Shown here: piece after piece, positions 1-64,000 of the stretch | How the letters are laid out: each line of letters begins with the position of its first letter | Position numbering within the stretch: position 1 is the first letter of the stretch | Sequence record: MK295205 | Source: Shigella phage vB_SflM_004 | Length of the DNA: 64,000 nt | Strand: one strand, 5' to 3' | Notes under the pieces: model-generated | Told to the model about the DNA's origin: nothing | Seen by the model: only the letters and a program-made list of their open reading frames with translations | Database searches by the model: none | Made by a program: the position numbers and the translations under genes

Positions 1-119
1 GCTGAAGGTGACTTTTACCGTTGCTACGATGCAGATTTAAAAGGTGTAACACCTAGAGGGAAAGTCCTGCAAAGACTTGTTGACCTTGAGTGGAATAAAC
101 GATTGAGAGAGGTTGGAAA

Positions 120-623
120 ATGATTTACGAAGAAAGATACAAGATAGATTATCAGGATACCCGTCATCACACTTCTTTGAGAGTAACCAAACCAAATGGG
201 GATACTGGTATCATAGCACATTTTGGTGGTGATTATTGGTACGGTACAGGTTGCTTTGAAGGCTACACTCAAGAATACTTGAAAGCCTTCTACAGAGACT
301 TTACAAACGACTACAACAGAGTTGTTGACGAAAAGAATAAGTGCATTAAGCATGAACACCATGCCAGAGGCTGCCTAAGTATTGTTATGGTACTGGCGTT
401 CTTCTTAGCAATGTTACTGGCAGTATCAGCAATTAGCTGCATAGCTCAAGATTTGACAATTACACAGATTACTTCAAAGATACATGATATCTGGTACTTG
501 TATGCTGTTCCTTTAGCTGGTATTATCATCTCACTAATGAGGTTCAGAGTTCATAAGAAACGACTTAAGGACTCTGAAGTTAAACTTGAAGAGGTAAGTA
601 AAGAATGCAACCTACAATTATAG
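120..623 (+). CDS. hypothetical membrane protein
   Basis: 167-aa ORF; hydrophobic stretch LSIVMVLAFFLAMLLAVSAISCIA consistent with a TM helix; no catalytic motif recognised. Confidence 0.4.
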   Translation: MIYEERYKIDYQDTRHHTSLRVTKPNGDTGIIAHFGGDYWYGTGCFEGYTQEYLKAFYRDFTNDYNRVVDEKNKCIKHEHHARGCLSIVMVLAFFLAMLLAVSAISCIAQDLTITQITSKIHDIWYLYAVPLAGIIISLMRFRVHKKRLKDSEVKLEEVSKECNLQL

Positions 624-1007
624 CTGTATGTGTTCGTTTTGCAATCGCTGAAATGATTAACAAGGCAATCTTAAAAGATGCCTATGGAGAGACTAAGTAA
701 TGATTAAGACACCTGTACCAATTTTTGGATTCCCTTCTATAGAAGAGTTCAAAGTTTATCTTGACAAAAACTTCTACAACGAGCAGCCTGTTACTTTGCT
801 GAAACCACTCACTTCTGTGAAGGTTTTTATCGGAGAGTGACTTATCAGAGCTTCTTGATATGGTTATTAAGGCAACTTCTGAGAAGGAGCCTGAACAGAA
901 AGCTGAGAAGAAGACTAGTAAGAAATCTGATAAGAAGACTGAAAAGTCTGAGTAATAACTTAGGGGTTACTTGATAGCCCCTTTGTAGAAACTTAGAAGG
1001 TAGCGAA

Positions 1008-1430
1008 ATGAAAGAGCTTATTGGTAAAAGATTGACAGTTTACTGCTCTAAAACAAAGAAACCACTCACTTCTGTGAAGGTTTTTGATGTTGACACCACT
1101 GGTGTAGAGTACCCAATCCAATGCACAATAATTACTCCATTCAATGCAGATGATATGGATTTTAAAGAGTGTGAAGTGATATCTTTTAATGCTGATGGGT
1201 ATTGGAGAGGTAAGTTAAACAAGCAATCAAAAGATTTTGATATGCAAATCCTTATCAATGAAGGCTATATCTGTGTAAAAGATATCCTCGTAGAAGCCTA
1301 TGAAGAGGGTATAATAGATGTTGTGCATGATGTTGAAAAAGCTTTAAAGCTTGTTATGCCACATTTAGAATCTGGAAAGCTGACTTTAGAGATGCTTAAT
1401 AGGGTTATTCGGAGAGCTTATGAAAATTAA
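1008..1430 (+). CDS. hypothetical protein, present only in copy 1 of the duplication
   Basis: 140-aa ORF using the duplicated leader/RBS (gaaggtagcgaaATG); shares a 28-nt stretch encoding KPLTSVKVF with an upstream mini-ORF at ~808-835. Confidence 0.45.
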   Translation: MKELIGKRLTVYCSKTKKPLTSVKVFDVDTTGVEYPIQCTIITPFNADDMDFKECEVISFNADGYWRGKLNKQSKDFDMQILINEGYICVKDILVEAYEEGIIDVVHDVEKALKLVMPHLESGKLTLEMLNRVIRRAYEN

Positions 1431-1884
1431 AGAAACAGTTCGAAAAGCAATGCTTGATAACTCAACTAAAGATGAAATGTACAAAGAAATTTGTGATAAG
1501 TTGAATTGCTCAAGACATGCTGCTAAGGTTCTTGTACATTGTTTTATCTGGGAATGCTCAGAAGCTTATATGCAGTACGTAGCGTTTGAGAGTTCTCACT
1601 TACTAGGTGATGTAGAAACTGGTGAGAAGCTAAAAGAACCTGAGATGAAAACAGTCCCTAAAGTTGGTAATGTATACCCTCTTAAAGATTTCAAGACTGG
1701 AAAGATTGTTGCAAAAGGTGTAGTAGAATCTGTTTATCACGATGGTAAATACTTACTTAAAATATTTGAGTATGATAGCCACTACACACACTTGTGTGGG
1801 ATTACATTCTTAGTAACAGAAGAAGACCTCATTAAGAACAACGGCAACAAGTTTGCGGTTCCAGCTTACCAAGTTTTACGATAA
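1420..1884 (+). CDS. hypothetical protein, paralog A copy 1
   Basis: 154-aa ORF, about 90% identical to ORF 2846-3310; Cys-rich HCFIWECSEAYMQ motif. Confidence 0.55.
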   Translation: MKIKETVRKAMLDNSTKDEMYKEICDKLNCSRHAAKVLVHCFIWECSEAYMQYVAFESSHLLGDVETGEKLKEPEMKTVPKVGNVYPLKDFKTGKIVAKGVVESVYHDGKYLLKIFEYDSHYTHLCGITFLVTEEDLIKNNGNKFAVPAYQVLR

Positions 1885-1897
1885 TGGTGTGATAGCT

Positions 1898-2446
1898 ATG
1901 GAAAAAGATAACTTAAAAGAAGTTGAAGGTAACTATCTAGTCCTTGATTGGAGTGATGCTCAAGAAGCACTCTCTGAAGAAAGTCTTGACAGATTAAAAC
2001 AGATTGTTTTTGCAGTACGGGGTTACAGAGAAGTTAAAAATGGTAAAGACCCACTTGAAGGAGTCTTTGTAGAGAAATCTTATCCGTTCTATGAAGACAC
2101 TTTGCAGAAAGTTAAGATGTACTTTAGACAGAAGAACCGTAAAGTGGTCACTATGGTCTCTCTTGGTGGACAGAGTATGTCTGTGATGGAAGATATCAAC
2201 CCTAAGAGACCGAGTAAAGGTGTTTGTATAAAAATCACAGGTCATGAAGAGTATATCTCAGTGGATGACTTTAGAGCATTCTGTAGTGGTTCTTGTGTCT
2301 TTAATGGTTTTCACTATGATATCCGAGTGTACCCAATCAAGGGAGATGATATCATGATGCAGGTATTTGATAACAACAATGGATTTACTCATTTTTATCA
2401 GACAACCAAGTCATCACTGAAGACAGTTCTGGAAACACTGATTTAA
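1898..2446 (+). CDS. hypothetical protein, paralog B copy 1
   Basis: ORF 1853-2446 begins on a TTG; first ATG at 1898 (MEKDNLKEV); paralog of 3324-3872. Confidence 0.5.
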   Translation: MEKDNLKEVEGNYLVLDWSDAQEALSEESLDRLKQIVFAVRGYREVKNGKDPLEGVFVEKSYPFYEDTLQKVKMYFRQKNRKVVTMVSLGGQSMSVMEDINPKRPSKGVCIKITGHEEYISVDDFRAFCSGSCVFNGFHYDIRVYPIKGDDIMMQVFDNNNGFTHFYQTTKSSLKTVLETLI

Positions 2447-2466
2447 AATATCTCAAGAGCCTCCTT

Positions 2467-2498
2467 AATTGGGGGCTTTTTAATTTTTATAAAATTTA
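2467..2498 (+). terminator. rho-independent terminator
   Basis: GC stem GAGCCTCC/GGGGGCTT followed by a T-run directly after the stop of ORF 1898-2446. Confidence 0.5.
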
Positions 2499-2845
2499 TC
2501 GGTTGTCCCAACCTCTGGGTCACCACCATATGTGAATAAAATATCTATCCTTCTTAACAACCTTCTTAATCTTACTCTCTATATAGTTATATAGTACTAT
2601 ATAGTATCTTAGTAACTATCTAGTGGTCTTAATAGCGACTCTGTATAGTCCTTCTAAACACTCTTCTAACTGAGTGACTTATCAGAGCTTCTTGATATGG
2701 TTATTAAGGCAACTTCTGAGAAGGAGCCTGAACAGAAAGCTGAGAAGAAGACTAGTAAGAAATCCGATAAGAAGACTGAAAAGTCTGAATAATAACTTGA
2801 GGGGTTACTTGATAGCCCCTTTGTAGAAACTTAGAAGGTAGCGAA

Positions 2846-3310
2846 ATGAAAATTAAAGAAGTCGTTCAAAAAGCCATGCTTAACAATTCAACTAAACATG
2901 AAATGTACATAGAGATTTGTGATAAGTTGAATTGTACAAGACATGCTGCTAAGGTTCTTGTACATTGTTTTATCTGGGAATGCTCAGAGGCTTATATGCA
3001 ACATGTAGCTTTTGAAAGTTCTAACTTACTAGGTGATGTAGAAGCTGGTGAGAAACTAAAAGAACCTGAGATGAAAACAGTTCCTAAAGTTGGTAATGTA
3101 TACCGCCTTAAAGACTTCAAGACTGGAAAGATTGTTGCAAAAGGTGTAGTAGAATCTGTTTACCATGATGGTAAATACTTACTTAAAATATTTGAGTATG
3201 ATAGCAGATATACACACTTGTGTGGTCTTACATTCTTAGTAACAGAAGAAGACCTCATTAAGAACAACAACAACAAGTTTGCAGTACCAGATTACCAAGT
3301 TTTACGATAA
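2846..3310 (+). CDS. hypothetical protein, paralog A copy 2
   Basis: 154-aa ORF; paralog of 1420-1884; preceded by the duplicated leader and RBS. Confidence 0.55.
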   Translation: MKIKEVVQKAMLNNSTKHEMYIEICDKLNCTRHAAKVLVHCFIWECSEAYMQHVAFESSNLLGDVEAGEKLKEPEMKTVPKVGNVYRLKDFKTGKIVAKGVVESVYHDGKYLLKIFEYDSRYTHLCGLTFLVTEEDLIKNNNNKFAVPDYQVLR

Positions 3311-3323
3311 TGGTGTGATAGAT

Positions 3324-3872
3324 ATGGAAAAAGATAACTTAAAAGAAGTTGAAGGTAACTATCTAGTACTTGATTGGAATGATATTCGGGAAGCACTCTC
3401 CGAAGAAAATCTTGACTGGTTCGAACAAATTATCTTTGCAGTACGGCATAACAGAGAAGTTGAAAATGGTAAAGAGCCACTTGAAGGAATCTTTGTAGAA
3501 AGGTCTTATCCGTTCTATGAAGACACTTTACAGAAAGTTAAGATGTACTTTAGACAGAAGAACCGTAAAGTGGTCACTATGGTATCTCTTGGTGGACAGA
3601 GCATGTCTGTGATGGAAGATATCAACCCTAAGAGACCAAGTAAAGGTATCTGTATAAAAATCACAGGGCATGAAGAGTATATCTCAGTGGATGACTTTAG
3701 TGCATTCTGTAATGGTTCTGCTGTATTTAATGGGTTTCACTATGATATCCGAGTGTATCCAATCAAGGGAGATGATATCATGATGCAGGTATTCGATAAC
3801 AACAATGGGTTTACTCATTTTTATCAGACAACCAAGTCATCACTGAAGACAGTTCTGGAAACACTGATTTAA
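3324..3872 (+). CDS. hypothetical protein, paralog B copy 2
   Basis: ORF 3279-3872 begins on a TTG; first ATG at 3324; paralog of 1898-2446. Confidence 0.5.
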   Translation: MEKDNLKEVEGNYLVLDWNDIREALSEENLDWFEQIIFAVRHNREVENGKEPLEGIFVERSYPFYEDTLQKVKMYFRQKNRKVVTMVSLGGQSMSVMEDINPKRPSKGICIKITGHEEYISVDDFSAFCNGSAVFNGFHYDIRVYPIKGDDIMMQVFDNNNGFTHFYQTTKSSLKTVLETLI

Positions 3873-3882
3873 AATATCTTAA

Positions 3883-3914
3883 GAGCCTCCTTAATTGGGG
3901 GCTTTTTAATTTTT
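3883..3914 (+). terminator. rho-independent terminator, duplicate of the one at 2467
   Basis: Same GC hairpin plus T-run after the stop of ORF 3324-3872. Confidence 0.5.
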
Positions 3915-3929
3915 ATAAAATTTTATCGG

Positions 3930-5990
3930 TTGTCCCAACCTCTGGGTCACCATCATATGTGAATAAAATATCTATCCTTCTTAACAACCTTCTTAAGCTT
4001 ACTCTCTATATATAGTTATATAGTACTATATAGTATCTTAGTATCTATCTAGTGGTCTTAATAGCCCCTCTGTATAGTCCTTCTAAATATCTTAATAGCG
4101 TGGGCCCTCTAAATAGCCCTCTAAATAGCCCTCTAACAAGCCTTCTTAACAACCTATACAATCACCTTAACCATCTCTCTATAGCCTCTTAGAAGCCCCT
4201 ATACACCTCTTAATCTCTAGAAAGCCTTCTTAACAACCTATACAATCACCTTAACCATACCTCTACACCCTCTTAGAAGCTCCTATACACCTCTTAATCT
4301 CTATGTTACCTATGTTACCCTCTATAGGTGTTCACTAGGTATTACTAAGCCTCTATATAGAATATACACACTTGTGTGGTCTTACATTCATTGTTTTATC
4401 TGGGAATCTGTTTTAACAAACTTAACAGGAATATCTTTACAGACCTTATCTCACAAGGTCTAACACGGTACTAACAAGGTATCTTATAAGCCTGTTTATG
4501 CCTGTATTTTTAGAAGACTGTCTAGGTAATTATTCAGAATTTTAAAATTTTTATAAAATAGGACTATCAAGTCATTTTTTAGGGTCTTTGAAGGAACTCA
4601 AAAATATCTGTAGAAGATGTATATCTGCTTGGTAGCCCTTAACATCCCTGTAACATCTCCTTTGCAGAATTTTAAAAACCTAGAGGGAAAGTCCTGCAAA
4701 GACTTGTTGACCTTGAGTGGAATAAACATGCCTGTATATCCTTAACAATCTCTTAACAGTTACTACATCCTCTTAACATCTCTTCAGAGGTCTTAACAGA
4801 TTCTTAACAGAACTAACAAGGGCTTAACAATTTCTTAACAGTTGATACATGGTCTTTATAGTTCCCTATGTCAAATCTATCCTTAACAATCTCTTAACAG
4901 TTACTACATCCTCTTAACATCTCTTCAGAGGTCTTAACAGATTCTTAACAGAACTAACAAGGGCTTAACAGTTTCTTAACAGTTGCTACATGGTCTTTAC
5001 AGAGTTTTTATAAAATTTTATCGGGGTCTTAACAGATGACTAACAAGAGCTAACAAGTTAATTTTTAAGAGTTATTTTGTTAAGATAATTAACAAGTTCC
5101 TAACAAGTGTCTAATCTTTTTAACAAGCTATTAACACGGTCACTATCTCTTTTCTTATCGTTCCCTCTCTTTCTTAGTGATTCTCTAAATAGCCCTCTTA
5201 AAAGCTCTCTATAGCTCTTTGTAAGCTCTTTTAAGTCTCTTCCTAGTAATTACACCCCAACTGTACAGATACCTCTTTATAAGGCTTTACGGCTGTGTGG
5301 CAATATTCCTTGAACCATAGTCAAAAGGTCACAGAAGCTTTAAAGGCTATGTCAAAGACTCTTACAAGGCTTTTACGTGGTCTTAACAGAGATTTAACAA
5401 GGGGCTAACAAGTTGCTAACAAGTGCCTTATTCTTCTTATGCTGAAACTGCACATAAGATGGTTATAAGAAATTGTTAAGAAAATGTTAAGGGGGCTAGC
5501 ATTTACGTAACTTTATAGCCTCTTTTACGTAACTTTATAGCCTCTTTCACGTAACTTTGAAGCCCCTATAACATACTTTTAAGGCACTAACAAGCCCTTT
5601 TCAGATATTCACAAGATAACTAACGAGATGATAAAGCTTATACCCTTATAAGATTCTTTTAAGGCTATAGGAAGCTCTATAAAGGGCTTTTAAGGGTGAG
5701 TTAATGCAATCCCTTAAGTTAGGTTGATAAGGCTGTTATAGAGCTTTATAGAGCGTTTAAACGGTTGCCCTTCCCTTTCGGGTTATGGGCTTTTATTTAA
5801 GTTGATTTGATAAGAGGTTATAGAGTAGACTATAGAGTTATTGTTTTTAAGGTATGAGATAGATTCTATTGAATCAGGAGGATAGATTCTGGAAAGGAAA
5901 GGGAAAGGGTTGTATAGAGGCTATTACATAGACGTAAAAAAGCCCCATTTAAGGGGCTGTAAAGGTATCTGGGGCTATTTAGCCCCGTTG
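3930..5990. repeat. gene-free repeat-dense region (iteron-like direct repeats)
   Basis: About 2 kb with no ORF of 60 aa or more on either strand; dense cttaacag/ctaacaag motifs; ~80-bp unit repeated at ~4141 and ~4221; tacgtaactttatagcctctt x3 at ~5500-5570; copy of window nt 24-72 at ~4681-4729. Confidence 0.7.
4740..5000. repeat. near-perfect tandem direct repeat, ~117 bp x2 with a 141-bp period
   Basis: ccttaacaatctcttaacagttactacatcctcttaacatctcttcagaggtcttaacagattcttaacagaactaacaagggcttaaca... occurs twice in tandem. Confidence 0.8.
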
Positions 5991-5996
5991 CGTCGA

Positions 5997-6245
5997 TTAG
6001 TTGTAACCTTGTTTATTGTAGTACAGTGAGATAATCAAGTCACCCCAGTAATGATAGTGATGCTCGTCGTTTAATGCCTCTTTTACAGCGTCTTTCCAGA
6101 AGTCATCAGTAGGGTTATAATCTGGGATAACTTGCTTGATAACTGTCTTCACTAATGAAAAGCATTCATCAGTTCCACCAATATCAAATTTAACGTCCAG
6201 AGTATAACAGCCATAAGCATTGATAGTTGCGCGGATAGTTGCCAT
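5997..6245 (-). CDS. hypothetical early protein
   Basis: 82-aa ORF; ATG preceded by ggagattcgaaa RBS inside a family-1 intergenic element. Confidence 0.5.
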   Translation of the reverse strand: MATIRATINAYGCYTLDVKFDIGGTDECFSLVKTVIKQVIPDYNPTDDFWKDAVKEALNDEHHYHYWGDLIISLYYNKQGYN

Positions 6246-6313
6246 TTTCGAATCTCCTAGTTTAAGGACTTTATTTAGTGGGGAAGGTCATTCCCTCCCC
6301 GTTGATTAGTAAT
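6246..6313 (-). promoter_or_regulatory. intergenic hairpin+RBS element, family 1
   Basis: GGGGAAGGtcattCCCTCCCC hairpin followed on the minus strand by ctaaactggagattc and the next ATG. Confidence 0.5.
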
Positions 6314-6577
6314 TTACTGCATGTTGGCGTATGTTGCAAGCCTTTTTTCGTTGTATTTTGTCAGAATCTCACAAGATAAAACATCATATTTTGTAACCGC
6401 TTTGCCTTTGTCGAGGTCAAAGAATCCAAATGATTTACCATCTTTGAATCCGACAACTTCGTAAGATTCTTTAATGATTTCACCATTGAACAAATCACTT
6501 TCGATACGGTGGAATAGTGCTACATCCTCTTTGTCGGTTGCAATTTGTAAAAGTGTGTTCAGTTCGACGTGTTCCAT
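6314..6577 (-). CDS. hypothetical early protein
   Basis: 87-aa ORF; ATG with GGAG RBS from a family-1 element. Confidence 0.5.
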   Translation of the reverse strand: MEHVELNTLLQIATDKEDVALFHRIESDLFNGEIIKESYEVVGFKDGKSFGFFDLDKGKAVTKYDVLSCEILTKYNEKRLATYANMQ

Positions 6578-6638
6578 TTTGAATCTCCAGTTTAGGATTT
6601 TATTTAGTGGGGGAGGTCATCCCCCGTTGATTGACAAT
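6578..6638 (-). promoter_or_regulatory. intergenic hairpin+RBS element, family 1
   Basis: GGGGGAGGtcatCCCCC hairpin variant. Confidence 0.5.
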
Positions 6639-6959
6639 TTACAGACTTTTGATTGTCTCGTCAATATCTTTTTCAATTTCTCTTAAAGTTTTTTCTAAGT
6701 TCTTGATATTCAGCATTAACCCCTCTCCCAGTGTCTTAGCGTAACCATTTGGGCGATGGTCATAAAGCTCGATTTCTTCCACTTCGTAAAGGCTGACATT
6801 GAAGCCCCCTACCCCGTAGGCTGTGGATGAAGTGCCTTCCGGTGCTTTGTAGTACTTATTGAGATTCTTTAAAGAGCGCTCGTAAGCCATACGATAACCG
6901 TTTAACACTGTTTTAGTTGCCTTAATAGCAATCTCGTACACCTTCACACTGTACCGCAT
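6639..6959 (-). CDS. hypothetical early protein
   Basis: 106-aa ORF; weak RBS; alternative ATG at 6890; overlaps the upstream gene end. Confidence 0.4.
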   Translation of the reverse strand: MRYSVKVYEIAIKATKTVLNGYRMAYERSLKNLNKYYKAPEGTSSTAYGVGGFNVSLYEVEEIELYDHRPNGYAKTLGEGLMLNIKNLEKTLREIEKDIDETIKSL

Positions 6960-7179
6960 ACTTTTCTAAGAACAGCGGGAGGAGTTCCGCTACCGCTTGC
7001 ATGAAGTTCGATACTACAACGGTAGAAACATTACGACGATGAACGTAATAAGCCCCGTTTTCTGATTTAGTGATAGTTGCGAAATGTTCACCATTGCAAC
7101 GGAATTCATAGGTATCTTTTACAGGCTTGGACATTACATGATTTGAACGAATGTAGTTGATAGCTTGAAACTTGTTCAT
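6922..7179 (-). CDS. hypothetical early protein
   Basis: 85-aa ORF; ggagattctaaaATG start. Confidence 0.5.
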   Translation of the reverse strand: MNKFQAINYIRSNHVMSKPVKDTYEFRCNGEHFATITKSENGAYYVHRRNVSTVVVSNFMQAVAELLPLFLEKYAVQCEGVRDCY

Positions 7180-7256
7180 TTTAGAATCTCCAGTTTAGGA
7201 TTTTATTTAGTGGGGGAGGTCATCCCCCGTTGATTAGTAATTTACTTGTTTTAATT
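7180..7256 (-). promoter_or_regulatory. intergenic hairpin+RBS element, family 1
   Basis: Same consensus as 6246-6313. Confidence 0.5.
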
Positions 7257-7529
7257 TTCACCAATGATGAGCATTGCTAATGGCAACACAACAGAAACAA
7301 TCATACCGCAAAGGATAGGGTTTTTAATGATATCTAACATTTAGTGATTCTCCAGTTTAGGAAGTTGCCTTTTGAAGATACTATATAGATGTCTTTGCAA
7401 GCAATTTTTTAAGTTTATCTATAAAGAATCTTTTAAGTTAATCCCTTTTAGATAAACCCCCTCGAACAAAGTTACCAATGTCAAGGGGAGTTGTCAATAC
7501 TTTTTTAAAAGTTTTTTGTAAGTTCTTGA

Positions 7530-7871
7530 TTAACTGATGAATATTTTTTCAGGTTTTACATAGCTGATACGCTGGCTTTTTAGCAGGTCATCCCAGATTA
7601 ACGCGGCAATATGAGAATAGCCGGATTCACGTAAAAGCTTCATTGTTTTACTTCTCGTTTCAAAACGGCTTGCATAGTACTCACTATTCAGTGTCGTTTT
7701 ATTCCCTTCGTTATCTGTATGGATGATTTGCATCACTTGAAAGGGGCTTACATCCTCGCCTTTGTTCCACTGCTCAAAGTATTTTAGGCACTGCATAGGT
7801 GACATCTTATCACTGACTTGAGTTGACCAAGATGAATCTTCTTTATTGGTAATTACAGTTACATAAGCCAT
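7530..7871 (-). CDS. hypothetical early protein
   Basis: ORF 7530-7955 trimmed to the ATG at 7871 (MAYVTVITNK), which follows the element-type RBS cctaaacttgagaatctgaaa. Confidence 0.5.
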   Translation of the reverse strand: MAYVTVITNKEDSSWSTQVSDKMSPMQCLKYFEQWNKGEDVSPFQVMQIIHTDNEGNKTTLNSEYYASRFETRSKTMKLLRESGYSHIAALIWDDLLKSQRISYVKPEKIFIS

Positions 7872-8381
7872 TTTCAGATTCTCAAGTTTAGGATTATTGG
7901 TAAAGCTCTTTGTTAGGGTCTCAGAATAATAGCACCCGGGCCACATGTAGAGCACTTTAATAAACTCTAGCCATCAGTTTATTTACTGCCATAAATGTAT
8001 TATCTTTGCAGTGTAGACGACAGCTCTTCTATAAGAAAAGAAATTCTCCGTTGGATGCTATTTCTAGGCCTATCCTTGAGGCTTCCATGTTAAGGTTACA
8101 CTCTACACCTTTTAAACACCACAAGGTAGAAAGTTTTTGCATCAGTGATAACATTTTAGATTCTCCAGTTTACCCCATGTAAAGCACTTTATTAGTTATT
8201 TGTAGTAATAATATGTAAACTCATTTATCAGGAGCTAGAATTTCATCAATCAACTTTTTAGCGTCATCATTGGGAATTCTAACTTCCAGCCTCATCATTA
8301 TACTGCTTATGACTAGCCAGATAACCGCCATTCTGTGACATTAGGAGGTTGTAGATGCGTACAACTAACACCTGAGTATTT

Positions 8382-8460
8382 ATTAATCTCCAGTTTAGGA
8401 TTTTATTTAGTGGGGAGGCTATCCCTCCCCGTTGATTAGTAATTTACAGACTTTTATCAG
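8382..8460 (-). promoter_or_regulatory. intergenic hairpin+RBS element, family 1
   Basis: GGGGAGGctatCCCTCCCC hairpin copy. Confidence 0.5.
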
Positions 8461-8466
8461 GCTTGT

Positions 8467-8700
8467 CTAGTCTTTTTCAATGATAATTTCATACTGACCA
8501 TCAACACTATCAAAATAGACGCCGTCTTCATCTTCTGTCTTAAAGTAGCATTGTATGTCATCACTGGCGGGGTAGTCTTGTCTTGCTATCTGGCAAACTT
8601 GAATAGCATTTTCTTTACTTCCTGTGAACTCTTCAAGCCCTTTAAAATCGCATGAATGGCCGTTACAAATGGAAAGGATGAGATAAATGGTTGTAAGCAT
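8467..8700 (-). CDS. hypothetical small protein with hydrophobic N-terminus
   Basis: 77 aa; MLTTIYLILSICNGHSC looks like a signal peptide or TM segment. Confidence 0.45.
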   Translation of the reverse strand: MLTTIYLILSICNGHSCDFKGLEEFTGSKENAIQVCQIARQDYPASDDIQCYFKTEDEDGVYFDSVDGQYEIIIEKD

Positions 8701-8763
8701 GGTTTAAGCCCTCTAAATGGCCCTGTATGGGCCTTAAGTTGGAAGTTGGTGTCTTTGTATTGA

Positions 8764-9327
8764 TTAACCTAAAAAGTCGCTTAGATTGCGTTCTGTGATG
8801 TTTGCCGTGATTTTATCCAGCAAGTCACAAAACACGGAACTATCACCGCTATTCTGTACAATTTTCGCCATACTTAACAAATCATCGTCAACATAGCCTA
8901 AATTGCGGTTAGTTGCATCTGGTACAAAGAAAGGTGCATACATCGCACTAAATTTCGTTGAGTGTATGCTAACAATCCAATTTTTATCAAAGTATCCGGT
9001 AAAGCTGGCAATTTCGCTCATGTTGTCACAAGAATAATCATCCTCTAGCTCTTCCTCTGGGATATCCATTTCAATAACAATCACTTCCTGCGTCTCCATT
9101 TGGAAAGCTGCCGTGATAAGCCCAGACTCTAAAGCGCTTTGAATGCAGCGTTCACGGATGTAAGAATCTTCCTCATCTTCCAGACATTCCGTTTTGATAA
9201 CCTTGTTCATTGGGTAAACGTAGAAACAATCGTCCATGTAGGAGCAGTTCCAGATTCCTTCCGGCTTGTCGCCACCATTCAGCAGGTTTACAAAGTTTTT
9301 GAGGGTAGTTCCGTGATAGCATTTCAT
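8764..9327 (-). CDS. hypothetical early protein
   Basis: 187-aa ORF; canonical ggagattcaaaaATG start. Confidence 0.5.
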   Translation of the reverse strand: MKCYHGTTLKNFVNLLNGGDKPEGIWNCSYMDDCFYVYPMNKVIKTECLEDEEDSYIRERCIQSALESGLITAAFQMETQEVIVIEMDIPEEELEDDYSCDNMSEIASFTGYFDKNWIVSIHSTKFSAMYAPFFVPDATNRNLGYVDDDLLSMAKIVQNSGDSSVFCDLLDKITANITERNLSDFLG

Positions 9328-9412
9328 TTTTGAATCTCCAGTTTAGGATTTAGTGGTAAAGCTCTTTATCTGGGGCTTACTTTATCGAACTATAAGCCCC
9401 TTGTAAAGTACT
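9328..9412 (-). promoter_or_regulatory. intergenic hairpin+RBS element, family 2
   Basis: GGGGCTTActttatcgaactaTAAGCCCC hairpin plus taaactggagattc RBS. Confidence 0.5.
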
Positions 9413-9661
9413 TTATTTAACTTTTTTTGAGAAAATTAGTTTAACTGCAACCGTAGGAATCTCGTCAGCGGTTGTAACCCGCATTACTTTTTGAGTGACC
9501 AACTTATAGCCGTTCTTTGCAGCGTATGCGGTAAAACGGTTAACGTTGTAACTATAAGTTTTTGGTGTGTTATCTGGCATGTGGTAAAGAAAAGGTTTAC
9601 CCAAATTTTCTTCTTGTGTCAACAGTCGGCAGGTATCAGGGATATTGAAATAGTTCATCAT
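9413..9661 (-). CDS. hypothetical early protein
   Basis: 82-aa ORF with ATGATG start after a family-2 element. Confidence 0.5.
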   Translation of the reverse strand: MMNYFNIPDTCRLLTQEENLGKPFLYHMPDNTPKTYSYNVNRFTAYAAKNGYKLVTQKVMRVTTADEIPTVAVKLIFSKKVK

Positions 9662-9751
9662 TTTTGAATCTCCTAGTTTAAGGATTATGTAAAGCTCTTT
9701 ATCTGGGGCTTACTGTACAGACTTATAAGCCCCTTGTAAAGTACTTTTTAT
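9662..9751 (-). promoter_or_regulatory. intergenic hairpin+RBS element, family 2
   Basis: GGGGCTTA...TAAGCCCC hairpin copy. Confidence 0.5.
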
Positions 9752-9949
9752 TTAATTTTTGACAACTTTTAAAACTGCAAGATAACCTAAGCAATAAGAG
9801 TCACCGAAGAGAGTCCTACCCATGAAAGAATCCTCTTTGATATCCTTTGCAGTGACAGTTTTTTCTACGCCGTGGGAAAGGACTACATCACCAACTTTGA
9901 TATCTTTGATGTGTGTTGTTTCAATGGTTAAGCCGTTAATAATAGCCAT
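9752..9949 (-). CDS. hypothetical early protein
   Basis: 65-aa ORF; element RBS. Confidence 0.45.
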   Translation of the reverse strand: MAIINGLTIETTHIKDIKVGDVVLSHGVEKTVTAKDIKEDSFMGRTLFGDSYCLGYLAVLKVVKN

Positions 9950-10030
9950 TTTAGAATCTCCTAATTTAAGGACTTTATTTAGTAGGGAGGTTATTGCCTC
10001 CCCGTTGATGAGTAATTTAATCTATCTAAA
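9950..10030 (-). promoter_or_regulatory. intergenic hairpin+RBS element, family 1
   Basis: GGGAGGttattgCCTCCCC hairpin variant. Confidence 0.5.
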
Positions 10031-10049
10031 AATCAGTGTCAACATCTTT

Positions 10050-10457
10050 TTAAAGTTCTGCGTAGATTGCATCACAGACATCACGGAAATCATGATTTGT
10101 TAAGTTACGTTGTAACCAAGTGGCAAAGAAATCAGCGATTGCAAAATTAGCGTCATACTCGACGGATAGCCACACTTTAACAGCAAATCGGAACATCTTT
10201 AAATCAAGCTCTTTATTCATTACCTTTGATTTGCCTAACATGTCGGCCATCTCATGTTGTGCACCGTCTAGCGTGATACCGGCTGCAACGTCAGCCAATG
10301 AGTTTTTTACGCTTTCAACGTCTAAGATAATACTTTGAATCTTCCCAATAATGTTTTGCAGTGTTTCATCTGGTGCTGATGATGTGATAACATTAATCCG
10401 GTTGACGGTCAAACGTGCTTTTAAGATAGATAACTCTTTACGATTATTAATAGCCAT
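10050..10457 (-). CDS. hypothetical early protein
   Basis: 135-aa ORF; element RBS. Confidence 0.5.
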   Translation of the reverse strand: MAINNRKELSILKARLTVNRINVITSSAPDETLQNIIGKIQSIILDVESVKNSLADVAAGITLDGAQHEMADMLGKSKVMNKELDLKMFRFAVKVWLSVEYDANFAIADFFATWLQRNLTNHDFRDVCDAIYAEL

Positions 10458-10545
10458 TTTTGAATCTCCAATTTAGGATTTAGTGGTAAAGCTCTTTATC
10501 TGGGGCTTACTTTATCGAACTATAAGCCCCTTGTAAAGTACTTTA
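10458..10545 (-). promoter_or_regulatory. intergenic hairpin+RBS element, family 2
   Basis: Near-identical to 9328-9412. Confidence 0.5.
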
Positions 10546-10818
10546 TTAGGCTAAATGCAGCTTTTTGCCTTTTACTATGATGTAACTTGATGCGCTATTG
10601 CCGCATACATCTTGATAAATTCTACGCAAACGGCCTTCGTAGTATACTTTCCAGCTAGTTGGAATCTTTTTCCCGTATCCGGTAGCAGTTTTTTGGAATC
10701 CTGCAAGTTGCCAATCCAAAATGTGCTGTTCAGCTTGTAAATCCTCGAAGTGCATTACACCGTTTACATAGTGGCGTAGGGTTACGTTTAAGGTGCGACC
10801 GTTGTTAGTAGTGTACAT
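10546..10818 (-). CDS. hypothetical early protein
   Basis: 90-aa ORF; element RBS. Confidence 0.5.
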   Translation of the reverse strand: MYTTNNGRTLNVTLRHYVNGVMHFEDLQAEQHILDWQLAGFQKTATGYGKKIPTSWKVYYEGRLRRIYQDVCGNSASSYIIVKGKKLHLA

Positions 10819-10895
10819 TTTTAGAATCTCCTAGTTTAAGGATTTTATTTAGTGGGGAAGGTCATTCCCTCCCCGTTGATGTGTAATTTAACCTA
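10819..10895 (-). promoter_or_regulatory. intergenic hairpin+RBS element, family 1
   Basis: GGGGAAGGtcattCCCTCCCC copy. Confidence 0.5.
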
Positions 10896-10909
10896 TCTAA
10901 AAATCAGTG

Positions 10910-11248
10910 TCAAACACTTTGTTTTCGTTTGCTCAATTGTATATCTTGAACAATTACAGCGTGATAGTCTTTCAAGTCACTGATGTTTAAAGCATTTATC
11001 AGAGAATTATAATCATCAACTAACTGGAAATCATCTTTGAAGATGTCACTTATCTGATAGGTTTTCGCTTTATATCTGAAGCTCATCTCTAGCCGCTTTA
11101 TTTGCTCATCACTTAAACGCCCTAGAAAGCTCTCTACAAGGTTATTGCTAACTTGCTGTGTGATTGCCTTATTTGCTAGATTATAGGCTTTATATGCCTT
11201 ATATAGCGCGAAAATGGCAATGATTGCAGTGATACCAGTCATTAACAT
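10910..11248 (-). CDS. hypothetical membrane protein
   Basis: 112 aa; N-terminal hydrophobic helix MLMTGITAIIAIFALY; GAGGA RBS. Confidence 0.5.
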   Translation of the reverse strand: MLMTGITAIIAIFALYKAYKAYNLANKAITQQVSNNLVESFLGRLSDEQIKRLEMSFRYKAKTYQISDIFKDDFQLVDDYNSLINALNISDLKDYHAVIVQDIQLSKRKQSV

Positions 11249-11538
11249 GGTGTTTCCTCTTTACGTGATACTTTGCCATTTACAGTTATCTCATAGGATT
11301 CTAATAAATCGCTTTTAGACTTTACAGGACTTTTAAAAGTATCATCATAAACATTAATTTGCAATACAGGCTTTTTATACTCCCTGCAACTATTCCATAA
11401 GCAAATCACTACACGACGGCCTTTTATTTTGCCGTGTAACCATTCCATAACATCATGACTATTCCTTGATGTCTCTATAAAATCAATTTTGTTGAGTAAT
11501 TTGCTAAGGTTTTCCCTAACTTTATTTGACAATTTCAT
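11242..11538 (-). CDS. hypothetical early protein
   Basis: 98-aa ORF; element RBS. Confidence 0.5.
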   Translation of the reverse strand: MKLSNKVRENLSKLLNKIDFIETSRNSHDVMEWLHGKIKGRRVVICLWNSCREYKKPVLQINVYDDTFKSPVKSKSDLLESYEITVNGKVSRKEETPC

Positions 11539-11626
11539 CTTTGAATCTCCTAGTTTAAGGGTTAATTTGATAAATCTCTTTATCTGGGGCTTAAGATATC
11601 AACTTTTAAGCCCCCTGTAAAGTACT
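11539..11626 (-). promoter_or_regulatory. intergenic hairpin+RBS element, family 2
   Basis: GGGGCTTAagatatcaacttttAAGCCCC variant. Confidence 0.45.
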
Positions 11627-11932
11627 TTAGATATTAAAGATATTCATAACAGAATCTTTCAAGGCTTCTAAACGTTCCATTACTTCAGATTCTCCATCGG
11701 AGTTCGACACTTCCTCTTCTAATCGTGAATCTAAATCTTCCCCGTCAAGATAGCACCAATCGAAGCCATAAGCAAGAGAAAAGCTATTTAATACTGTATT
11801 ACCTTCTTTATCTTCTACCTTTGCAAATAGCACGTAGCTGTTAGCCTCTAAATCTCTTTGTAATTCATCTTGTAAGCTCTTGTAAGCCTCTATAGATGGA
11901 TTTTCGCGGCCTTGTTTAGCATAATCACTCAT
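11627..11932 (-). CDS. hypothetical strongly acidic small protein
   Basis: ORF 11627-11935 starts on TTG; first ATG at 11932; very Asp/Glu-rich (EEEVSNSDGESEVMERLEALKD). Confidence 0.45.
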   Translation of the reverse strand: MSDYAKQGRENPSIEAYKSLQDELQRDLEANSYVLFAKVEDKEGNTVLNSFSLAYGFDWCYLDGEDLDSRLEEEVSNSDGESEVMERLEALKDSVMNIFNI

Positions 11933-12203
11933 CAATTGTGAAAGGCTGTAATGCTGTGGAATTGCATATTTGTACCCGTTACGCTCTGGATTTTTAAGTT
12001 TGATTGTAACCCCGCCTTTGTGCTCATCAGTTAATTTTCAGCTTTGCATACAATGGGATGCTTCACAAATATTGAATTTTTCTTTTTGAACTTCAAAGGT
12101 AGCTTCAACAAAATTCATTTTAACCTCTCATTGTACGAATGGGGGATGTTAAGGCTATGCGTCTAAATCTTATCTAACTATAAACCCCATGTAAAGCACT
12201 TTA

Positions 12204-12461
12204 TCAGATTAAATTGTCAGTTAATGATAAGTGCATTTTATATGCCTTTTTCGTGTATACATTTGTCTTCCCGATAGTGCTTACGCATGTAAAAAGGTTT
12301 ATCGGTGAATTTTTTAGCTTCAACTGTTTATCAACCTTTACGCCCCATCTTACAGCAGATTGTTTTCCGTTGTCAATCACTTTTCCGCATAACTTTTTAG
12401 CCATAACGCGAGCGTCATCACGAGTTTTTGCAGCAATTACAACGTTTTTGATAATAGCCAT
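12204..12461 (-). CDS. hypothetical early protein
   Basis: ORF 12204-12476 starts on TTG; ATG at 12461 (MAIIKNVV) with GGAG RBS. Confidence 0.5.
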   Translation of the reverse strand: MAIIKNVVIAAKTRDDARVMAKKLCGKVIDNGKQSAVRWGVKVDKQLKLKNSPINLFTCVSTIGKTNVYTKKAYKMHLSLTDNLI

Positions 12462-12476
12462 TTTTAAGTTCTCCAA

Positions 12477-12552
12477 TTTAGGTTATTTAGTGGTAAAGCT
12501 CTTTATCTGGGGCTTACTTTATCGAACTATAAGCCCCTTGTAAAGTACTTTA
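12477..12552 (-). promoter_or_regulatory. intergenic hairpin+RBS element, family 2
   Basis: Family-2 consensus copy. Confidence 0.5.
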
Positions 12553-12933
12553 TCAGTTAATTTTGAAAATTGTCACATAGCCGTCACTGCCGATTATTTG
12601 AGACACTCCAGCTTTTTCCACTGAATAGCCCATATTTTCAAGATGATAAGCAGCATCATCATAACCATATGCGCCACCCTGATAACGTCTCTTATCGCAT
12701 CTTATCAGGTTTTTACCACGTCCTGCAAGTGCATTCAGTACGGCTTTTTCACTTGATAGCGTACCATCTAACATGGTTGCCGTGTAATGGTTGATTTTAT
12801 TCCCGTTAATATCATACTTAAAATTGAATGCGTGAACAACAATCAATTTGCCGTTAAATTTTTCATCAAGTGACTTCTCCAGTACATTGCGAAAGTTGTC
12901 TTTATTGATAAATTTCGGTGCGCGATAAGCCAT
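12553..12933 (-). CDS. hypothetical early protein
   Basis: 126-aa ORF; element RBS. Confidence 0.5.
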   Translation of the reverse strand: MAYRAPKFINKDNFRNVLEKSLDEKFNGKLIVVHAFNFKYDINGNKINHYTATMLDGTLSSEKAVLNALAGRGKNLIRCDKRRYQGGAYGYDDAAYHLENMGYSVEKAGVSQIIGSDGYVTIFKIN

Positions 12934-13022
12934 TTTTGAATCTCCTAGTTTAAGGTTAGTTAGTAAAGCTCTTTATCTGGGGCTTACTTTATCGAACTAT
13001 AAGCCCCTTGTAAAGTACTTTT
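12934..13022 (-). promoter_or_regulatory. intergenic hairpin+RBS element, family 2, overlapping the 3-prime end of the upstream gene
   Basis: Family-2 consensus; the hairpin encodes the last codons of ORF 12984-13181. Confidence 0.45.
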
Positions 13023-13181
13023 TGCAATAATTTTTATAAAATCTTTCATGGTTATTTTGTCGCTATTTGTAAGGGCTATACAGTCATTACCCATAGCAGA
13101 CTTATAGAGATAGAAGACTTTACCAATTTTTGGGTATCCGTCTAAATCTTTGTATTGTATTAAATCGTTTTCTTTAATCAT
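12984..13181 (-). CDS. hypothetical early protein
   Basis: ORF 12984-13187 starts on TTG; ATG at 13181 (MIKENDL). Confidence 0.45.
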   Translation of the reverse strand: MIKENDLIQYKDLDGYPKIGKVFYLYKSAMGNDCIALTNSDKITMKDFIKIIAKSTLQGAYSSIK

Positions 13182-13183
13182 TG

Positions 13184-13402
13184 TCAAGCCTTTTTAAATT
13201 TATCGTAGTAGTAAATCGCTGTCTGCCTTGTAAAATTCCGTGTAGTTCTTGTCAGATAGCAATTCGAATTAATAGCTGTTTCTACATAGTTGCAATAATC
13301 GGCTTCTGATATTCTAGACCATACGCCACAGATTTGCATGTAAAAACGTTTTGCCTTTGTGTTAACGTTAGTTGTAACCATCAATTCACGACTATACAGC
13401 AT
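13184..13402 (-). CDS. hypothetical early protein
   Basis: 72-aa ORF; ggagaatccaaaaATG start. Confidence 0.45.
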   Translation of the reverse strand: MLYSRELMVTTNVNTKAKRFYMQICGVWSRISEADYCNYVETAINSNCYLTRTTRNFTRQTAIYYYDKFKKA

Positions 13403-13922
13403 TTTTGGATTCTCCAGTTTAGGAAGTGGGCTGTCTTGCCCGTCTGATGCAAATATTAAATAACCATAGTCAAAGAGTCAATAGGAATTTTAAAAATATT
13501 TTTGCAAAAAACTGTAATGAAACGGGCGCACGCGACTACCACAAAACAGAAATATAATCAAGAATTATTTTTCAATCCGCTACAAATTTTTCTGTTGACT
13601 TTTATTTCCAGATGTGGTATTTTTGTGAGAAATGGCGACATCCCCACCTGCACCCACCTACCTGCACAATTCTAAAATGATTTTTCTTGCCCGACCTGAG
13701 CGGGGTCTGCACGTTTTGAAAATAAAAAAGCTCTTTGGAGATTATCTGCACAGTTTGAAAATGAATTTTCTCTTTGGAGTTCAAAATTTTCTCTACAGAT
13801 TTCTGTCCAGAGTTCTATGCAACTCTACCTGCACAATCCTGAAATGAAAAAGCCCTCCTTACCTGAAAAATTTAACCCAGATAAGAAAGGCTTAACCTAT
13901 TGTGAATATTCTACAGAGTTTC
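13403..13922. promoter_or_regulatory. gene-free control region with repeated ctacctgcacaatYctRaaatga motifs
   Basis: Motif at ~13656 and ~13826 with related ctgcaca repeats between; only short ORFs, probably spurious. Confidence 0.35.
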
Positions 13923-14717
13923 TTAGTTCTTTGCGTCTAAGAAGGTTACTTCCGGTGAAGAGAAAATTTCCTCAACATCCTCATCAGTTCTTGCATAGAT
14001 ATATGTATCTGCATCACTGCCAAATGTTACTGCAATCCTGTGATTGCTCTTTGACAGGTGGGTAACTAGAGCGTTACTTAGAGACATCTTTTCAACCGGA
14101 GGGTTACTTTGATGTATCTTGCCTTTTCTTCGTCTGAAGAGGGTAACTATATCATCTGTGAACACAACTACACCTGCAAAGTATTCTGGTTCACAGTAGT
14201 TCTTCCAACCTGAGCCAGGACTAGGTAACTTGTGGTACATCTCTCCTTCATAGACATACAGATACACATCTACACTCTTCATCACCTGATTTATGATGAC
14301 TGTGACGGCTTGAGAGTCTAGTCCACCGATACCTGCACCAATCATAGGTAACCCAACTTTCTTCAACTGATTGACTTCACAGTATCTGTTTAATTGTTTC
14401 AAAGATGATTCTAAAGCACTGTATCGGGCATCTTTACCAGTCTTAAGCTGAGTGTAAAGGTTAGCTATACGGCCTTGTTCTAAACGTGCTACAGAGAAAT
14501 TCCCTAGTAAATTTTCACAGGGTTTGTGACCTATGCCACCTGCATACAGATAAACTTCTGTATCGGTTTCATATGCTTTTGGGTAAAGTTTGGAAATCTT
14601 GTCAGCGATACCTGCACCCATTAAGTTCATACAGTTGCAACCGTGGCCAATGATATCAAACTTACCTTTATCAAATGCGGAGAAGATATCCCCATTGATG
14701 ATTTTTACAATACCCAT
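13923..14717 (-). CDS. macro-domain protein (ADP-ribose binding/processing) with a C-terminal extension of ~100 aa
   Basis: N-terminal IINGDIF...GHGCNCMNLMGAGIA and second Gly loop PMIGAGIGGL match macro-domain ligand-binding loops; GGGAGAGA RBS. Confidence 0.6.
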   Translation of the reverse strand: MGIVKIINGDIFSAFDKGKFDIIGHGCNCMNLMGAGIADKISKLYPKAYETDTEVYLYAGGIGHKPCENLLGNFSVARLEQGRIANLYTQLKTGKDARYSALESSLKQLNRYCEVNQLKKVGLPMIGAGIGGLDSQAVTVIINQVMKSVDVYLYVYEGEMYHKLPSPGSGWKNYCEPEYFAGVVVFTDDIVTLFRRRKGKIHQSNPPVEKMSLSNALVTHLSKSNHRIAVTFGSDADTYIYARTDEDVEEIFSSPEVTFLDAKN

Positions 14718-15167
14718 TTAGCATCTCTCCCAAGATTCTTTATCTTCTGAAGGTTTTACACGTTGTCCTTCGTGGTCTACCCAGATACATCCACAACCTT
14801 CACAGATTACTGGCATTGCATAGCCAGCTTTAAAGTCATCTTCAGTGATAAGACCTTTTAAGTCTCCTGTATCACGCCCGAACATTTCGATAGCACAATC
14901 TTTGCAGAAGTCAGCCATGAATAATTGCCTCTTGAATGATGATACCTTTGCCACAACGACTTTTGAAGTCTTCCAATGGTCAAGTTCCTCTGTGAGATGA
15001 AGCCACGCAATATAGTGGCAATAACTAAATGCTAATTTTTCCCTGTAGGCTATCACATCATTTTTATAGATTCGTGCTGTAAATGGAATCACTTTATTCC
15101 TTCCAATGAATACTGCTGACCGGATAATTTTCCGTGTCTTTTTATCTCTGGCTAGAATTACTCTCAT
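14718..15167 (-). CDS. hypothetical protein with C-terminal Cys-rich (zinc-ribbon-like) region
   Basis: 149-aa ORF; CKDC...CEGCGC cysteine pairs; start uncertain (internal MADFCKDC possible). Confidence 0.4.
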   Translation of the reverse strand: MRVILARDKKTRKIIRSAVFIGRNKVIPFTARIYKNDVIAYREKLAFSYCHYIAWLHLTEELDHWKTSKVVVAKVSSFKRQLFMADFCKDCAIEMFGRDTGDLKGLITEDDFKAGYAMPVICEGCGCIWVDHEGQRVKPSEDKESWERC

Positions 15168-15468
15168 AATTTACCTTCTCAGTCAGTTCATACAAGTCAA
15201 CATGTTCAATGCTATCAATGTTGATACCAATCTTTTTGAAGCGTTCTATCACTTCGTTGTCAGTCATCCATATCAGACACCAATGATTGTGGATGGATTC
15301 TTCAAGGAGGTCAACACAATCTTTAAAAGTTTTTGTATCACTCCTTGTTCCGACTACTGCGATTGTCCCATACAACCACTTACCATTACCATAAGATACT
15401 TGTGCTACGCCAACTTCTTTATCTTTCTCGTAGTAAACGGCTACAAAGTCTCTTCCATTAATCTGCAT
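15142..15468 (-). CDS. hypothetical protein
   Basis: 108-aa ORF with GAGGG RBS. Confidence 0.45.
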   Translation of the reverse strand: MQINGRDFVAVYYEKDKEVGVAQVSYGNGKWLYGTIAVVGTRSDTKTFKDCVDLLEESIHNHWCLIWMTDNEVIERFKKIGINIDSIEHVDLYELTEKVNYESNSSQR

Positions 15469-15477
15469 AGTTAACCC

Positions 15478-15747
15478 TCACTTCCTCGTTTTAAGAACTG
15501 CTAAGATTTCTTTAGAATCTGGTAAGAACCATGTGTAGTGATTTTCTTTGATTTCTGGATGGGTGTCAACCTTTATTTTGCACTCTTTACCAACGTGCTT
15601 AAGCTGTGCTGTGACACCTTGCATAAAGATATGACACATCACATTATCCATAATGGTTGGTAAGAAGTCAATTCGCATATAAGTTTCTTTTGGTCGTGGT
15701 AACAGTAAGTAACCTTCTACGTAAAAAGTATCTTCATTCTCTGTCAT
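15478..15747 (-). CDS. hypothetical protein
   Basis: 89-aa ORF with AGGAAA RBS. Confidence 0.45.
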   Translation of the reverse strand: MTENEDTFYVEGYLLLPRPKETYMRIDFLPTIMDNVMCHIFMQGVTAQLKHVGKECKIKVDTHPEIKENHYTWFLPDSKEILAVLKTRK

Positions 15748-16013
15748 TGCTGTTTATTTCCTAATAAAATCATATCAATAAGGTTATTAGCTTTGATTGT
15801 GCACTGGTAAAAACCATCACGATAAAACTCAAGGGCTTCTGCCACATCACTACCAGTATTACCTTTAATGATATACCGTGATTCTTCTTGAGTGTACTTG
15901 TCACTCTCACTTACTTGGGAGTTTTTGAATGTACTGTTCATTTTGTTCGTTGAACACCCTGACATAATTATCAGTAACACAAACATTATAAAACTCTGGC
16001 TTAGTTTTTTCAT
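15744..16013 (-). CDS. putative o-spanin (outer-membrane lipoprotein)
   Basis: Signal peptide ending in the lipobox-like IMSGC; start lies inside the 3-prime end of the upstream membrane-protein gene in another frame. Confidence 0.5.
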   Translation of the reverse strand: MKKLSQSFIMFVLLIIMSGCSTNKMNSTFKNSQVSESDKYTQEESRYIIKGNTGSDVAEALEFYRDGFYQCTIKANNLIDMILLGNKQQ

Positions 16014-16254
16014 ATGTTAGTACCTCTTTTGTGTGCTTATTCTTAGCAAGCACATCTTTCAAATCATTTTTGTAATTGGTGCTGAGTGTGGCTAAACCTT
16101 CCTGATAAGCATCTTTAGCAACACTTATTAGTTTCTCATTGCTTAACTCAGCTTCAGCAACTTGGTAGTCTCTGTAAGAGTATCCTCCCCAGACACCTAC
16201 CCCAACTAAGAAAACAATTATGAAAGTAGCTTGACAGAACTCTTTAAATGTCAT
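15907..16254 (-). CDS. putative i-spanin (type II inner-membrane protein)
   Basis: N-terminal TM helix ATFIIVFLVGVGVWGGY, then a periplasmic region; overlaps the lipoprotein gene by ~107 nt; AGGAGA RBS. Confidence 0.5.
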   Translation of the reverse strand: MTFKEFCQATFIIVFLVGVGVWGGYSYRDYQVAEAELSNEKLISVAKDAYQEGLATLSTNYKNDLKDVLAKNKHTKEVLTYEKTKPEFYNVCVTDNYVRVFNEQNEQYIQKLPSK

Positions 16255-16273
16255 TTAACAATCTCCTGAAATG

Positions 16274-16294
16274 AAAAAGGCTCCCGAAGGAGCC
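16274..16294 (-). terminator. rho-independent terminator
   Basis: Minus strand GGCTCCttcgGGAGCC followed by TTTTT. Confidence 0.5.
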
Positions 16295-16306
16295 TGTATC
16301 TTAACC

Positions 16307-16771
16307 TTAACCGAGAACTTTAGCAAGGATATTTGCAGCCATCGAAGAAGCTTTTGCAGCAGCAACTACGCCAGCTTTGACAGTGCTATCCTTAATAGCA
16401 GATACCGTTGCAGCATCAGTAAAGAGGTAAGTGATTGTTTTAGAACCACTTGTAAAGGAAAGCATAAGAGTAGTTTCCAGATTGAAAGAGCGATACGGAG
16501 CACCTTCTTTAACGATACCTTCAGCACCTAACTCTGAAGCCTTACCCATATCATAAATAGTCATCAGGTTTTCTTTGTGTGCAGTCGTTGAACCAGCACC
16601 TTTTACGTGCTTTTTAACATTCAACAATGCGCGATATTCACGAATGCTGCCATCAGCTTTTACATTAACAGCACGAAAAATTTTACCTTCAAAGTTACCT
16701 TGAATCATTTTACGAACTACTTCAGATTTGTTTGCCGTATCGTCCAGTGCTACCGTAATGATATTGTTCAT
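16307..16771 (-). CDS. hypothetical protein
   Basis: ORF 16307-16786 starts on TTG; ATG at 16771 with GAGAGA RBS. Confidence 0.5.
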   Translation of the reverse strand: MNNIITVALDDTANKSEVVRKMIQGNFEGKIFRAVNVKADGSIREYRALLNVKKHVKGAGSTTAHKENLMTIYDMGKASELGAEGIVKEGAPYRSFNLETTLMLSFTSGSKTITYLFTDAATVSAIKDSTVKAGVVAAAKASSMAANILAKVLG

Positions 16772-16782
16772 AAGTTTTTCTC

Positions 16783-17478
16783 TCAATGTTTAACTAACAT
16801 GGTTTTAATGTGTGGAAGGATTCTGTTTACCTTCTGAACATTCTTCTCTGTATCTTCTATAAAACATACTATATTAAAGTAAGGCAGAATGCAAGATTGA
16901 ATCATCCTCACTTTCAAACTTTCTGCACTTATAGAGTTAGTTCCAAAACCACGCATAAAAAGCATGTAGTCATGCTCTATGTTATGCCTTAAGAACATCT
17001 CAGTAGGTATTCTCTGAGATTCACCTCTTGCTGTCAAGAGTCCAATGGCAGCATGATTAGCGATTGCATCAATAATACTAAAAACATACGTTGGTTTTGC
17101 TCTTACAGAGTCAAGAAGATTAGTGTACTGTGAGAATGACCCATCAGTCAATTCCGTTGAGCAATCTTCGTGATTAAAATTTGTAAGAACACCATCAATA
17201 TCTGCTAAGATGAGGTTACCTTTTTCTACAAGGTCTTTATTGACTATGACTAAACTGTCACGTCTTACACCTATAGATTGCCCCGTCTCTTTATCCACAA
17301 CGTTCACAACTGGTTGTGATGTGTGGAACTCTTCAAGTGAACATACAACTTCTCTTGCAGTATCTTCAAAATCCCTGCACTGTTCTGAAGTCCATACACA
17401 GGAATCAAGACCTAACTCATAAGGATGCAAGTCATAAGCATGACACAATACTTCATCAGACTTTCTTAATTTTTTCAT
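16783..17478 (-). CDS. HAD-family phosphatase (possible 5-prime deoxynucleotidase)
   Basis: HAD motif I LADIDGVLT (DxDG[TV]); 231 aa. Confidence 0.5.
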   Translation of the reverse strand: MKKLRKSDEVLCHAYDLHPYELGLDSCVWTSEQCRDFEDTAREVVCSLEEFHTSQPVVNVVDKETGQSIGVRRDSLVIVNKDLVEKGNLILADIDGVLTNFNHEDCSTELTDGSFSQYTNLLDSVRAKPTYVFSIIDAIANHAAIGLLTARGESQRIPTEMFLRHNIEHDYMLFMRGFGTNSISAESLKVRMIQSCILPYFNIVCFIEDTEKNVQKVNRILPHIKTMLVKH

Positions 17479-18004
17479 GATTTACCTTAGAAATGTTTGT
17501 TGCAAATTCACATTGAGCGATAACTTTCATATTGTTATAGACATCTTGAGAGTATTTCTTAGCTTTAGGTATTTTGTACGAATACCCAGCATTATATGAT
17601 GCTAAAACTTTTTGTAAAGTCTTCTTTGATTTTGGCTGACCATGTACCTTTGTCCAAAACTCAAGCTCTTTATGTGTTTCTTTTGCGGCATAATCAAAAT
17701 CTTTTAAGAGTTTCTTTTTAGCCACATTAGGACTGATTTTGTTACGCTTTACAACAGTCTTCAAGTGATTCTGGAAAATACCATAGTCATGGGTCTTTTT
17801 GTTCTCTACCTTCAGACCTAACTCTGACTCTTGTAAGGCTATAGCTGCTAGGGTGATACCCCAACCTTTACCCATATTATTCTCACCATACTGGTAAGCC
17901 TTTAACATGTTCACTTTTTGGCTAATTGATAGCTCTGGGCAGTCAACTGCATAAGCTAATTGTGCTGTAAACATTAAGCACAAACCTAGAATCAATTTCT
18001 TCAT
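17456..18004 (-). CDS. secreted lysozyme-like / lytic transglycosylase-like protein (candidate endolysin)
   Basis: N-terminal signal peptide MKKLILGLCLMFTAQLAYA; AIALQESELG resembles the SLT catalytic Glu-Ser motif. Confidence 0.45.
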   Translation of the reverse strand: MKKLILGLCLMFTAQLAYAVDCPELSISQKVNMLKAYQYGENNMGKGWGITLAAIALQESELGLKVENKKTHDYGIFQNHLKTVVKRNKISPNVAKKKLLKDFDYAAKETHKELEFWTKVHGQPKSKKTLQKVLASYNAGYSYKIPKAKKYSQDVYNNMKVIAQCEFATNISKVNHEKIKKV

Positions 18005-18061
18005 TGGTTCTCCTGTTTAGTTTATCGTGACAACAATTATACAGCACTCTGCACAAAATAC

Positions 18062-18088
18062 AAATAAAAAAGGCCGCCGAAGCAGCCT
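18062..18088 (-). terminator. rho-independent terminator
   Basis: Minus strand GGCTGCttcgGCGGCC followed by a T-run, downstream of rIIB. Confidence 0.45.
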
Positions 18089-18104
18089 TTTAAGAAATTA
18101 CTTA

Positions 18105-19244
18105 TTAGATTTCACGTTTACGTTGAGAGATAAGTTCACCAGCAGTACCAACGATGACATGCAAAGCTTCAGTCTTACCATCCCACGCTTTCAGCACTTT
18201 ACGCTGATTATCAACGATTGCTGCAACTTCATAGCGAGAGGAACGCATCTTCATATCATTGTAATCAGTTGGTACAGATACAACATCTCGTGGATGGACA
18301 CGAACCTTCAGGATGGTATCACCTGAGAAGCAACGAACATAATCCCAAGCACCAACATGAAGACCTTGAGAGCAAGTTACGTTACGGTTGTTATCAACCA
18401 TCCAACGTGGCATCTCTACAATGTTACCCAAATCATTAGGCACTTTGTAGGTGTGAGAGTCAACCAGCTTGCCTTCACGAGTAGAGACTTTCTTCCAACC
18501 AATGATGTAGCCTTCTTCATCAATTTCAACATCAAGGTGAGATACAAAGCCCCAAAGTTGTTCTACAGAATCTTTAGATGGGTTTTCCATCAGTTTTTCG
18601 AAGAACATTACAAGTCGTTCAAAACCTTTATCGCCAGTCTTCATCATGTGAAGAATACGGTCAACCAGAGTAGAACGCATCTCAACAGCACCGTAGAAGA
18701 GCTTATCGCCTTTGATTGTGATAGCACCCTGAGTGAAGTTTTCGATAGACTTACGAATGTTCATTAGTTCAAATGCTTTCTTGAACTCACCTTTCACAAC
18801 ATGAACTACAATTTCTTGATAGTTCGGATGAGTAGACTCAACAATTTCAGATTCTGAACCGTAAGTCATAATTACAGAGTCACCAGTAATCATGTACTCA
18901 ATCTTGTCATCTTTCTGCATAGCTTCATGCAGTTTATTTACTGGAGCTTTCTGTACAGCATCTTTAACGGCCTTTTCAACTGGTTTCTGCTTAGATACTT
19001 TCTTGGTCGCGCCAGCTTTCTTAGCACTTTTAACTGACTTAGCAACTTGCTTTAAGGTCTTCTTAGCTGGTGTAGAAGTCACCTTCTTCTTACCTTTTAA
19101 GGTTGCTTCATGACGCTCTACAGCACGACCAACTGAACGGGTTGAAGTATTGAACTTCTGTGCAATAGCTGTTTTAGTCAGCTTACCCTCTTTAACCAGT
19201 TCGTAAATTTCTGCGTCAATCTGTGCTTTAGTTTTAGTAGTCAT
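18105..19244 (-). CDS. rIIB: rIIB-like protein
   Basis: 379 aa; directly downstream of rIIA in T4 order; motifs recalled from T4 rIIB (GDKLFYG...LVDRIL, KVHPRDVVS.P.DYND.KMR); not alignment-verified. Confidence 0.65.
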   Translation of the reverse strand: MTTKTKAQIDAEIYELVKEGKLTKTAIAQKFNTSTRSVGRAVERHEATLKGKKKVTSTPAKKTLKQVAKSVKSAKKAGATKKVSKQKPVEKAVKDAVQKAPVNKLHEAMQKDDKIEYMITGDSVIMTYGSESEIVESTHPNYQEIVVHVVKGEFKKAFELMNIRKSIENFTQGAITIKGDKLFYGAVEMRSTLVDRILHMMKTGDKGFERLVMFFEKLMENPSKDSVEQLWGFVSHLDVEIDEEGYIIGWKKVSTREGKLVDSHTYKVPNDLGNIVEMPRWMVDNNRNVTCSQGLHVGAWDYVRCFSGDTILKVRVHPRDVVSVPTDYNDMKMRSSRYEVAAIVDNQRKVLKAWDGKTEALHVIVGTAGELISQRKREI

Positions 19245-19323
19245 CTTATTACTCTCTCTTGTTAGTTAATAAATCATTTTGTAAGGCTATTCTAAGGGGC
19301 TTTGAAGCCCCTTGTCAAACACC

Positions 19324-21696
19324 TTAATCGTAAATTGTAGTCCCTTCTGGAACACACTTCACATCAAAGCCTAAGAACTTACTCACTTCGATGGGTGACA
19401 CTTTATTCCAATCTAAATGAGAAAGCAAGAAGTTTTCTTGTTTTCTTTTTGAAAGGTAGTTTGTCACCTTAATGACCATGCGGTCACCAGCTTTCTTAAT
19501 TTTCTTGTACAGCTTTGTATCGTTGTCAAGACAACTTTTCAAATCTTGCAACACGCTAATAGTGTAAGTGTATGCAAACGGTGCAGCAACGTATTGGATT
19601 TTACCAAACATTGCCTCAACAGCGTCTTCATTGCCTTCTAAGAAGATAGTTTTGTTTGTGTCTCGTGAATAGCAATAGCCACGAGAAATCTTCCTGTTAT
19701 TGAACGTAAAGTTTCTGGCAATAATCCAACTGCTTGTGAGGTCAAGGACACCATTCATATAGATACGTGTCATATATCTGTTATGATTAATCCAGTGAAC
19801 ATCAGTTAAGCTGTCGTTCAAGAGCTTCTCATCTACTTCAATCCAATCTTCTGGTATCTTTTTCCAATTTGCTTTTCGGAAAACATAGACTGTCTTCCCT
19901 GTAACATTAGCAACTGACTTAGCTACATCTTCTGGAGATGAGCAAAAACATTCGCCATCAACTGTGTCGCCGACTGCCTTAATGTAAAGCTGAGGTTCTT
20001 CAATTGTGTCTAAGTCTTCTGACACCTCTTTATAGGAAGCTACACCTTCTGCTGGACACTTGACAGCTTTCCAGAGTTTTACAACACCTCTTACAGCTTC
20101 TTTACGCTGATAATGGTGTTCCTTCTCAGACATCTTCACAATCTTTAACAAGCTTTTATCAAGTTTGTGTAGATTGATTAAGTCGTCTAGCTCTTTTTCA
20201 GTCGAGAATACAAAGACAATACCATTGTATCTGTGAAACAGATTCGACTCACTGGCATAGTCTCGACATGCACCACGCAAGATTTGATTGCGCCCTACAG
20301 TCTTCTCAGTACCGTTTTTATTGCGACGGTCATTTATAACAAACAAAAACTGTTCAATTTGGCTTTTACGCATTGCGCCAAAGATATTGAACATACTTGC
20401 CTCTTGAGTGTAGGAAAGCGATGTTGCACGAATCTTACTCTCTAAAGAGTTGAACTTGACATAAGCAACTGGGTCATAAAGATAATCTACTTTAGGGATA
20501 TTGTTCCCGTTCCTATCAACCTTAATATTACCTTTACCGTCACGTTCGTAAATGACTGAGCCGTCTTCTGCGTAGATAATTCCACGACGAATGTTTAGTA
20601 ATTCTTCTTCCAGAGAATCAAGCTTAACACCTCCCCACTCTAGCTTTGGACACACAACATTAAACATCTCTCGTGAGTTCAAGCGTAACTCAGCATAAGC
20701 CTGTGCAGCATCCATGAGTGTAGGTTGACTATTAACTTTCTTGATGACATCCTTTGTAATTGCTTCAGTTATCTTTTTAGTAGCCTCGATGATAACATTT
20801 TTTGTCGTGTCATTCATCTGCAATGCTTCACGGGAAGCTGCAATAGCAACTGAACCAATAGGCATGTAGATGTTTACAAGGTCTATGCTCCTGCGGAAAA
20901 ATTCTGGTAATACTTTGAAGAAATCATCACCAAGTAATGCCTCCATATTAACTGGGTAGGCAATATTACCCATAACCACGTTAAACTCTGTTCTATTGCT
21001 GCTTGAACGCCAGCTATGCTTATGAGTCATGGCATCATAGACACCTTCTTCACGAGCAATCACATCCATATCTGCTAATATATCATTATACTCCACATTA
21101 CTCTCTGGTTTTACAGCAAAGTATGAGTATACATTACCAGCCTCTTCAAAGAACTTTGAAATACGGTGGTCAGCAACTGCCACGCGTACAGCTAAACCAT
21201 TAGGTTCTTTTGTTGGGTTAGTGGTCAGCTTAGTTACTTGAGGGATACCATTCTCAAGATAAACAGAGTACTTATTAACAACACCGTCAACATAGCTAGA
21301 CACTGTGAATGACTGAGCAATTGCAAATGGTGATTTTGAGCCGATACCCATTGCACCAATGTAGTCATTAGAGTCATTCTTCGTAGAAGCCCCATAGTTT
21401 AGGTACAAACTCATAACTTTATCATGAGTCAATCCAGTTCCAAAATCACGAACTTCAAAGTAAGGCTCAAAACGAGTAGGTAAATGCACATGGAACGGGA
21501 TGTTCTCTTTTCCAGCCTCTTTCTGAGCATCTACTGCGTTACATGACAGTTCACGAATCACTGCCCTTTCTTTAAAGGTATATACACCAGAACTCAAAAG
21601 GCTGAACATTTCAGGTGTCATTGTAATCTGTGCTTGAGACGTCTCTAAAGAAGTTGAACTCTTAATCACTTCTGCGTGGTCGTTTACCATGCGCAT
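19324..21696 (-). CDS. rIIA: rIIA-like protein with N-terminal GHKL-type ATPase domain
   Basis: 790 aa; RELSCNAVDA, VRDFGTGL, GIGSKSPF motifs (HATPase_c-like); ASREALQMND; strong RBS. Confidence 0.8.
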   Translation of the reverse strand: MRMVNDHAEVIKSSTSLETSQAQITMTPEMFSLLSSGVYTFKERAVIRELSCNAVDAQKEAGKENIPFHVHLPTRFEPYFEVRDFGTGLTHDKVMSLYLNYGASTKNDSNDYIGAMGIGSKSPFAIAQSFTVSSYVDGVVNKYSVYLENGIPQVTKLTTNPTKEPNGLAVRVAVADHRISKFFEEAGNVYSYFAVKPESNVEYNDILADMDVIAREEGVYDAMTHKHSWRSSSNRTEFNVVMGNIAYPVNMEALLGDDFFKVLPEFFRRSIDLVNIYMPIGSVAIAASREALQMNDTTKNVIIEATKKITEAITKDVIKKVNSQPTLMDAAQAYAELRLNSREMFNVVCPKLEWGGVKLDSLEEELLNIRRGIIYAEDGSVIYERDGKGNIKVDRNGNNIPKVDYLYDPVAYVKFNSLESKIRATSLSYTQEASMFNIFGAMRKSQIEQFLFVINDRRNKNGTEKTVGRNQILRGACRDYASESNLFHRYNGIVFVFSTEKELDDLINLHKLDKSLLKIVKMSEKEHHYQRKEAVRGVVKLWKAVKCPAEGVASYKEVSEDLDTIEEPQLYIKAVGDTVDGECFCSSPEDVAKSVANVTGKTVYVFRKANWKKIPEDWIEVDEKLLNDSLTDVHWINHNRYMTRIYMNGVLDLTSSWIIARNFTFNNRKISRGYCYSRDTNKTIFLEGNEDAVEAMFGKIQYVAAPFAYTYTISVLQDLKSCLDNDTKLYKKIKKAGDRMVIKVTNYLSKRKQENFLLSHLDWNKVSPIEVSKFLGFDVKCVPEGTTIYD

Positions 21697-21758
21697 AATA
21701 CTTTCCTCTTAGTTGTCGTTGCGGTTCGCTATATAATAGTATAGTTCTTACTGTTAAA

Positions 21759-21938
21759 TTACTTGTTAAACATTTTACCAGAACCACCACACATAGGGCA
21801 ACAATGTCCTGCCCTTATGTACCCCTCTCCATTACAGTAGTCACATTTTTTGTGCTCTGCAAAGTACTTACAAAGGAGGTAAACAAATACTGCTACACTA
21901 CCAAGTGACAGCAAAATTTCTATCCAATATGCTTGCAT
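21759..21938 (-). CDS. small membrane protein with C-terminal zinc ribbon (59 aa, below the ORF-track cutoff)
   Basis: Hand-translated MQAYWIEILLSLGSVAVFVYLLCKYFAEHKKCDYCNGEGYIRAGHCCPMCGGSGKMFNK; GAGGTGA RBS. Confidence 0.35.
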   Translation of the reverse strand: MQAYWIEILLSLGSVAVFVYLLCKYFAEHKKCDYCNGEGYIRAGHCCPMCGGSGKMFNK

Positions 21939-22255
21939 GACTCACCTCTCATATTCTTGTAAAGGATAAAGCTTCTGTCATGGACGATACTTGTAGACAC
22001 TGCAAAGTTACTTTCAAGCATCTGTTTGTTTGGATTGTAGAAGCTCTCTTTAAACTCGTCAAGTGCAAATTGGTGATTGTCTGGAAGACCTTTTACACAG
22101 ACCTTTATTGTGATTGCTGCTGCAATCTTACCAGTCAGTTCTTCTTTAGCTGCTACTAAAATTTTGTTAAGGAACTTATGACCATTTTCAGGCTTCTTAA
22201 TGTTCTCCCAACGCTCTTCTAAGACAATGTTGATATTCATCTCTTTGATTTTCAT
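21920..22255 (-). CDS. hypothetical protein
   Basis: 111-aa ORF. Confidence 0.45.
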   Translation of the reverse strand: MKIKEMNINIVLEERWENIKKPENGHKFLNKILVAAKEELTGKIAAAITIKVCVKGLPDNHQFALDEFKESFYNPNKQMLESNFAVSTSIVHDRSFILYKNMRGESCKHIG

Positions 22256-22467
22256 AATCTGTTAGTGCCTTTGCAGGTTTTACGCCACTCTCTCCGAAGC
22301 TTTCTAATCTGGCGTTTAGTAGGTTTTGCAGGGAACTTATAGTCCATTACAAAGACTTGTCTATCCTCTCTGTAATCTTCTGAAAACCATAACTGCCAAG
22401 ATGCTACACAATATCCACCAAAAAATCCAGTGCTATCTGTATAAAATAAATCTGTATTAAATCTCAT
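22252..22467 (-). CDS. hypothetical protein
   Basis: 71-aa ORF, stop/start-coupled to the downstream gene. Confidence 0.4.
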   Translation of the reverse strand: MRFNTDLFYTDSTGFFGGYCVASWQLWFSEDYREDRQVFVMDYKFPAKPTKRQIRKLRREWRKTCKGTNRL

Positions 22468-22485
22468 AACACTCTCCAGAAATTA

Positions 22486-22506
22486 AAAAGGCTCCCGTAG
22501 GAGCCT
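22486..22506 (-). terminator. rho-independent terminator
   Basis: Minus strand GGCTCCtacgGGAGCC + TTTTT after the NAMPT-like gene. Confidence 0.5.
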
Positions 22507-22520
22507 CTTATCATATACTT

Positions 22521-24335
22521 TTAAAGCTGCTTGTCAATATTATTTCGAATATCACCAAGAGTCGTGTAGCCGAACTGCTCAGAGTCGCTAAAGACTAGAC
22601 GTAAAGCACAAGCTGGATGCTCAAGTGCATCTGCAAAACTCTGGAATCCATAGCCATCTACAGCTTTCAGGTTCTCACCATCCCACATAGGGGCTACACC
22701 ACCAAAAGCAGACTTCTTAATACCACTATCTGTTTTAGGGTCTTTTGCAAGCATAATCTCTTTACCACCAATGCTTGCAAGAGTTGCTTTGACAGCAAAT
22801 GCAAAGGTGTCACGAGTCATGTACTGGTAAGTGTAAGAACCTACACCAAACACTACGTTAGAACTTGCAAAACCCATTTCATACAAACGCTTCAGTATTT
22901 CGTTTGCACGTTCCAACGTGATAGAGTCACCATAAATAAGTCCGATATGCTCATCCAGTACTTTAAAACCTTTAGAGTTGATAGTTCCTCCAAAGATGTT
23001 ATACAGTGTCTTGATAGCTCCATCAATCTCCGCCACAGGACGTGTTACAACGTTTGCAGAACCAACCATATAAGCGTTTTTCAACAGCACTGTATCAGCA
23101 ACTTCAAAGTCTTCTCTGTCAACAACCATTTCGTAGCCTTCTGACAGTAGCCATCCAGCAATACCATAATTGATGTTTTCAAGCTTCATGTTCAGAACAG
23201 CATTCAACATTGTGTCGCTGGCTTCCAGCTTGCTTAAGTGTTCGTAATAAGCCTTTTTAGCACACTCTAAATGGATTGCTTTGTATCCTGTGACAATATG
23301 TACAGGGTCTCCAGAATCAGGACGAATTACCAGTTTGCCATTGCGTTCCATAATCTCTTTACGGAGTTCTGGTAATATAACTGATACAGTTCTCCAGAAG
23401 TTATAAGTATCTGAAACAACACTTGCAATACCAGTTGGGTAAGTTTCTGTTAAGAAACGACGGAAGGTTTGTAACTCACCTTTAAAGCGTCTTTCTTCTA
23501 GCAAGTTGTCAGACTGTAACAGATGCCAATCATCAATCAACTCATTACCACCTTCCCAAGCAATGTTTGCACACATTACAGAATGTTCAGTGGCTGGTAC
23601 AGAACTACCAATATCAGAAATTGGGTAAGCCTGTCCATAGATGCGTTTAGCCGTGTATACAGCAGGGAAGCTATCAGTTCCTTTAAAGCTGGTTAAGTGG
23701 CCTACAGCGTTAAATGCGTCATCAGTAAAGCCAGACATACCACGCATAGCAAAGTCATGGCACTGATAAGGCAAATGTAAGTCGTTGTCACAAGTAAGGT
23801 CAGACCACTTCTTACAGATGCGTTTGTAGTGCAATGCAATAGTTGCAATGGTACAAGCCTTCCAAATCTCAGCAGAGAAAGCATCTTCCAGATACCCAGC
23901 TACCCAGTGGAAACCTGAAACAGTGTTCTGGAAGACAATCATTGGTACACGCATAGGGACAACTGTGCCTTCTTCTACAGCGTATACTTCAACTGGCAGA
24001 TAACCTAAGTCGTGAAGTGCTTCCCAATGCTCTCGACCAATAGCATCTTTACCCAGAACTCCGTTCATGACTTCTAAGATTTCATCAATTGCTTCTTTTT
24101 TGTCACGTTCGAAGAAGGTGGCGTTCCAGTGGTCTATCAGGTAATCTTTAACGAAACGTTGAATACCAAAAGCAACTACACCATCAATTGCTAAGGGGCT
24201 GTTAAACCATTTGTCACTACGTGGTGTCAGGTTCAACATAAGATATTGCGTAGCATCTGGATACTGATATATATGTGATGCCTTGTAAGCATCTGCATTA
24301 AGACCTGCTGGTACTGCGTAAAGTGACTTACTCAT
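22521..24335 (-). CDS. nicotinamide phosphoribosyltransferase family protein (NAMPT-like; candidate nicotinamide-ADPR transferase)
   Basis: 604 aa; NAMPT-type motifs GTDS, HSVM, RPDSGDP, YGDSIT; GAGAGAGA RBS. Confidence 0.85.
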   Translation of the reverse strand: MSKSLYAVPAGLNADAYKASHIYQYPDATQYLMLNLTPRSDKWFNSPLAIDGVVAFGIQRFVKDYLIDHWNATFFERDKKEAIDEILEVMNGVLGKDAIGREHWEALHDLGYLPVEVYAVEEGTVVPMRVPMIVFQNTVSGFHWVAGYLEDAFSAEIWKACTIATIALHYKRICKKWSDLTCDNDLHLPYQCHDFAMRGMSGFTDDAFNAVGHLTSFKGTDSFPAVYTAKRIYGQAYPISDIGSSVPATEHSVMCANIAWEGGNELIDDWHLLQSDNLLEERRFKGELQTFRRFLTETYPTGIASVVSDTYNFWRTVSVILPELRKEIMERNGKLVIRPDSGDPVHIVTGYKAIHLECAKKAYYEHLSKLEASDTMLNAVLNMKLENINYGIAGWLLSEGYEMVVDREDFEVADTVLLKNAYMVGSANVVTRPVAEIDGAIKTLYNIFGGTINSKGFKVLDEHIGLIYGDSITLERANEILKRLYEMGFASSNVVFGVGSYTYQYMTRDTFAFAVKATLASIGGKEIMLAKDPKTDSGIKKSAFGGVAPMWDGENLKAVDGYGFQSFADALEHPACALRLVFSDSEQFGYTTLGDIRNNIDKQL

Positions 24336-24353
24336 ATTTTATCTCTCTCTCTC

Positions 24354-24845
24354 TTAGTTATGTCTTGCAAACTCACCATGAAGTTCTATTCGCTTTTTAA
24401 TTACAGCTTCTTTTGCTTCTTCTACCGTTTTAAATCTTCCACAAAAGTATTCTTTATGGTAAAGCATGACTCTTGCTTTGTAAAGACCTGTTTGTTTACA
24501 AAAACTTACACCCTTCACACCAGTTTTATTATTCTTGTATATACCCCTATTCCTCTGATTTTGTGACTTTGTGCTAAGTCTTAAATTCTCCAACTTATTA
24601 TTAGATTTATCAAGGTCTATGTGGTCTATCTCATATCCACTTGGTATCTCACCTCCAGACATAATCCATGCAATATTATGTGCATAGTACCTCTTCTTAT
24701 TTATCTGGACTTGGATATAACCCTTCTTAGACCTTGTGCCAGCAACATTACCAGCAATAGCGGTATTGCAAAGGGTTACTTTCCAAATTAGTAAACCTGT
24801 CTCCGGTTCGTATATTAGGTATTTTTCGAAGTAACCCTTATCCAT
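24354..24845 (-). CDS. HNH homing endonuclease (HNH + AP2-like DNA-binding domain)
   Basis: 163 aa; YEPETGLLIW N-terminal motif, HIDLDKSNNKLENL HNH core, GVKGVSF...ARV AP2-like; sits between the NAMPT-like and Prs-like genes. Confidence 0.75.
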   Translation of the reverse strand: MDKGYFEKYLIYEPETGLLIWKVTLCNTAIAGNVAGTRSKKGYIQVQINKKRYYAHNIAWIMSGGEIPSGYEIDHIDLDKSNNKLENLRLSTKSQNQRNRGIYKNNKTGVKGVSFCKQTGLYKARVMLYHKEYFCGRFKTVEEAKEAVIKKRIELHGEFARHN

Positions 24846-24853
24846 TTTAATAC

Positions 24854-25735
24854 CTAATCCAAATTTGCTACAGTAACTTGACCATAATGTGTTAAACCAC
24901 GGTCTTTATCTTCCCCTAAAGAGTTTGTAGTGTAGATGTGGTCAATACCATTGTCAAGAAGGTTTTCAACACCTTTAGAAAAGATACCATGTGTTACATA
25001 GAGTTCCACACGTTTTGCACCTGCTTCACGAAGATGTTTAGCTGCTTCTATGAAGGTTCGTCCTCCATCACAAATATCATCCAGAATCATGACGGTTTTA
25101 TCTGTCAAATCAACATCATCAAGGATTCGTATACCAGTAATTTCACCAGTCTTAAGGTTACGTACTTTAGACATTGTGATGTATGGCTTATCCACCTCTT
25201 TAGCAGTCTCTGCAATCTTCTTAGCAGCACCTGCATCTGGGGCTACTAAGTAATCAACCAGTGGGTCATTTGCATAGTGGACTGCAATTTCCTTTTGAGG
25301 AATACTCTGGAAGCAGTTAAACAGGTTATCTGGTACATAACTGTGAGGGTCAACTGCACAGACTGCACCAAACCCCATTGCATTAACCTGTTTAGCAAAA
25401 ACCTTCAAAGCTGCTGCATCACCTTTAAACATGTGACGGTCATATCGTGCATTTGGTAAGTAGTAAAAAATGACAGTCTTTAAGGCATAGTCATGAGGGA
25501 CTAAATCATCAATTGCTTCTTTAGCAAGTGCCACAGCAAACAATGTGTCCTTATCATAACCTTTCACAATCATAATCACATTGTTGATAGATGATGCTGC
25601 ATAAGCAGTAAAATCAACAAGCTCTTGTGAAAAGTGTCCACCAATCTCACCAGAAGGGAATTGAATGATGTTAAACTCTTCTTCATGAGTCCCTTTAGTC
25701 GGTGAATGAACTGTAACACGGATAGATGTTTTCAT
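24854..25735 (-). CDS. ribose-phosphate pyrophosphokinase family protein (Prs-like; candidate ADP-ribose pyrophosphokinase)
   Basis: 293 aa; PRPP-synthetase fold signature including the ILDDICDGGRT loop; GAGAGAGAG RBS. Confidence 0.85.
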   Translation of the reverse strand: MKTSIRVTVHSPTKGTHEEEFNIIQFPSGEIGGHFSQELVDFTAYAASSINNVIMIVKGYDKDTLFAVALAKEAIDDLVPHDYALKTVIFYYLPNARYDRHMFKGDAAALKVFAKQVNAMGFGAVCAVDPHSYVPDNLFNCFQSIPQKEIAVHYANDPLVDYLVAPDAGAAKKIAETAKEVDKPYITMSKVRNLKTGEITGIRILDDVDLTDKTVMILDDICDGGRTFIEAAKHLREAGAKRVELYVTHGIFSKGVENLLDNGIDHIYTTNSLGEDKDRGLTHYGQVTVANLD

Positions 25736-25747
25736 AGTTTCTCTCTC

Positions 25748-26026
25748 TCAATCAAAAGTTACGTTTGTTACTGCCATTGCAGATTTGCATTTTGCAGGGT
25801 CTACAACGTGATAAAGTACACTACAGTTACCTGTGCTGTCTGGTACAGGTTTAACCCATTGTTGCTTGACAGTTGGTTCTCCTAAGTCTTTGTAAGAGCC
25901 ATCTGTAAAATTGTTTACCATCTCAAGTGCAATTGGTTCTGGGACATGACCACGTATCATGTACATTTCACAACCATTACCACCCTCACTGACTAGTGGT
26001 AAAATCTCCCACTTTTCTTTAGCCAT
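25748..26026 (-). CDS. hypothetical protein
   Basis: 92-aa ORF. Confidence 0.45.
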   Translation of the reverse strand: MAKEKWEILPLVSEGGNGCEMYMIRGHVPEPIALEMVNNFTDGSYKDLGEPTVKQQWVKPVPDSTGNCSVLYHVVDPAKCKSAMAVTNVTFD

Positions 26027-26534
26027 TGTAAGTTGCCCTATAAACTGTCTCGAACTTCAACAGGAGAGATATTGCCAAATATGTATAGTTGTTGTCAAGC
26101 ACATCTGGCATATTATTTTTGATATATTTCTCTTGCTCTTCATAGGTCATCTTAGGGGTGCTTAAAAGACTATCGCCTTGCCTCTGGTTATCAAGTTTAG
26201 TCTGGATAAACCAGTTTGCACAGTGATGTTCACCACCTTTTGTAACGGGTTTGTGATGACCTAATGTGAAGGATTGATTACCTGTGTATCTGCAAAGTTT
26301 ATTGAGAACTGTAATAGTGTTCTTCACAACAAAACATTCATACAGGTTGTCTATAGTGTAGTGTGGGTAATAGCGGAATAGTGCTCTTTCACGAGTACTA
26401 TCACGATTCCAGAGAATCATGTGATTAGAGTTAGAAGGGTCGTATTGGTGGGAGTCGATGAACTCTTGACGTTCCTCAAAGCTGAGTCTTAGAACTGACA
26501 TTGCAACCGAACGTTTCAGGTTTGACAGATACAT
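26019..26534 (-). CDS. HNH endonuclease domain protein
   Basis: 171 aa; LGHHKPVTKGGEHHCANWFIQTKLDN matches the HNH His-Me finger pattern; GGAG RBS. Confidence 0.6.
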   Translation of the reverse strand: MYLSNLKRSVAMSVLRLSFEERQEFIDSHQYDPSNSNHMILWNRDSTRERALFRYYPHYTIDNLYECFVVKNTITVLNKLCRYTGNQSFTLGHHKPVTKGGEHHCANWFIQTKLDNQRQGDSLLSTPKMTYEEQEKYIKNNMPDVLDNNYTYLAISLLLKFETVYRATYNG

Positions 26535-26585
26535 TTTATCTCCAAAATAAAAAGGGAACCTTTACAGTCCCCTTATAGTATCTGT

Positions 26586-26906
26586 TTACTGAGCTACTTT
26601 CAAGATGCTTGTGAATGAGATTTCACTCTCATCCATAAACTCTTTTGCTTCTCCAGTAACTTTTACAAAGTTATCTAGGCAGATAATCTTCTTATCTTTC
26701 TTGCTGTAGGTTAACTTAACCTTTTCAATATCTTTCTTAGGGCTTACCTCTTCATTGAAGAGTTTTACAGCCTCTTTGAATGGTAGATATGAGCCGTCAT
26801 TGTCACTGATGAATCCTGTACCACAGTAGTAGTAGTTATACTCTTTAGCCATAAACTGGCACAGTACGAAAATCTGTAATTTACGAGTGTTATAAACTTT
26901 GCTCAT
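26586..26906 (-). CDS. hypothetical protein
   Basis: 106-aa ORF with GAAGG RBS. Confidence 0.45.
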   Translation of the reverse strand: MSKVYNTRKLQIFVLCQFMAKEYNYYYCGTGFISDNDGSYLPFKEAVKLFNEEVSPKKDIEKVKLTYSKKDKKIICLDNFVKVTGEAKEFMDESEISFTSILKVAQ

Positions 26907-26908
26907 GA

Positions 26909-27166
26909 TTATTTAGCCTTCTTGTTACGTTTACGGTTACGAGCTTTCTTAGCTGCCCGTTTAATAGCTGCTGCACCAGTTGGTCGATGCGCTTGTTTTT
27001 TACCACCTTTGCCACGGCCTACATAGATACTTTTCATAATCTCATTAGCCAGCTTCTCATCCATCTTGAAGTTTTGCATGAGATGAGTCACATCAACACC
27101 AGTGAGCATACCTAGTGATGCCAGTGCTGCTTTTACTTTTGATTTAAAACTGTTCCAGAGTCCCAT
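26909..27166 (-). CDS. hypothetical protein with strongly basic C-terminal tail
   Basis: 85 aa; tail AAAIKRAAKKARNRKRNKKAK. Confidence 0.4.
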   Translation of the reverse strand: MGLWNSFKSKVKAALASLGMLTGVDVTHLMQNFKMDEKLANEIMKSIYVGRGKGGKKQAHRPTGAAAIKRAAKKARNRKRNKKAK

Positions 27167-27921
27167 TTCGTATCTCTCTCAATCTTTTCACAAAATGTTT
27201 TAAGTTCTTCTTCAGTGACACCAACAATACTGTCACCGACATTTAAATTTGTCGCGTAAAAGTTTGAGAAATGTGCTTTGTATTTTACTTTAAATACTCC
27301 GGCGTCCTCAATCTGCTTCAAGGCTGTCATTCCAGTGGAATCAAATAGGCTTTTTGTGTAGTTTCTCCACTCTTCAAGAGTTTCTGGATTGACTTTATAG
27401 CTACCAAACAGTGACATGTTACAAGCTACCATAACAATCTCACCACGTTTGAATCCACCATTTTCTGCTCGCCATTGACAATCACCTTGCCACCCATACT
27501 CTTTTCTCCAGAGGTTTTGGTTATCAGAACCGCGATAAGGTTTAACTGTTGGTTTAGATGAATCATACTTGCCGTCAATCACCACGTCAACATATTTCAT
27601 CACATCTAAGTGAATTTTTTCGTGTAACTGAAAACCTGTCCAAAGCCATATAGACTTCTCTGGGTAAACTGTCTTAATACGTTTGCAAATGTTGGTGACC
27701 TCTCGAATATTTCTATCATCCAGAGGTTCTCCACCAAGTATTGACAATCCACTAACGGCATTATCACCCATTAATTGGATGATTCCATAAAGGTTTGCAT
27801 AAGTAAACTCTTTACCAGCATTAAACTTCCAAGATTCCCTGTTAAAGCAGCCTTCACAGTGGTGCTTACAACCAGCTACAAAGAGGCTTACACGAACCCC
27901 TTCACCATTAGCGTGTGTCAA
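27133..27921 (-). CDS. nrdG: anaerobic ribonucleotide reductase activating protein (radical SAM)
   Basis: GEGVRVSLFVAGCKHHCEGCFN Cys cluster near the N-terminus; apparent TTG start with GGAG RBS ~10 nt upstream (no in-frame ATG nearby). Confidence 0.8.
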   Translation of the reverse strand: MTHANGEGVRVSLFVAGCKHHCEGCFNRESWKFNAGKEFTYANLYGIIQLMGDNAVSGLSILGGEPLDDRNIREVTNICKRIKTVYPEKSIWLWTGFQLHEKIHLDVMKYVDVVIDGKYDSSKPTVKPYRGSDNQNLWRKEYGWQGDCQWRAENGGFKRGEIVMVACNMSLFGSYKVNPETLEEWRNYTKSLFDSTGMTALKQIEDAGVFKVKYKAHFSNFYATNLNVGDSIVGVTEEELKTFCEKIERDTKWDSGTVLNQK

Positions 27922-27981
27922 ATGGTCGAATCTCCATGTAATTCATCTAGTTACCTCACCAATATTATTTAATTGTTTTAC

Positions 27982-28377
27982 TCATTCAAACACTACCTGA
28001 CAAGGAACCTGTTTAGTAATAAATTCTTCACAGTGTTCTTTAATGAAGTTTTGTAATGGCACACAGTCTTGTGCGCAAGTCATTAGCATAATGTACTCTG
28101 GATTCATGATATTTTCAAGACTGTAGAAGACAACATCACCAGATAGTTCGTGACCATCTTCTTCAGACCAAGTTCCAGTGACTACAGCTAATTTGTCAAG
28201 CAATTCATTAGGCAATGCTACACCGTCTTCTACGGAGTCACTTAGAACGTTGTCGCTGATGTACAATGTGAAGACCGTGTGGAATGTTGAGTATCTTACG
28301 TGATTCTTTTCGCAAGAGCCACACTCTGAGGCATAATCTTTAATCCACTCTAACTGTTTTTGGTTCAACTTAATCAT
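27982..28377 (-). CDS. hypothetical protein
   Basis: 131-aa ORF with AAGGTGA RBS. Confidence 0.45.
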   Translation of the reverse strand: MIKLNQKQLEWIKDYASECGSCEKNHVRYSTFHTVFTLYISDNVLSDSVEDGVALPNELLDKLAVVTGTWSEEDGHELSGDVVFYSLENIMNPEYIMLMTCAQDCVPLQNFIKEHCEEFITKQVPCQVVFE

Positions 28378-28420
28378 AATTTCACCTTAGTTGGTAATGC
28401 ACTGAATGCTATAGCTAACC

Positions 28421-28693
28421 CTAAGAATGGTTTGAAGCATGACCATAAATCCATATTGTTTGGTTGTTATCACAAACATACAGGTACTCTGTCCCGATTT
28501 GTGGGACGATGATTGTAGTGTTGCCTGATATGACTGTCATATAGTATAGGTAATTTCTACTCTGTGACGTTTGCTGACCATGATATGAGAAACCCCATTG
28601 TGGGTCTGAAAAACCCCACACCATAACACTAGCCCCAAAGAAGAAGACTAGAATATGTAGTATGTATATCAACGTTTTTGGTATTTTAAACAT
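28421..28693 (-). CDS. hypothetical membrane protein
   Basis: 90 aa; N-terminal hydrophobic helix LIYILHILVFFFGASVMVWGF. Confidence 0.4.
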   Translation of the reverse strand: MFKIPKTLIYILHILVFFFGASVMVWGFSDPQWGFSYHGQQTSQSRNYLYYMTVISGNTTIIVPQIGTEYLYVCDNNQTIWIYGHASNHS

Positions 28694-28847
28694 TTTAACT
28701 TATCTCTCAATTCACAATAAGAGAGTCCTAAAAAGAACCCTAGTAAGACAGAACCTATGAACAATCCAATAATATTCTCTGCCATATCTAACATCCAATA
28801 AAAAAGGTGATGTAAGCTTATCAAGACCCACATCACCTTGTCAAGTT

Positions 28848-30992
28848 TTACATAGAGATTCTGTCACGAATCTCAGCGATTTTTGCATCGTTCATTCGGG
28901 ATTCACCTTTAATCTTAGTCCATCCAAGATACCCACACACCCTGTTAATCACAGAGATATCATGTGAATGGCAAACCTCACATTCCTCAACATCAGCCTT
29001 TGGTCTGTTACCACAATGCTCACAGATTGCTAAGTCAAAGTTAAGCCCCTGATAAAAACCTTTCAACATCCCTCTTGTAATACAACTTTTAAGTGCTGGT
29101 AAGTTTTCTGGGTTAGCTACTCTTACATACTGGATTCTGCCACCTCTACAGATATGGAAGAATGGCTCTTCTAAGTCCTGCTTCTCAAATGGTGAGATGT
29201 CTGCTGCAACATTCATATGGAAACTGTTTGTAAAGTATTCTTTGTCAGAAACACCTTTAATAACACCAAACATATCTCTGAACTGTTTTAACTGAGTTCC
29301 ACAAAGTGATTCTGCTGGAGTGCCATAGACTGCATATAAGAAACCATCTTCATTTTTAAACTCTTCAGTCTTCATGTTGATGTATGCCAGAACATCGTAT
29401 GCAAAACTATAGCTTCCAACTTCATGAAGTCGTTTACCTTCAGCAAGAACAGATAACTCATCAAGTGCAGTAACCCCAAAAGAAGCTGTGAAGGACTTCA
29501 CGATATCCCAACCAACCTTATCAGTAGGTTTCTTAGTGCCTTTGTACAGACCGCCTTGTGTGAATGCAAGAGGGTTAGAACTTGCTGGCATATTAGCAAT
29601 CATTTCGTAGCGTTTCTTGTGGAAGCTGCGAATCATCTCTAGGTACTTATCAAGCTCTTTCCAGAAGTCTAAACCATTCTCTTTAGAATACTGGTAAATC
29701 ATTGGCAAGTTCAAAGATACAGCACCAATGTTAGCACGACCAACATAGAACTCTTCCCCATCCTCATTAAGATATGGAGATAAGAAGGCTCTGCAACCCA
29801 TCGGTGAAATCACCTTGCCAGAACGCTCAAAAGCCTCTGCTACAGCACCGTGACCAGATACACTTAAGAAATCTGGATACATTGCTTTAGAGCAACACTC
29901 AATAGCTTTACTGTACAGGTGACCTTGACAGATATTTTCATCATGTCTCTTCTGGTCATAGATATAAACCAGTTTAGGGAATACAACAGGTTTTTTGCTC
30001 TTACCTTGTCCATTCATACGAACATCTAAGAGAGTACTTGCAATCATGTATTGTAGTCGGTTGTCTTCATTAGACATATCTGAGTCAAGTAGTCCGAATG
30101 TCAAAGTTGTGAATGCAAAATCACCACGGCTGCAAGGTACAGTGTTCAGTTTCATTTCAAGTGACTGAAAACCTTGAGTTAATTCAATCTGTAGCTGCTC
30201 CATGACATAATTATGGTAATGTTCTTTAGGAATACCATAAGATGCTGCTTTCTCAGCATGGTAGCGTAGAGACTTCTTAGCATACGGTACAAGTACCTTA
30301 TCAATCTCTGCTAAAGTAAAGCCGCCAAATTGCTGTGCAGTTGCTGAAAGAACTACATCACCAATAACCTGTAAGGCTGACAGTACAGACTTCGGTTCAC
30401 AGTATTCGATGCCAGACATTTCAAAGCCACCTTTCAGTACTTTACCAATGTCAAACAGACAACAGTTGATACCACCAAAAATTAGGTCTCTTAAGTCATG
30501 GATGTAGATAAACCCTTTTTCAATGGCTTCAAGTTCCTCTGGTGTTAAATGGTACTGTTTAAAGATTTCTTTAGTCAGATAACCACGAATAATTGAGCCT
30601 TTTGTGGAAATTAAACTGCTGTCAAAGTTAGCATTTTCACGGTCACCTAAGAAGAGTGTGTCTCTAGTCTTTTGGTAAAGCTCATCCCAATTTTGAGCAA
30701 CCTCTTTACGGTAATTTCTATATGTTGAGTAAGACTCATAAATCTCGTGATTGACTTCTGCCAAAGCACCCTCAACAATACTGTGAATATCATTTACCGA
30801 GATTAGCAAATTATTCTGCTTAGTGGACTTTACCAGAATCCTCATAAATGCTGACTCAAGAGCTTGGGTAACATCTGGTGGAAGTTCTTTATACCCAACC
30901 CTGTTAGCTGACTTAGTTACTGCTGCTAAAACTTTTTTGATATCAGGTTCTTCAAGTGAGCCATTCTTTTTAATAATCTGTACTTTGTTCAT
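28848..30992 (-). CDS. nrdD: anaerobic ribonucleoside-triphosphate reductase, class III
   Basis: 714 aa; N-terminal ATP-cone; C-terminal glycyl-radical motif RVCGYLG; Zn-binding CEHCG...CEVCH. Confidence 0.9.
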   Translation of the reverse strand: MNKVQIIKKNGSLEEPDIKKVLAAVTKSANRVGYKELPPDVTQALESAFMRILVKSTKQNNLLISVNDIHSIVEGALAEVNHEIYESYSTYRNYRKEVAQNWDELYQKTRDTLFLGDRENANFDSSLISTKGSIIRGYLTKEIFKQYHLTPEELEAIEKGFIYIHDLRDLIFGGINCCLFDIGKVLKGGFEMSGIEYCEPKSVLSALQVIGDVVLSATAQQFGGFTLAEIDKVLVPYAKKSLRYHAEKAASYGIPKEHYHNYVMEQLQIELTQGFQSLEMKLNTVPCSRGDFAFTTLTFGLLDSDMSNEDNRLQYMIASTLLDVRMNGQGKSKKPVVFPKLVYIYDQKRHDENICQGHLYSKAIECCSKAMYPDFLSVSGHGAVAEAFERSGKVISPMGCRAFLSPYLNEDGEEFYVGRANIGAVSLNLPMIYQYSKENGLDFWKELDKYLEMIRSFHKKRYEMIANMPASSNPLAFTQGGLYKGTKKPTDKVGWDIVKSFTASFGVTALDELSVLAEGKRLHEVGSYSFAYDVLAYINMKTEEFKNEDGFLYAVYGTPAESLCGTQLKQFRDMFGVIKGVSDKEYFTNSFHMNVAADISPFEKQDLEEPFFHICRGGRIQYVRVANPENLPALKSCITRGMLKGFYQGLNFDLAICEHCGNRPKADVEECEVCHSHDISVINRVCGYLGWTKIKGESRMNDAKIAEIRDRISM

Positions 30993-31012
30993 TATTGCCC
31001 CTTTACATGCTA

Positions 31013-31033
31013 AAAAGGTCTCCGAAGAGACCC
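31013..31033 (-). terminator. rho-independent terminator
   Basis: Minus strand GGTCTCttcgGAGACC + TTTTT. Confidence 0.5.
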
Positions 31034-31040
31034 TTTCATT

Positions 31041-31247
31041 TTAAATCTTTTTAGAAAACTTTGAAACGAGTTTTCTTAGTTTTTCAGTGATGCCTAGCTG
31101 TATCTCTAATATTTCAAAGATAACCCATAGTAACATGGCTCCAAACAATGAACCTTGTTCAAAATCAGTAAATAGGTTAACAATGAGCATACCAATCACA
31201 ATGGCTGGTGCATCAACAACCAAGCCTTCCCAAAGGCGTTTAAGCAT
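31041..31247 (-). CDS. hypothetical small membrane protein
   Basis: 68 aa; hydrophobic core AIVIGMLIVNLF...LLWVIFEIL. Confidence 0.4.
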   Translation of the reverse strand: MLKRLWEGLVVDAPAIVIGMLIVNLFTDFEQGSLFGAMLLWVIFEILEIQLGITEKLRKLVSKFSKKI

Positions 31248-31482
31248 TATTCACCTCTGCCATAAAATTCTGTAGCGTTCCAACAGGTTTTAGATTTTGA
31301 CCATCAGTTTTCATGATGAATGGCATCTGACGAACTGGCATCTGTGCAATATCCATCAGGTCTGACAGTTCATAGTCCTGCCCTAACATTCTCACAACAT
31401 GGTCAATACCACGAGCTTTTGCAAAATTCTTTGCAGTCTCACACTGAGGGCATCCAGTTTTGGAGTAAATTACATAAGTCAT
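31240..31482 (-). CDS. glutaredoxin-like redoxin (RNR hydrogen donor)
   Basis: 80 aa; CPQC active-site motif near the N-terminus; immediately downstream of nrdB. Confidence 0.7.
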   Translation of the reverse strand: MTYVIYSKTGCPQCETAKNFAKARGIDHVVRMLGQDYELSDLMDIAQMPVRQMPFIMKTDGQNLKPVGTLQNFMAEVNNA

Positions 31483-32555
31483 TAAGGAACCTCTAAAAAT
31501 CCACTATTCAAATCATCTACAACAGTATTCAATAAATACGCACCGTTTTGTTGCTCCTGATTAGCATTCTGCTCTTTATCAATTTCCATCTTCTTAATCA
31601 TATACTTCAAAGGTGGTTCTTTAGGAGCTACAAAATCTCTGGGAATGCCAAACATATCATACAGTGGGGCAGCATTATAGTAAACCCACTCATGAAGAAG
31701 TTTTGTATTTAAACCAACTACAGCACGTCCTTCGGAGAAGATATAATACGACCATTTTTCTTCACTTTCAACTACTTCATCTAAGATTACTTTAATCTCT
31801 GGAAGAATTTGTTGGAAAGCTTTTTGCCACTCATCATCTCTTAAAGTTTCTTTTAAAACTTCAATATCAATTTTAGTGTGAAGGATTTCATCAAGCATAA
31901 TTTTCTGGACAGCTTGAGCAATACCCTGAAATTTATCTTGAGCATCAAGTGCAAAAGTACATGCAAAGGATGCCATAAAGGATATTCCTTCAAGTGCAGT
32001 CACTGCAAATAAACCTTTTAGAATCACTTTATGGAAGTGCAAAGGGTCTTTGTCCAGAAGTGAGTCACGTACATAACCCAGTCGATAGTTTATACCTTCA
32101 TCCAGTAATTCTTCAAGAACACGATTTACAGTTTTTAATCGGTCTTGTACAGCAATGTTCTGGTTAATCTCATCTAAGATTGTTTCAGGGTTTTTAATAC
32201 ATTGCCTTACAATCTCCGAGTAAGTCAGAGCGTGTAGGTTTTCAATCTCAGACTGCTTCATAATTGCAGTTGCATAAATGTCATCAGAGATGAATGGTGC
32301 AAAAGCAAACGCTAAACTCTTAGCAACTTGGGTATCTGCTTCCCACTGCCACTTAAGAATCTCAAGCATTACACCTGACATTGATGCTGGTACACTCTCA
32401 AAATCAAGACGTGATTGTTCAAAAGGAAACTCATCTTCTGACCAGTCTTGTGCTTTTTGTTGTTTATATAGCTCAAAGATTTTTGGGTAGTGTTTGTTAA
32501 GTGAGTCGAATGTCTTTCTCTCACCACCTAAAAAGATTGGGTGTTGGTTAATCAT
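31482..32555 (-). CDS. nrdB: ribonucleotide reductase small subunit, class Ia
   Basis: ORF 31482-32615 starts on TTG; first ATG at 32555 (MINQHPIFLGG); ferritin-like di-iron fold; follows nrdA. Confidence 0.85.
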   Translation of the reverse strand: MINQHPIFLGGERKTFDSLNKHYPKIFELYKQQKAQDWSEDEFPFEQSRLDFESVPASMSGVMLEILKWQWEADTQVAKSLAFAFAPFISDDIYATAIMKQSEIENLHALTYSEIVRQCIKNPETILDEINQNIAVQDRLKTVNRVLEELLDEGINYRLGYVRDSLLDKDPLHFHKVILKGLFAVTALEGISFMASFACTFALDAQDKFQGIAQAVQKIMLDEILHTKIDIEVLKETLRDDEWQKAFQQILPEIKVILDEVVESEEKWSYYIFSEGRAVVGLNTKLLHEWVYYNAAPLYDMFGIPRDFVAPKEPPLKYMIKKMEIDKEQNANQEQQNGAYLLNTVVDDLNSGFLEVP

Positions 32556-32809
32556 AATGTGATTTCTCCTTTCTTTATCATCTCTAAGGCTTGTTTTCTG
32601 TCTAAAACTTCCCAATTTTCTTTATTAAACATGTCATAAGGTCTTGCATAGATTTTACCATCTGCTGTAGAGATGTAAGAGACACCAGCGACCCATGAAT
32701 CATCAGCCTGTTTTATCATCATATCTGTGCTACTCACATAGTACAGTGTTTTTCGAGGTTTGTGGAGCAAGTATATAGGTCGCTCGTGATTTGCTATCAA
32801 ATCTTTCAT
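32552..32809 (-). CDS. hypothetical protein between nrdA and nrdB
   Basis: ORF 32552-32893 trimmed to the ATG at 32809 (MKDLIANHERPIY) with GGAG RBS. Confidence 0.4.
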   Translation of the reverse strand: MKDLIANHERPIYLLHKPRKTLYYVSSTDMMIKQADDSWVAGVSYISTADGKIYARPYDMFNKENWEVLDRKQALEMIKKGEITL

Positions 32810-32864
32810 AGTTTCTCCAAAGTTAATTTTAGAGGGTCTTTTACGACCCTCATAGTTATTAAAA

Positions 32865-35099
32865 CTAAACACCACAACCCTCGCAATAAGCATCTTGCAG
32901 TGCAGATTTACCTACACCGATGCGACTGTTAAGGTAGTACATGGTTTTCATACCTACCGAGTTGGCATAAACCATATACTTCAAAGCTTGAGCCAATGAT
33001 ACCTTCTTAGACTTTGCATAGTCAACATAGAAATCTGAAGAGATAGCTTGACCAGTGAACTTTTGAACAATTGCATAACAATCAATCAGGTCAAAGGTAT
33101 CAATATCCCAAGCAATTTCATAGACATACTTCAACTCTTCATAATCTGGAACAATAAACAGTACGTTACCAGTTGCAGACTTTTTAGTTAAAATAAAGTC
33201 ACGAATTGGGTACAATCCATTTGTTGTATTAGTCGCCAGTGAAGAACTCTCGTTAGGCATGTAAGCTTCTAATACAGAGTTGCGGATGCCACCATTTTCT
33301 TTGATACGTTGTGCTAAGTCATCCCAATCATATCTTAGTTTTGCATCATGCTTCTCATCAATCTTCTTGTTAGCTGTCTTCGGAGGAACCCAACCTTCAG
33401 GATACTTAGTGAACTTCATGTATTCGGGTACACCACGCTCTTTAGCAAGTCTTAGAGAAGCTTCATGCAGATAGTAAGAGTGCATCTCTGCAAGTTCGTG
33501 AAGCTTTGTCTTACCTGCTCTTGAAGAGTAGTTCACATAGTTTTTCGCAAGGTAATGAGCCACATTTGTAAGGCCAATCCCAACAGAGCGACGCTTCTGA
33601 ACATGGTTGCGCATCGACGGATACGGATAATCCATAAGGTCAATAACGGAGTCAACCATTGCAAGAGCATAATAAGCAACGTCAGCGTATTCATCTTCTG
33701 AAATTCTCCCTGCAACCAAACTAGCTAGGAAGCAAAGAGCTACCTCACCATCCTCTTTCACAGCATCATCTCTGTAAAGGTCTGTCTCTTTCTCAAATCC
33801 GTACACTGGCAACACAATTTCCATACAAAGATTTGACATCTTCAAAGGCTCTTTAAATGGTGTATGTGTGTTTGCATTATTTGTGAAGAATGGATACACA
33901 CGACCTGTTGCATAACGCTGCTGGATAAACAGTTTAGCAATTTCACGAGCCTTGACTCGTCTGTGTTTAACACCAGAATGTACTGCGTGACCAACTGCCA
34001 TAGCAAACTCATCAGCAGATGCAGTGTAGAACATATCATAAAGTTTTGGTGCATCCTTGTAAGAGAATAGCAACCAATCTGTATCATACTGAACACACTG
34101 CCAGAAATAATCATTTGTACCAAATGAGTAGTCCATCTCGTTAATACGTTTAGAAGGAACCGTTGTAGGGTGCTTCAAACGCAGTAAATCTTCAATCTGC
34201 GGGTCTAGAGCAGTGTAGAAGTTGTTAGCTGAACCACCACGACTCTTCTGTTTATTTGCCTCTACAGATGAACGTACAAGCTTGTAATAAGGCAGTTTAC
34301 CCATGTGTTCGATAGTGTTTTGACGGATACCATCACCAATAGTCCGAGTCTCCATCAGCATACCGATACCAGCTTGCTTTGTAGTCATGTCATAAGCAAC
34401 CTTTGCAGCAATACCAAGAGATTCAGCAGTATCGTTTGCCTTAATCAAACAGCATGACGCATAACCTGACTTAGTAGCACGTAAGCCATTCAGATAAGGC
34501 GTAGGTGCGTTAATCTTCAGGTCAGATAGGTAAGTGTACAGCTTAATAACATCTTGCAGTCTACGGTGCTTTGGTTGCTTCTCAAAGGCTTTCATAGCCA
34601 TACCCATAAACATAAATTGTGGTGACTCAAAAAGTCTTCCCGTTTTAATATCACGGATACCATATTTATCTCTGAACTGTTTCAACACTGCATAGCCGTA
34701 AGAGATATCTTTTGAGTGCACAATGTACCCTTGCAGATATTCAAGCTCTTCCTGAGAATAGTCCATCTTCTCCCAAAGTCCTGCTCTCTCCATATTTTTA
34801 ACGAAGGTAACCAGTGTAGGAACCTTAGTAAAGCCCCCAAAGGCTTCTTTGTAGATAATCCCCAGAAGTAGCCGCCCAGCCATGTCTGAGTACTCTTGAG
34901 TTTGCTTATCAACACAAACATCAATCATGGCTTGGTGCATCTCTTTTGTAGTGCAACCCTCATAGACACGCTTCATGGCTTCCATAGTGACTTCTGACCA
35001 GATGATTCCACGCTTATCTGCCCATGATGCCCACTTATTCAATCTTTCTGGGTCAAAGCTTACTACTGTACCGTTTGATTTTTTAATTGTCTTAATCAT
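32865..35099 (-). CDS. nrdA: ribonucleotide reductase large subunit, class Ia
   Basis: 744 aa; N-terminal ATP-cone; C-terminal Cys pair (CEGCGV) typical of NrdA tails. Confidence 0.9.
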   Translation of the reverse strand: MIKTIKKSNGTVVSFDPERLNKWASWADKRGIIWSEVTMEAMKRVYEGCTTKEMHQAMIDVCVDKQTQEYSDMAGRLLLGIIYKEAFGGFTKVPTLVTFVKNMERAGLWEKMDYSQEELEYLQGYIVHSKDISYGYAVLKQFRDKYGIRDIKTGRLFESPQFMFMGMAMKAFEKQPKHRRLQDVIKLYTYLSDLKINAPTPYLNGLRATKSGYASCCLIKANDTAESLGIAAKVAYDMTTKQAGIGMLMETRTIGDGIRQNTIEHMGKLPYYKLVRSSVEANKQKSRGGSANNFYTALDPQIEDLLRLKHPTTVPSKRINEMDYSFGTNDYFWQCVQYDTDWLLFSYKDAPKLYDMFYTASADEFAMAVGHAVHSGVKHRRVKAREIAKLFIQQRYATGRVYPFFTNNANTHTPFKEPLKMSNLCMEIVLPVYGFEKETDLYRDDAVKEDGEVALCFLASLVAGRISEDEYADVAYYALAMVDSVIDLMDYPYPSMRNHVQKRRSVGIGLTNVAHYLAKNYVNYSSRAGKTKLHELAEMHSYYLHEASLRLAKERGVPEYMKFTKYPEGWVPPKTANKKIDEKHDAKLRYDWDDLAQRIKENGGIRNSVLEAYMPNESSSLATNTTNGLYPIRDFILTKKSATGNVLFIVPDYEELKYVYEIAWDIDTFDLIDCYAIVQKFTGQAISSDFYVDYAKSKKVSLAQALKYMVYANSVGMKTMYYLNSRIGVGKSALQDAYCEGCGV

Positions 35100-35115
35100 T
35101 TTTGAATCCTACAGA

Positions 35116-35139
35116 TGAAAAGAGCCTCCGAAGAGGCTC
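35116..35139 (-). terminator. rho-independent terminator
   Basis: Minus strand GGAGCCTCttcgGAGGCTC + T-run. Confidence 0.5.
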
Positions 35140-35145
35140 CCTAGT

Positions 35146-35484
35146 TTAAATCTTGAAAATTTGCTCGTTCTGCCACATATCGTAAAACTTATCACTTACC
35201 TTTGTGACTGAAGAAGTGTGCATACAATTCAGGGAGAACCATGATGATGTATTATCATCCATAAGTGTTTCAAGTTTTTGTGTGATATTCACATCCATGT
35301 CTGCAACAACGTAATTACCTCGCATCTTGCAAACAATTCTTCCAAACAAGATTGCACTTCTGCCTCTTCGGTCGTCACAGTACATGACTGTGTCCCCGTG
35401 CTTAACGTCTTGTCCGATACTATCAACACCTAATTTAGCACCTGAGATAATGTCATCATAAGATAGCTTTTTTGCTTTAGACAT
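35146..35484 (-). CDS. hypothetical protein
   Basis: 112-aa ORF. Confidence 0.45.
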   Translation of the reverse strand: MSKAKKLSYDDIISGAKLGVDSIGQDVKHGDTVMYCDDRRGRSAILFGRIVCKMRGNYVVADMDVNITQKLETLMDDNTSSWFSLNCMHTSSVTKVSDKFYDMWQNEQIFKI

Positions 35485-35809
35485 GGTATTTCTCCAAGTT
35501 TCTTTTTAGATATAACCAACCATAGTCAGTTCTTTCTACACCCATGAAGAGTGGAGCCATTACAACTTTACCAAAAGTATTCCTGTGTTGACAGATTTCA
35601 AAAGAATACTCTTTCTCAATATCAATCCCGTATTTGTACAGAACTGCTTTTAAAACTTGTTCATTATCCAGAAGTGTATCTGGAGTCTCACCATACTTCT
35701 CAAGTAACGGGTCATTCATAAACACCGTCATAGAGATATTGTAGTTTGAGAAGTGGCTCTTCTGAGCCACACCTTCTTTATTAATGTTCTGTGAATCCAT
35801 TATAACCAA
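35477..35809 (-). CDS. hypothetical protein
   Basis: 110-aa ORF. Confidence 0.45.
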   Translation of the reverse strand: MVIMDSQNINKEGVAQKSHFSNYNISMTVFMNDPLLEKYGETPDTLLDNEQVLKAVLYKYGIDIEKEYSFEICQHRNTFGKVVMAPLFMGVERTDYGWLYLKRNLEKYHV

Positions 35810-36536
35810 CCCCTTTTAACCAGCACTTCAGGTTATTAGCATCATAATTCAGTTTTGGGTATGAGGTTACATGGAACTGCTCACCATCATAGTAGACAAT
35901 ATCTGCAATCCATAGTCCATTCTCTTTACAGAAATCTTTATCTGCTTTAGAGGTAATTGGATTAACTTCTACAAAACCATCTACACCCAAATCCTTTAAG
36001 CTACATACAATACCTTTGCAGATAACGCATGTCTCAGATACTACCACAAAAAGTTCTTGGCTTTCAAGTTCTACAATGTATTCACCAAGCTGAACTTTAG
36101 GGAGATTAGATTGCTTCATAATCTTCCCATCGGCTGCACGAACAATTGCATACCATTCTTTGCCATCAACTACTGACATTCTGATGATACACTCTTGACC
36201 AGTACGCTTCTCAATATCTGCAAGACGTTTTAAAGCTTCTTCATAGTCGTCTGTGTACTTCAGGTCATTATTATGGCAAACAGCTTCCATAGCACCATTA
36301 TGGTCATGTTGTGACAGGTAAATCAAACCGTCAAGAACATATTGCAAATCTGCCTGAGCATCCAGTGCCTCAATGGGGTCTTTCTCTTCAATTGCTTTTA
36401 CAAGCTCTTTTGCTTCTTCAAGCATACACAGGGACTGGGATTTCAAAGATTCCCAATACTCATCACTGTAAGGTTGCTTTTGGGTGTTTCCGCAACGAAG
36501 ATTCCAGTTTTTTACTGATTCTCTTGAGTTAAACAT
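35781..36536 (-). CDS. MazG-like nucleotide pyrophosphohydrolase domain protein (N-terminal) with C-terminal domain of unknown function
   Basis: LEEAKELVKAIEE...EALDAQADLQYVLDGLIYL resembles the MazG EExxE...D motif; 251 aa. Confidence 0.4.
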   Translation of the reverse strand: MFNSRESVKNWNLRCGNTQKQPYSDEYWESLKSQSLCMLEEAKELVKAIEEKDPIEALDAQADLQYVLDGLIYLSQHDHNGAMEAVCHNNDLKYTDDYEEALKRLADIEKRTGQECIIRMSVVDGKEWYAIVRAADGKIMKQSNLPKVQLGEYIVELESQELFVVVSETCVICKGIVCSLKDLGVDGFVEVNPITSKADKDFCKENGLWIADIVYYDGEQFHVTSYPKLNYDANNLKCWLKGVGYNGFTEH

Positions 36537-36774
36537 TCGGACTCCTTAAAAATCTGTTAACTTTTAGCTCTCGTGTTTCAATATATTCCAGATGCTCACG
36601 TAACTCTTGACGTTTAAGCATTAGGTGCTGCATTTGAGATTCAACAGCTTCAACCTCTTTAATTATTGACTCTCTGGCATTTGCAAGAATGCGCTCAAGT
36701 TCTTCAATCTTGCTGTCAACTTTTGCTACATGACTCACAGCTTTACTTTTGTTAAACATTTTATTCTCTCTCAA
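36529..36774 (-). CDS. hypothetical coiled-coil protein
   Basis: 81-aa ORF, charged/helical. Confidence 0.4.
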   Translation of the reverse strand: MRENKMFNKSKAVSHVAKVDSKIEELERILANARESIIKEVEAVESQMQHLMLKRQELREHLEYIETRELKVNRFLRSPNV

Positions 36775-36780
36775 TAGTTA

Positions 36781-37278
36781 TCAAGCACAGTTTGCTTTCA
36801 TTACCTTATGGATTCTTTTTTCAGCATCTTCATAAGTTTCTTTAGTAATAAACTTAATTGCTGCAATATTGGCATTGTAGAAGAGTCTGAGCTTAGAGTC
36901 AATCCTTTTTGTCATTACATCGAATTTATGTTGAAGGTTTGCTTCACCATAAACTAGACCACCTTTTGTGTAGTAGGTTTGAATAATGTAAAAGTCAAAA
37001 AACTCTTTTCCAAAACTCTCAATATCTTTTTTAATATACTCAGAAGAAGTCTCATAAGTCATCCAATCACTTTCCTTAGTGACTACCTTCTTCCGAGTCT
37101 TACCAGCAACTTTTCTTTTGGTCACACTATTAAGCTGTTTCTTTCCAATATAGTATTGTCCGGTTTTCTTACAGTGTACTAAATAGACAAAACCAAAATG
37201 TTTAGTGGGGTCAACTTCCCCACATAAAGATACCCAATGACCATAGGTGGGACAATTGCCAAATCCTTTAATCTTCAT
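36781..37278 (-). CDS. GIY-YIG-like domain protein (possible homing endonuclease)
   Basis: FGFVYLVHCKKTGQYYIGKK resembles the GIY...YIG core; adjacent to an HNH endonuclease. Confidence 0.4.
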   Translation of the reverse strand: MKIKGFGNCPTYGHWVSLCGEVDPTKHFGFVYLVHCKKTGQYYIGKKQLNSVTKRKVAGKTRKKVVTKESDWMTYETSSEYIKKDIESFGKEFFDFYIIQTYYTKGGLVYGEANLQHKFDVMTKRIDSKLRLFYNANIAAIKFITKETYEDAEKRIHKVMKANCA

Positions 37279-37774
37279 TCATACACGGCTCCTGATTTGT
37301 GAACTCTCTGTGAAGTTCTTCTCTTTTCTTTCTAATTGCTTCTTTGGCATCATCAACGTTATCAAACAGACCAAGGAAATGTGTTACACCGTGAACCATA
37401 ATCCTTGCTCTCCACTTCTGTGAAGCTTTGTTGAATGATACACCTTTTACACCAGATGTATTGTTGGAGTGTATTTTTCTATTCCAACAATTTTCAGCTT
37501 GAGTGCAAACTCTCAAGTTCATTCTTCGGTTGTCATCAGTAATTCCGTTACGATGGTCTACACGGTCTGGTAAGAACCCCTCTGTGTAAAGAATGGCTAA
37601 ATCATGAGCCATGTATGATTTTCTCTTTATGGTAATCCTGATATAACCCCTTTTATGGGGTGTTCCAGCAACTGAACCAATGACTGTCCTATTAGCCGAT
37701 TTCTTCAACCAAGTAAAGACCCCTGTTTCGGGGTCATAATGAAGATACTCTTTAAGTGTCTGCTGAGTCAACAT
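37268..37774 (-). CDS. HNH homing endonuclease (HNH + AP2-like domain)
   Basis: 168 aa; YDPETGVFTW, VDHRNGITDDNRRMNL HNH core, GVKGVSF...ARI AP2-like. Confidence 0.75.
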   Translation of the reverse strand: MLTQQTLKEYLHYDPETGVFTWLKKSANRTVIGSVAGTPHKRGYIRITIKRKSYMAHDLAILYTEGFLPDRVDHRNGITDDNRRMNLRVCTQAENCWNRKIHSNNTSGVKGVSFNKASQKWRARIMVHGVTHFLGLFDNVDDAKEAIRKKREELHREFTNQEPCMNED

Positions 37775-38798
37775 TTGGAGTCCAATTATATTTCTTAAAA
37801 GAGAAATTATCTTTTGGATTTCTCTCTTGATATGCTATCCAGAAATGCTGTTCCATTAGTTCTAATGGTGTCTTTGTGACAGTCTGTCCATCCCATGACA
37901 CATAGGTGTAAGACTCTTTTTTAGCATAGAGTTCATAGATAGCGTCAAGACACTCTTTATAGGTCTCTTTACCATCTAAAGCATTCATCACAGCTACTTT
38001 GCCAGCACCTTTAAGGCCGAAGTAGTTGTCTGCATTATCTCCAGCAACAGCCTGATAACACAAAAATTTAAAACCTACACCAACAGTTTTTGCAGCTTTT
38101 GGTTTTGATTTGATAGGACAATCCCAGATATCACCAACATTATTATCAGCAATAAAAATTAGTGGTGACTTTTCATAAGTCATATCAATACAATAAGTCC
38201 CTTCAGCTTGTCGAAGGTCTTTGTCAATACTCATAAGAGCAGCCTTCTTACCCATCTTTTCAGCTTTAGCAATTACGATGGAATCGGCTTCGAAGCCTCC
38301 CTTTAAGAGCTTGAACTCTGGTCTTGATAGAAGATATTCACGACAAGCAACTAAGTGTGTTGGTGTGACAGCCTCTTTACGGTTACCTTGATATTGGTGC
38401 TCAAGACCTTTAATGTCTTTATGTTTATGTACACCCTTCTCTGTTAAATAACCTACCCAAGTTCTTTCTTTACCAACAACCTTAAGCCATTCCTGAAGAA
38501 CCTGCTGAGTAGCCATGATAGCTTCTTTTTCACTCTTAGCTTCTTTCCAAGTCTGTCTTTCCCATTCATCTTCATCAAATGTCAGGCCAAGTTCTTCCAC
38601 AAGGATTCTCTGGTCTGCTAACCATCTTGCAGCATCTTTTGCATTATCAAATGGTTCAGATTCTTCTGCTGTGAGTTTATTGACATATTTATATTTTGCT
38701 TTCTCAACTACACAAGCACCTTTATAGGCAATACTGTCAGAGTCAATAAAGACATGTGTAACTGAATCGGGAAGTTTTTTTAATGTGTACTTCTCCAT
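37752..38798 (-). CDS. 5-prime-3-prime exonuclease / flap endonuclease (FEN, RNase H family)
   Basis: 348 aa; FEADSIVIA and MSIDKDLRQ match FEN acidic-cluster motifs; GGAGAG RBS. Confidence 0.6.
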   Translation of the reverse strand: MEKYTLKKLPDSVTHVFIDSDSIAYKGACVVEKAKYKYVNKLTAEESEPFDNAKDAARWLADQRILVEELGLTFDEDEWERQTWKEAKSEKEAIMATQQVLQEWLKVVGKERTWVGYLTEKGVHKHKDIKGLEHQYQGNRKEAVTPTHLVACREYLLSRPEFKLLKGGFEADSIVIAKAEKMGKKAALMSIDKDLRQAEGTYCIDMTYEKSPLIFIADNNVGDIWDCPIKSKPKAAKTVGVGFKFLCYQAVAGDNADNYFGLKGAGKVAVMNALDGKETYKECLDAIYELYAKKESYTYVSWDGQTVTKTPLELMEQHFWIAYQERNPKDNFSFKKYNWTPNVDSADT

Positions 38799-38860
38799 TG
38801 TGACTCTCCATATGAAAAAGCCCCATACTAAGTACAGGGCTTTAAAGTAACTTTTAGATA

Positions 38861-39718
38861 TTAGTCTTCTGTATCGAAGTCTTCATCTTCTTCGTCATCT
38901 GGGTCTGGCAAGTCTTCATCGTCACCATCATCAGAATTATTCGAAGGTTTGTGGTCTGTTGCGTCTTCTTCAGTGATTTCACCGTTATCTTCAACGCCGT
39001 CAAGACCAAGCATAGCCAGTTCGTCTTCATCCAGTTCAGGTTCACCGTTAGCACCATTACCGTCAGTGTAAGGCACAAGAGTATCAATGATAAACTGTTC
39101 CTGAATAGGTTTTGTCAGGACATTGTTCTCAAAAGTGTAGAAGTGAGTAGAAAGAATCACACTACCAAAAGAACCGTTACCAACTGCAATATCTGGATGA
39201 ATTACATCATAGTTTTTGTCATCTTCATGTTTGTCAGATGCTTGAGCTTTGATTTTCTTCATCGGTTGTTTAACAGCTACACGCTTACCATTTACTTCTT
39301 CAATCAGCATTACAGGGAATGACTGTTTAGCTGTCCACACAGCACCATCTTTATAAGCTGCTGCACGACTTACTTTCAAGATGTAGTAAGTGTCTGCTTC
39401 AAATGGTGGTTTGCAACCAAACTTCTCTTCGAAGTCATCTGCATCAACTGCTTCAGTAGTAACTTTATCCCAACCTTCTGGGTTTTTCTTAGACTTAGTA
39501 AACTCTTTAAACAGCTTGTTACCATCTTCTGCCAGAATTGAAACACTGTAGTTACAGTCTTTGCCTGGGAATTTCTTATCAATGGATTTACCTTTTCCCG
39601 GACGTGGTGAAGTGTTCAGGTAATAAAACCAGACATCTTTCAGAAGGTAACGCAGAGTTTGACGTTCAGTACCGTTGTACTTCTCTACCGGAGCTTTCAT
39701 TTTAACAACTTTAGACAT
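38861..39718 (-). CDS. putative ssDNA-binding protein with acidic C-terminal tail
   Basis: 285 aa; long Asp/Glu-rich C-terminus (DDGDDEDLPDPDDEEDEDFDTED) typical of phage SSBs; sits between FEN and primase-helicase; no alignment done. Confidence 0.4.
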   Translation of the reverse strand: MSKVVKMKAPVEKYNGTERQTLRYLLKDVWFYYLNTSPRPGKGKSIDKKFPGKDCNYSVSILAEDGNKLFKEFTKSKKNPEGWDKVTTEAVDADDFEEKFGCKPPFEADTYYILKVSRAAAYKDGAVWTAKQSFPVMLIEEVNGKRVAVKQPMKKIKAQASDKHEDDKNYDVIHPDIAVGNGSFGSVILSTHFYTFENNVLTKPIQEQFIIDTLVPYTDGNGANGEPELDEDELAMLGLDGVEDNGEITEEDATDHKPSNNSDDGDDEDLPDPDDEEDEDFDTED

Positions 39719-39936
39719 TATTTAAACCTCTATCTCAATTTATGAAGAGTACCAATTCTAATTTGTTGATACTCTATTGTCAAACATTAATTACTGGAAG
39801 TTGTGCTTATCTTTAGAAGCTGCTTTACGTGCAGTTTTTCCAGTTCTTACACGCTTCTCTTCATAGTATTTTGCTGGTTTACCAGCAGTGGCTTTTAAGG
39901 AATCCCCAAAAACTTGTTCAAATGCTTTAGAGTGTT

Positions 39937-40230
39937 TCATGATATTCTCCGATATACTTGATATTCAAACACATTTTCTTTAATTATAAACAGCCAACCA
40001 ATATTATGTTTAGGTATAGTAATGGTGACTGTGATTATGCTGTGATGGAACTTTTCCTCTACCTCAACGCCTCCATCACATTTCATGTAGAGCATTCTAT
40101 AGAACCTATCAACCTTTGTCAAACACTCTTCCTGAAATTCATTTAAACTTTTTTCTTCAAAGAAGGGTATGAAACCCTCTCTTTTGTAACTATCACTCAG
40201 TTTCAAACGGGCAGTCATCTGCATCCTCAC
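39937..40230 (-). CDS. hypothetical protein
   Basis: 97-aa ORF. Confidence 0.35.
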   Translation of the reverse strand: MRMQMTARLKLSDSYKREGFIPFFEEKSLNEFQEECLTKVDRFYRMLYMKCDGGVEVEEKFHHSIITVTITIPKHNIGWLFIIKENVFEYQVYRRIS

Positions 40231-42178
40231 TTAATACAGGTGGAATCGTTGAGCTTTGACGCTGTTCTTCAGTATAGACTTCACCAGTCTCACGGTCAAA
40301 CACTTCATCCTCATAATGAGGTAAAGAGTCGTCATAATGGTCTTCAGCTTCACCAATACCAAACTGTTGACGAATATTTTCTGCTGCACCATCAATGTCA
40401 ACACCACATCCAGAAGCTTTGATAAGACGTCCTGTGTCTGGATTGTACCAAGTATGACCAGCAATACCTGTTGACTTACCATGACGACGACACTTAGTTA
40501 ACTTGATTTTTGTCAAGTTTTTCTTAACAGGGTCTGGGTCAACCTTATTACGCATTAACAGAATGTTGTTCATGGAAATCTGGAAATACGCACCAGAACC
40601 CTTAATATCTTCTTCAGAGATATCTCCACCTTCAGAGTTAGCTTTCTGACCACCTGCACTCTTACGAACGTGACAGACGTTTACCTGTGCATACTGGTAG
40701 CGTTTGCAACGACGCAATAGTTCAGACAAGACTTCCTCTTCATCCGTATCAGAACGTGACAGAGCCAATGTAATAGGGTCAAGAATAATAATCTTACAGT
40801 CTAAACTGTTAACAAGATAGTCAACAAACTCCAGCAGGTTATCTTGGTCAATCGCCCCTTGATGGTCAACGATATGGATGCGACGACCTTTTGAAAGCTC
40901 GGCGTGTGCTCCCTTTAATTCATCCCAATCTCGTTCATCATAAGGAATCTCAGAAATCTGCTTGCTCAGGTGGATTGCACAGAGCATCTCCATCAACTCT
41001 TCATAGGTATCTTCTACAGGAATTACACCGATATTATAATCAGTTTCTTTCCAAGCTGAATAAATCATCTCACGAGTGTAAGCTGACTTACCTACTGAAG
41101 ATGGTGCTGCAATAGTCGTAATCTCACCTAAACCGTAACCACCGTAAGTTAGCCTGTTCAAGTCTCCGAAAGATTCTGGAAAAGGAATCAATGGAATCTG
41201 ACCACGATTCTTCATTGCCTCGAAACCATCTGCAAAGTTCTTGATACCAGCAGGGCAATAACGAGGTGCGTTGTAGATACGCTGCTTAAATCCTTCCAGA
41301 ACTGTATCTTTCTCTTTATAGAACTTTGTCCACCATTCATTAAGGTCTTTTACACCTTCTGGATACTGGAATAAACGAACCTTCTCAATAGGTAGGATGC
41401 CAGCAGCCTCTTTTGTTGCTTTAGCACCTGCTTCATCGTTATCAAAGCACAAGTAAATCTCATCAAATGATGTAATGTACTGATAGTTGTCTTTGATAGA
41501 CTTAATGTTTGCACCTGATGGAACAGATACGTGACAGTAGTTCTTACGACGAGACTTGTCTTTAATTGCCAGAGAAGTCATGTAGATTGCTGTAGCACAC
41601 TCCATCTCACCTTCCCAGATGAATAGACGGTTGCCACCTTCTGGAGCAATCCATGAACCGAACATTGCCAGTTCACCTTTAATGTCTCCAACACCACCTG
41701 AAAAGTCTTTTAACTTACCACGTAGGTGTTCTTTTGGATGGTCTTCTGGGTAACGGTGACGAACACGGTAGCCAACATGTTCTAGCTTGCCATCTTCATT
41801 ACGCTTGTAAGTCGGATAGAAATGTGCATCAATTTCACCATCACTGTCAATGTCAACCTTGATACCTAAGCGTTCAAGAACTTTTGCAGGAATCTTCCTG
41901 TCTTTCAAGTCCATTGCTTCAAGGTTTTCTTTTACATCGTCTAAATCCATTCCACGGAAAGTACGGTTTTTATTATCTGAACCAGTAGAATAAGTGCTCA
42001 CAATCTGTCCTTTATCAAAATCCCACTCTGGGAAACCTTTATTACAACTAAAGCAAGTCATCGAATAAGAATCATCGTCGTGATGGTAGATTGAACCAGC
42101 ATCTGATGAACCACAACGTGGACATGCACAATGACCAACAAACTGACCAGCCTCTTTCAATTTACGACCTTTAGACAT
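40193..42178 (-). CDS. bifunctional DNA primase-helicase (T7 gp4-like: zinc ribbon, TOPRIM, DnaB-type helicase)
   Basis: ORF begins on GTG; ATG at 42178; CPRCGSSD...CFSC zinc ribbon, TOPRIM FIWEGEMECATAI, Walker A APSSVGKSA. Confidence 0.85.
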   Translation of the reverse strand: MSKGRKLKEAGQFVGHCACPRCGSSDAGSIYHHDDDSYSMTCFSCNKGFPEWDFDKGQIVSTYSTGSDNKNRTFRGMDLDDVKENLEAMDLKDRKIPAKVLERLGIKVDIDSDGEIDAHFYPTYKRNEDGKLEHVGYRVRHRYPEDHPKEHLRGKLKDFSGGVGDIKGELAMFGSWIAPEGGNRLFIWEGEMECATAIYMTSLAIKDKSRRKNYCHVSVPSGANIKSIKDNYQYITSFDEIYLCFDNDEAGAKATKEAAGILPIEKVRLFQYPEGVKDLNEWWTKFYKEKDTVLEGFKQRIYNAPRYCPAGIKNFADGFEAMKNRGQIPLIPFPESFGDLNRLTYGGYGLGEITTIAAPSSVGKSAYTREMIYSAWKETDYNIGVIPVEDTYEELMEMLCAIHLSKQISEIPYDERDWDELKGAHAELSKGRRIHIVDHQGAIDQDNLLEFVDYLVNSLDCKIIILDPITLALSRSDTDEEEVLSELLRRCKRYQYAQVNVCHVRKSAGGQKANSEGGDISEEDIKGSGAYFQISMNNILLMRNKVDPDPVKKNLTKIKLTKCRRHGKSTGIAGHTWYNPDTGRLIKASGCGVDIDGAAENIRQQFGIGEAEDHYDDSLPHYEDEVFDRETGEVYTEEQRQSSTIPPVLSEDADDCPFETE

Positions 42179-42371
42179 TAGCACCTCTTCGTTGTAGTTC
42201 TGCCTTCAATCCATTTTCAATCTTGTCAAGTTCATGGACTTCATCTGCAATCTCTTTCCTTCGTGATTCAACTCTCTTAAGACGTTCAATCATTACCTCA
42301 TTGGAAAGAGATGAGAGTTCCACTAAACGATGGTCAATAACTTTGAAATTATCTTTTACTCTCATCTTCAT
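42171..42371 (-). CDS. hypothetical coiled-coil protein
   Basis: 66-aa ORF. Confidence 0.4.
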   Translation of the reverse strand: MKMRVKDNFKVIDHRLVELSSLSNEVMIERLKRVESRRKEIADEVHELDKIENGLKAELQRRGANV

Positions 42372-42379
42372 TCTCTCTT

Positions 42380-43123
42380 TTAAATTTTAAGGATAGCTCT
42401 TAGCTTGCTTTCAAGGTCTGCAAGAGTACCATTATTATGAATAATGTCACGCGCATATTTGGTAGAAATCCCATTTTCTGAAACATGTGACGAAACCTTA
42501 TCCACATTGTCTCTTTTTACTTCAATAATTTGGTGTGCAAATCTGCTCAGCCACTCAGCTTCAGAGTCAAACCTTAAGTCACTGATTAAAACAACACCAT
42601 CTTGATTCTTAAGTGAGCAAACGTCAAAGAAATTTGCCATTCGTTTTTCGAGGTCTTTAGCCCAGAATTTGTCACCCATAACTTTACGGATAACTTCAGT
42701 GCCCCAAATCTGTTGAATCTGTCTTGATGAGAATTTATACTTTTTACTAAATCCCAGACGTGTTAATAGAGTCGGTTTAGCAACCTTCTTTAGTTCCATA
42801 ATTAGTCGTCCGGTCAACTCTGACATGAGTTTGAAGTCATTATGGTAACTTTCACCTCTGAAGGTAAACTCCATAGCTTCTTTGACTTTGAACATCAGTT
42901 CATGGTATGATAAATCAAAAACCTGTGGAGTCTCTTTAGTTTCACCGTACAGGTCATTCCATGTCAAGTCAAATATCTTTGACGCAGATAGCTTAAGATT
43001 GTCTGCATAGGCCATTACTGCAACATTGTATCCGTACTCATCCTCTAAGATGTTCTTCACAATAGAACATGAGGTATCTTTTCCAGAACGTGCCTTTCCA
43101 GTAAATGCGATAATATTACTCAT
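42380..43123 (-). CDS. deoxynucleoside monophosphate kinase
   Basis: N-terminal P-loop IIAFTGKARSGKDT resembles T4 gp1 dNMP kinase (FLSGVKRSGKDT). Confidence 0.65.
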   Translation of the reverse strand: MSNIIAFTGKARSGKDTSCSIVKNILEDEYGYNVAVMAYADNLKLSASKIFDLTWNDLYGETKETPQVFDLSYHELMFKVKEAMEFTFRGESYHNDFKLMSELTGRLIMELKKVAKPTLLTRLGFSKKYKFSSRQIQQIWGTEVIRKVMGDKFWAKDLEKRMANFFDVCSLKNQDGVVLISDLRFDSEAEWLSRFAHQIIEVKRDNVDKVSSHVSENGISTKYARDIIHNNGTLADLESKLRAILKI

Positions 43124-43184
43124 TCTATCTCCCTTAATTACTAAAAAGCCCCCAACTAAGGAGGCTTGTAAGGTTTATAAAGAC

Positions 43185-43997
43185 TTAGTGCAGTTGGTCA
43201 GTATTAATCTGTGAATACTCTTTTTCAGCCATAGCCGAGATTTGCTTCACAAAATCATCGCCAAAGTTAATGCGAAGCTTCTCTTCAATGATTGAAGCAC
43301 CAATGTTCACCAAAACATCGTTGATTGCTTGCATACTTACACCACCAGTCATGCTCTCAATGAACTCAATGCTTGTACCCATCATCTGTGAAAGCTGGAT
43401 TAGTGCAACGATATTCATCATCGTAGAGATGGCTGGAACCATCAATGCAACTTTCACCTGAAGTGGCTCTATGTCAGCTACAGAATCATTTTTTACAGCT
43501 TCTTCCAAAGAATCTTTGGTTTGCTGGATAATCTCTTTGATTCGTGGGTTTAATTCCTCTACACCCCAATCAAGCTTTTCATATCGTGACAGCTTCTCTT
43601 CCATTCGTTTCTCAAGAGCAGCCATAACAGCACTCGTTGACGAAATTAATAGGTCAATTAGCTCATTATAATCTAAGAGCAGCAGTGAGTCTTTTTCTTC
43701 AGAGGTCATGGCAATATAGTCATTTTTCTGCATCTCATAAAAAATGAACTCTGCAAGGGCATCAACACCTACAACAATAGATGCTAAAGCAAGTGTTTTG
43801 TCACACAGCATCATGTTAACCTGTTCTGCAAAAGCACCGTTATCAGACTTGTCTTTAGGCATGTTATAGCTTGCAGGCATAAACTGTTCTGTGTAGTTAT
43901 TTCCACGAAGAATCATAGCCATGCTTTCTACGGCATTGATTAAGAATGCTTCGTCAATACCTTTTTCTTCAAGCATTTGTTCTACATTGATATTCAT
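43185..43997 (-). CDS. hypothetical protein
   Basis: 270-aa ORF. Confidence 0.45.
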   Translation of the reverse strand: MNINVEQMLEEKGIDEAFLINAVESMAMILRGNNYTEQFMPASYNMPKDKSDNGAFAEQVNMMLCDKTLALASIVVGVDALAEFIFYEMQKNDYIAMTSEEKDSLLLLDYNELIDLLISSTSAVMAALEKRMEEKLSRYEKLDWGVEELNPRIKEIIQQTKDSLEEAVKNDSVADIEPLQVKVALMVPAISTMMNIVALIQLSQMMGTSIEFIESMTGGVSMQAINDVLVNIGASIIEEKLRINFGDDFVKQISAMAEKEYSQINTDQLH

Positions 43998-43998
43998 A

Positions 43999-44421
43999 TT
44001 ATTTCTCTCTCAGTTGGTTAAGTTTCTTTCTAGAACATTTTAAGTTTTCGGATGAAGAAAAGTCAAGTGTCTTTTCAGAACGTGGATAGTAATGTCTATC
44101 CCAAGAAGTTTCAACATCATTAATCAGTGACGCTAGATTACACAGGTCTGTACCACTTTGCAACCTCTTTTTAAGAGAATCTAGTAAAGCAACTGTGTCT
44201 TTAGCTTTACGTCTCGCTGTAGCAACATCTTTCATATGCTCAAATACAGAGCATTTTAAGTCATCTTCATAGTTTTCAGACAACTCTATTTCATGTTGTA
44301 TATCAACCATTCTCCTGTGATGGTGAGCATATTCCCGTTGAGCAGCAATGTCAAGTTCTTCCAACTTCTGCAAAGCTCTAACAAAGTCAGCTATGTCTGG
44401 GTGAACAAACATTTTCTGCAT
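43999..44421 (-). CDS. hypothetical protein
   Basis: 140-aa ORF. Confidence 0.45.
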   Translation of the reverse strand: MQKMFVHPDIADFVRALQKLEELDIAAQREYAHHHRRMVDIQHEIELSENYEDDLKCSVFEHMKDVATARRKAKDTVALLDSLKKRLQSGTDLCNLASLINDVETSWDRHYYPRSEKTLDFSSSENLKCSRKKLNQLREK

Positions 44422-44678
44422 GTAAGCCTCTTTTAAGTAACTATTAAGTTTTAATCTTTTATCTTAACGTATTCTATACGTTATACTTTAAAGCTTTTTA
44501 AAAGCTATTAAATAATCTTTTAAGAGTTTTAAAGTATCTGTATAGTTAAACTGTTAAGTAACCTTTTAAGTAAAAACCCACTTCGCAAAGATTAACACCT
44601 TGTCAAGTACATTGTCAACTTGCTTTTTATAATTTTTTGCAGTAATGTATGAGGTTAATGATTTTAGAGGGAGTAAAA

Positions 44679-47378
44679 ATGGAAAACGTAGATTTTAAAA
44701 ACTTACATTTAGTTGGTGATACAGAAACTGATGGTTTACTCCTTGAGTTCACTAAAGTGCACGTAATGGCTTTCGCAGACTATAAATCTGACGATGAAGA
44801 GCCACCTGTATGGGTCTTTACAGATGAGCCTATCCTCGGTCACAAATACACTAAGTACATCAAAGGTGGTTTACGTGAAGGTATTGAGTTTGCGTTAAAG
44901 GCAAAACGACTTTGCATCCACAATGGTCTAGGGTATGACTGGTGGGTTTTCAATCACATTGCACCTGATTTGTGGAACTTTGATAATCCAAAGTGTAAGC
45001 CGTGGAGTAACTTCTTTCAGGATTCTCTTATCCAGTCTCGTGTTCAGTGGATGGATAGACCAACTCCAAAAGGTTATAAAGGTGCTCATGGCTTGGCAGC
45101 ATGGGGTGCTCGTGTTGGTGTCCGTAAACCAGAGATTGAGCATTGGGGTGTGTGGAATGCAGAAATCTTCACTCGTGTTGTAGAAGATATCCGTATTAAC
45201 GCCAAAACTAAACGTGCACTGGATAATGAATATCTGAAGCTAAAGAAGTGTGGTATAGACACTTATGAAACCTATATGCGAGCTAAAGAAACATCTTTCT
45301 GGATGAGTCAACAAGCTATCAATGGTTGGAAAGCTGATAAAGAGCTTATGGAGTTCCATGTAAAGGAACTTGACAAGTTGACCAATGAGCTTGCTTCAGA
45401 AGTTGAACCACATCTTCCTCCAACTATTAAGACTAAAGGTAAAGTTACTGGAGAAGAGTTTGCAAAAGCTTGGAATGAGTATGTTGAAACATTCGGTCAT
45501 GCAGATGGACTGAAGAGAATTACCAAGTACCCTAAGACGAAGTACCGTCAGCAGGTACGTAACGGTGAGATGCAGACATATGAAATCAAGCCATTTGGTA
45601 AACCAACTACAAAGATTTTTAACATTGAAAAGAGAAATTGCTATACACCAACCAACTCTGTAACTGGTGAAGAGTACAAGGAAGGTTTTGTAGCAATGAA
45701 GGATGCTCGTGCAATTTGCAATGAGTTGAATGCAAAGATTGGTAAGAAATGCAAAGACTGGAAGCCAGTAAAAACAGTTAAAACTGTGAAGTACTATAAT
45801 AGTCATGTTGTTAATCACTTTGAACTGGAGTCAAGTCGCTACACAGGATTGATTGATGCACCATATACACCAATTGAGTTTGAAGTTTCTCGTATGACTC
45901 AGGTAGCAGTTGTTAAAGACTACTTAAAATCAGTTGGTTGGATTCCAGATGACTGGAACTACAAGAAAGACTCAGATGGTCGCCCTGTAAAAGTTTGCCG
46001 TTTCAAAGACAACAAAAAGATGATTACAAAACATCCTAAGTGGCAGGAGATGGTTGAACGGTGTGGCTTGAGTTATGTTGAACATGAAGGTGTCCAGTAC
46101 ATTGAACATAACTGGTCTGTGAAGAAGTACACAGATTTGCTTGAGCCTTGCTTAATCCGTACTTCACCAAAACTTACTGAATCATCTTATGATACGATTG
46201 AAGGTGAGCTTGGACAGAAGATTGCTAAATACTATACTTTGATGCACCGACGCAGAACTATTGAGAACTCAAAGGATGATGAGAAAGGTTGGCTAAACCA
46301 GATTCGTCCAGATGGTCGCCTTAGTGCTGGTGCAATGGTGTTTGGTACTTCAACTGGACGTATGACACAATACGGTATTGTAAACGTACCGTCTGGTGCT
46401 GCTGTCTATGGGGAACCAATGAGGGCAGTGTGGATTTGTGAAGAAGGTACTAACGTTGTCTCTGTAGACATGAACTCAGCCCAGCTAGTTCTCCTTTGTA
46501 ACTTTATGGGTGACAAAGACTTCACCAAAGCGGTAACGCAAGGTAAAGAAGAGATTGAGTTTATTCGTCAAGAAGATGGACGCTATTACTGCAAACACTT
46601 TGATGAGTACCTCAATCCAGATATTGATAAGTACCTTCGCTATGACTCTGAGAATGACCTGTACGTTGTCTATTCAGGGACTGATGCACACACACTGAAC
46701 AGTATTTACTTTAGCTTGAATGATGAGCAGGATATCTTGACTTGTCGAGCTACTCAGGATGAGAACCTTCTCCATGAGATTAGCAAGGGTCGTAAGAAAG
46801 CTAAGAATGGTATCTATGCACTGCTGTTCGGTGCAGGTGATGAGAAGTTTGCTAAGACAATTAAAGCTGCAACTACTCAGGAAGGTGCACTGACTAAACA
46901 GACTTACTTTATTCGTTTGCCTAAAATTAAGAAGCTGCTGGATGACTTGGAAGCTGACTACAAAGCAACTAAAAAGGCACTTGAAGAGGTATTTGGTAAG
47001 ACTGCTGCAATATCTAAAGGGGGTTTTGTAAAGGTTGCTGGAGCTTGGTTGTGGTGTAAATCTCCACATAAGTTGTTGAATTATTTGCTCATGGGTTCAG
47101 AGGCTCAGATTCAAAATGAGGCAATTAACCTTGCTTGTAGAAGAGCATGTGAAGAAGGGTTGACAAAATTAAATGGACGAAAACCAGCAATTGGTGCTAG
47201 GCTTTTGCTGGCATACCACGATGAAAACAGTTGGGAATGCCCAGAAAGTATGACTCAAGAAGTTAAAGCCATAACTGACTGGATGTATGGTCAGGCATCT
47301 AAGAATTTAGGTTTGAAGAGTGAGACGCTTGTAACTGGCACAGGTAAGGTTGGTAAGAGCTGGTTGGAAGTACATTGA
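44679..47378 (+). CDS. DNA polymerase, family A, with 3-prime-5-prime exonuclease domain
   Basis: ORF 44649-47378; best start ATG 44679 after GAGGGAG RBS; Exo I motif VGDTETDG; motif C YHDE; canonical PolA C-terminus ...GKSWLEVH. Confidence 0.9.
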   Translation: MENVDFKNLHLVGDTETDGLLLEFTKVHVMAFADYKSDDEEPPVWVFTDEPILGHKYTKYIKGGLREGIEFALKAKRLCIHNGLGYDWWVFNHIAPDLWNFDNPKCKPWSNFFQDSLIQSRVQWMDRPTPKGYKGAHGLAAWGARVGVRKPEIEHWGVWNAEIFTRVVEDIRINAKTKRALDNEYLKLKKCGIDTYETYMRAKETSFWMSQQAINGWKADKELMEFHVKELDKLTNELASEVEPHLPPTIKTKGKVTGEEFAKAWNEYVETFGHADGLKRITKYPKTKYRQQVRNGEMQTYEIKPFGKPTTKIFNIEKRNCYTPTNSVTGEEYKEGFVAMKDARAICNELNAKIGKKCKDWKPVKTVKTVKYYNSHVVNHFELESSRYTGLIDAPYTPIEFEVSRMTQVAVVKDYLKSVGWIPDDWNYKKDSDGRPVKVCRFKDNKKMITKHPKWQEMVERCGLSYVEHEGVQYIEHNWSVKKYTDLLEPCLIRTSPKLTESSYDTIEGELGQKIAKYYTLMHRRRTIENSKDDEKGWLNQIRPDGRLSAGAMVFGTSTGRMTQYGIVNVPSGAAVYGEPMRAVWICEEGTNVVSVDMNSAQLVLLCNFMGDKDFTKAVTQGKEEIEFIRQEDGRYYCKHFDEYLNPDIDKYLRYDSENDLYVVYSGTDAHTLNSIYFSLNDEQDILTCRATQDENLLHEISKGRKKAKNGIYALLFGAGDEKFAKTIKAATTQEGALTKQTYFIRLPKIKKLLDDLEADYKATKKALEEVFGKTAAISKGGFVKVAGAWLWCKSPHKLLNYLLMGSEAQIQNEAINLACRRACEEGLTKLNGRKPAIGARLLLAYHDENSWECPESMTQEVKAITDWMYGQASKNLGLKSETLVTGTGKVGKSWLEVH

Positions 47379-47634
47379 TGGTGTTGAAATGATGCTCATG
47401 GAAGAGTACCTTATACTATATATTGTATAGGAGACTTGTATGACTATTTCAGAAATTGAAGTTCAACTGCAATGTGCTGGATATTCTCAAAGTGAGATTG
47501 AGGCTATGTGCATCATCATTTGCAGTAGCCATAAGCACCTCAAGCTTTCCAGAAATTCGTCTTAAGGTTGATATTTTTATTGCTGGAGGTAAGATTATCA
47601 AGGATAAGACAGGCTACCTTAAAGGTGAACGTCT

Positions 47635-47844
47635 ATGAGCCATCGTGGAAGAACTCATCTTGCCATGATGCAAGGTGCTTCAAAAGAGACTATCAAGAAT
47701 CGGAAGAAAACTCTTTTTGACAGAATGAATAGACTCATTGATAATGCAAGCCTACCTAACTCTGAAAAGGTTTTCTTGAAAGGGAATCTGAAGAGTATTG
47801 CACAGGAACTTATTGACATTGAATTTTGGAGACACCAAAAATGA
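47635..47844 (+). CDS. hypothetical small protein (cassette ORF1)
   Basis: 69 aa (MSHRGRTHLAMMQGASKETIKNRKK...). Confidence 0.4.
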   Translation: MSHRGRTHLAMMQGASKETIKNRKKTLFDRMNRLIDNASLPNSEKVFLKGNLKSIAQELIDIEFWRHQK

Positions 47845-48092
47845 CATACGCAGACGTTATTCAGCAACTTCACGACAACTGCTATACCCCAGAGTTGATT
47901 CAGGAGATGTGTATTGTAGTGATGCCTAGCAAGTTCGTAAAAGCCTTTAGAAATGAAAATTTCACATCTGATGAGTTCTTTGAAATAAAAGACGGAAAGG
48001 TTGTATGTGAAATGGGTTACCCAATGGCTGCATGGTACAAGGGGGAACCTTGGCAGAAAACTGGATGGAGTATCTTTAATGAAACTTTATAG
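47826..48092 (+). CDS. hypothetical small protein (cassette ORF2)
   Basis: 88 aa (MTYADVIQQL...[11 protein letters not shown]...). Confidence 0.4.
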   Translation: METPKMTYADVIQQLHDNCYTPELIQEMCIVVMPSKFVKAFRNENFTSDEFFEIKDGKVVCEMGYPMAAWYKGEPWQKTGWSIFNETL

Positions 48093-48888
48093 CATTTGGG
48101 GAAGAGTTGGTGAAGGTTATGACTGGACTCTTCTTAAAACAAATGTTAAAAGTAACGAGATAGCTTACTACAAAATCTATTACCATAAAACTTTTAGAGA
48201 GGTAGAGTATCGTGAGCAATAAAGAGCAAGAAGCTTTAGCAATCTTCAAGAGCGAAGACAAATCAATAGCTATTGGACTACGACCCCGAAACAGGGGTCA
48301 GACTATCAATGGTACTTAGATTTGTGTAAAATGAAATCTGTAGAGCCAGTTGATGAAACCCGATTCAAAGAACTGTATAATATCTGCCAAGAGGGTTATG
48401 AAGAACATTACGAAGGTTCTTTGAATCCTGTAAATTCAAAAGCTTCAGACTTATTTTACTTGGAAGTTTAGAGAGAGTAGTCCTACTGGTTGGATGTAAC
48501 CCTTCTTATGAGAATAAGGATGCTTCTTACAGACTTCCTCCGGTATCACGAGGCAATAAGAACTTCAACTCTCGTGCCATTAGCAGGGATGTTATTGTAG
48601 TTCGCTGCCCAAATTCTCAAGACTACTACTTCTTACAAGTATGGAAAGAATAGTCAGTCACATACTACTGTTTTTGATTGAGGATATTAATATGCAGGTT
48701 CTTGTAAATTTTATCTATAAGTATGAAAACATCTTCAGTAACATGACTGTAGCACAACGTAATCCTGTTATACCACGAGAAGGAAAAAAGGCAGGAAATT
48801 ATAGTTGGAACTACAAAGTTGAAGAAGTCAAACACAAATTCAAAGATGGTTATGACCACCAAGTTGTAAATGTGTATTTAAAAGGTAA

Positions 48889-49284
48889 GTGGCAATGAGT
48901 GAAAAAAGGTTATTCAAAGAGTCCTACAGTAATCTGAAGATGGGTTATCAAGGCTACTCAATACCTTGGTATGAAGATAAGAAAAAACAGTATTCAAACC
49001 CTTTTATATATCAACCTGTAAAACTCTCTGTACTGGAGTTTTGGCATGAAACTGGAGCTACGCCATACCAATTTGACAACATGGAATATGCGCGTATTTG
49101 TAAAAGTCTTGGTGCAAGACAAGTTGATAATATCATTGAACATTTGAAGGATTTGTATAAAGATTTTGCTGGATACTTATACGAGAAACAGTTTGGGGAG
49201 TGCTTAAAATACCCAGATGGGCACTCGTTTTTCACAAAAGGTTGTCTTAATGGTAACATAAAAATTGCATACAAAGGCTTGTGA
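48889..49284 (+). CDS. hypothetical protein
   Basis: 131-aa ORF. Confidence 0.4.
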   Translation: MAMSEKRLFKESYSNLKMGYQGYSIPWYEDKKKQYSNPFIYQPVKLSVLEFWHETGATPYQFDNMEYARICKSLGARQVDNIIEHLKDLYKDFAGYLYEKQFGECLKYPDGHSFFTKGCLNGNIKIAYKGL

Positions 49285-49379
49285 GGCACGTAATATGATT
49301 TTTATACTAGATTGAGACTACCATACCCAGATAGCTCCTTTTCCTTATCTAGCAATGCAATGACGCACTCTGGGAATAT

Positions 49380-50001
49380 TGTTTCTGTTGAAAAATGATA
49401 AACACAGATGGTCACAAGTCTGTTCAGTTATTGCTTGATGGTAAAGGCTACCAAGCTAACCGTCTAGCAATACTATATGTGGATGGATACCTGCCTGATA
49501 AAACCTTAGAGCGTAATGCTGAACAGCAAGCTCCAGGTTGACCATAAGAATGGAGATGGTTGGGACAATAGGTCCAAGATAAGTCATAAGAAATATTTGA
49601 AGTTCCCTGCTGACGCTCAACTTAAATTTAAGGGTTTCGTTGCAGGATTTCAAGAGATGCTGACTCAGAAAGCTTTTACAGCATATTCTCGTGAGAACAC
49701 GGTATACAACATTCCTATAGAGTTGATTCCTGATGTTCTTCTTATGCTGAAACTGCACAAAGATGTTGAGGATTTCGATGGTGAGATTTATGCTCATGGT
49801 TGGGACTTAGAAGATATTGTTTCGATGATTAAGAATGCTGACAATCCAGACCGTCACCTTCTTAAATTCTACTGGTATGATATCTGTGACAAGACTAAAT
49901 CTTGGCCTGAGCGTCGTGAAGTTTCACCATTGTACAGCTTCACAAAACTCTTGCAATCGGTCAAGAAAGAAAACTCCTTCAACGAGTGTTGTCACCGTTA
50001 A
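49380..50001 (+). pseudogene. HNH endonuclease remnant (frame-disrupted)
   Basis: Frame a reads ...GKGYQANRLAILYVDGYLPDK...APG then stop; frame b continues VDHKNGDGWDNR (HNH core); a matching N-terminal fragment LLDYDPETGV lies ~1.1 kb upstream at ~48270. Confidence 0.5.
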
Positions 50002-50369
50002 TACTCCGGGATTAAGCAAGATGCACGGGGGGGGGGTTAAATTAAAGTAACTGGTGTCAAAACTGATAAACGTGGTCATGGTAAGTTCGTTGTAGAGACT
50101 CTTCCTAACGTCCCTATCTGGGTTGCCAAAAGGTGTACAGAAGATAAGTAAAAGCCCTGAAGAGTTTATCGGGAAACCTTTAACTGTTCAGTTCCAGAAG
50201 ATGAGTTTCGAGCAATGATACGTTTATTATCATTGGCTTACTTCACAAGTAAACTCTTAAGTATAACATACAAAGCCAAGGTAAAAACTATCATCTTGGT
50301 ATGTTTGACACACCGTAACTGACTTAGAAAATTTGGTGAGTATACTGAGCATCATAAACCAACGGGTAC

Positions 50370-50715
50370 TCACCAACATCACTTAAGAGTCTTTCTAAGG
50401 GGTTTTTAAGTGATGCTCGGTAAGGTTCGGTTCGGTTGGGTGTGGTATGGTGGTGTAAGGTGGTGTAAGGTGGTGTCAGGTGTAGTATGGTGCGGTGAGG
50501 TTCGGTATGGGTAGTTAGTCTCAGCTACATTAAAATGAGACTTACCTTTTTAAAAGGTCTTTAATAGGGTCTTTTAATAAGGTGATGTGAGGTGGGGTCT
50601 GGTCTGGTTTGGTAAGGCGCGGTCTGGTTTGGTAAGGTAAGGCTCGGTAGGATGTATGGTAGTAGCCACGTTAAAAATCTACAGGCATCTAAGAAATCTT
50701 CTGTTGAGGGTTCTT
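50370..50715. repeat. GGT-rich composite repeat element, copy 1 (two GGT-rich tracts around a hairpin/T-run core)
   Basis: Tracts of the form ggttcggttcggttgggtgtggtatggtggtgtaagg...; core gggtagttagtctcagctacattaaaatgagac + ttttaaaaggtctttaa; repeated at 51805-52245. Confidence 0.7.
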
Positions 50716-50740
50716 TACAAACAACTTAACAATTAACTAA

Positions 50741-51340
<600 letters not shown>

Positions 51341-51342
51341 TT

Positions 51343-51783
51343 ATGAATACAAAAGCATTAGCAGCAAAATTTAGTTACGGTGATACTGTATCACACTCTG
51401 AGATGGACACCTTCTTAGGTATTGTGAAGCCGACTTATCAAGGTGACATTGTTAAGTACGAAGATGAAATGAAAGCTTACGCACTTACACGTCTAAACCG
51501 ACTTGAGAAGTTTATTGAGAAGCTTCTTAAAGAAGAGAAGATTTATCTGGTCACTTCAATGGGTGTTGGTTATCGTGTGGTGGAACCTAAGCATCAAGCA
51601 ACTATTGCAAAACGTAAAATGTCTGGTAAGATTGGTCGTGCTTTAAAACAAGCCACTCAAGCGATTGAGAATGTGAACACTATGGTACTTAGCCATCAAG
51701 AACGTTCACGACTGATTGAACAGCAAAACCACTTAGCTGCTATGAAAGCTAACATTAATAAGCAACGTAGAAAACCTTTCTAA
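51343..51783 (+). CDS. hypothetical protein
   Basis: 146-aa ORF; start overlaps the upstream stop. Confidence 0.45.
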   Translation: MNTKALAAKFSYGDTVSHSEMDTFLGIVKPTYQGDIVKYEDEMKAYALTRLNRLEKFIEKLLKEEKIYLVTSMGVGYRVVEPKHQATIAKRKMSGKIGRALKQATQAIENVNTMVLSHQERSRLIEQQNHLAAMKANINKQRRKPF

Positions 51784-51794
51784 GTTGACTAGGT

Positions 51795-51820
51795 AGCCTC
51801 TTCGGAGGCTCCTTTTTAAA
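51795..51820 (+). terminator. rho-independent terminator
   Basis: AGCCTCttcgGAGGCT + CCTTTTT after ORF 51343-51783. Confidence 0.5.
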
Positions 51821-52245
51821 AGGTCTTTAAACAGGGTCTTTTAATGAGGTAGTGTTCGGTCTGGTTAGGTCTGGTCTAGTTCGGTTTGGCAAGGTGGGGT
51901 TAGGTATGGGTAGTTAATCGGAGCTACATAAAAATTCGATTGCACCACTTAAGAGTCTTTAAATTATATTCGAAAGAGTATCTCATAGGGTTTTTAAGTG
52001 TTGTTTGGTATGGTACGGTTCAGTGGTGTATGGTTTGGTTCGGTGGTGTAAGGTGTGGTCCGGTAAGGTATGGGTAGTTAGTCTCAGCTACATTAAAATG
52101 AGACTTATCTTTTTAAAAGGTCTTTAAACAGGGTCTTTTAATGAGGCTGTGCTCGGTACGATTCGGTTGGGTCAGGTAAGGTTGGCGAGGTCAGGTCGGG
52201 TGCGGAAGGATGGCAGTAGCCTTATAAAAAATCTGCCAAATAAGC
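51805..52245. repeat. GGT-rich composite repeat elements, one half copy plus one full copy
   Basis: Same hairpin/T-run core and GGT-rich tracts as 50370-50715, in direct orientation. Confidence 0.7.
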
Positions 52246-52329
52246 TATAAAATCTGTTGACAAGTCAGGTGTTATAGCTTATTTTTATACTCAATGTAAT
52301 ACAAAATTTAATATAACTTTGAGGTCATT

Positions 52330-52713
52330 ATGAAAAAGATTTTATTAGCTTCTGCAATGGTTATGGCAATGAATTTACCAGTCAAGGCTATGAAGATGCC
52401 TGAAGCAAACTTTAACGGTGTTGCTTTAGAATCTTGTAAGATTGTACAGAAAATTGCTTCAAATGCTGGAGAGTTGACGAAACCATTATCTGCTCCAACT
52501 GTTCAAGAAATGACTGATAAGATGGTTGACTACAACTACCATTTTATGGGAGATTACTATGACAGATTGGCAGATGAGATGGTTACCCAGAATGTTGATG
52601 TTCTTGACAGCAAAGGTATCGAAGCTGTAGAAGATGTGAAAGATAATTTTATGCGTGAGTCTTTCAAAGGTGTCCAATATTTTATTGAAAATCGTAACTG
52701 CATAGGTTTATAA
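52330..52713 (+). CDS. hypothetical secreted protein
   Basis: 127 aa; N-terminal signal peptide MKKILLASAMVMAMNLPVKA. Confidence 0.45.
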   Translation: MKKILLASAMVMAMNLPVKAMKMPEANFNGVALESCKIVQKIASNAGELTKPLSAPTVQEMTDKMVDYNYHFMGDYYDRLADEMVTQNVDVLDSKGIEAVEDVKDNFMRESFKGVQYFIENRNCIGL

Positions 52714-52913
52714 TCATGAAGAAGAACATCCCAGAAGCGGTTATGGTAAGATAATTGACGATACAGACGGCTTTACAGTTTACAGAGTTTGGGCTAATGA
52801 TTTTTCAACCGTTGTAGAGTCTTTAGATAACTACATCAACGGGACTCGTGAAAACGTCAGAGCAACTAATCTTGATTCGTTAATAGACACTTCTCGAAAG
52901 CGGAGAAAGAAAG

Positions 52914-53213
52914 ATGAATGAAGTCTTTGACCCTTATGCACCTCAAGATTCTTGGGAGGCTGATAGTGAGGCTGAAATGGAGAGTTATATCTATCCAATG
53001 GATATTGAAGAGATGAAGGACTTTGTAGCCTTCCGATTCTCTAAAGAGGTTGAGAATCAGAAACTTTCTCAGGCTCAGGCAGCAATTATTTGTGAAATCT
53101 CACAGAGTCGTGTTTCAAATATCATTAACGACCCTCAAAAGATTTCTTTAGAGTACATGCTTAATGCTTGTGCAAAACTTGGTGTAAACTTTAACTTAAG
53201 GCTGGCAGATTAA
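52914..53213 (+). CDS. putative helix-turn-helix DNA-binding protein
   Basis: 99 aa; LSQAQAAIICEISQSRVSNIIN resembles an XRE-type HTH. Confidence 0.4.
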   Translation: MNEVFDPYAPQDSWEADSEAEMESYIYPMDIEEMKDFVAFRFSKEVENQKLSQAQAAIICEISQSRVSNIINDPQKISLEYMLNACAKLGVNFNLRLAD

Positions 53214-53554
53214 TATGAAACGTGAAAATGCAATCTTTAACGATAACTTTGCAATTGGCTTCTATGGTAAACCAACTCCGGCAGAGAAGCTTTATGGTAA
53301 TGCAATTCTGGAGACCTTGAAAGAGGTTTAAGAGCTGGTATGAGGTACATTGATGCAAACCGTGTAAGAGGTTATATGGCAATTGGCTCTGCAATCTCTA
53401 ACATTAAGCTGGAGACTACCAGTGCTAAGAAGGTACGAGACCACTTCATCAAAGAGTTGTCAGAGATTGTGGATGGTGTTGATATCAAGGCTGTCTGGTT
53501 AGATGTTGAAGGTCACAACTACACCACTTTTGTATTTAAAAATGAGGATATCAA

Positions 53555-53947
53555 ATGTCTCTTCCCTTAAAACTTGATTTATACTTTGGTTACAGTGTAT
53601 TACAGGGTAGCATACTTTCACTACCAAAGTCAGATTACCGTTGTGATTTAGGTTCTGTGAAACGTGCATCACACATGAACAGCAACATTTTAGGCTTGCA
53701 GACACTTCACAGGTGGCTTGAGGAAGATGGGCATTTGAATGAGTATCTTCACCAACTCGAACTAGCCAAAGAAGAAGGGCATATGGGTTGGGATTTACTA
53801 CCCCATCTGTACAAACCTGCAAGCCCTATGGAGATACGCTATAACGAACAAGCGATTGATAGTTATAACAAATATAATATAACTATTGGCTTAAAATCTT
53901 GGTTAGATTATGACAAATCATTATACAGACCATTGGAAAGCGTGTAG
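53555..53947 (+). CDS. hypothetical protein
   Basis: 130-aa ORF. Confidence 0.35.
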   Translation: MSLPLKLDLYFGYSVLQGSILSLPKSDYRCDLGSVKRASHMNSNILGLQTLHRWLEEDGHLNEYLHQLELAKEEGHMGWDLLPHLYKPASPMEIRYNEQAIDSYNKYNITIGLKSWLDYDKSLYRPLESV

Positions 53948-54069
53948 CAAAAGGTATTGCTTATGATGAAAAGGTTGACTGGAATACACAAAAGTGTATA
54001 AAATTCTTCAAGTACGATAATGACAAAGATACTTTTGTAGAGGTTTAACATGAAAATTGGAATTACCCT

Positions 54070-54381
54070 TTGCCAGCCCGAAACAGGGGTCTTAACATTA
54101 TGAAAGCTACAAATCATACTGAGAAGACATTCTTGATTGATACAAACTATGATGCAGGAACTATTGAGTTCATTGATGAAGACACTGCTGATTCCTTGTG
54201 TGTTCTTCCTGCTCACTTATTTACTCCAGAGCTACGTGAGAGTCGTTCTATTGAAGTTAATCTTGAGCCAAGTATTGAACTGTACTCAGATACACAGTAT
54301 CCAAGAAGTTTTAAAGGATTGGCAGACCTCCACATAGTAGTAGGATGGTTATTGGAAGCCAAGCCGGAGGTGGTCATGTAG
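54070..54381 (+). CDS. hypothetical protein
   Basis: 103-aa ORF. Confidence 0.35.
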   Translation: MPARNRGLNIMKATNHTEKTFLIDTNYDAGTIEFIDEDTADSLCVLPAHLFTPELRESRSIEVNLEPSIELYSDTQYPRSFKGLADLHIVVGWLLEAKPEVVM

Positions 54382-54813
54382 TAACTGCTGAGTGTGAACA
54401 AGGCACTATCAAGCTGACAGGTGATTTTGGTTCTATGAGTTTCTTAGACTTTGTTCCAAAACACTTTGAAGACTTCCTGTCAAGTGAAGTTGATGACCTT
54501 GATTTCATACTAAAATTTGAACGCACTTTTAAGGTAAACAAAAAATGAAAATCTTAAGCGGAGTATCACAGTGTTACATGAATGATGGTGAGCCAGTTAA
54601 ATGCTGCCATTGTGGAGGTGAGAACTTCCAAGGTGAAGTTTCAGAGATTGTCTCTGGCAATATCAATTAAGCGCACAAGGTCTGGTGTGTATATGCACAC
54701 ATTTTATCTTTTTGGGCTTATGGAAGTTATGAACCACAACCCCACCTTATTTACCATCCAAACAGGATTGTGAAGCGTGTTCTGAACTGGTTCATTATCA
54801 AAGGATTTACAAA

Positions 54814-55253
54814 ATGATTAAGTTAATTTTTGCAAGTGGTATTAACGGGGAGTTTGGCACAGCTACTGGAATGCCTTGGCCTCGTAATAAACAGATTTTA
54901 GGAAGCAGACTGTTAACCAGTTAGTCTTGATGGGTAGCGAAACTTGGAAGACTCTTGGGAGCAAGCCTTTGCCAAACCGTGAGAACATTGTCTTGACAAA
55001 CTCTCTTGACTTTTATGGTCTGGATTTTAAAGATGACTCTCATTGTAAAGCAAGAGTTAAGCCTGAAGCTTTTGGGGCTTTCCTGAAGTATATTGATAGC
55101 TCTATTGATGAAGATGTTTTAGTAATCGGTGGAGCCAATATCTTAATCTCAGCTTTGCCGTATGCTGACGTAGTTTTCCACAGCGTCATTCAGGAAGTTA
55201 CAGGACAGGTAATCACCGAATTGCTTGGTGGGTTTCTTCCAGTACTTGTATGA
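54814..55253 (+). CDS. frd: dihydrofolate reductase, with an apparent -1 frameshift near 54880-54900
   Basis: N-terminal MIKLIFASGINGEFGTATGMPWP in one frame, then DFRKQTVNQLVLMGSETWKTLGSKPLPNRENIVLT...VIGGANILISALPYAD in another; AAGGA RBS. Confidence 0.7.
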
Positions 55254-56237
55254 CACAGATTTATTTGCTAAAGTACAGTCCAAACCTCTGGATGACAGGT
55301 AAGTGGCCTGACAAACACATTGACCACAAAGAAGAGGGCTTTTCTAATATGTCACAAGCAGATGTAAGCTACAAAGCTATTTTAAACCATGTTTTATCAG
55401 TTGGTGAGTTGCGTAAAACCAGAACTGGCTCAGTGATTTCTACCTTTGCTCCACCTGAGTTCCGTTTTGATATGCGTAGTGGATTTCCATTAATCACCTC
55501 AAAACAAACGTTTATGCGTCAAGTCCTCGGTGAAGCATTATGGTTTATGAACGGTGAAAACCAACTAGGCCATTTGCGTTACAGAACTTGGGGGGAGAAT
55601 GACGGAGAGCGTTGGACTATCTGGACAGATGATTTTAAACGTTGGTTGAAAACAACCTATGCTACAGAGAATGATTGGCTGGAGGACGCTGGAGGAAGAA
55701 TCTATGGAGTCCAATGGAGAGCCTACGAAGGTCATGGTGGAGTTGTTGGAGATGGTTTGAATAACGCTTGGGACAATCTAAGAGAGGCCACAAAAGAACA
55801 GAACATGTCTAATAACGCATGGAATGCAGCAGATATATCAAGTAACTCTATGGCATTAGCACCTTGCCATGTACTTTTTCAGATTTACATCTCGAACACT
55901 AATGAGGTAGATTTGAAATGGTATCAGCGCTCTTGTGATACGTTCTTAGGATTACCATTTAACATTGCTTCCTATGCCTTTATCTTGGAAGTGTTGTGTA
56001 AACTGACGGGGTATACACCGCGATATCTGATTGGTACTTATGGTGATACTCAAATCTATCAGAACCATATGTCGCAGGTTTTTCAGCTTCTTGGTAATGG
56101 AGACAACCTAGAACATCAATCAAGATTTGAAGTCTCTTGAAGACTTGAGACATATGACAGCAGATGACTTCCTAGGTGGGTTGAAAGGGTATAAACATGC
56201 TGGTAAGATTGAAGCACCTTTATCAGTAGGTAAGTAA
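55250..56237 (+). CDS. td: thymidylate synthase, with an apparent +1 frameshift near 56110
   Basis: MALAPCHVLFQIY (catalytic Cys), RSCDTFLGLPFNIASYAF, YGVQWRAY; the C-terminal ...DDFLGGLKGYKHAGKIEAPLSV continues in another frame after the ORF stop at 56140; true start may be the internal ATG at ~55349. Confidence 0.75.
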
Positions 56238-56334
56238 AAACTTAAAAGGTACAAGTAGAAGCAAGTCTGGTAAGTTGTTCTGTAATTGCTTGCAAAGCTG
56301 ATATGGATAGCCCAGATTAACCATAACGGCAAGA

Positions 56335-56622
56335 CTATACATATAGGAACATACACAACTTTGCGTTCTCACCCTTAACATTCTCTAGCTGAACTTTCTG
56401 GTTCTCCATCCCTAATTGTAGGAGCTTCATATCAGATTGTAAATCACGAATAGCTGAATAGTTACCTTTTGAGTAACTATCCAACTGTTGTAACTTTGTG
56501 TTGATAGAAACTTCTTGCTTTCCGTCAGAGACCTGCATCGTAGTGTACATACCAATTACACTGAAAATACCTACAACGATTGCACCAATATTGTTCTTGA
56601 AAGCATCTTCTAACCACTTCAT
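56335..56622 (-). CDS. hypothetical membrane protein
   Basis: 95 aa; TM helix IGAIVVGIFSVIGMYTT then coiled coil; a 59-aa TM mini-ORF lies upstream at ~56635-56812. Confidence 0.4.
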   Translation of the reverse strand: MKWLEDAFKNNIGAIVVGIFSVIGMYTTMQVSDGKQEVSINTKLQQLDSYSKGNYSAIRDLQSDMKLLQLGMENQKVQLENVKGENAKLCMFLYV

Positions 56623-56887
56623 TATTTCTCACCTTTAAAAGCCTTTTCCAAGGTATCAACAAATTCATCATCAATAGGTGTATCTGTTTTACTCGCAAGG
56701 TATCTTGCAAGCTTAAAGAACACTTTTTCAATCATGTATTCACTGAGAAGAGGAAGAAGAAGCCCATAAAGTTTCATGAGGATTGCTAGAATGGTCGGCA
56801 TTTAATCACCTTACTTCTTGAGCCAAGATGGTGAGAATACCTATTAAGAAATATTAACACCATCTTGTCAGTTAGTCAACAAGGTAA

Positions 56888-57844
56888 TTAAGCAGTTTTT
56901 ACCCAAGCCATTAATTTAATAAAGGCGTTAGTAACATCAAATGCTGCACCAGAACCTGTACCACCAGTTGTACCACTTAATGTGTGGGCATGAGCACCAA
57001 TTGTCACAGTGTGTGTATGGTCACCTACCCAACTTGTTCTCCCTGTCCAAGTTCTTGATGCGTAGAAGTTAACTGGTGTACCATAAGTGAACTGTGAACC
57101 AGTATAACCTCTAGAGGCTTGCGATGACATCTTACTACCACCTGCACCAGTCCCGTTCCATCTTACTGTGAAGCTGCTATTTGCAACATTATGGGCGTGA
57201 CCACCCGCACCAGAGATTTCCATGTTACCTCTGTCATGGTCGTGAGCACCTTGAGCGTCTGTGTACTTAGTACCATAATCAAAGGTAGTGGTTGTTCCAG
57301 AGAAGCTGTGAGTATGACTTGGAAGATGACCTACAGCAATACTCTTAGAGTCTGAGCCACCTACAGAACCAACATCCTCACCAGTTGAAGAGGCAATTCT
57401 AATAGTTCTGAACTGACCATTTGATAGGTAAGCCCAAGTAGTTCCTGCAAATGCTGTATTAGGGTTTACATTCGATGCAAAGAACGTTACCATACCAACT
57501 GGATAGATTTTGTTAAGGTCTGTTGAGTTAGAAATAGCTGTTGCAATCTTCTGGTCAGTCTCTGCTTTAGTGTAAGCTCCAACATCTCCAGCAGAAGGTT
57601 TCTGTGCTTCCGTGAAAGTGTTGTAATCAATTACCACATAACCATCAACCGCATTAGCTGGCTTAGTAGATGACACAGTAGGAGCAGAATGGACAGTAAT
57701 AACTGCACCATTGTTGTAGTTAAATTTAAACTGTGCAGTCGGTGTAGATGTACAAACTCCACGCATCATAGTTATCTCCACCAACTGAAACAGTACATAC
57801 ATCAACACCAACACCACTATCTGTACTTCTGTAAAGAACAGCAT
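56888..57844 (-). CDS. tail fibre protein (His-rich distal/receptor-binding type); N-terminal limit uncertain
   Basis: HxH repeats (GHLPSHTHS, GDHTHTVTIGAHAHT) and C-terminus ...AFIKLMAWVKTA paralogous to the end of ORF 59486-60481. Confidence 0.5.
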   Translation of the reverse strand: MLFFTEVQIVVLVLMYVLFQLVEITMMRGVCTSTPTAQFKFNYNNGAVITVHSAPTVSSTKPANAVDGYVVIDYNTFTEAQKPSAGDVGAYTKAETDQKIATAISNSTDLNKIYPVGMVTFFASNVNPNTAFAGTTWAYLSNGQFRTIRIASSTGEDVGSVGGSDSKSIAVGHLPSHTHSFSGTTTTFDYGTKYTDAQGAHDHDRGNMEISGAGGHAHNVANSSFTVRWNGTGAGGSKMSSQASRGYTGSQFTYGTPVNFYASRTWTGRTSWVGDHTHTVTIGAHAHTLSGTTGGTGSGAAFDVTNAFIKLMAWVKTA

Positions 57845-57899
57845 TTAGACCCGATGGGTTTGCATTTCCACTTCTCAATACTAGTTCATTTTTGCAAAA

Positions 57900-59440
57900 C
57901 TAAGTTGAACCAACGTTGAAACCTGTACCACCATAGAGTCTTAAAGTTGCTGTTGATGGTGTTTGTGGCATTGTTACAGTAGCAATTTTCACCCAACCAC
58001 TGTCATAAGTTGTTGCATTCATAGCAGTAGCTCTTGAGAATACAGTATTAGCAACACTTTGTGTGTAGTACCTTGCATCAAAGTTAGATACATCTGTAGG
58101 GATAACTTGACCTTCAACTCTTAAAGGTTTATTGAGATAAGCTACATCCCTTAACTCTAGATATGTATTCACTGACAAGGTGCTCAGGGAAGAGTACCTT
58201 AGTCTGCTACCTTCACCGTTACCAACATACCAACGTCGCATCAGTACTATCTTTTGCAATAACCCCGTTGCTATTCATTGGCTGGGTAGCTGTCCCACTT
58301 TGCAATGTGAAAGCAGCATCTGTAGTAACAATAGTTTGAGCACCTGTGAAAGTGTTTGCAGAGTTATTTCTTGCAAGACTACTTAATAAAGAGCTTACAA
58401 TATCTTATATAGGAGGACTTATGAGCCACCGTGGAAGAACCCATGCAGCGATGATGAAAGGTGCTTCAAAGGAGACACCAGATGAGTAGAGTCTCATAGT
58501 TGCACCTGTCATCTGGTTAAACAAGTTAACATCCTGCTTAGTCCCATCAGGTTGACCAAGATACCAAGACTCTGAACCAGAACCTGCGTAGGCTTGAACA
58601 AATACTGCACCGTTTGCTGTAGCTGGTTTCAATCTAAGCAAAGACCCATCAGAAATAATTGTCTGATAGTTTGTGAAGTTGTTTGCACCTGAGAAGGTAT
58701 TATTTTCAGTTAGTCTTGCAAATCTTTGGTCAGCAGCTATCAAAAATCGTAAGCAGAAGTTGTTTGAGAGAATGAACAGGTTAATTGACAATTCATCTCT
58801 TTCAGGTTCTGAGAAGGTTTTTAACTAGGGAACCGGTCTTGTTGTTGTAGAAAATAACATCGTCACTTCCGAATCATTACCTACATACCACCTATTAGCT
58901 CCAGTACTATCCTGGCTACAATAGCGGAGTATGCCTCACTTGCACCAGCAGGGGTCTTCAGTGTCATAGCTTCACCATTTGCTTGAATAACTTGTTGGGA
59001 GGTAAAGATGTTATTTGCAGCTAGTCTTGAGTATCTTGCATCATTTTCCTCATTTGTTCTCATACCTAATTCATTAGGAGATGGTTTATTAAGTGTGTGA
59101 TAAACTGTTGCAGACCTTGAAGCATCTGCAATAGTTAGTCTAAGACCGTTTGAGTTAATTTTAAATCTTGAAAGGTAATCTGAAAAGCATTGCACAAGAA
59201 CTTGTAGAATAAATCTTTTCCACCGTAAGTTAACTTAACAATACCCAGATTACCTGTCATATTCCCGCCAGCTAATTGCAAGAATCTTTCAAGTCTGAAT
59301 GAAGCTAAGAAATTTGCATAGGTCATTTTACGGTCTTCATCACCTAGCATATCAGACCTTTTAATTACTCTCAAATGTAATAGGTCGTCTGAGCGAACTG
59401 TATCAATTGTGTTTAGTTCACTTAGTTTGTATTCAGCCAT
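57900..59440 (-). pseudogene. tail-fibre repeat region broken into at least four ORFs, with embedded cassette fragments
   Basis: ORFs 57900-58259, 58405-58791, 58881-59195 and 59135-59440 carry tail-fibre-like repeats (RL..NN.F.G.N.F...QTI); cassette-derived fragments at ~58394-58476, ~58738-58823 and ~59166-59207; frequent frame changes. Confidence 0.35.
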
Positions 59441-59485
59441 TTATCAATCCTCTTTATAGGGGCTGTGTAGCCCCTTTATAAATTT

Positions 59486-60481
59486 TTAAGCAACTCTCTT
59501 CCACACATAAACAACATAAGATGGTTGTTCAACACTGAAAGCTTGTCCACCACCAGATGCACCAGTTGTACCTGAGTGAGTGTGCTCAGAAGATTGAACT
59601 GTCACAGTACCACTGTGTGTATGTGAACCAATACCGACTGTGTGGCTGTGAGCACCAATACCGACTGTGTGGCTGTGGTCACCGGATGCACCAGATGTAA
59701 CATCTCCAATCGTCACAACGTGAGAGTGGTCACCTGCCCCATAAGTTGGTTGTGACGCATTACCAACACCTGCATCAGCCGTTGCCGTAATAGCATTCAC
59801 ACCACGTCCACCAACGTTCTGTACAAGAGCTTGGTGAGTGTGATTGCCAGAGTTGTTTGTATTCCTTGAACCATAGTCAAAAGTACTGGTATACTTAGTT
59901 CCATAGTCAAAGTCACTTGTAGATTTTGTACCATAATCAAACACACTCGTTGTCTTATTTCCGTGGTCGAAACTTGAAGCTGACGCACTATTACCATGCG
60001 TGTGTCCACCACCAGTTAACAATACAGAGTGTGTGTGACTTGGAATGTTATTTTGAGAAAGTGCTACAGATGCACTACCAAAATTAGTTTCAACTGGTCT
60101 TGTGTCAGAATCATAACCAACTAATGCTCTACCTTTAGAGACAAGTTCCCAAGTACCACCACAAAGTAAATATGTAGATGGGTTTGCAGGGTTAACTGAC
60201 AAATGGATAGTACCAATTGGGTAACTATTCTGGATAGCTCTATAAAGAGCATTCACAGCTTTTGCAGTAGCATACTTATCAGCATCTTCAGAGTAAGAGT
60301 TTGAATAAGTCCAGTATTGAATATTGGAGACATCTACCTGAATCTTGTTAGTATTGTGAGGGTTGTTCTTATCATTGATGTGGTTCTGAATAAGAGTATT
60401 AACTTCATCACTTGATAGAATATTAAGGTTCTGCCTAGCCTCTTCAACACTAACCACGTCTGACAAGTTATTAGCAGCCAT
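59486..60481 (-). CDS. tail fibre protein (His-rich)
   Basis: 331 aa; repeated HTH/HSH motifs (GDHSHVVTIG, GDHSHTVGIGAHSHTVGIGSHTHSG); conserved C-terminus ...YVVYVWKRVA. Confidence 0.6.
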   Translation of the reverse strand: MAANNLSDVVSVEEARQNLNILSSDEVNTLIQNHINDKNNPHNTNKIQVDVSNIQYWTYSNSYSEDADKYATAKAVNALYRAIQNSYPIGTIHLSVNPANPSTYLLCGGTWELVSKGRALVGYDSDTRPVETNFGSASVALSQNNIPSHTHSVLLTGGGHTHGNSASASSFDHGNKTTSVFDYGTKSTSDFDYGTKYTSTFDYGSRNTNNSGNHTHQALVQNVGGRGVNAITATADAGVGNASQPTYGAGDHSHVVTIGDVTSGASGDHSHTVGIGAHSHTVGIGSHTHSGTVTVQSSEHTHSGTTGASGGGQAFSVEQPSYVVYVWKRVA

Positions 60482-60677
60482 TAATTGGAGTGCGTTAACA
60501 ACATTACCAAGTTCTACGTGAACCTTTGTAACGCCGTGTGGGTTATTTCTTAAAGATGCGTGTGGAGCAAGTAATTGCTCAAGTGTGCAACGCTTATCCT
60601 CAAAAAAATGACACTTGTGTCAATAGGTAAAGAGGCTTGAGGCAATGCACTAATTTGAATTTCACCAACTGCCATTA

Positions 60678-62061
60678 TTAGCTCCCTTTATATTCGTATG
60701 TGTAAAGGTTAGTCGTGCTAGTGGGTGCAGTTCCTGTTACTGTGTCAATTAATTCCCAACCATTGGAAACTAAATCAGGTTGCTCCGTAGCAAATGAACG
60801 AACCTCTCCAACCGTACCATTTACTTTGTTAAGCAAATAGTTAATAATATAGTTAAACCACTGGCGACCCATAGGCTCTCCCCTTAATAGGCCAGTGGCT
60901 TGAATTTCTGGAGGTGGTAATACTTTAAGCTGGTTACTCCCTTCTTGTTGTGATTTATCTTTTCTACCTTTGACGATTTGAGCAACTTCTGCCATAATAC
61001 CATAATCGCCACCAGTTACCATTTCTTTACCAGCAATAAAATAGTCACTGCTATTGTTTGTCTTGCTGACTTTCATATAATCTTTACTGGTACTTCCACC
61101 AGTTTTGTCAACTCTAAAGTAACCATCCCTAATACCAGCATCTGCAAAGCTACCAAGCTTGTTAGCCTCCAGAGAACCACCTGTGTTGTTCGTAATAAGA
61201 CCCTTGTTAGTGTCTGTAACAAACCAGTTGTTGTTCTCATCAGTAATTGCCAGACGTTATTCAGCAACTTCTACAGGAGTCCACGCAGTACCATTTAGCG
61301 TAATATCTCTTATGATAACTGCTACACTAATAGTTGCCAGAGTTAATTCAGGAGATGTGTATGCTGTATCTACAACGTTGTTTCGAGTGTTTACACGAAC
61401 AACAATACCACCCGTCATAGGTGTGATATGTTCAAAGATTTGACTAAACGTTGCATTGTAGTGATGCCTAGCAAGTTCGTAAAAGCCTTTAACAGTGACA
61501 CTTTAAGGTCTGCACCAAATGCACGAATACCAGCAGGTTTTGTGTCCCAGATTGCTTGTGCGATGTTAACATTCTTATTGTTGAAAGAAGAAGCCCATAA
61601 AGCTTACTGTGAAGCCCATCATAATTTGTAGTCTCTGTGTCGTTCTCTACACCAGAAGCATCAGATACACCTTGAACCCTCTTGACAGCAGCTACAATAG
61701 CATCTAAAGTACCTACACCAGTAACGGCTAAGGATTCTAGATAACGCTGTCTAAGTTCTGTATCAGTTTCTTCGTTACGACCTGCTGTTAAATCGTATCT
61801 GTTAAATACCCCATCAAGACCATCTACAGTCGTTTCAATCTCAATAAAAACTCCACGGAGAGTTTGCAAAACTCCAGTTTCTTCAGCTACAACGTCACTA
61901 ATTGATACAATCTTTGTAAATGTTAGGAAGGTCGTTGCAGTTACAACCATAGGGTTTGTTCTTGCAATGATATCTCCAGTATCTTTATAGATTCTCAGAA
62001 GAGAACCGTCATTGATGACTTCAGCTTTTGCTGCAATACCACCATTGATAGAGTCTGCCAA
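60678..62061 (-). pseudogene. virion structural (baseplate/tail-fibre-like) coding region, fragmented
   Basis: ORFs 60678-61076 and 61489-62061 separated by frame breaks; cassette fragments at ~61251-61272, ~61336-61362 and ~61451-61512. Confidence 0.3.
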
Positions 62062-62117
62062 GTGTTGTAACAGAGTCGTAATGGTATCTGAGCTTGTAGG
62101 ATGGTAAGAGTACTAAG

Positions 62118-62650
62118 TTGACAAGGTGCCCTTATACAATATCTTATATAGGAGGGCTTATGAGCCACCGTGGAAGAACCCATGCAGCGATGATGAAAGG
62201 TGCTTCAAAGGAGACTATCAAGAATCGTAAGCAGAAGTATTTCAAATGTGGTGTCATCTGTTGTTACTTTATTCTTTTGAGATGTTTGAGAGAATGAACA
62301 GGCTAATTGACAATTCATCTCTTTCAGGTTCTGAGAAGGTTTTCTTGAAAGGTAATCTGAAAAGCATTGCACAAGAACTTATTGACATTGAGTATTGGAG
62401 ACATCAAAAATGACACTTGCAGACGTTATTCAGCTCCAGAGTTAATTCAGGAATGTCCATTGTAGTCATGCCTAGCAAGTTCGTAAAAACCTTTAACAAC
62501 GACGCTTTAAGGTCTACACACATCCTTATCGTGATTGCAAAAGACCGTACTGGAGTACTCAAAGGTGAACGTATTGATATTCTGGAGTCTGGGGAAGTGT
62601 TGGTAAAGGTTTTGACTGGACACTTCTTCGTGATTCCTTAAAAGTTCTGG
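62118..62650 (+). repeat. small-gene cassette, copy 2 (promoter-like leader, ORF1 with a 46-nt insertion, ORF2 variant)
   Basis: ttgacaaggtgcccttatacaatatcttatataggagggcttATG leader; MSHRGRTHAAMMKGASKETIKNRKQK... reading frame; ORF 62417-62641. Confidence 0.6.
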
Positions 62651-62658
62651 TATAAAAA

Positions 62659-62690
62659 CACAAAAGGGGAAGACCTTTTACAGTCTCCCC
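62659..62690 (-). terminator. rho-independent terminator
   Basis: Minus strand GGGGAGACtgtaaaagGTCTTCCCC followed by TTTTGTGTTTTT, after ORF 62740-63144. Confidence 0.45.
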
Positions 62691-62739
62691 CTTATTAGGA
62701 TTTGTCAAACGTTAAACGTAGTGATTGTTGAAGTGTAGT

Positions 62740-63144
62740 CTAACTTCTCACAACCAAAAATCCAAGTTTTAGAGTTCTGGTCACGTCCAAGTTCAATCTG
62801 TGGAAGCTCTTGCAACCAAGCATTATTACCAGAACTGAACCGGATGGGTCATAAATTACGAAGTTAGATGAAATGTCTTCTTCAAGTTCCATGTCATCTT
62901 GTTTAGCTTGAATTGCAGAAAGCATCTGGTTAGATAGAGAAGTCTGCATTAGCTCAATCTCAATCGTACCTGTTTTATCTGCGTTTCTTGTCAGAGCTAC
63001 TTGACCACCTGCACCTACAACTGGCGTAACAAGTGGAGAAGTTCTCTGAAGACGTAAGAATGAGTCTGGTGCAAAACCTTCAATGGCAATGCCATTCCAG
63101 CTACAAACTACATCTTTAGGGGAATATTGCTGATACATAGCCAT
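62740..63144 (-). CDS. putative virion structural protein
   Basis: 134-aa ORF in the structural block; no specific motif. Confidence 0.35.
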   Translation of the reverse strand: MAMYQQYSPKDVVCSWNGIAIEGFAPDSFLRLQRTSPLVTPVVGAGGQVALTRNADKTGTIEIELMQTSLSNQMLSAIQAKQDDMELEEDISSNFVIYDPSGSVLVIMLGCKSFHRLNLDVTRTLKLGFLVVRS

Positions 63145-63159
63145 TCCTATTTACTCCTA

Positions 63160-63468
63160 TTATTCGTAAGCCACTGTGCCTTTCAAGTCCACATCCAAGA
63201 TTGCCCCTGCTAAGATACCGTGGAAGGTAATGTCTTTCAGGATACGAGCTTTCTTATCTGCAAGTGATACTTGTGAGGCTTTAGGAACAGTAACGGTATA
63301 AGTAGACAAAAAGTTTCTGTTAACTGCTCTCTGAAGAGATGTTTCAATGACCTGACGAACACGAGTAATACCTGTATCATCATAAGTAATCTTACCACCC
63401 TTCTGATTAATTAGCAAGTCTCTTAGAGAAGTTTTCAAGTCTGATTCAAGCCAATCGACATCACTCAT
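63160..63468 (-). CDS. putative virion structural protein
   Basis: 102-aa ORF; 3-nt gap to the upstream ORF, so possibly one frame-broken gene. Confidence 0.35.
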   Translation of the reverse strand: MSDVDWLESDLKTSLRDLLINQKGGKITYDDTGITRVRQVIETSLQRAVNRNFLSTYTVTVPKASQVSLADKKARILKDITFHGILAGAILDVDLKGTVAYE

Positions 63469-63471
63469 TAT

Positions 63472-63816
63472 TTAAAAACATACACCACCAGAAGTGATAC
63501 CTCTACGCACTACGAGAGGTAGACTATCGTGAACAATAAGGTTACAGCTACGTGCATCAAGTGCTGACTTCTGAATGCTTGTCAGAGGTCTCTTGTTAGC
63601 TGGCTGCATAGATGCTGCTACACCAGTTAACTGAGCATTACCCCAAGCAATAGAACCTGCATCGTATGGAGCACCATAAGCAATGTAAGCCATTTCTGGG
63701 TAGTCAAAGCTTGCTGTGTGATGCCATAGACATACTGTACGAGTGTACTTACTCTTAGAGAGTTGTGTGAAAGCAATGGTTGCAGAAGCCAGTTCAGTTC
63801 CTTGCAGAGCTTTCAT
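63472..63816 (-). CDS. putative virion structural protein
   Basis: 114-aa ORF in the same block. Confidence 0.35.
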   Translation of the reverse strand: MKALQGTELASATIAFTQLSKSKYTRTVCLWHHTASFDYPEMAYIAYGAPYDAGSIAWGNAQLTGVAASMQPANKRPLTSIQKSALDARSCNLIVHDSLPLVVRRGITSGGVCF

Positions 63817-64000
63817 GTCATTGCTTGCCTTGGAGTAATTTTTCTATCTGGCTGTAATCCCTCATTGCAGTAACGAACTGTGAAGTTCTGTCTTCAGTTG
63901 CAATAAAGTACCAATCAGTTGAGTACGTTTCAATTGCAGCCAGAGCTACAGAAGCACTATCAGCAGTTGTTGCAGAGATTGAAAGAGTCTGTGCAGTTGT

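Follow-up and report, generated by a model that had tools for sequence, protein, structure and literature searches.

Within the last year the macrodomain family has gained two experimentally supported roles in counter-defence, one against DarTG2 and one, through dephosphorylation of ADPR-1''-phosphate (ADPR-1''P), against aRES. The macro clade discussed here contains two CHARACTERISED phage relatives, T4 Tk.4 and Adpp of Vibrio phage Gary. T4 depends on tk.4 for its resistance to DarTG2, as seen in a transposon screen and with a clean knockout (bioRxiv 10.1101/2025.11.20.689424). The gene was named adfM in the same HIDEN-SEQ preprint, where enzymatic removal of ADP-ribose from DNA is put forward as a proposal only (bioRxiv 10.1101/2025.11.20.689424). 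A chimallivirus AdfM, the DarG2-like gp104 of PhiKZ with the catalytic residues N23 and K78, removes DarT2 marks from DNA (PMC13309987).

The second line of work concerns NARP1, which was discovered by Osterman et al. in genes 79–80 of phage Bas63: Adps converts ADPR and ATP to ADPR-pyrophosphate, from which Namat and nicotinamide generate NAD+ (bioRxiv 10.1101/2024.02.11.579819). Plain NARP1 is insufficient against aRES, a defence in which a RES-domain enzyme acts as an NAD+ phosphorylase, while the three-gene NARP1-AP operon overcomes it (Osterman et al., bioRxiv 10.64898/2026.01.28.702374). The additional protein in phage Gary, Adpp (gp137), is a Poa1p-like macro protein encoded between Adps and Namat, and the purified protein turns ADPR-1''-phosphate into ADPR; a macro gene lies within two genes of the operon in ∼15% of NARP1 phages, and the primer table contains a single Adpp point mutant, H24A, in which the His of the H-x-C-N-C motif is replaced (bioRxiv 10.64898/2026.01.28.702374).

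The window analysed here is a stretch of 64,000 nucleotides from Shigella phage vB_SflM_004 (sequence record MK295205), a Felix O1-like myovirus of the genus Felixounavirus, in which Bas63 (JohannRWettstein, MZ501086) is also placed by the NCBI taxonomy. On its minus strand, an ORF with an ATG start (13923..14717) encodes a 264-amino-acid protein that combines a macro domain with an orphan C-terminal domain (CTD). With 95% identity, Bas63 gp95 (bas63_0095, 'putative phosphatase') is its ortholog; the protein also matches PHROG 335 (E = 1.7e-112). Using megablast, the gene is found in 204 phage records at 80–97% nucleotide identity, nearly all of them from Felixounavirus. Pairwise Nei–Gojobori comparison of the Felixounavirus orthologs gives dN/dS values of 0.04–0.12 for codons 1–157 (the macro half) and of 0.06–0.30 for codons 158–264 (the C-terminal half). 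Given these 204 records and the low dN/dS within the genus, we consider the ORF to be a real and conserved gene and not a chance reading frame. In the matched records it is usually annotated as 'phosphatase'. A Shine–Dalgarno-like sequence (GGAGAG) is present 8 nt 5' of the start codon. The transcription unit appears to end with this gene, as a terminator-like hairpin (13850..13893, minus strand), recognized in the sequence, directly follows the stop codon.

The macro domain comprises residues 1–157 (14247..14717, minus strand) and is supported by Pfam PF01661, profile matches to the PDB, Foldseek and the identity to T4 Tk.4. The Pfam Macro family (PF01661) matches residues 25–141 with E = 2.2e-7 and 31.3 bits against a cutoff of 22. 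A single-sequence search of the PDB retrieved TARG1/OARD1 (E = 1.6e-5) together with the DarG macrodomains of Thermus aquaticus and Mycobacterium tuberculosis. With a profile built from 27 homologs these matches range from 3.5e-17 to 8e-14, with TARG1 at E = 3.5e-17 and the DarG macrodomains at about 1e-14 to 1e-16; SCO6735, Poa1p and BT1257 are also retrieved. The full-length AlphaFold2 model, computed from 18 two-domain homologs, has a pLDDT of 84.9 and a pTM of 0.85. Foldseek superposes it on solved macrodomains with TM-scores of 0.78–0.81 for TARG1, 0.74–0.77 for T. aquaticus DarG and 0.72 for Poa1p, the fold matches including a structure of the Poa1p H23A mutant. Profiles and model thus agree in assigning a genuine macro fold to the N-terminal half, and the outcome named in the initial annotation as one that would speak against a macro protein, a fold that does not resemble macro domains, did not materialize. 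That annotation had also located macro-domain loops within the N-terminal ∼160 residues, and both strings that it quoted are indeed found in the translation, GHGCNCMNLMGAGIA at residues 24–38 and PMIGAGIGGL at residues 124–133.

Among curated profiles the best matches are to DarG (NCBIfam NF048014, E = 1.4e-12; PADLOC DarG, E = 5e-13), and these cover the macro part only. Positions 4–149 of the 338 positions of the DarG2 profile NF048014 are matched with 47.5 bits, far from the cutoff of 250 for a full-length DarG2. In a tblastn search the macro half is present in 2,852 phage records, 255 of which cover at least 80% of the query and hence include the C-terminal half.

Three conserved motifs, located by alignment, mark the putative active site. 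In H25-G-C-N28-C (14631..14645, minus strand), His25, Gly26, Asn28 and Cys29 are invariant in the 27 homologs and Cys27 is nearly so. In N86-L-Y-T-Q90 (14448..14462, minus strand), the same holds for Asn86, Leu87, Thr89 and Gln90, with Tyr88 being nearly invariant. The third motif, P124-x-I-G-A-G-I-G-G-L-D134 (14316..14348, minus strand), is the predicted diphosphate/ribose-binding loop, in which Pro124, Gly127 and Gly129 are also among the invariant positions. The two loops predicted to bind ADP-ribose, GAGIA and GAGIGGL, are conserved in the 27 homologs.

The DarG macrodomain sequences from the PDB were aligned with TARG1, Poa1p, T4 Tk.4, a Vibrio Adpp-type protein and PhiKZ gp104. His25 corresponds to His32 of TARG1, His23 of Poa1p and His24 of Gary Adpp, while DarG has an Asn at this position; Asn28 corresponds to Asn22 of DarG. 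Gln90 takes the place of Lys80 of DarG, Lys84 of TARG1 and Lys78 of PhiKZ AdfM, and Gly131 that of Asp125 of TARG1. According to this alignment, the position of the catalytic lysine of DarG and TARG1 is therefore occupied by an invariant Gln, while the His of the Poa1p/Adpp type is retained.

The likeness to DarG2 (T. aquaticus, PDB entries 5M31 and 5M3E; M. tuberculosis, PDB entry 5M3I) extends from the fold and the shared Asn to the GAGxGGL loop (GAGNGGL in DarG), the length of the loop that follows the catalytic position and the arrangement of a macro domain followed by a C-terminal domain. Sequence identity to DarG2 and PhiKZ AdfM is however only 24–25%; of the DarG2 catalytic pair Asn22 is kept and Lys80 is replaced by Gln, and the DarT-binding C-terminal domain of DarG2 is unrelated to the CTD. 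PhiKZ gp104 itself (24% identity) groups with DarG in our neighbour-joining tree, apart from T4 Tk.4 and the Felixounavirus protein, and its N23/K78 pair is not reproduced since Lys78 aligns with Gln90. TARG1/OARD1 and Poa1p provide the best sequence and fold matches in the PDB and share the His of the H-x-C/S loop, but both members of the TARG1 catalytic dyad, Lys84 and Asp125, are absent, being aligned with Gln90 and Gly131. Because its catalytic Lys is a Gln, the protein is a member of neither the TARG1 type nor DarG2, although it is homologous to both. Poa1p has the H-x-C-N-C loop in common with it but differs by a Ser at the Gln90 position and a long insertion.

T4 Tk.4, with 35% identity (E = 5e-24), is the closest characterized relative. 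In an alignment and neighbour-joining tree of 29 macro domains, all two-domain proteins form a single clade with 99% bootstrap support. This clade is placed beside the T4 Tk.4 group and not with the macro domains embedded in NARP1 operons, with a bootstrap value of only 23%, and the subtype call was therefore based on discrete characters. The motifs H-G-[CA]-N-C and NLYTQ are common to the Felixounavirus protein, all of its two-domain relatives and T4 Tk.4, and the binding loop P-x-I-G-A-G-I-G is found in Tk.4 as P-R-I-G-A-G-I-G. In the two-domain proteins, T4 Tk.4, DarG, PhiKZ AdfM and TARG1, exactly eight residues separate the Gln (or the residue equivalent to it) from the next conserved aromatic residue, as against 12–15 residues in all eight NARP1-embedded macro domains that were sampled, most of which have H-Q-x-N-C and Y-G-Q-Y motifs. 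In the ∼128 NARP1-embedded macro domains of Table S1 of bioRxiv 10.64898/2026.01.28.702374, YGQY is present 103 times and YTQY 13 times. NLYTQ occurs in only two of the ∼128, both from Aeromonas phages, where a Tyr and a long loop come after it. The table includes no phage of Escherichia or Salmonella. On account of the shared HGCNC, NLYTQ and eight-residue post-Gln loop, we assign the Felixounavirus macro domain by sequence to the T4 AdfM subtype and not to the operon-embedded Adpp subtype. The post-Gln loop immediately follows the catalytic position. Its length may help to decide between a bulky DNA substrate and a small phosphate ester.

The protection against DarTG2 that goes with this subtype has been demonstrated genetically in T4 only, and two differences from T4 are evident. 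Tk.4 is a single domain of 155 amino acids, to which the Felixounavirus protein adds an orphan domain of 107 amino acids, and T4 is devoid of NARP1 while the Felixounavirus phage possesses it. Gary Adpp falls in the same broad clade, its catalytic His24 is kept as the invariant His25 and its phage likewise encodes Adps and Namat. However, Adpp is a single-domain protein encoded inside the NARP1 operon with an H-Q-x-N-C motif, a Y-G-Q-Y motif and a 12–15-residue loop, whereas the present protein has two domains, Y-T-Q-L and an eight-residue loop, and its gene is 7.8 kb away, beyond the two genes from Adps or Namat within which an Adpp gene is sought. In phage Cilsick, which belongs to the same genus as Gary, the genes are arranged as Prs-like, macro and NAMPT-like; the macro protein (gp173) is 29% identical to the Felixounavirus protein (E = 5e-15) and 35% identical to T4 Tk.4.

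The linker and orphan CTD correspond to residues 158–264 (13926..14246, minus strand). A CTD-only AlphaFold2 model (pLDDT 79, pTM 0.73) consists of a disordered linker, six β-strands and a C-terminal helix. To judge from the high pTM of the full-length model, the macro domain and the CTD may be packed together in a fixed way. The initial annotation had recognized no motif in the C-terminal ∼100 residues, and this still stands, as the ∼107 residues give no significant match to any family in Pfam, NCBIfam or PADLOC; this includes DarG (NCBIfam NF048014 and PADLOC). A Pfam PH-domain match is below threshold (E = 0.079–0.15) and was not retained. A Foldseek search of BFVD with the CTD fold returned only the ortholog from phage SUSP2. 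The CTD profile run against the PDB gave only summed partial matches to BamB. Searching 1.84 billion representative proteins with the CTD-only profile yielded only macro–CTD proteins, one truncated ORF call, a fragment of 54 amino acids and, apart from these, repetitive or PQQ-propeller proteins. These last matches, like those to BamB, are sums of four to seven partial β-hairpin stretches that cover less than half of the profile with individual i-E-values of at least 20, a motif-level resemblance that does not make the CTD a PQQ/BamB β-propeller. The truncated call (P0030) could be taken for a standalone CTD protein, but it starts within the macro domain (…DVYLYVYD) and is therefore a truncated ORF call. 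As far as these sequence and fold searches reach, the CTD is thus confined to Ounavirinae-like phages, where it is always joined to this macro domain.

Purifying selection acts on the CTD, which nevertheless evolves faster than the macro half, with dN being two to three times higher. Between genera dN is about 0.44–0.50 for the CTD versus about 0.18–0.20 for the macro domain. The corresponding amino-acid identities are 44–54% versus 76–80% in the nearer group of homologs and 14–21% versus 40–53% in the farther group. The conserved CTD positions cluster in the linker and the first strand (Asn173, Pro177, Phe180 and Gly182) and at Tyr239, and the nearer group also conserves a basic turn (R-R/K-K-G-K-x-H) with S-N-P-P-V-E after it. 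The net charge of the CTD varies among homologs from −5 to +4, because of which neither the character of an acidic ssDNA mimic as in the DarG C-terminal domain nor that of a basic DNA binder is evident. A likeness to the aRad1 inhibitors of aRES was considered from their qualitative description only and was set aside; Trp171 is conserved only in a close subgroup.

Upstream of the macro gene and on the same strand, the phage encodes both NARP1 enzymes: a Prs-like Adps (24854..25735, minus strand; identified by Pfam and 78% identity to bas63_0079) and a NAMPT-like Namat (22521..24335, minus strand; Pfam and 94% identity to bas63_0080). As orthologs of bas63_0079 and bas63_0080 these NAD+ genes are, by sequence, the prototype NARP1, here with the pair split by an HNH endonuclease gene (24354–24845). 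Their distance from the macro gene, initially given as about 8 kb, is 7.8 kb measured from the macro start, or about 15 genes, and they belong to a separate transcription unit. The intervening order is NAMPT-like, rIIA, rIIB, …, SLT-like, PNK, …, spanins, …, a 66-amino-acid zinc-ribbon ORF and macro–CTD. Suspvirus and Mooglevirus have the same order, as do two metagenomic lineages, the macro–CTD proteins of which are only ∼33% identical.

Taken together, we tentatively favour a role as an AdfM-type counter-defence enzyme that would remove DarT2-made ADP-ribose from phage DNA. The protein would be expressed early and its macro domain, of the T4 Tk.4/AdfM subtype, would bind the ADP-ribose moiety. 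Hydrolysis would then take place at C1'' of the distal ribose, and we infer that the bond cleaved is most likely to be the N-glycosidic link that DarT2 makes to thymidine in single-stranded phage DNA. Replicable DNA would be restored and free ADP-ribose released, which could be recycled to NAD+ by the Adps and Namat of the phage. Catalysis would be independent of lysine and probably involve His25 and Asn28 of H-G-C-N-C and the GAGIGGL loop, as well as Gln90. The CTD may be an accessory module that is particular to this lineage and held rigidly against the macro domain; by analogy with DarG2 it would recognize the substrate or a partner, either ssDNA or the defence protein itself.

In favour of removal of DarT2 marks are the sensitization of T4 to DarTG2 upon knockout of its nearest characterized relative, the motifs and eight-residue loop shared with Tk.4 and the position next to the T4 group in the tree. 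DarG is the best curated-profile match, for the macro part only, and the layout of a macro domain with a C-terminal domain parallels DarG2. The excess of dN in the CTD would fit an interface under arms-race pressure. On the other side, Lys80, which DarG needs for thymidine de-ADP-ribosylation, is a Gln throughout the clade, T4 AdfM has been published as a knockout phenotype only and the grouping with T4 has a bootstrap value of 23%. The CTD does not resemble the DarG C-terminal domain and its charge is inconsistent. Moreover, the phage carries NARP1, relatives within the clade are proven ADPR-1''P phosphatases, and the Felixounavirus protein retains the His that is mutated in Adpp H24A. Our literature search found no test of Bas63 or another Felixounavirus against DarTG/DarTG2 or aRES.

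A possible, if less likely, function is that of an ADPR-1''-phosphate phosphatase that turns the product of aRES into ADPR for NARP1, as an unlinked third gene of NARP1-AP. The NARP1 of this phage is the prototype, a NAMPT-like gene is found upstream of rIIA in every two-domain lineage inspected and aRES is present in Escherichia coli, Klebsiella and Enterobacter. The clade includes both Gary Adpp, the purified phosphatase that is needed against aRES, and the Adpp-type Cilsick gp173, and the catalytic His of Poa1p and Adpp is kept as His25. ADPR-1''P phosphatase activity is moreover common among macrodomains. Against this, the gene is separated from NARP1 by ∼15 genes and a transcription-unit boundary, while Adpp is defined by a position within two genes, Escherichia and Salmonella phages do not figure in Table S1, and H-Q-x-N-C, Y-G/T-Q-Y and the 12–15-residue loop are all missing. 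T4 also has the same subtype without NARP1, which argues for a function of the subtype that is independent of NARP1. Chemically, phosphatase action and the removal of DarT2 marks are close, as both cleave the substituent at C1'' and release ADPR, and the two are not mutually exclusive. A bolder and rather unlikely proposal combines them in an 'orphan antitoxin' that would cleave both DarT2–thymidine and aRES ADPR-1''-phosphate conjugates and feed NARP1; its CTD would be a new fold that blocks DarT2 or aRES or docks on Adps or Namat, having converged with DarG2 from an unrelated domain.

Of the three roles proposed in the initial annotation, two, countering ADP-ribosyltransferase-based defence and supplying ADP-ribose for NAD+ reconstitution, thus have experimental precedent in the homologs T4 AdfM and Gary Adpp, by analogy with which they may apply here. 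The third, degradation of ADPR-derived immune signals such as the 2'/3'cADPR of Thoeris or His-ADPR, is very unlikely. It is backed by a general prediction only, that phage macro proteins act on soluble ADP-ribose derivatives, but no macro protein of this clade is known to do so and the known NARP1-linked enzyme that cleaves cADPR is an unrelated RyR-domain glycosidase. Reversal of ADP-ribosylation of protein or RNA, introduced either by a host ADP-ribosyltransferase-type defence (for example mRNA ADP-ribosylation of the CmdTAC type) or by a phage-encoded transferase, is improbable too. TARG1, the best sequence and fold match in the PDB, is a protein and nucleic acid de-ADP-ribosylase and macrodomains are versatile, but Lys84 and Asp125 of TARG1 are both replaced (Gln90 and Gly131) and no homolog is known in such a role. 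Very unlikely as well is a Poa1p-like housekeeping function in clearing ADPR-1''P that stems from RNA repair, for which one could cite the historical 'phosphatase' annotation, the PNK gene (16783–17478) in the same gene block, 2 kb upstream of the macro gene, and the RNA ligases that flank the Cilsick operon. In T4-type Pnk/Rnl repair no 2'-phosphate is made and a Tpt1/KptA step is not required, so that no ADPR-1''P arises; neither a Tpt1 nor a 2H gene was seen near the macro gene.

The protein most likely helps the phage to undo or exploit bacterial immunity based on ADP-ribose or NAD+. Its macro domain adds a member to an already known phage anti-defence clade; what is new is the fusion to an orphan, fast-evolving CTD, conserved across Ounavirinae-like phages. 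The protein is found at a junction, with an active site of the T4 AdfM type in a NARP1 phage and, alone in this, an orphan domain. It bears on how macro proteins of the T4-type AdfM/Adpp kind can catalyse without a lysine and on whether DarT2 reversal and NAD+ reconstitution can both be the work of a single macro subtype. Felix O1-type phages serve as models and in therapy for E. coli and Salmonella. Bas63, one of them and the phage of the NARP1 discovery, is genetically tractable, with Cas13a counter-selection already established, and its gp95 offers a route to testing these points.

No darT toxin gene adjoins the macro gene, the neighbours of which are the 66-amino-acid zinc-ribbon ORF and small phage ORFs. 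The former (14718..14918, minus strand), recognized in the sequence by its CxxC...CxxC pattern, matches PHROG 2210 (E = 1e-40) and its stop codon abuts the macro start (TAAATG). The same 201 nt ORF is found directly upstream of macro–CTD in Felixounavirus, including Bas63, in Suspvirus and in Mooglevirus, and the zinc-ribbon protein is possibly encoded by a partner gene of macro–CTD.

The macro-CTD gene, which encodes a macro domain followed by an orphan C-terminal domain, is directly preceded by a 66 aa zinc-ribbon ORF of the CxxC...CxxC type (14718-14918, minus strand; PHROG 2210), and the stop codon of this ORF and the start codon of the macro gene meet in the junction TAAATG. The same 201 nt ORF lies directly 5' of the macro-CTD gene in Felixounavirus, including Bas63 (bas63_0094), as well as in Suspvirus and Mooglevirus. 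In L003, a distant lineage with a macro-CTD gene, the equivalent upstream position is occupied by a 63 aa CxxC...CxxC ORF that differs in sequence from the 66 aa ORF. The zinc-ribbon product may be a translationally coupled partner of the macro-CTD protein.

The linker between the two domains reads KLPSPGSGW (aa 166-173; 14199-14221, minus strand) compared with KLRSGW in most Felixounavirus orthologs, over which it is longer by three residues. The Suspvirus and Mooglevirus orthologs have the same length as the protein studied here (264 aa). As to nomenclature, the literature and the macro-domain tree show that two non-orthologous phage macrodomains have each independently been called AdfM. T4 Tk.4 (bioRxiv 10.1101/2025.11.20.689424) is of the Gln type and falls in the same clade as the macro-CTD protein, whereas PhiKZ gp104 (PMC13309987) is of the DarG2-like Lys type and groups with DarG.

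The intergenic region 3' of the macro gene contains three to four copies of a direct repeat of about 29-35 nt (13659-13862, plus-strand coordinates) with the consensus TAYCTGCACArTTyTrAAATGAwTTTTCT and a spacing of about 83-84 nt. These are flanked by a terminator-like hairpin (13893->13850) and a σ70-like promoter (13481->13453, minus strand), and the repeat tail TTTTCATTTC is found again after a second terminator (16295->16278). They possibly act as regulatory or promoter elements specific to the phage.

Within the NARP1 genes, an HNH homing endonuclease gene (HNH_3 and AP2-like; 24354-24845, minus strand) is inserted between Adps and Namat. Bas63 has no such gene, and the counterparts there, genes 79 and 80, lie next to each other. 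Adps shares only 78% identity with its Bas63 counterpart and Namat 94%, a difference suggestive of mosaic exchange in the region around the homing site. Relative to Bas63, Namat (22521-24335, minus strand) carries an 11 aa insertion, DDWHLLQSDNL, at residues 268-278, with the remainder being 94% identical. In Vibrio phage Cilsick, RNA ligase genes (1386-2312 and 8787-9773) flank the Adps-macro-Namat operon, an arrangement reminiscent of the link reported between phage macro/NAD genes and genes for RNA repair.

ARAGORN found no tRNA genes within the 64 kb window, whereas Felixounaviruses such as Bas63 have more than 20 in a cluster; the tRNA cluster of vB_SflM_004 is evidently located beyond the window. 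Two consecutive plus-strand ORF pairs (1420-2446 and 2846-3872), each of 154 and 197 aa, are identical in length, as would fit a tandem duplication spanning about 1.4 kb. Both 197 aa ORFs have TTG starts.

Follow-up and report, generated by a model that had tools for sequence, protein, structure and literature searches.

The stretch of DNA analysed here, a 64,000-nucleotide part of the genome record of Shigella phage vB_SflM_004 (MK295205) that we call the window, is of the Felixounavirus type. It is about 95% identical to phage ULIM8, follows the gene order of Felix O1 and was compared with about 230-250 related phage records. The 21-47 kb part holds intact nadV, prs, nrdD, nrdA and nrdB genes together with four nuclease or nuclease-like genes at three sites. 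In the comparison of relatives, two of the four (the HNH+AP2 genes) are optional and mobile-looking, and two are fixed residents. We put at roughly three in four the probability that the window represents a myovirus of the Felix-O1-like group (Ounavirinae) and that its HNH_3+AP2 pair are free-standing homing endonucleases of a family common in phages. The features are as follows.

24234-24284, minus strand: nadV codons 18-34, a cluster of substitutions (alignment)
24350-24855, no strand: occupied-allele segment at the prs/nadV junction, missing from empty alleles (BLAST break-points against wV8, JH2 and GEP101, and alignment)
24354-24845, minus strand: HNH-A, putative HNH_3+AP2 homing endonuclease gene, 163-aa ORF (Pfam); orthologue of Felix O1 ORF128 (NP_945017)
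24854-24868, minus strand: last four prs codons and stop, recoded beside the insertion (alignment)
26019-26534, minus strand: gene B, coding for a conserved protein of 171 aa that has an HNH-like motif; orthologue of Felix O1 ORF125
36781-37278, minus strand: GIY-YIG gene, SegE-type, 165-aa ORF (Pfam); orthologue of Felix O1 ORF107 (NP_944980)
37268-37774, minus strand: HNH-C, putative HNH_3+AP2 homing endonuclease gene, 168-aa ORF (Pfam); positional equivalent of Felix O1 ORF106 (NP_944978)
37293-37785, no strand: Moogle-identical block, 493 nt with zero mismatches against Citrobacter phage Moogle and contig L009
37752-38798, minus strand: 5'-3' exonuclease (flap endonuclease) gene (alignment with codon reading, and annotations of relatives)

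The nuclease genes are already known. The same three sites carry the same genes in Felix O1 (ORF128, ORF106 and ORF107) and, as orthologues of these, in wV8, dune, pinkbiff and Moogle. Their annotations there are HNH endonuclease, HNH homing endonuclease and GIY-YIG homing endonuclease, and the finding is therefore real but ordinary. Six HNH-like copies have been reported in Felix O1 (Whichard et al. 2010, PMC3185647), and homing endonucleases are recorded across Felixounavirus (PMC8300805); in the literature examined we found demonstrated cleavage or homing for none of the Felixounavirus endonucleases. The sequence-only reading had held that such insertions are concentrated in nucleotide-metabolism and replication operons. 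The claim is weak and amounts to no more than chance plus the choice of window: the three independent loci fall within a block making up 40% of the window, and three further HNH genes of Felix O1 lie in its tRNA cluster, a region outside the window, in which no tRNA genes were found.

HNH-A at the prs/nadV junction

HNH-A lies, as the sequence-only reading had it, between the NAMPT-like and Prs-like genes; Pfam and the ORF positions agree on this, and the location is intergenic (the prs stop is 8 nt before its start and its end is 18 nt before the start of nadV, the NAMPT gene). In ULIM8, Felix O1, dune, pinkbiff and Moogle the gene at this site likewise bears an HNH endonuclease annotation. 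The protein matches phrog_99 over its full length and scores well above the gathering cut-off for Pfam HNH_3 (PF13392: E=1.6e-19, 69.7 bits, cut-off 24.8 bits). The AP2 score is below its cut-off (PF00847: E=4.7e-4, 20.8 bits, cut-off 33.3 bits); despite this, the predicted structure confirms an AP2 domain. In the AlphaFold model (pLDDT 94.5), strands at residues 113-116, 121-128 and 131-138 form a three-stranded antiparallel sheet on one helix (141-159), and AP2-domain superpositions give an rmsd of 1.3-1.7 Å (Foldseek: plant AP2 of TEM1, 7et5, 1.3 Å over 53 columns, probability 1.0; AP2 of ERF1, 1gcc, TM 0.70, probability 1.0). The modelled HNH core has the beta-beta-alpha-metal fold (strands 71-75 and 88-92, helix 93-98), and the best structural match to the model is I-HmuI (PDB 1U3E; Foldseek E=4.4e-4, probability 1.0). 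N87, R89 and N96 are invariant in 78 homologues, and D74 and H75 are conserved in at least 90%, which corresponds to the catalytic D-H...N...N pattern.

Among 235 records, 61 carry HNH-A (at least 80% coverage of the junction query), and in most of the remainder the query matches as two pieces spanning about 819 bp. In the empty alleles the HNH-A segment gives way to about 45 nt of spacer that contains a GC-rich hairpin (GGGGCTTTTAAGCCCC). The adjoining end of prs also differs, reading GCA AAT TTG GAT TAG in the window and GCA AAC CTT GAT TGA in empty alleles. On the other side, about 20 substitutions in nadV codons 18-34 separate the HNH-A-positive haplotype from the commonest empty-site haplotype. 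Over the nadV flank, each of the 13 Felix-like HNH-A-positive records sampled matches the window at 93.9-98.5% identity, whereas 35 of the 44 sampled empty records are only 80-86% identical; the other nine empty records bear the 'occupied' haplotype. HNH-A and the nadV 5' haplotype are linked (Fisher p=2e-7, a statistic that ignores the shared ancestry of the records), and this flanking marker seems to be co-inherited with the gene. We suggest that nadV codons 18-34 may be the recognition or cleavage region of HNH-A. HNH-A is 99-100% identical to the pinkbiff copy (93-96% in the flanks) and 87-94% identical to the Moogle copy (64-88% in the flanks), which is suggestive, though only that, of a history discordant with that of the host genome.

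Site C and the integrity of the window

HNH-C scores above the same cut-off for HNH_3 (E=5.3e-8, 32.8 bits) and, like HNH-A, below that for AP2 (E=1.2e-3, 19.5 bits), with the AP2 match at the same C-terminal position in both proteins. The two were proposed to be paralogs from their YEPETG and YDPETG motifs, and they are: they share 43% identity (E=2e-44) and belong to a family of 174 homologues at E<=1e-5. The domains claimed for a GIY-YIG and HNH+AP2 pair between the flap endonuclease and MazG-like genes are indeed there; the pair does not adjoin the MazG-like gene, from which an 81-aa ORF (36529-36774) separates the GIY-YIG gene. HNH-C is also not intergenic: it shares 23 nt with the exonuclease gene and 11 nt with the GIY-YIG gene.

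The 493-nt Moogle-identical block coincides exactly with a 489-nt in-frame insertion relative to the JH2 empty allele. The insertion point is 8 codons before the exonuclease stop, and the displaced codons are replaced by a new tail (TPNVDSADT-stop), while the old one (EPCMNED-stop) is now read by HNH-C; in empty alleles the exonuclease tail is uninterrupted. HNH-C is of the Moogle sequence type, not that of Felix O1 or ULIM8, and its C-terminal tail is frameshifted (NQEPCMNED-stop in place of NHGEAYE-stop). It is 99% identical to P0020 apart from the differing tail, and the same site is occupied in L009. An HNH gene is found at site C in roughly 30% to a third of sampled records, and at least four sequence types occur there (ULIM8, Felix O1/dune, pinkbiff and Moogle). 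Across 232 records the ULIM8-type gene is present in 22, another class has diverged HNH genes and the majority are empty. Since HNH-A and HNH-C are polymorphic in presence at fixed sites, with empty alleles that are intact and free of deletion scars, we regard the pattern of both as homing-type.

The strongest apparent signal of transfer is the site-C copy of the window itself, which shows 100% identity to both Moogle and L009, whereas its flanks are about 80% identical to theirs and match an empty-site Felixounavirus; no flank conversion is seen beside it. This signal is compromised because the window seems to be composite. We judge it somewhat probable that the site-C HNH+AP2 gene came from a different molecule than its flanks, the window being composed by computation (as a merged assembly, a consensus or a synthetic sequence), with a Moogle-like genome used to fill alignment gaps in a Felix-like backbone that had an empty exonuclease/GIY-YIG site. 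Between 20.8 and 47 kb, where the window is Felix-like, only positions 23500-23532, 27245-27462 and 37289-37786 are Moogle-identical, and they fill indels without flanking conversion. Two of these three patches lose 1 nt at one joint; through one loss nrdG is fused with the ORF that follows it, and through the other the HNH-C tail is frameshifted. In natural ULIM8-type HNH-C-positive phages the exonuclease sequence beside the gene is diverged over about 100 nt, and in the window it is not. Further along, the 552-nt HNH gene of ekra is found as consecutive abutting pieces from 47350 to 61873 and a Maleficent-type HNH gene is scattered over 53.3-57.9 kb, both overwriting a Moogle-like backbone, and the window lacks 6.5 kb of sequence from the baseplate and tape-measure genes. 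The junction sequences were not found in IMG/VR, and elsewhere gave chance 20-mer matches only. Against this, homing with very short co-conversion tracts would likewise give a precise insertion, many phages truly have the exonuclease/HNH/GIY-YIG layout, the region from 21 to 47 kb otherwise hangs together and has the major genes named above intact, and a real Felix x Moogle recombinant may be the source of the site-C block. As the window seems composite, features downstream of about 47 kb are unfit for biological interpretation. The HNH fragments there fall within the ligase, DHFR and td genes, a pattern that is non-biological.

The GIY-YIG gene and gene B

The GIY-YIG protein matches SegE_GIY-YIG (PF19835) over profile positions 10-123 of 123 (E=9.4e-28, 97.4 bits, cut-off 25 bits). 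The catalytic domain extends to residue 138 of 165, and as only 27 residues remain, the protein has no recognisable DNA-binding module; the C-terminal region gave no further match in Pfam, NCBIfam or PDB. Relative to L009 the gene shows 72-89% nucleotide identity, the same as its flanks, and in addition to its wide occurrence in the subfamily it has homologues in about 468 more distant phages (tblastn). Gene B had been called a second HNH gene, a label that the searches do not confirm. It has no match to HNH_3 or any other Pfam family, even member by member, none in NCBIfam, PDB sequences or Foldseek, and no profile similarity to the HNH+AP2 family (hhalign). What remains is an invariant motif (GHHKPVTKGGEHHxxNWxIQTxxDNQxQ), a weak match to the HNH family phrog_2214 (E=5.9e-4) and a beta-beta-alpha element predicted with low confidence at residues 89-121 (pLDDT 64). 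The best PHROG is phrog_3500, of unknown function (E=1e-91). The family is limited to Ounavirinae-type phages (19 clusters), and the gene is present at a coverage of at least 80% in 169 of 222 records, where it diverges like its flanks.

Both genes had been counted among the insertions. They occupy the same site in nearly all relatives, so that the comparison with relatives supports a homing-type pattern for HNH-A and HNH-C and not for these two. By their distribution and divergence, the GIY-YIG gene is a fixed, vertically inherited resident of the subfamily and gene B a fixed, vertically inherited, nuclease-like gene, neither currently mobile. Rather than being selfish homing elements, the GIY-YIG gene and possibly gene B could encode nucleases that have been domesticated for housekeeping or for competition, for example in degrading host or rival DNA or in processing recombination intermediates, and we give this slightly less than an even chance. 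It would account for the wide spread of the GIY-YIG gene (about 296 Ounavirinae records by tblastn, at least 60% identity), for a homologous single-domain protein at a recurrent position in T4-like cyanophages, for flank-like divergence in a protein with no recognisable DNA-binding module, and for the conservation of the lineage-restricted gene B with its motif. A fixed active homing endonuclease would, however, give the same pattern, and gene B is dispensable in phages such as GEP101, in which a methylase cassette has taken the place of most of the gene.

Two bolder readings, which taken together we find rather unlikely, are that the exonuclease/GIY-YIG site is a live inter-genus exchange point and that the GIY-YIG protein and gene B are domesticated nucleases. 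On the first, a Felixounavirus backbone would have received an HNH+AP2 cassette from a Mooglevirus nucleotide-exactly and without co-conversion, by repair through microhomology and not long homologous tracts; on the second, the two proteins would serve a core or inter-phage competition role.

We also think it unlikely that presence and absence reflect repeated loss of ancestral, inactive endonuclease genes without active homing: both kinds of allele, occupied and empty, are indeed spread over the genus, the 'occupied' nadV haplotype persists in some empty-site phages, as loss would predict, and decayed or truncated copies exist (the Moogle site-C gene is annotated at 339 bp), but the empty alleles are not scars (site A has its hairpin spacer and differently coded prs end, site C an intact tail), HNH-A is more alike between genomes and genera than its flanks are, several unrelated sequence types share site C, and the catalytic residues are conserved.

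Proposed mechanism and relation to known systems

For the HNH+AP2 genes, which we take as free-standing homing endonucleases, we infer cleavage activity, the position of the target, homing and any exclusion effect by analogy with I-HmuI and the Seg and Mob enzymes of T4. The protein is probably a monomer, whose N-terminal beta-strands and C-terminal AP2 sheet would read an extended asymmetric DNA site, while the beta-beta-alpha-metal centre would nick or cut the allele without the endonuclease gene in a relative infecting the same cell. Repair by recombination with the carrier genome would then copy the gene and some flank into the cut genome. At site A, HNH-A replaces the hairpin spacer and travels with the nadV 5' haplotype and the recoded prs end, and the changes in nadV codons 18-34 and in the prs end plausibly render the carrier allele uncuttable. 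HNH-C, placed in frame in the end of the exonuclease gene, supplies a new tail and keeps the overlapping, translationally coupled layout.

I-HmuI, the nicking HNH homing endonuclease encoded by Bacillus phage SPO1, is monomeric and elongated, with an HNH core and flanking DNA-binding modules; HNH-A, probably a monomer too, is built likewise in the model. I-HmuI differs in being intron-encoded and in having a helical C-terminal DNA-binding part and no AP2 sheet, and identity is about 20%. T4-like phages reportedly carry free-standing homing endonucleases of the Seg (GIY-YIG) and Mob (HNH) families. These are small genes, optional among relatives, that sit between conserved nucleotide-metabolism genes or at their ends and spread with co-conversion of flanks; mobE, for example, lies between nrdA and nrdB. 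Unlike the T4-like Mob enzymes, the HNH proteins of the window bear an AP2 DNA-binding domain. The GIY-YIG protein matches the catalytic-domain family of SegE but, unlike Seg enzymes, has no C-terminal DNA-binding region and is fixed, not optional. Phage and cyanobacterial HNH-AP2 endonucleases are said to have been proposed as the source of plant AP2/ERF domains; they have the same two-domain architecture as the window proteins, which are ordinary members. Compared with Felix O1 and ULIM8, what sets the window apart is its Moogle-type, frameshifted site-C copy.

The significance is small beyond annotation housekeeping, and the composite nature of the window, if correct, is the more important point in practice. 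The prs/nadV and exonuclease/GIY-YIG junctions are variable endonuclease sites in Ounavirinae, and these junctions and the neighbouring 100-500 nt are best kept out of phylogenies. The polymorphism in nadV codons 18-34 offers a concrete candidate homing target in Felix-O1-like therapeutic phages. The 'NAD synthetase' label of Felix O1 ORF107 is a propagated mis-annotation of the GIY-YIG nuclease, and in several records the 'putative HNH' label sits on the wrong neighbouring gene.

The HNH+AP2 genes

The 18-kb stretch around the endonuclease genes has matches in 265 phage records, the best being Escherichia phage ULIM8 (97% coverage, 95.4% identity). The gene order in the window is that of Salmonella phage Felix O1, wV8 and other members of Felixounavirus (subfamily Ounavirinae), and every gene from 21.7 to 44.4 kb lies on the minus strand. 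The genes at issue are the following.

24354-24845, minus strand: HNH-A, at the junction of prs and the NAMPT-like gene nadV (site A); 163 aa; Pfam HNH_3 plus sub-threshold AP2, full-length phrog_99 match
26019-26534, minus strand: gene B; 171 aa; HNH-like motif only, not confirmed
36781-37278, minus strand: GIY-YIG gene; 165 aa; SegE_GIY-YIG, 97 bits
37268-37774, minus strand: site-C HNH gene, between the 5'-3' exonuclease/flap endonuclease gene and the GIY-YIG gene (site C); 168 aa; Pfam HNH_3 plus sub-threshold AP2, full-length phrog_99 match

The sequence-only reading placed an HNH+AP2 gene between the NAMPT-like and Prs-like genes at 24354-24845 and a GIY-YIG plus HNH+AP2 pair at 36781-37774; ORFs lie exactly there, with the domains confirmed at the first and Pfam SegE_GIY-YIG and HNH_3 matches at the second. 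It also held the two HNH+AP2 proteins to be paralogs, which is borne out by their 43% identity (E=2e-44). Residues D74, H75, N87 and N96 are conserved across an alignment of 78 homologues. An AlphaFold model of high confidence (pLDDT 94.5) has its top PDB matches in I-HmuI, an HNH homing endonuclease (E=4.4e-4), and in the AP2 domains of plants (TEM1, rmsd 1.3 Å; ERF1, TM 0.70); the domain identity and fold are therefore established. PDB sequence searches with HNH-A, the GIY-YIG protein and gene B gave no useful match, and an NCBIfam search of six proteins gave none for any. A promoter and terminator scan returned counts near the shuffle expectation and nothing specific to the endonuclease genes.

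The best-supported reading is that the two HNH+AP2 genes belong to the ordinary, free-standing type of homing endonuclease gene. By analogy with I-HmuI and the T4 Seg and Mob enzymes, the encoded protein would make a site-specific nick or cut in the endonuclease-free allele during mixed infection, and recombinational repair would then copy the endonuclease gene together with nearby markers. The domains, the fold, the paralogy, the polymorphism, the boundaries and the flank linkage are observed, whereas cleavage, target position and exclusion are predicted. A packaging-associated HNH role was rejected, as the terminase is not nearby and in Felix O1 lies outside this region, as was an intein or intron, since each adjoining gene is complete and each endonuclease ORF stands free. 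In Felix O1 these genes are annotated at identical positions (ORF128, ORF106 and ORF107), as they are in many relatives. Six HNH copies were already reported with the Felix O1 genome (PMC3185647), and homing endonucleases were later noted across the genus (PMC8300805). The finding of endonuclease insertions is real, ordinary and already known.

Occupied and empty sites among relatives

The comparison with relatives lacking the insertions, which the sequence-only reading had proposed, divides the genes: HNH-A (present in 61 of 235 matching records) and the site-C HNH gene (in ~30% of sampled relatives) are optional, but the GIY-YIG gene and gene B are near-universal. Most of the remaining records at site A align as two pieces spanning ~819 bp, an empty site. 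In the empty alleles of wV8, JH2 and GEP101, a ~45-nt spacer with a GC-rich hairpin separates the prs stop from the nadV ribosome-binding site; in the occupied allele, ~506 nt (24350-24855) stand in place of that spacer, and the final prs codons are coded differently from those of empty alleles.

The 200 nt of nadV adjoining HNH-A exist as two haplotypes. All 13 sampled Felix-like carriers of HNH-A have the window type (93.9-98.5% identity), whereas 35 of the 44 sampled empty-site records have the other, only 80-86% identical to the window's (Fisher p=2e-7, a value that ignores the relatedness of the records). The differences are concentrated in codons 18-34, as would be expected of co-conversion or of a cleavage-resistant target variant, and we suggest these codons as a candidate recognition region for HNH-A. 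HNH-A is 99-100% identical to the pinkbiff copy, with flanks at 93-96%, and the Moogle copy, too, is closer to the window's than its flanks are. The flank linkage at site A is natural-looking.

At site C, the window differs from JH2 by a 489-nt in-frame insertion (37293-37781) eight codons upstream of the exonuclease stop, which supplies the exonuclease with a different tail. Since the exonuclease and GIY-YIG genes are each overlapped by the HNH ORF, the coupled layout is preserved. About 60% of sampled relatives are empty here, and at least four HNH sequence types occur among the occupied ones. The last 500 nt of the exonuclease gene (window 37800-38350) form a local divergence peak adjoining the site, with two haplotypes of ~77% mutual identity (JH2/wV8/ULIM8 versus Felix O1/dune/pinkbiff/GEP101), either of which is found with and without an HNH gene.

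Practically every Ounavirinae record has the GIY-YIG gene (~296 records at ≥60% protein identity), and the divergence of the gene is that of its flanks. Its PHROG family, phrog_447, is misleadingly named "NAD synthetase", a label also found in hundreds of records of T4-like cyanophages, where a homologue 28-37% identical lies at a recurrent position; the domain is in fact that of a SegE-type GIY-YIG nuclease.

An HNH gene had been called near nrdG at 26019-26534; an ORF lies exactly there, but profile and fold searches did not confirm its HNH assignment. Pfam, NCBIfam, PDB sequences and Foldseek gave no support, a member-by-member Pfam scan of the family found no HNH match, the PDB sequence search returned a spurious low-complexity match to protein A, and Foldseek on the poor model (pLDDT 64) found nothing. 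On the other side are an invariant HNH-like motif, a beta-beta-alpha element predicted in that low-confidence model and a weak PHROG HNH match (E=5.9e-4). Gene B was rejected as a third HNH+AP2 paralog because the family-versus-family profile-profile comparison gave a probability of 0.3%. Neither the GIY-YIG gene nor gene B behaves as a mobile element today.

A single hairpin resembling a terminator is found at 26552-26574, upstream of gene B. In GEP101 and S19cd, a DNA methylase cassette replaces most of gene B and an overlapping 92-aa ORF (window 25853-26414; GEP101 locus 12834-13929), leaving ~40 N-terminal codons, which makes the locus a swap site for nuclease-like and methylase genes. The GenBank label "putative HNH (homing) endonuclease" sits not on gene B but on orthologues of the adjoining 106-aa gene (26586-26906) in wV8, dune, pinkbiff and others; the sole match of this ORF is a PHROG whose function is unknown, NCBIfam gives none, and the label, which these searches do not support, looks like a propagated error.

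Signs of a composite sequence

No mismatch separates the site-C block (37293-37785) from Citrobacter phage Moogle or from a phage contig of a Shigella assembly, while its flanks are 70-80% identical to these two and 93-99% to empty-site Felixounaviruses. By itself, this would point cleanly to a recent transfer between genera. The 21-47 kb part of the window is coherent apart from patches. Besides the site-C block, just two stretches of the Felix-like part are identical to Moogle, each with unconverted flanks.

23500-23532: 33-nt in-frame piece of nadV, 100% identical, exactly filling an indel
27245-27462: 218 nt downstream of nrdG, 100% identical, exactly filling an indel

Two of the three Moogle-identical patches have lost 1 nt at a joint: at the right joint of 27245-27462 the loss fuses nrdG to the next ORF (262 aa, 27133-27921), and at site C it frameshifts the HNH tail. 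From ~48.6 kb on, the backbone is Moogle-like. A 552-nt HNH gene that follows the DNA polymerase gene in phage ekra is present in 12 pieces, consecutive and abutting and for the most part 100% identical; scattered through this Moogle-like backbone (47350-50314 and 61586-61873), they destroy the DNA ligase gene, which has stops and deletions. At 53336-57908, DHFR and td, both frameshifted, alternate with pieces of a Maleficent-type HNH+AP2 gene that keep their order; each piece replaces a similar length of backbone, and in several patches the length is exactly equal. Between them, the two sets of pieces overwrite parts of ligase, DHFR and td. In one (55747-55812), 66 nt of td now encode GDGLNNAWDNLREATKEQNMSN; this patch was found in no natural phage by an IMG/VR exact search or BLAST of the phage collection. 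At 62114-62624, ~6.5 kb of Moogle (record 42.7-49.3 kb) has no counterpart; it holds part of the baseplate genes, the baseplate spike and hub, and most of the tape-measure gene, and a phage lacking it should not be viable.

We know of no biological process that scatters HNH pieces and patches like this, and they are the product that would be expected of a stretched-global-alignment merge or of a synthetic sequence. The ekra scatter in particular has the look of an artefact of merging or consensus-making, or of synthetic sequence, and not of biology. The junction sequences at site C are absent from three public collections, which gave chance 20-mer matches only. Because the window looks merged or synthetic and these junctions are absent, we consider the "recent homing" signal at site C unsafe.

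A 12-residue string shared by the DNA polymerase C-terminus and ORF 50744-51340 (window 47300-47378; 50930-50970) is possibly another compositing trace. Tandem ~1.2-kb segments (1420-2600 and 2846-4029) are 92.7% identical to each other and each ~91-92% to a single Felix O1 ORF24-25 region; this is a genuine duplication, or else two source versions set in succession.

Distribution of endonuclease genes

The suggestion that the insertions are concentrated in nucleotide-metabolism and replication operons is not compelling, as it comes to three independent loci in a block that makes up 40% of the window. A custom HNH model, Pfam and PHROGs, run on the other ORFs, found no further intact endonuclease gene in the window; what they picked up were fragments, by the ligase gene and in the DHFR-td region. 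Felix O1 has three more HNH genes (ORF44, 45 and 47) interspersed with tRNA genes (Felix O1 locus 25030-27726); this tRNA cluster, which lies outside the window, is a second endonuclease hot spot. In relatives, endonuclease genes interrupt nrdD and sit behind the DNA polymerase gene as well; this makes the replication module a hot region, though not the sole one. In the window, nrdD is intact (28848-30992). In pinkbiff and JH2 a 465-bp HNH gene interrupts it, SME50 and SP116 also have a split annotation, and JH2 has an extra 567-bp homing endonuclease gene directly downstream.

Follow-up and report, generated by a model that had tools for sequence, protein, structure and literature searches.

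The deposited sequence of Shigella phage vB_SflM_004 (MK295205) appears to start its nrdG gene on a TTG codon, which raises the question of whether this is a genuine non-ATG start or a trace of an error in the sequence. The window analysed here is a 64,000-nucleotide stretch of that record, in which the ORF in question occupies 27921..27133 on the minus strand (262 aa) and includes GEGVRVSLFVAGCKHHCEGCFN, the Fe-S cluster motif of NrdG, whose CxxxCxxC is encoded at 27870-27847. An earlier note on this DNA had stated that the ORF has no in-frame ATG or GTG before the upstream stop codon, and reading of the minus strand shows that this is true. The nearest upstream stop in the frame is the TGA at 27945-27943, eight codons ahead of the TTG at 27921-27919, and the codons between them (ATT ACA TGG AGA TTC GAC CAT) leave the TTG as the sole conventional start. 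The note was equally right that a GGAGA precedes the TTG by about 10 nt; we measured this GGAGA (27935-27931) at 9 nt ahead, the distance being 9-10 nt if GGAG is considered. The ATT at 27942-27940 was tried as another start for the same frame and was rejected, because it comes directly after the stop and is unsupported; ATT is a very rare initiator codon.

The relatives of this phage place the nrdG start elsewhere. All 35 relative loci that we examined (L001-L035), as well as the Logan contigs, use an ATG that lies in the window at 27944..27946 (minus strand), 25 nt 5' of the TTG and in a different frame. This ATG stands 6 nt behind the Shine-Dalgarno sequence GGTGAGGT (27953..27960, minus strand), which is identical in all Felix-like relatives and of which GAGGT is kept in the Moogle-like ones. 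From it the window encodes MNYMEIRPFDT, in keeping with the canonical N-terminal pattern of NrdG, MNY...P.D..NG.G.R. After these 11 codons the frame breaks at an extra C (27913, minus strand), leaving an orphaned N-terminal fragment of 12 codons, MNYMEIRPFDTR, followed by a TAA at 27910-27908 (27908..27946 in all, minus strand). This short ORF overlaps the TTG, and its first 33 nt are identical to the corresponding DNA of SP116 and of the Logan contig L075. Stop-start coupling through the TAATG at its end was also considered and rejected, since the ATG of this TAATG belongs to the third frame, in which it would yield only MVKGFV*.

In alignments the extra C is a frameshifting insertion of 1 nt, with GACACACGCT in the window against GACACA-GCT in relatives. 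REP5, P54, SP116, Moogle, pEC-M719 and LF110P1 all carry GACACA-GCTAAT (Asp-Thr-Ala-Asn) where the window has GACACACGCTAAT, one C more. A start at the conserved ATG, leading into MNY/MNF-MEIR.FDTANGEG and free of the extra C, was found in 35/35 relatives and in six to eight further Logan assemblies, and the product is 161 aa long in 34 of the 35; altogether we recovered 42 distinct intact relative coding sequences. The one exception in length, a Felixounavirus contig (L033, IMGVR_UViG_2706796256_000001, 1501-1982), has its own, different 1-nt nrdG frameshift that leaves a product of 114 aa, so that broken nrdG calls are not unique to MK295205. An insertion-bearing 39-mer had no match in IMG/VR, in the metagenome collection or in the GTDB genome collection; the same 39-nt pattern minus the C had 32 matches (21 and 11) in the two collections scanned.

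These comparisons bear on both elements on which the TTG call relied. The TTG (27919..27921, minus strand) spans two codons of the true frame, taking its first two bases from the end of Phe9 and its third from the start of Asp10 (TTT-GAC), and the GGAGA taken as its ribosome-binding site (27931..27935, minus strand) is part of the codons Met4-Glu5-Ile6 of that conserved frame. Moogle-like relatives have TTC-GAT at the TTG position, so the TTG is conserved neither as a start nor even as a codon. Orthologs had been proposed as a check, on the expectation that they might show an ATG at the position of the TTG; they show none there, reading TTT-GAC or TTC-GAT and carrying their ATG 25 nt upstream. 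The idea of a genuine non-ATG start thus found no support among orthologs, which have Phe9-Asp10 at this position and start at the upstream ATG. The other idea raised at the time, a base error, had the direction right but not the kind: there is no ATG-to-TTG substitution, and the change is instead the 1-nt insertion of C 27913, 33 nt downstream of ATG 27946. In our reading, the apparent start on TTG does not reflect a genuine feature of the phage.

Ribosomes that begin at the ATG could in principle restore the frame themselves, by shifting within ACA-CAC-GC-TAA to make full-length NrdG. Judged from the sequence, a +1 shift at the CGC-TAA stop would restore a protein of exactly ortholog length that reads DTRNGEG, the sole change being Ala12-to-Arg, and ACACAC would permit perfect -2 re-pairing of the ACA-reading tRNA-Thr, giving DTHANGEG. 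The nearest known system is the prfB-type +1 frameshift (CUU UGA C preceded by an SD-like element), with which the window shares a 0-frame stop right after the point where a shift would restore the frame. Unlike prfB, however, the window has no slippery P-site codon, and no SD-like stimulator is visible at the prfB-type spacing; CGC is unable to re-pair in +1. Moreover, programmed shifts are conserved, whereas this site occurs in none of 75 or more relative sequences. Recoding would also leave unexplained the lost stop codon at the other end of the gene, and we regard it as extremely improbable, though formally possible.

This lost stop codon is the second one-base lesion. A stop stands immediately 3' of QWR(A/T)E in 35/35 relatives, as TAA, TAG or TGA, whichever allele comes next. 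The window lacks this codon's T (GCAGAA^AATGG, 27462..27463, minus strand). The junction reads GCAGAA-AATGGTGG, where Moogle has ACAGAGTAATGGTGG and the Felix-like L009 has GCAGAATAA, from which one stop-codon T is absent between 27463 and 27462. The form deposited is GAAAATGG, as opposed to the T-containing form GA(A/G)TAATGG, and the junction pattern of the window had no match in IMG/VR viral contigs. With this T lost the NrdG frame runs into the next, unrelated gene, giving 262 aa instead of 161. The span 27133-27921 that had been assigned to nrdG does contain the NrdG body, but because the stop is destroyed it also covers most of the following gene.

The gene read through in this way is phrog_5082, of unknown function, most of which lies in frame at 27133..27462 (minus strand; PHROG match at residues 163-247, 3.5e-38). 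PHROGs splits the 262-aa ORF into phrog_626 (NrdG, residues 2-150) and phrog_5082 (residues 163-247, without the first 13 model positions); the ORF exceeds NrdG by some 100 aa, and residues ~154-262 belong to phrog_5082. Wherever the gene table of a relative was read, it listed this gene as an ORF of its own (91-125 aa), overlapping the end of nrdG by 38 nt. The window still has the ATG at which the gene usually starts (27497-27495), though no longer in frame, and an internal ATG (27432-27430) is preceded by GGTGAG (27444-27439). The repaired downstream ORF (121 aa) gave no match in an exact protein look-up, unlike the repaired NrdG.

The 3' lesion sits exactly where the window changes over from Felix-like to Moogle-like sequence. 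Within Felix-like surroundings, at least 180 nt (27440-27261, minus strand) are 100% identical to Citrobacter phage Moogle, and Felix-like identity is back at ~27200. A switch of nearest relative, the signature of a chimeric join, was also sought at the 5' insertion, and none was found there; only the 3' lesion coincides with such a switch. This position is compatible with a chimeric join and with an imprecise natural recombination joint alike. The DNA directly 3' of the nrdG stop is a replacement hot-spot in L001-L035, with at least six unrelated alleles following ...QWRAE-stop, some of them without the phrog_5082 gene.

Once the C is deleted and the T put back, the gene encodes 161 aa, a protein that occurs verbatim, as P0046, in a 15-billion-protein collection and that is found on eight independent Logan contigs. 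The closest of these contigs, L075, has 98.3% nrdG DNA identity and the same upstream intergenic sequence, with GACACAGCT and GAG TAA. The 262-aa protein (AZV01432.1 in GenBank), by contrast, is on one contig only and is missing from assemblies derived from Logan/SRA; its 90% cluster counts 304 members, and all the others listed have 161 aa. The repaired gene differs from its four closest relatives at 8-18 codons, all of them synonymous, and from other Felix-like relatives by 27-36 synonymous and 2-7 non-synonymous differences. Since only synonymous differences separate the repaired gene from its closest relatives, the frame from the ATG to QWRAE*, which is preserved here apart from the two lesions, is the one maintained by selection, with no decay.

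The body of the protein, from Ala12 to Glu161 (27463..27912, minus strand), is that of a radical-SAM activase with NGEGVR, CKHHCEGC (27870-27847) and GGEP (Pfam Fer4_12, 4e-42; TIGR02491). CKHHCEGC and ILGGEP are present in the translation of the TTG ORF and align to PFL-AE 3C8F; a PDB search returned PFL-AE only, at ~1e-5, and no NrdG structure that might show what residues 1-10 do. The [4Fe-4S] ligands of the phage NrdG are Cys26, Cys30 and Cys33 in the repaired numbering. Against TIGR02491 (NrdG equivalog, curated cutoff 126.1 bits), the TTG product scores 184.4 bits over model positions 11-153 and the repaired product 195.8 bits over positions 1-153, a gain of 11.4 bits; positions 1-10 are not in the TTG ORF, being encoded upstream in the other reading frame. 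Of an NrdG one would expect a stand-alone protein of ~155-161 aa that ends after QWR(A/T)E, and the deposited ORF, with its 262 aa, departs from this.

The partner gene, nrdD (28848..30992, minus strand), is intact and encodes a class III ribonucleotide reductase of 714 aa (Pfam NRDD 8e-114, plus ATP-cone) with the glycyl-radical motif RVCGY at residue 684; it has the same length in L072, L074 and L075. The [4Fe-4S] cluster of NrdG reductively cleaves SAM, and the 5'-deoxyadenosyl radical then takes H from the glycine of NrdD RVCGY. The region matches Felix O1-like phages. Felixounavirus and Mooglevirus have in common with the window the gene order nrdD, small ORFs, a 131-aa ORF, nrdG and an overlapping small ORF, and their NrdG (161 aa; Salmonella phage Mushroom AJF40541.1; P0046) is matched by the repaired window protein, identical to P0046. 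The deposited gene differs from theirs in having its first 11 codons out of frame and no stop, and its TTG-started 262-aa ORF is unique to the record. With the NrdG of E. coli and phage T4 (TIGR02491; PF13353 Fer4_12) the window likewise shares CxxxCxxC, NGxGxR, GGE, a length of ~155-160 aa and a nearby nrdD; after repair there is no difference, whereas the deposited form has model positions 1-10 out of frame. The 131-aa ORF upstream of nrdG (27982-28377, minus strand) is named 'tail tube protein' (AZV01433.1), which is probably a mis-annotation: Pfam gives no match for it, and the remaining cluster members listed are called 'hypothetical'.

A possible objection is that the deposited ORF is nevertheless functional, an N-terminally shortened NrdG started at a genuine TTG and fused to a phrog_5082 domain in a new architecture. 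Such a protein would retain the NGxGxR, CxxxCxxC and GGE motifs and a score above the TIGR02491 cutoff, but it would lose the first 10 model positions, which are conserved in the family, and its phrog_5082 part would be cut off from the usual N-terminus. The GGAG at 9-10 nt is a feature that the TTG shares with genuinely TTG-initiated bacterial and phage genes; in contrast to those, it is the counterpart of no ortholog codon, is unconserved, being missing in Moogle-like relatives, and lies inside a short ORF that has a much stronger SD-ATG. This SD-ATG, 25 nt upstream, would load ribosomes on the 12-codon ORF that overlaps the TTG, and both the TTG and the GGAGA are incidental in conserved codons of another frame. 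Finally, the architecture is found in one record only. We judge a functional TTG-started fusion to be very improbable. An equally slim chance attaches to the broader proposal that both one-base changes are real and that the NrdG-phrog_5082 fusion is expressed either from the TTG or by a -2/+1 shift on ACACAC-GC-TAA. If that were so, it would hint that phrog_5082, which in these phages always overlaps the 3' end of nrdG, works with the anaerobic reductase system.

A more serious alternative is that both lesions are real mutations, and that nrdG is a very recent pseudogene, or is at best weakly expressed from the TTG, in an aerobically propagated phage. The class III ribonucleotide reductase, including nrdG, is dispensable in aerobic culture, as in the nrdD/nrdG system of T4, so that a genuine inactivating mutation would be tolerable, and the independent frameshift of L033 is an instance of a broken nrdG in another contig. 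Against a pseudogene, there is no decay (0 non-synonymous changes relative to the closest relatives) and nrdD is intact; and that two independent one-base lesions should have struck a single gene of 486 nt as a recent event is unlikely. The 3' lesion could conceivably be an imprecise joint, given its position exactly at the natural recombination hot-spot where at least six alleles meet. Also on the side of real mutations, the inserted C lies outside any homopolymer and is therefore not a typical base-calling error, and the sequence was determined by Illumina HiSeq at the high coverage of 4,115x, with assembly by SOAPdenovo v2.04 at default settings (PMC7925395).

The judgement between real mutations and errors of assembly draws on the quality of the record. 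The phage formed plaques and has a contractile tail, of which relaxed and contracted states were measured (PMC7925395). In the window, the tail sheath gene (63160-63870, minus strand), compared with that of Citrobacter phage Moogle (95% nt identity), has a 5-nt deletion at ~63861 and an in-frame stop at 63474-63472, together with short densely substituted patches. The tail tube / virion structural protein gene (62705-63144, minus strand) has a 7-nt deletion at ~62830, past which the Moogle-identical NAWLQELPQIELGRDQNSKTWIFGCEKLDYTSTI (the C-terminal 34 aa) goes on in a shifted frame. To our knowledge, a plaque-forming myovirus cannot have broken sheath and tube genes. Such lesions being impossible in a viable phage, the record holds assembly-level errors of the same kind as those in nrdG, and a common cause in artefact is the more economical explanation for all of them. 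Real mutations in nrdG we consider unlikely on this account, though far less so than either recoding or a functional fusion.

Two further genes of the window are similarly interrupted. On the plus strand, thymidylate synthase has an 11-nt deletion at 56115, after which a C-terminus identical to that of Sf17 continues in the other frame (56115-56234), and also a 66-nt patch (55748-55813) unlike Sf17; in DHFR, on the same strand, 2 nt are deleted at 55230. The poor quality does not extend to the assembly throughout, since 52 of 56 long ORFs are frame-consistent with the Felixounavirus ULIM8. This count comes from frame tracking at the level of ORFs, which was used in place of a list of DNA gaps between the window and ULIM8; that list, of 345 gaps mostly in divergent or intergenic DNA, was too noisy and was dropped. 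On the minus strand at 6639-7179, a 176-aa ORF of ULIM8 is split over two frames at ~85% identity, which could be divergence or a further lesion.

The genome is described as having 0 tRNAs, as carrying two rIIA/rIIB pairs, one at either end, and as showing a '~10 kb deletion' (PMC7925395); ULIM8 has more than 20 tRNAs, which makes their absence here unusual. The same description states that ATG is used in all ORFs (PMC7925395), which the deposited TTG-started CDS contradicts. At 50027-50036 there is a G10 homopolymer, in a region that aligns poorly with the ligase region of ULIM8, and this may be an assembly or sequencing artefact. Three partial copies (47610-47973, 58396-58821, 61454-61515, 62135-62519) were found of a small gene whose ULIM8 counterpart (36940-37357) is situated downstream of DNA polymerase, and from 57.6 to 62.6 kb the ~11.5-kb block of ULIM8 for tail fibre, baseplate and tape measure is present in fragments only; together these suggest rearrangement or mis-assembly. 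The tail and thymidylate synthase regions of the window are also Mooglevirus-like, and the genome could be mosaic by nature, or the assembly could have joined two co-isolated phages into a chimera.

The reading that we favor, and hold to be probable, is that the window carries a frameshifted but otherwise ordinary Felix O1-like nrdG whose lesions are most likely assembly errors in MK295205. The gene starts at ATG 27946 behind GGTGAGGT; in the deposited sequence the extra C at 27913 shifts its frame after codon 11, and the missing T abolishes its stop after Glu161. With these two changes an ORF finder reports the 262-aa frame, with an incidental TTG as its only start, running into the next gene. 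The two one-base lesions, their restriction to this record and the otherwise perfectly preserved frame from the ATG to QWRAE* are observed directly; that they are errors of the published assembly, and not mutations of the phage, we infer from the equivalent frame-breaking lesions in genes that are indispensable to a viable myovirus.

These results bring nothing new for translation initiation or for class III ribonucleotide reductase; their bearing is on curation. Several other frame-breaking lesions are present in MK295205, and the record is unsuitable as a reference without re-assembly; AZV01432.1, the 262-aa protein with a TTG start, is a mis-call in which a frameshifted nrdG is fused to the gene that follows it.

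Follow-up and report, generated by a model that had tools for sequence, protein, structure and literature searches.

Frame breaks in the frd and td genes of a Felix O1-like phage sequence coincide with ordered pieces of an endonuclease gene and point to an alignment-derived merge of genomes

The 64-kb window (the whole stretch of DNA that was analyzed) is the sequence of an Ounavirinae (Felix O1-like) phage, and at least its 47.4-64 kb part is very probably an in-silico, alignment-derived merge of several Ounavirinae genomes rather than the sequence of a single DNA molecule. The dihydrofolate reductase (frd) and thymidylate synthase (td) genes are broken there by short blocks in which the phage sequence was replaced by pieces of one endonuclease gene. 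The main value of this finding is that of a quality flag: gene, frameshift and pseudogene calls in the region of ~47.4-64 kb are unfit for biological interpretation, and nothing can be concluded on the folate or thymidylate metabolism of the phage. The same caution probably applies to the region of 1-4 kb.

The best matches to the frd-td region were found in Mooglevirus phages. The top one was Shigella phage Sf17 (93.5% over 94% of the query), whose record has an intact dihydrofolate reductase and an intact thymidylate synthase annotated. The frd gene has 546 nt and the td gene 900 nt in the Mooglevirus phages Sf17, Michonne and Moogle and in the Felixounavirus ULIM8, and in the four of them td starts one base past the frd stop. 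The lesions were mapped by a three-way DNA alignment. Once the five blocks that open Table 1 are excluded, 1237 of the 1246 bases in 54814-56237 are identical to those of Sf17 (99.3%), and the nine mismatches are located in tracts that match Moogle exactly. Gene order and overlap are the same as in the Mooglevirus frd-td operon (gp57/gp56 of Sf17; Citrobacter phages Moogle and Michonne), but in the window 178 nt of this operon are overwritten, 23 nt are missing and neither of the two open reading frames (ORFs) is intact.

Frame 0 from position 54814 reads MIKLIFASGINGEFGTATGMPWPRNKQ and ends at the stop codon 54922-54924, and DFRKQTVNQLVLMGSETWK... is read on in a different frame. The td frame terminates at 56140 with ...QLLGNGDNLEHQSRFEVS (also given as ...GNGDNLEHQSRFEVS), while the conserved C-terminus, DLKSLEDLRHMTADDFLGGLKGYKHAGKIEAPLSVGK, sits in a third frame. 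A previous sequence-only reading of this DNA had described the change of frame in frd and the loss of the td C-terminus to another frame, and the comparison with the orthologues bears out both, together with the net frame arithmetic (-1 in frd and +1 in td). That reading had taken the breaks for apparent single-base frameshifts. Sequencing or assembly errors of this kind, for example homopolymer miscalls in otherwise intact genes, would have the net effects that are seen, one base missing in frd and one extra in td. However, the length changes with respect to Sf17 are -10 nt (54891-54903), -2 nt and -11 nt (56099-56118), and they occur inside blocks of 13-31 nt that are dense in substitutions and are 97-100% identical to an unrelated endonuclease gene. 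All the indel columns between 54814 and 56237 are within the five blocks, there are none in the 1,246 flanking nt, and no change of one nucleotide with identical flanks was found in these genes. Single-base errors are virtually out of the question as the cause.

Table 1. Features of the window and their positions; donor coordinates are those of Salmonella phage Si3 unless another record is named
Feature	Position	Strand	Donor coordinates	Description
Endonuclease block	54891..54903	+	Si3 1880-1868	13 nt for 23 nt (-10); first frd frame break
Endonuclease block	55199..55229	+	Si3 1867-1837	31 nt for 33 nt (-2); second frd frame break; encodes ..RTGNHRIAW..
Endonuclease block	55287..55332	+	Si3 1836-1791	46 nt for 46 nt; over the frd 3'-end codons, adds a stop; encodes WMTGKWPDKHIDHK; best of 3,654 offsets
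Endonuclease block	55747..55814	+	Si3 1790-1723	68 nt for 68 nt, in frame in td; HNH motif DGDGLNNAWDNLREATKEQN; best of 3,632 offsets; exact IMG/VR match; Pfam HNH_3 fragment
Endonuclease block	56099..56118	+	Si3 1722-1703	20 nt; td 11 nt shorter than Sf17 here; td frame break
Seven upstream blocks	53329-53355, 53462-53474, 53669-53682, 53891-53914, 54077-54098, 54316-54369, 54664-54700	+	Si3 2071-1881	
Four downstream blocks	56236-56274, 56304-56359, 56752-56771, 57162-57181	+	Si3 1702-1568	
Donor series continued, Felixounavirus-type gp74-gp72 fragments	57891..63854	+	Si3 1552 to 859	scattered over tail-fibre and baseplate genes
frd remnant, Mooglevirus-type	54814..55347	+		534 nt versus 546 in Sf17; three frames, split by overwritten blocks; alignment to Sf17, Michonne and Moogle
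td remnant, Mooglevirus-type	55349..56237	+		889 nt versus 900; two overwrites, one in frame and one that shifts the frame
Second shredded donor, independent	47550..50314	+	IMGVR_UViG_3300045988_004931 2362-2809	post-polymerase HNH endonuclease allele, in order over the gp74-to-ligase region
Backbone switch, Felixounavirus-like (~10-47.4 kb) to Mooglevirus-like (47.4-64 kb)	47372..47393	.		at the DNA polymerase stop codon 47376-47378

The earlier account had two of the five lesions in frd-td and lacked the other three. These are the second frd shift (-2 nt at 55199-55229), the 46-nt overwrite with a premature stop at the 3' end of frd (55287-55332) and a 68-nt overwrite in td (55747-55814), which is in frame and changes VDQLSNLVEKMRKSPTDRYMLV into GDGLNNAWDNLREATKEQNMSN. 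The conserved Arg in the D-R-Y motif of td is replaced by Gln; we take this residue to align with R126 of E. coli ThyA, which binds the phosphate of dUMP. Homology as the source of the resemblance between VDQLSNLVEKMRKSPTDRYMLV and GDGLNNAWDNLREATKEQNMSN was considered and rejected, the resemblance being a by-product of best-similarity placement. In the Pfam searches, a 108-aa fragment of frd matched DHFR_1 (PF00186) at profile positions 41-118/159 (E 6.3e-12), and the match of the 296-aa td ORF to Thymidylat_synt (PF00303; E 1.8e-57) broke off at position 223/266 of the profile, and aa 167-186 of the same ORF were recognized as an embedded fragment of HNH_3. Neither PF00303 in td nor PF00186 in frd was found at full length by Pfam in the window; the Sf17 thymidylate synthase (TS) and dihydrofolate reductase (DHFR) proteins gave full-length matches.

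Programmed ribosomal frameshifting that restores full-length DHFR and TS, an option also named in the sequence-only reading, would be compatible with two adjacent genes that have one net frame change each. Its probability is negligible. In Sf17, Michonne, Moogle and ULIM8 each of the orthologues (546 and 900 nt) is read in a single uninterrupted frame, and the break is shared by none of the 134 matching phage records. An in-frame heptamer of the type X XXY YYZ, looked for at 54880-54924, is not present, and the sequence at the shift is derived from the endonuclease gene. Besides, one shift would not be enough for frd, which needs two and lacks its 3' end, and frameshifting would not restore proteins whose conserved residues have been overwritten. 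A slippery site together with a break conserved in the orthologues was thus not found in frd-td.

In IMG/VR, a single exact match was found for the 31-nt core of the td patch, within IMGVR_UViG_2974574300_000001 (84,419 nt), which is Salmonella phage Si3. The patches of the window are contiguous in Si3, where they tile a 171-aa ORF located directly 3' of the DNA polymerase gene (pol). Pfam finds an HNH_3 domain (E 1.3e-14) and an AP2 domain (E 2e-9) in this ORF, which is therefore a free-standing homing endonuclease. The same gene is contiguous with pol in at least 40 phage records (Ounavirinae; protein identity of at least 95%). When the 16 blocks between 53329 and 57181 are re-joined, they make up 504 nt with no indel and an uninterrupted frame. 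The re-joined sequence has 8 mismatches to Si3, 7 of them synonymous, and matches E. coli virus TH10 and Felixounavirus LF82P3 at 503/504 positions in a single ungapped match. The donor is therefore an intact natural endonuclease gene that is dispersed only in the window. The fragments belong to the same gene as the free-standing HNH endonuclease (HNH_3 + AP2) of Felixounavirus genomes (Si3, TH10, LF82P3, heid, ASO1A and others). In the real genomes, however, the gene is one 516-nt ORF right after pol, whereas in the window it is found as at least 16 pieces, 6-10 kb away from pol and over other genes. The pol gene of Si3 is itself split, with a 160-aa Endonuclease_7 ORF (Pfam E 9e-20) between its parts at Si3 2814-3296; the window lacks this additional insertion of a mobile endonuclease, which is seen only in the relative.

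The blocks were mapped by dynamic-programming alignment and by an exact-match scan against Si3. The 16 blocks, of 13-68 nt each, map in order to Si3 2071-1568, each starting at the donor base next to the end of the one before, so that every donor base is used exactly once. This is the ordered, exhaustive and non-overlapping partition of one contiguous donor that would be seen in an alignment-derived chimera. The seven upstream blocks (53329..54700) comprise the last pol codons and the 5' part of the endonuclease gene, and are written over small Mooglevirus genes. In the four downstream blocks (56236..57181) donor sequence takes the place of the td stop and terminator, of holin-gene sequence and of the first part of the tail-fibre region. 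A second and more compact copy of Si3 1605-1253 is present at 61585-62434.

Both frd and td are non-functional as written, the former with two shifts and a premature stop and the latter with no C-terminus and with the Arg of D-R-Y changed to Gln, which could be the outcome of a recent natural pseudogenisation in a real phage lineage, as had also been suggested. However, the scattered independent substitutions of a decaying pseudogene were not found in frd-td: outside the blocks there is 99.3% identity to Sf17, and the few differences match Moogle. All the lesions come from one endonuclease gene, in donor order, abutting and at the offsets of best similarity, a result that independent mutations cannot yield, and nearby essential genes (ligase, tail fibre and baseplate) are damaged likewise. 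Natural decay of the two genes is exceedingly unlikely.

Twelve blocks could be anchored in Sf17; six are equal in length to the stretch that they replace and the other six are shorter by 1-26 nt (two blocks had no flank anchor in the length comparison, and for 56099-56118 the value of -11 nt was taken from the frd-td alignments). Past each block the backbone continues in register, collinear with Sf17. The blocks are in-register replacements and not insertions, another property of an alignment-derived chimera. The six blocks of equal length were scored by their ungapped identity at all offsets across ~3.7 kb of the Sf17 backbone. Five of them are at the single best offset among ~3,650, and the sixth, of 13 nt, has five better ones. 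Identity between the blocks and the backbone that they displace is 48-79%, and the mean over offsets is 26%. A position that maximizes similarity, the third property of such a chimera, was thus found for five of the six blocks of equal length. The sequence shared at the junctions is 0-1 nt long on the donor side and does not exceed 6 nt on the backbone side, and the sequence that precedes each block is unlike the preceding bases of the donor. A junction-spanning 35-mer had no match in IMG/VR, the JGI metagenomes or the GTDB genomes, and none of the 134 matching phage records carried the patches. No record was found for the exact protein of either the td ORF or the 909-aa polymerase of the window. 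The patches were also considered as natural divergent alleles of another Mooglevirus. This was rejected, since they are carried by 0/134 records and match an unrelated gene.

Two other origins have to be weighed against these data. One is natural recombination (template switching during mixed infection, or gene conversion driven by the homing endonuclease) or a chimera that an assembler made from a mixture of strains, with no alignment step. It would agree with a backbone in which exact Moogle-like tracts take turns with exact Sf17-like ones, as long as 627 nt, with the switch of genus at the pol stop and with the divergent tandem alleles at 1.4-4.1 kb. Nonetheless, it is quite improbable: the sharing of 0-1 nt and at most 6 nt at the junctions is far under an assembler k-mer or a recombination substrate, and an ordered, exhaustive partition of a non-homologous donor at the best offsets is the output of an optimizer and not of independent crossovers. 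The Moogle/Sf17 alternation itself could come from natural recombination or from strain-switching by an assembler. The other origin, which we regard as highly improbable, is a generative sequence model that recited and mixed memorized Ounavirinae genomes. The window is without a match in the collections searched, known genomes appear in exact recitation that alternates with switches, a segment is duplicated and the quality drops late in the window, all of which such a model could produce. Yet the backbone is back in register after each block and the donor resumes at the exact next base, although the preceding context is unlike the preceding bases of the donor. Furthermore, placement maximizes the similarity to the overwritten sequence, something that an aligner does directly and that a left-to-right sampler has no reason to do.

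The td gene of phage T4 has a group I intron that carries the gene of the I-TevI endonuclease, a contiguous element that is spliced out and leaves td intact. In the window there is likewise endonuclease sequence inside a phage thymidylate synthase gene, but nothing is inserted: endonuclease fragments stand in the place of td bases one for one, and td cannot be restored. An endonuclease insertion of the intron or intein type, that is, a contiguous element with intact exon flanks, was not found in td or frd: relative to Sf17, frd-td has a net loss of 23 nt, the endonuclease pieces are separated from one another and part of the host sequence is gone.

The shredding of a gene into ordered blocks was reproduced with an aligner. 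A 22-kb segment of Sf17 starting from pol and a 4.1-kb fragment of TH10 (pol, the endonuclease gene and gp74 to gp72) were used as input. MAFFT FFT-NS-2 kept pol as one block and spread the remaining 1.2 kb over the 19 kb that follow, in 62 ordered blocks of 5-47 nt, a result that matches the kind of pattern and not the exact block positions. With G-INS-i on the same Sf17/TH10 pair there was no shredding; only FFT-NS-2 shredded. The pattern is thus reproducible by an aligner (MAFFT FFT-NS-2) and recurs in the window with an independent donor, the allele of IMGVR_UViG_3300045988_004931, as in an alignment-derived chimera. It resembles the over-alignment produced by progressive or FFT global aligners and followed by a consensus or reference-fill merge, in which a non-homologous insertion is likewise cut into ordered blocks of chance similarity. 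The difference from the general case is that in the window short gaps became deletions and backbone sequence fills the long ones. Polymerase slippage, basecalling error and mutation leave no pattern of this kind.

In the merge that we favor, related Ounavirinae genomes or fragments would have been globally aligned and then combined into one sequence by consensus or reference fill. Some of the Felixounavirus inputs would have had the HNH+AP2 endonuclease gene right after pol, with no counterpart in the Mooglevirus-type backbone, so that the aligner would have shredded this gene and a few following ones into ordered blocks of 13-68 nt. Each block would have been set where its resemblance to the backbone was by chance greatest. 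The merge step would then have overwritten the backbone with the blocks, dropping the short gaps and keeping backbone at the long ones. Three of the five frd/td blocks are shorter than the sequence that they replaced (by 10, 2 and 11 nt), which produces the apparent frameshifts. We infer such a pipeline from the observed donor, ordered partition, optimizer-type placement and MAFFT reproduction and from the second donor with the same pattern. Gaps of up to ~16 nt are deleted in the window, and those of at least ~28 nt are retained as backbone. A merge rule that takes the donor where present and otherwise the backbone was rejected, as it accounts neither for the short deletions nor for the polymerase region. 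The pol gene of the window is only ~94% identical to that of TH10 and a TH10-type donor therefore had no precedence in it, and the donor series begins at 53329 and not straight after pol. Given this gap handling, pol identity and start of the series, one has to assume several inputs and an unspecified merge rule. The window drew on no fewer than two Felixounavirus donors and two Mooglevirus-like sources.

The second donor is an allele of the post-polymerase HNH endonuclease (MITEIRLKELLDYDPETGVFTW...DHKNGDGWDNRYLNLR...) that is contiguous after pol in IMGVR_UViG_3300045988_004931. The ORFs of the DNA ligase, 48889-49284 and 49516-50001, are broken because this allele is shredded over 47550-50314. 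Past the pol stop, the backbone alternates between tracts that match Moogle exactly and tracts that match Sf17 exactly, up to 627 nt in length. The sequence-only reading had noted frame breaks clustered in 47-64 kb against clean long ORFs in 14-47 kb, and had taken the former as a regional problem of sequence quality or mosaicism. It was right in spirit, the region being composite, but not in the mechanisms that it offered (sequencing or assembly indels, pseudogenisation and programmed frameshifting). The genes of the left part are indeed full length in comparison with ULIM8, and the long alignment blocks of ~10-47.4 kb show ~95% identity to ULIM8 and ~94% to TH10. TH10 was considered as the source of the clean 15-47 kb and rejected, since its ~94% identity is no better than the ~95% of ULIM8. 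No single known genome was found behind the left arm among the two compared, TH10 and ULIM8.

The switch of backbone at 47372-47393 coincides with the insertion site of the endonuclease gene in donor-type genomes (many relatives), and could be either a boundary of the artefact or a real recombination hotspot. There is an outside chance that a real and so far undescribed Ounavirinae phage stands behind the artefact, with a left arm of the Felixounavirus type (~10-47.4 kb) and a right arm of the Mooglevirus type joined at the polymerase/endonuclease hotspot. Such a phage would be an intergeneric recombinant made at the endonuclease site, and the merge artefacts would come only from the overlay of other genomes. 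The one feature in its favor is the position of the switch. The stretch 48805-49400 is ~95% identical to another Mooglevirus subgroup (3HA14, ESh20, SFPB and Sf15), not to Sf17 or Moogle, and the backbone therefore comes from more than two Mooglevirus lineages.

Farther to the right, the Mooglevirus backbone skips ~0.7 kb at 61460-61514 and then ~6.5 kb at 62114-62624 (the second from Moogle 22743 to 29260). The ~6.5-kb skip comprises baseplate genes, the tape measure and a chaperone, so that essential genes are missing from the sequence as written. The Felixounavirus-type gp74-gp73 segment at 61585-62434 fills the Mooglevirus skip. At the opposite end of the window, the segments 1420-2658 and 2846-4087 are homologous, in tandem and 92.8% identical (86 mismatches and 2 gaps). 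Both correspond to ULIM8 82.7-84.1 kb, and each has a 154-aa and a 197-aa ORF. The pair has the look of two alleles of different genomes set next to each other and not of a natural duplication.

The features described in frd and td provide a reusable diagnostic of alignment-derived chimeras, namely short substituted blocks in register, which re-join to an intact foreign gene and lie each at the offset of best chance similarity.

Two intact ORFs of the clean region, 24354-24845 (-) of 163 aa and 37268-37774 (-) of 168 aa, correspond in ULIM8 to an 'HNH endonuclease motif containing protein', and both look like genuine contiguous free-standing homing endonucleases. Within the second one, 32 nt (37709-37740) are near-identical to the shredded endonuclease gene. 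The small early genes at 9320-13040 are accompanied by a family of direct repeats of ~90-105 nt with 80-99% identity (for example 9325-9417, 10455-10547, 12452-12556 and 12928-13021). Since Sf17 has matching repeats at 83.7-88.5 kb, the family probably belongs to these phages naturally, as an intergenic regulatory repeat.
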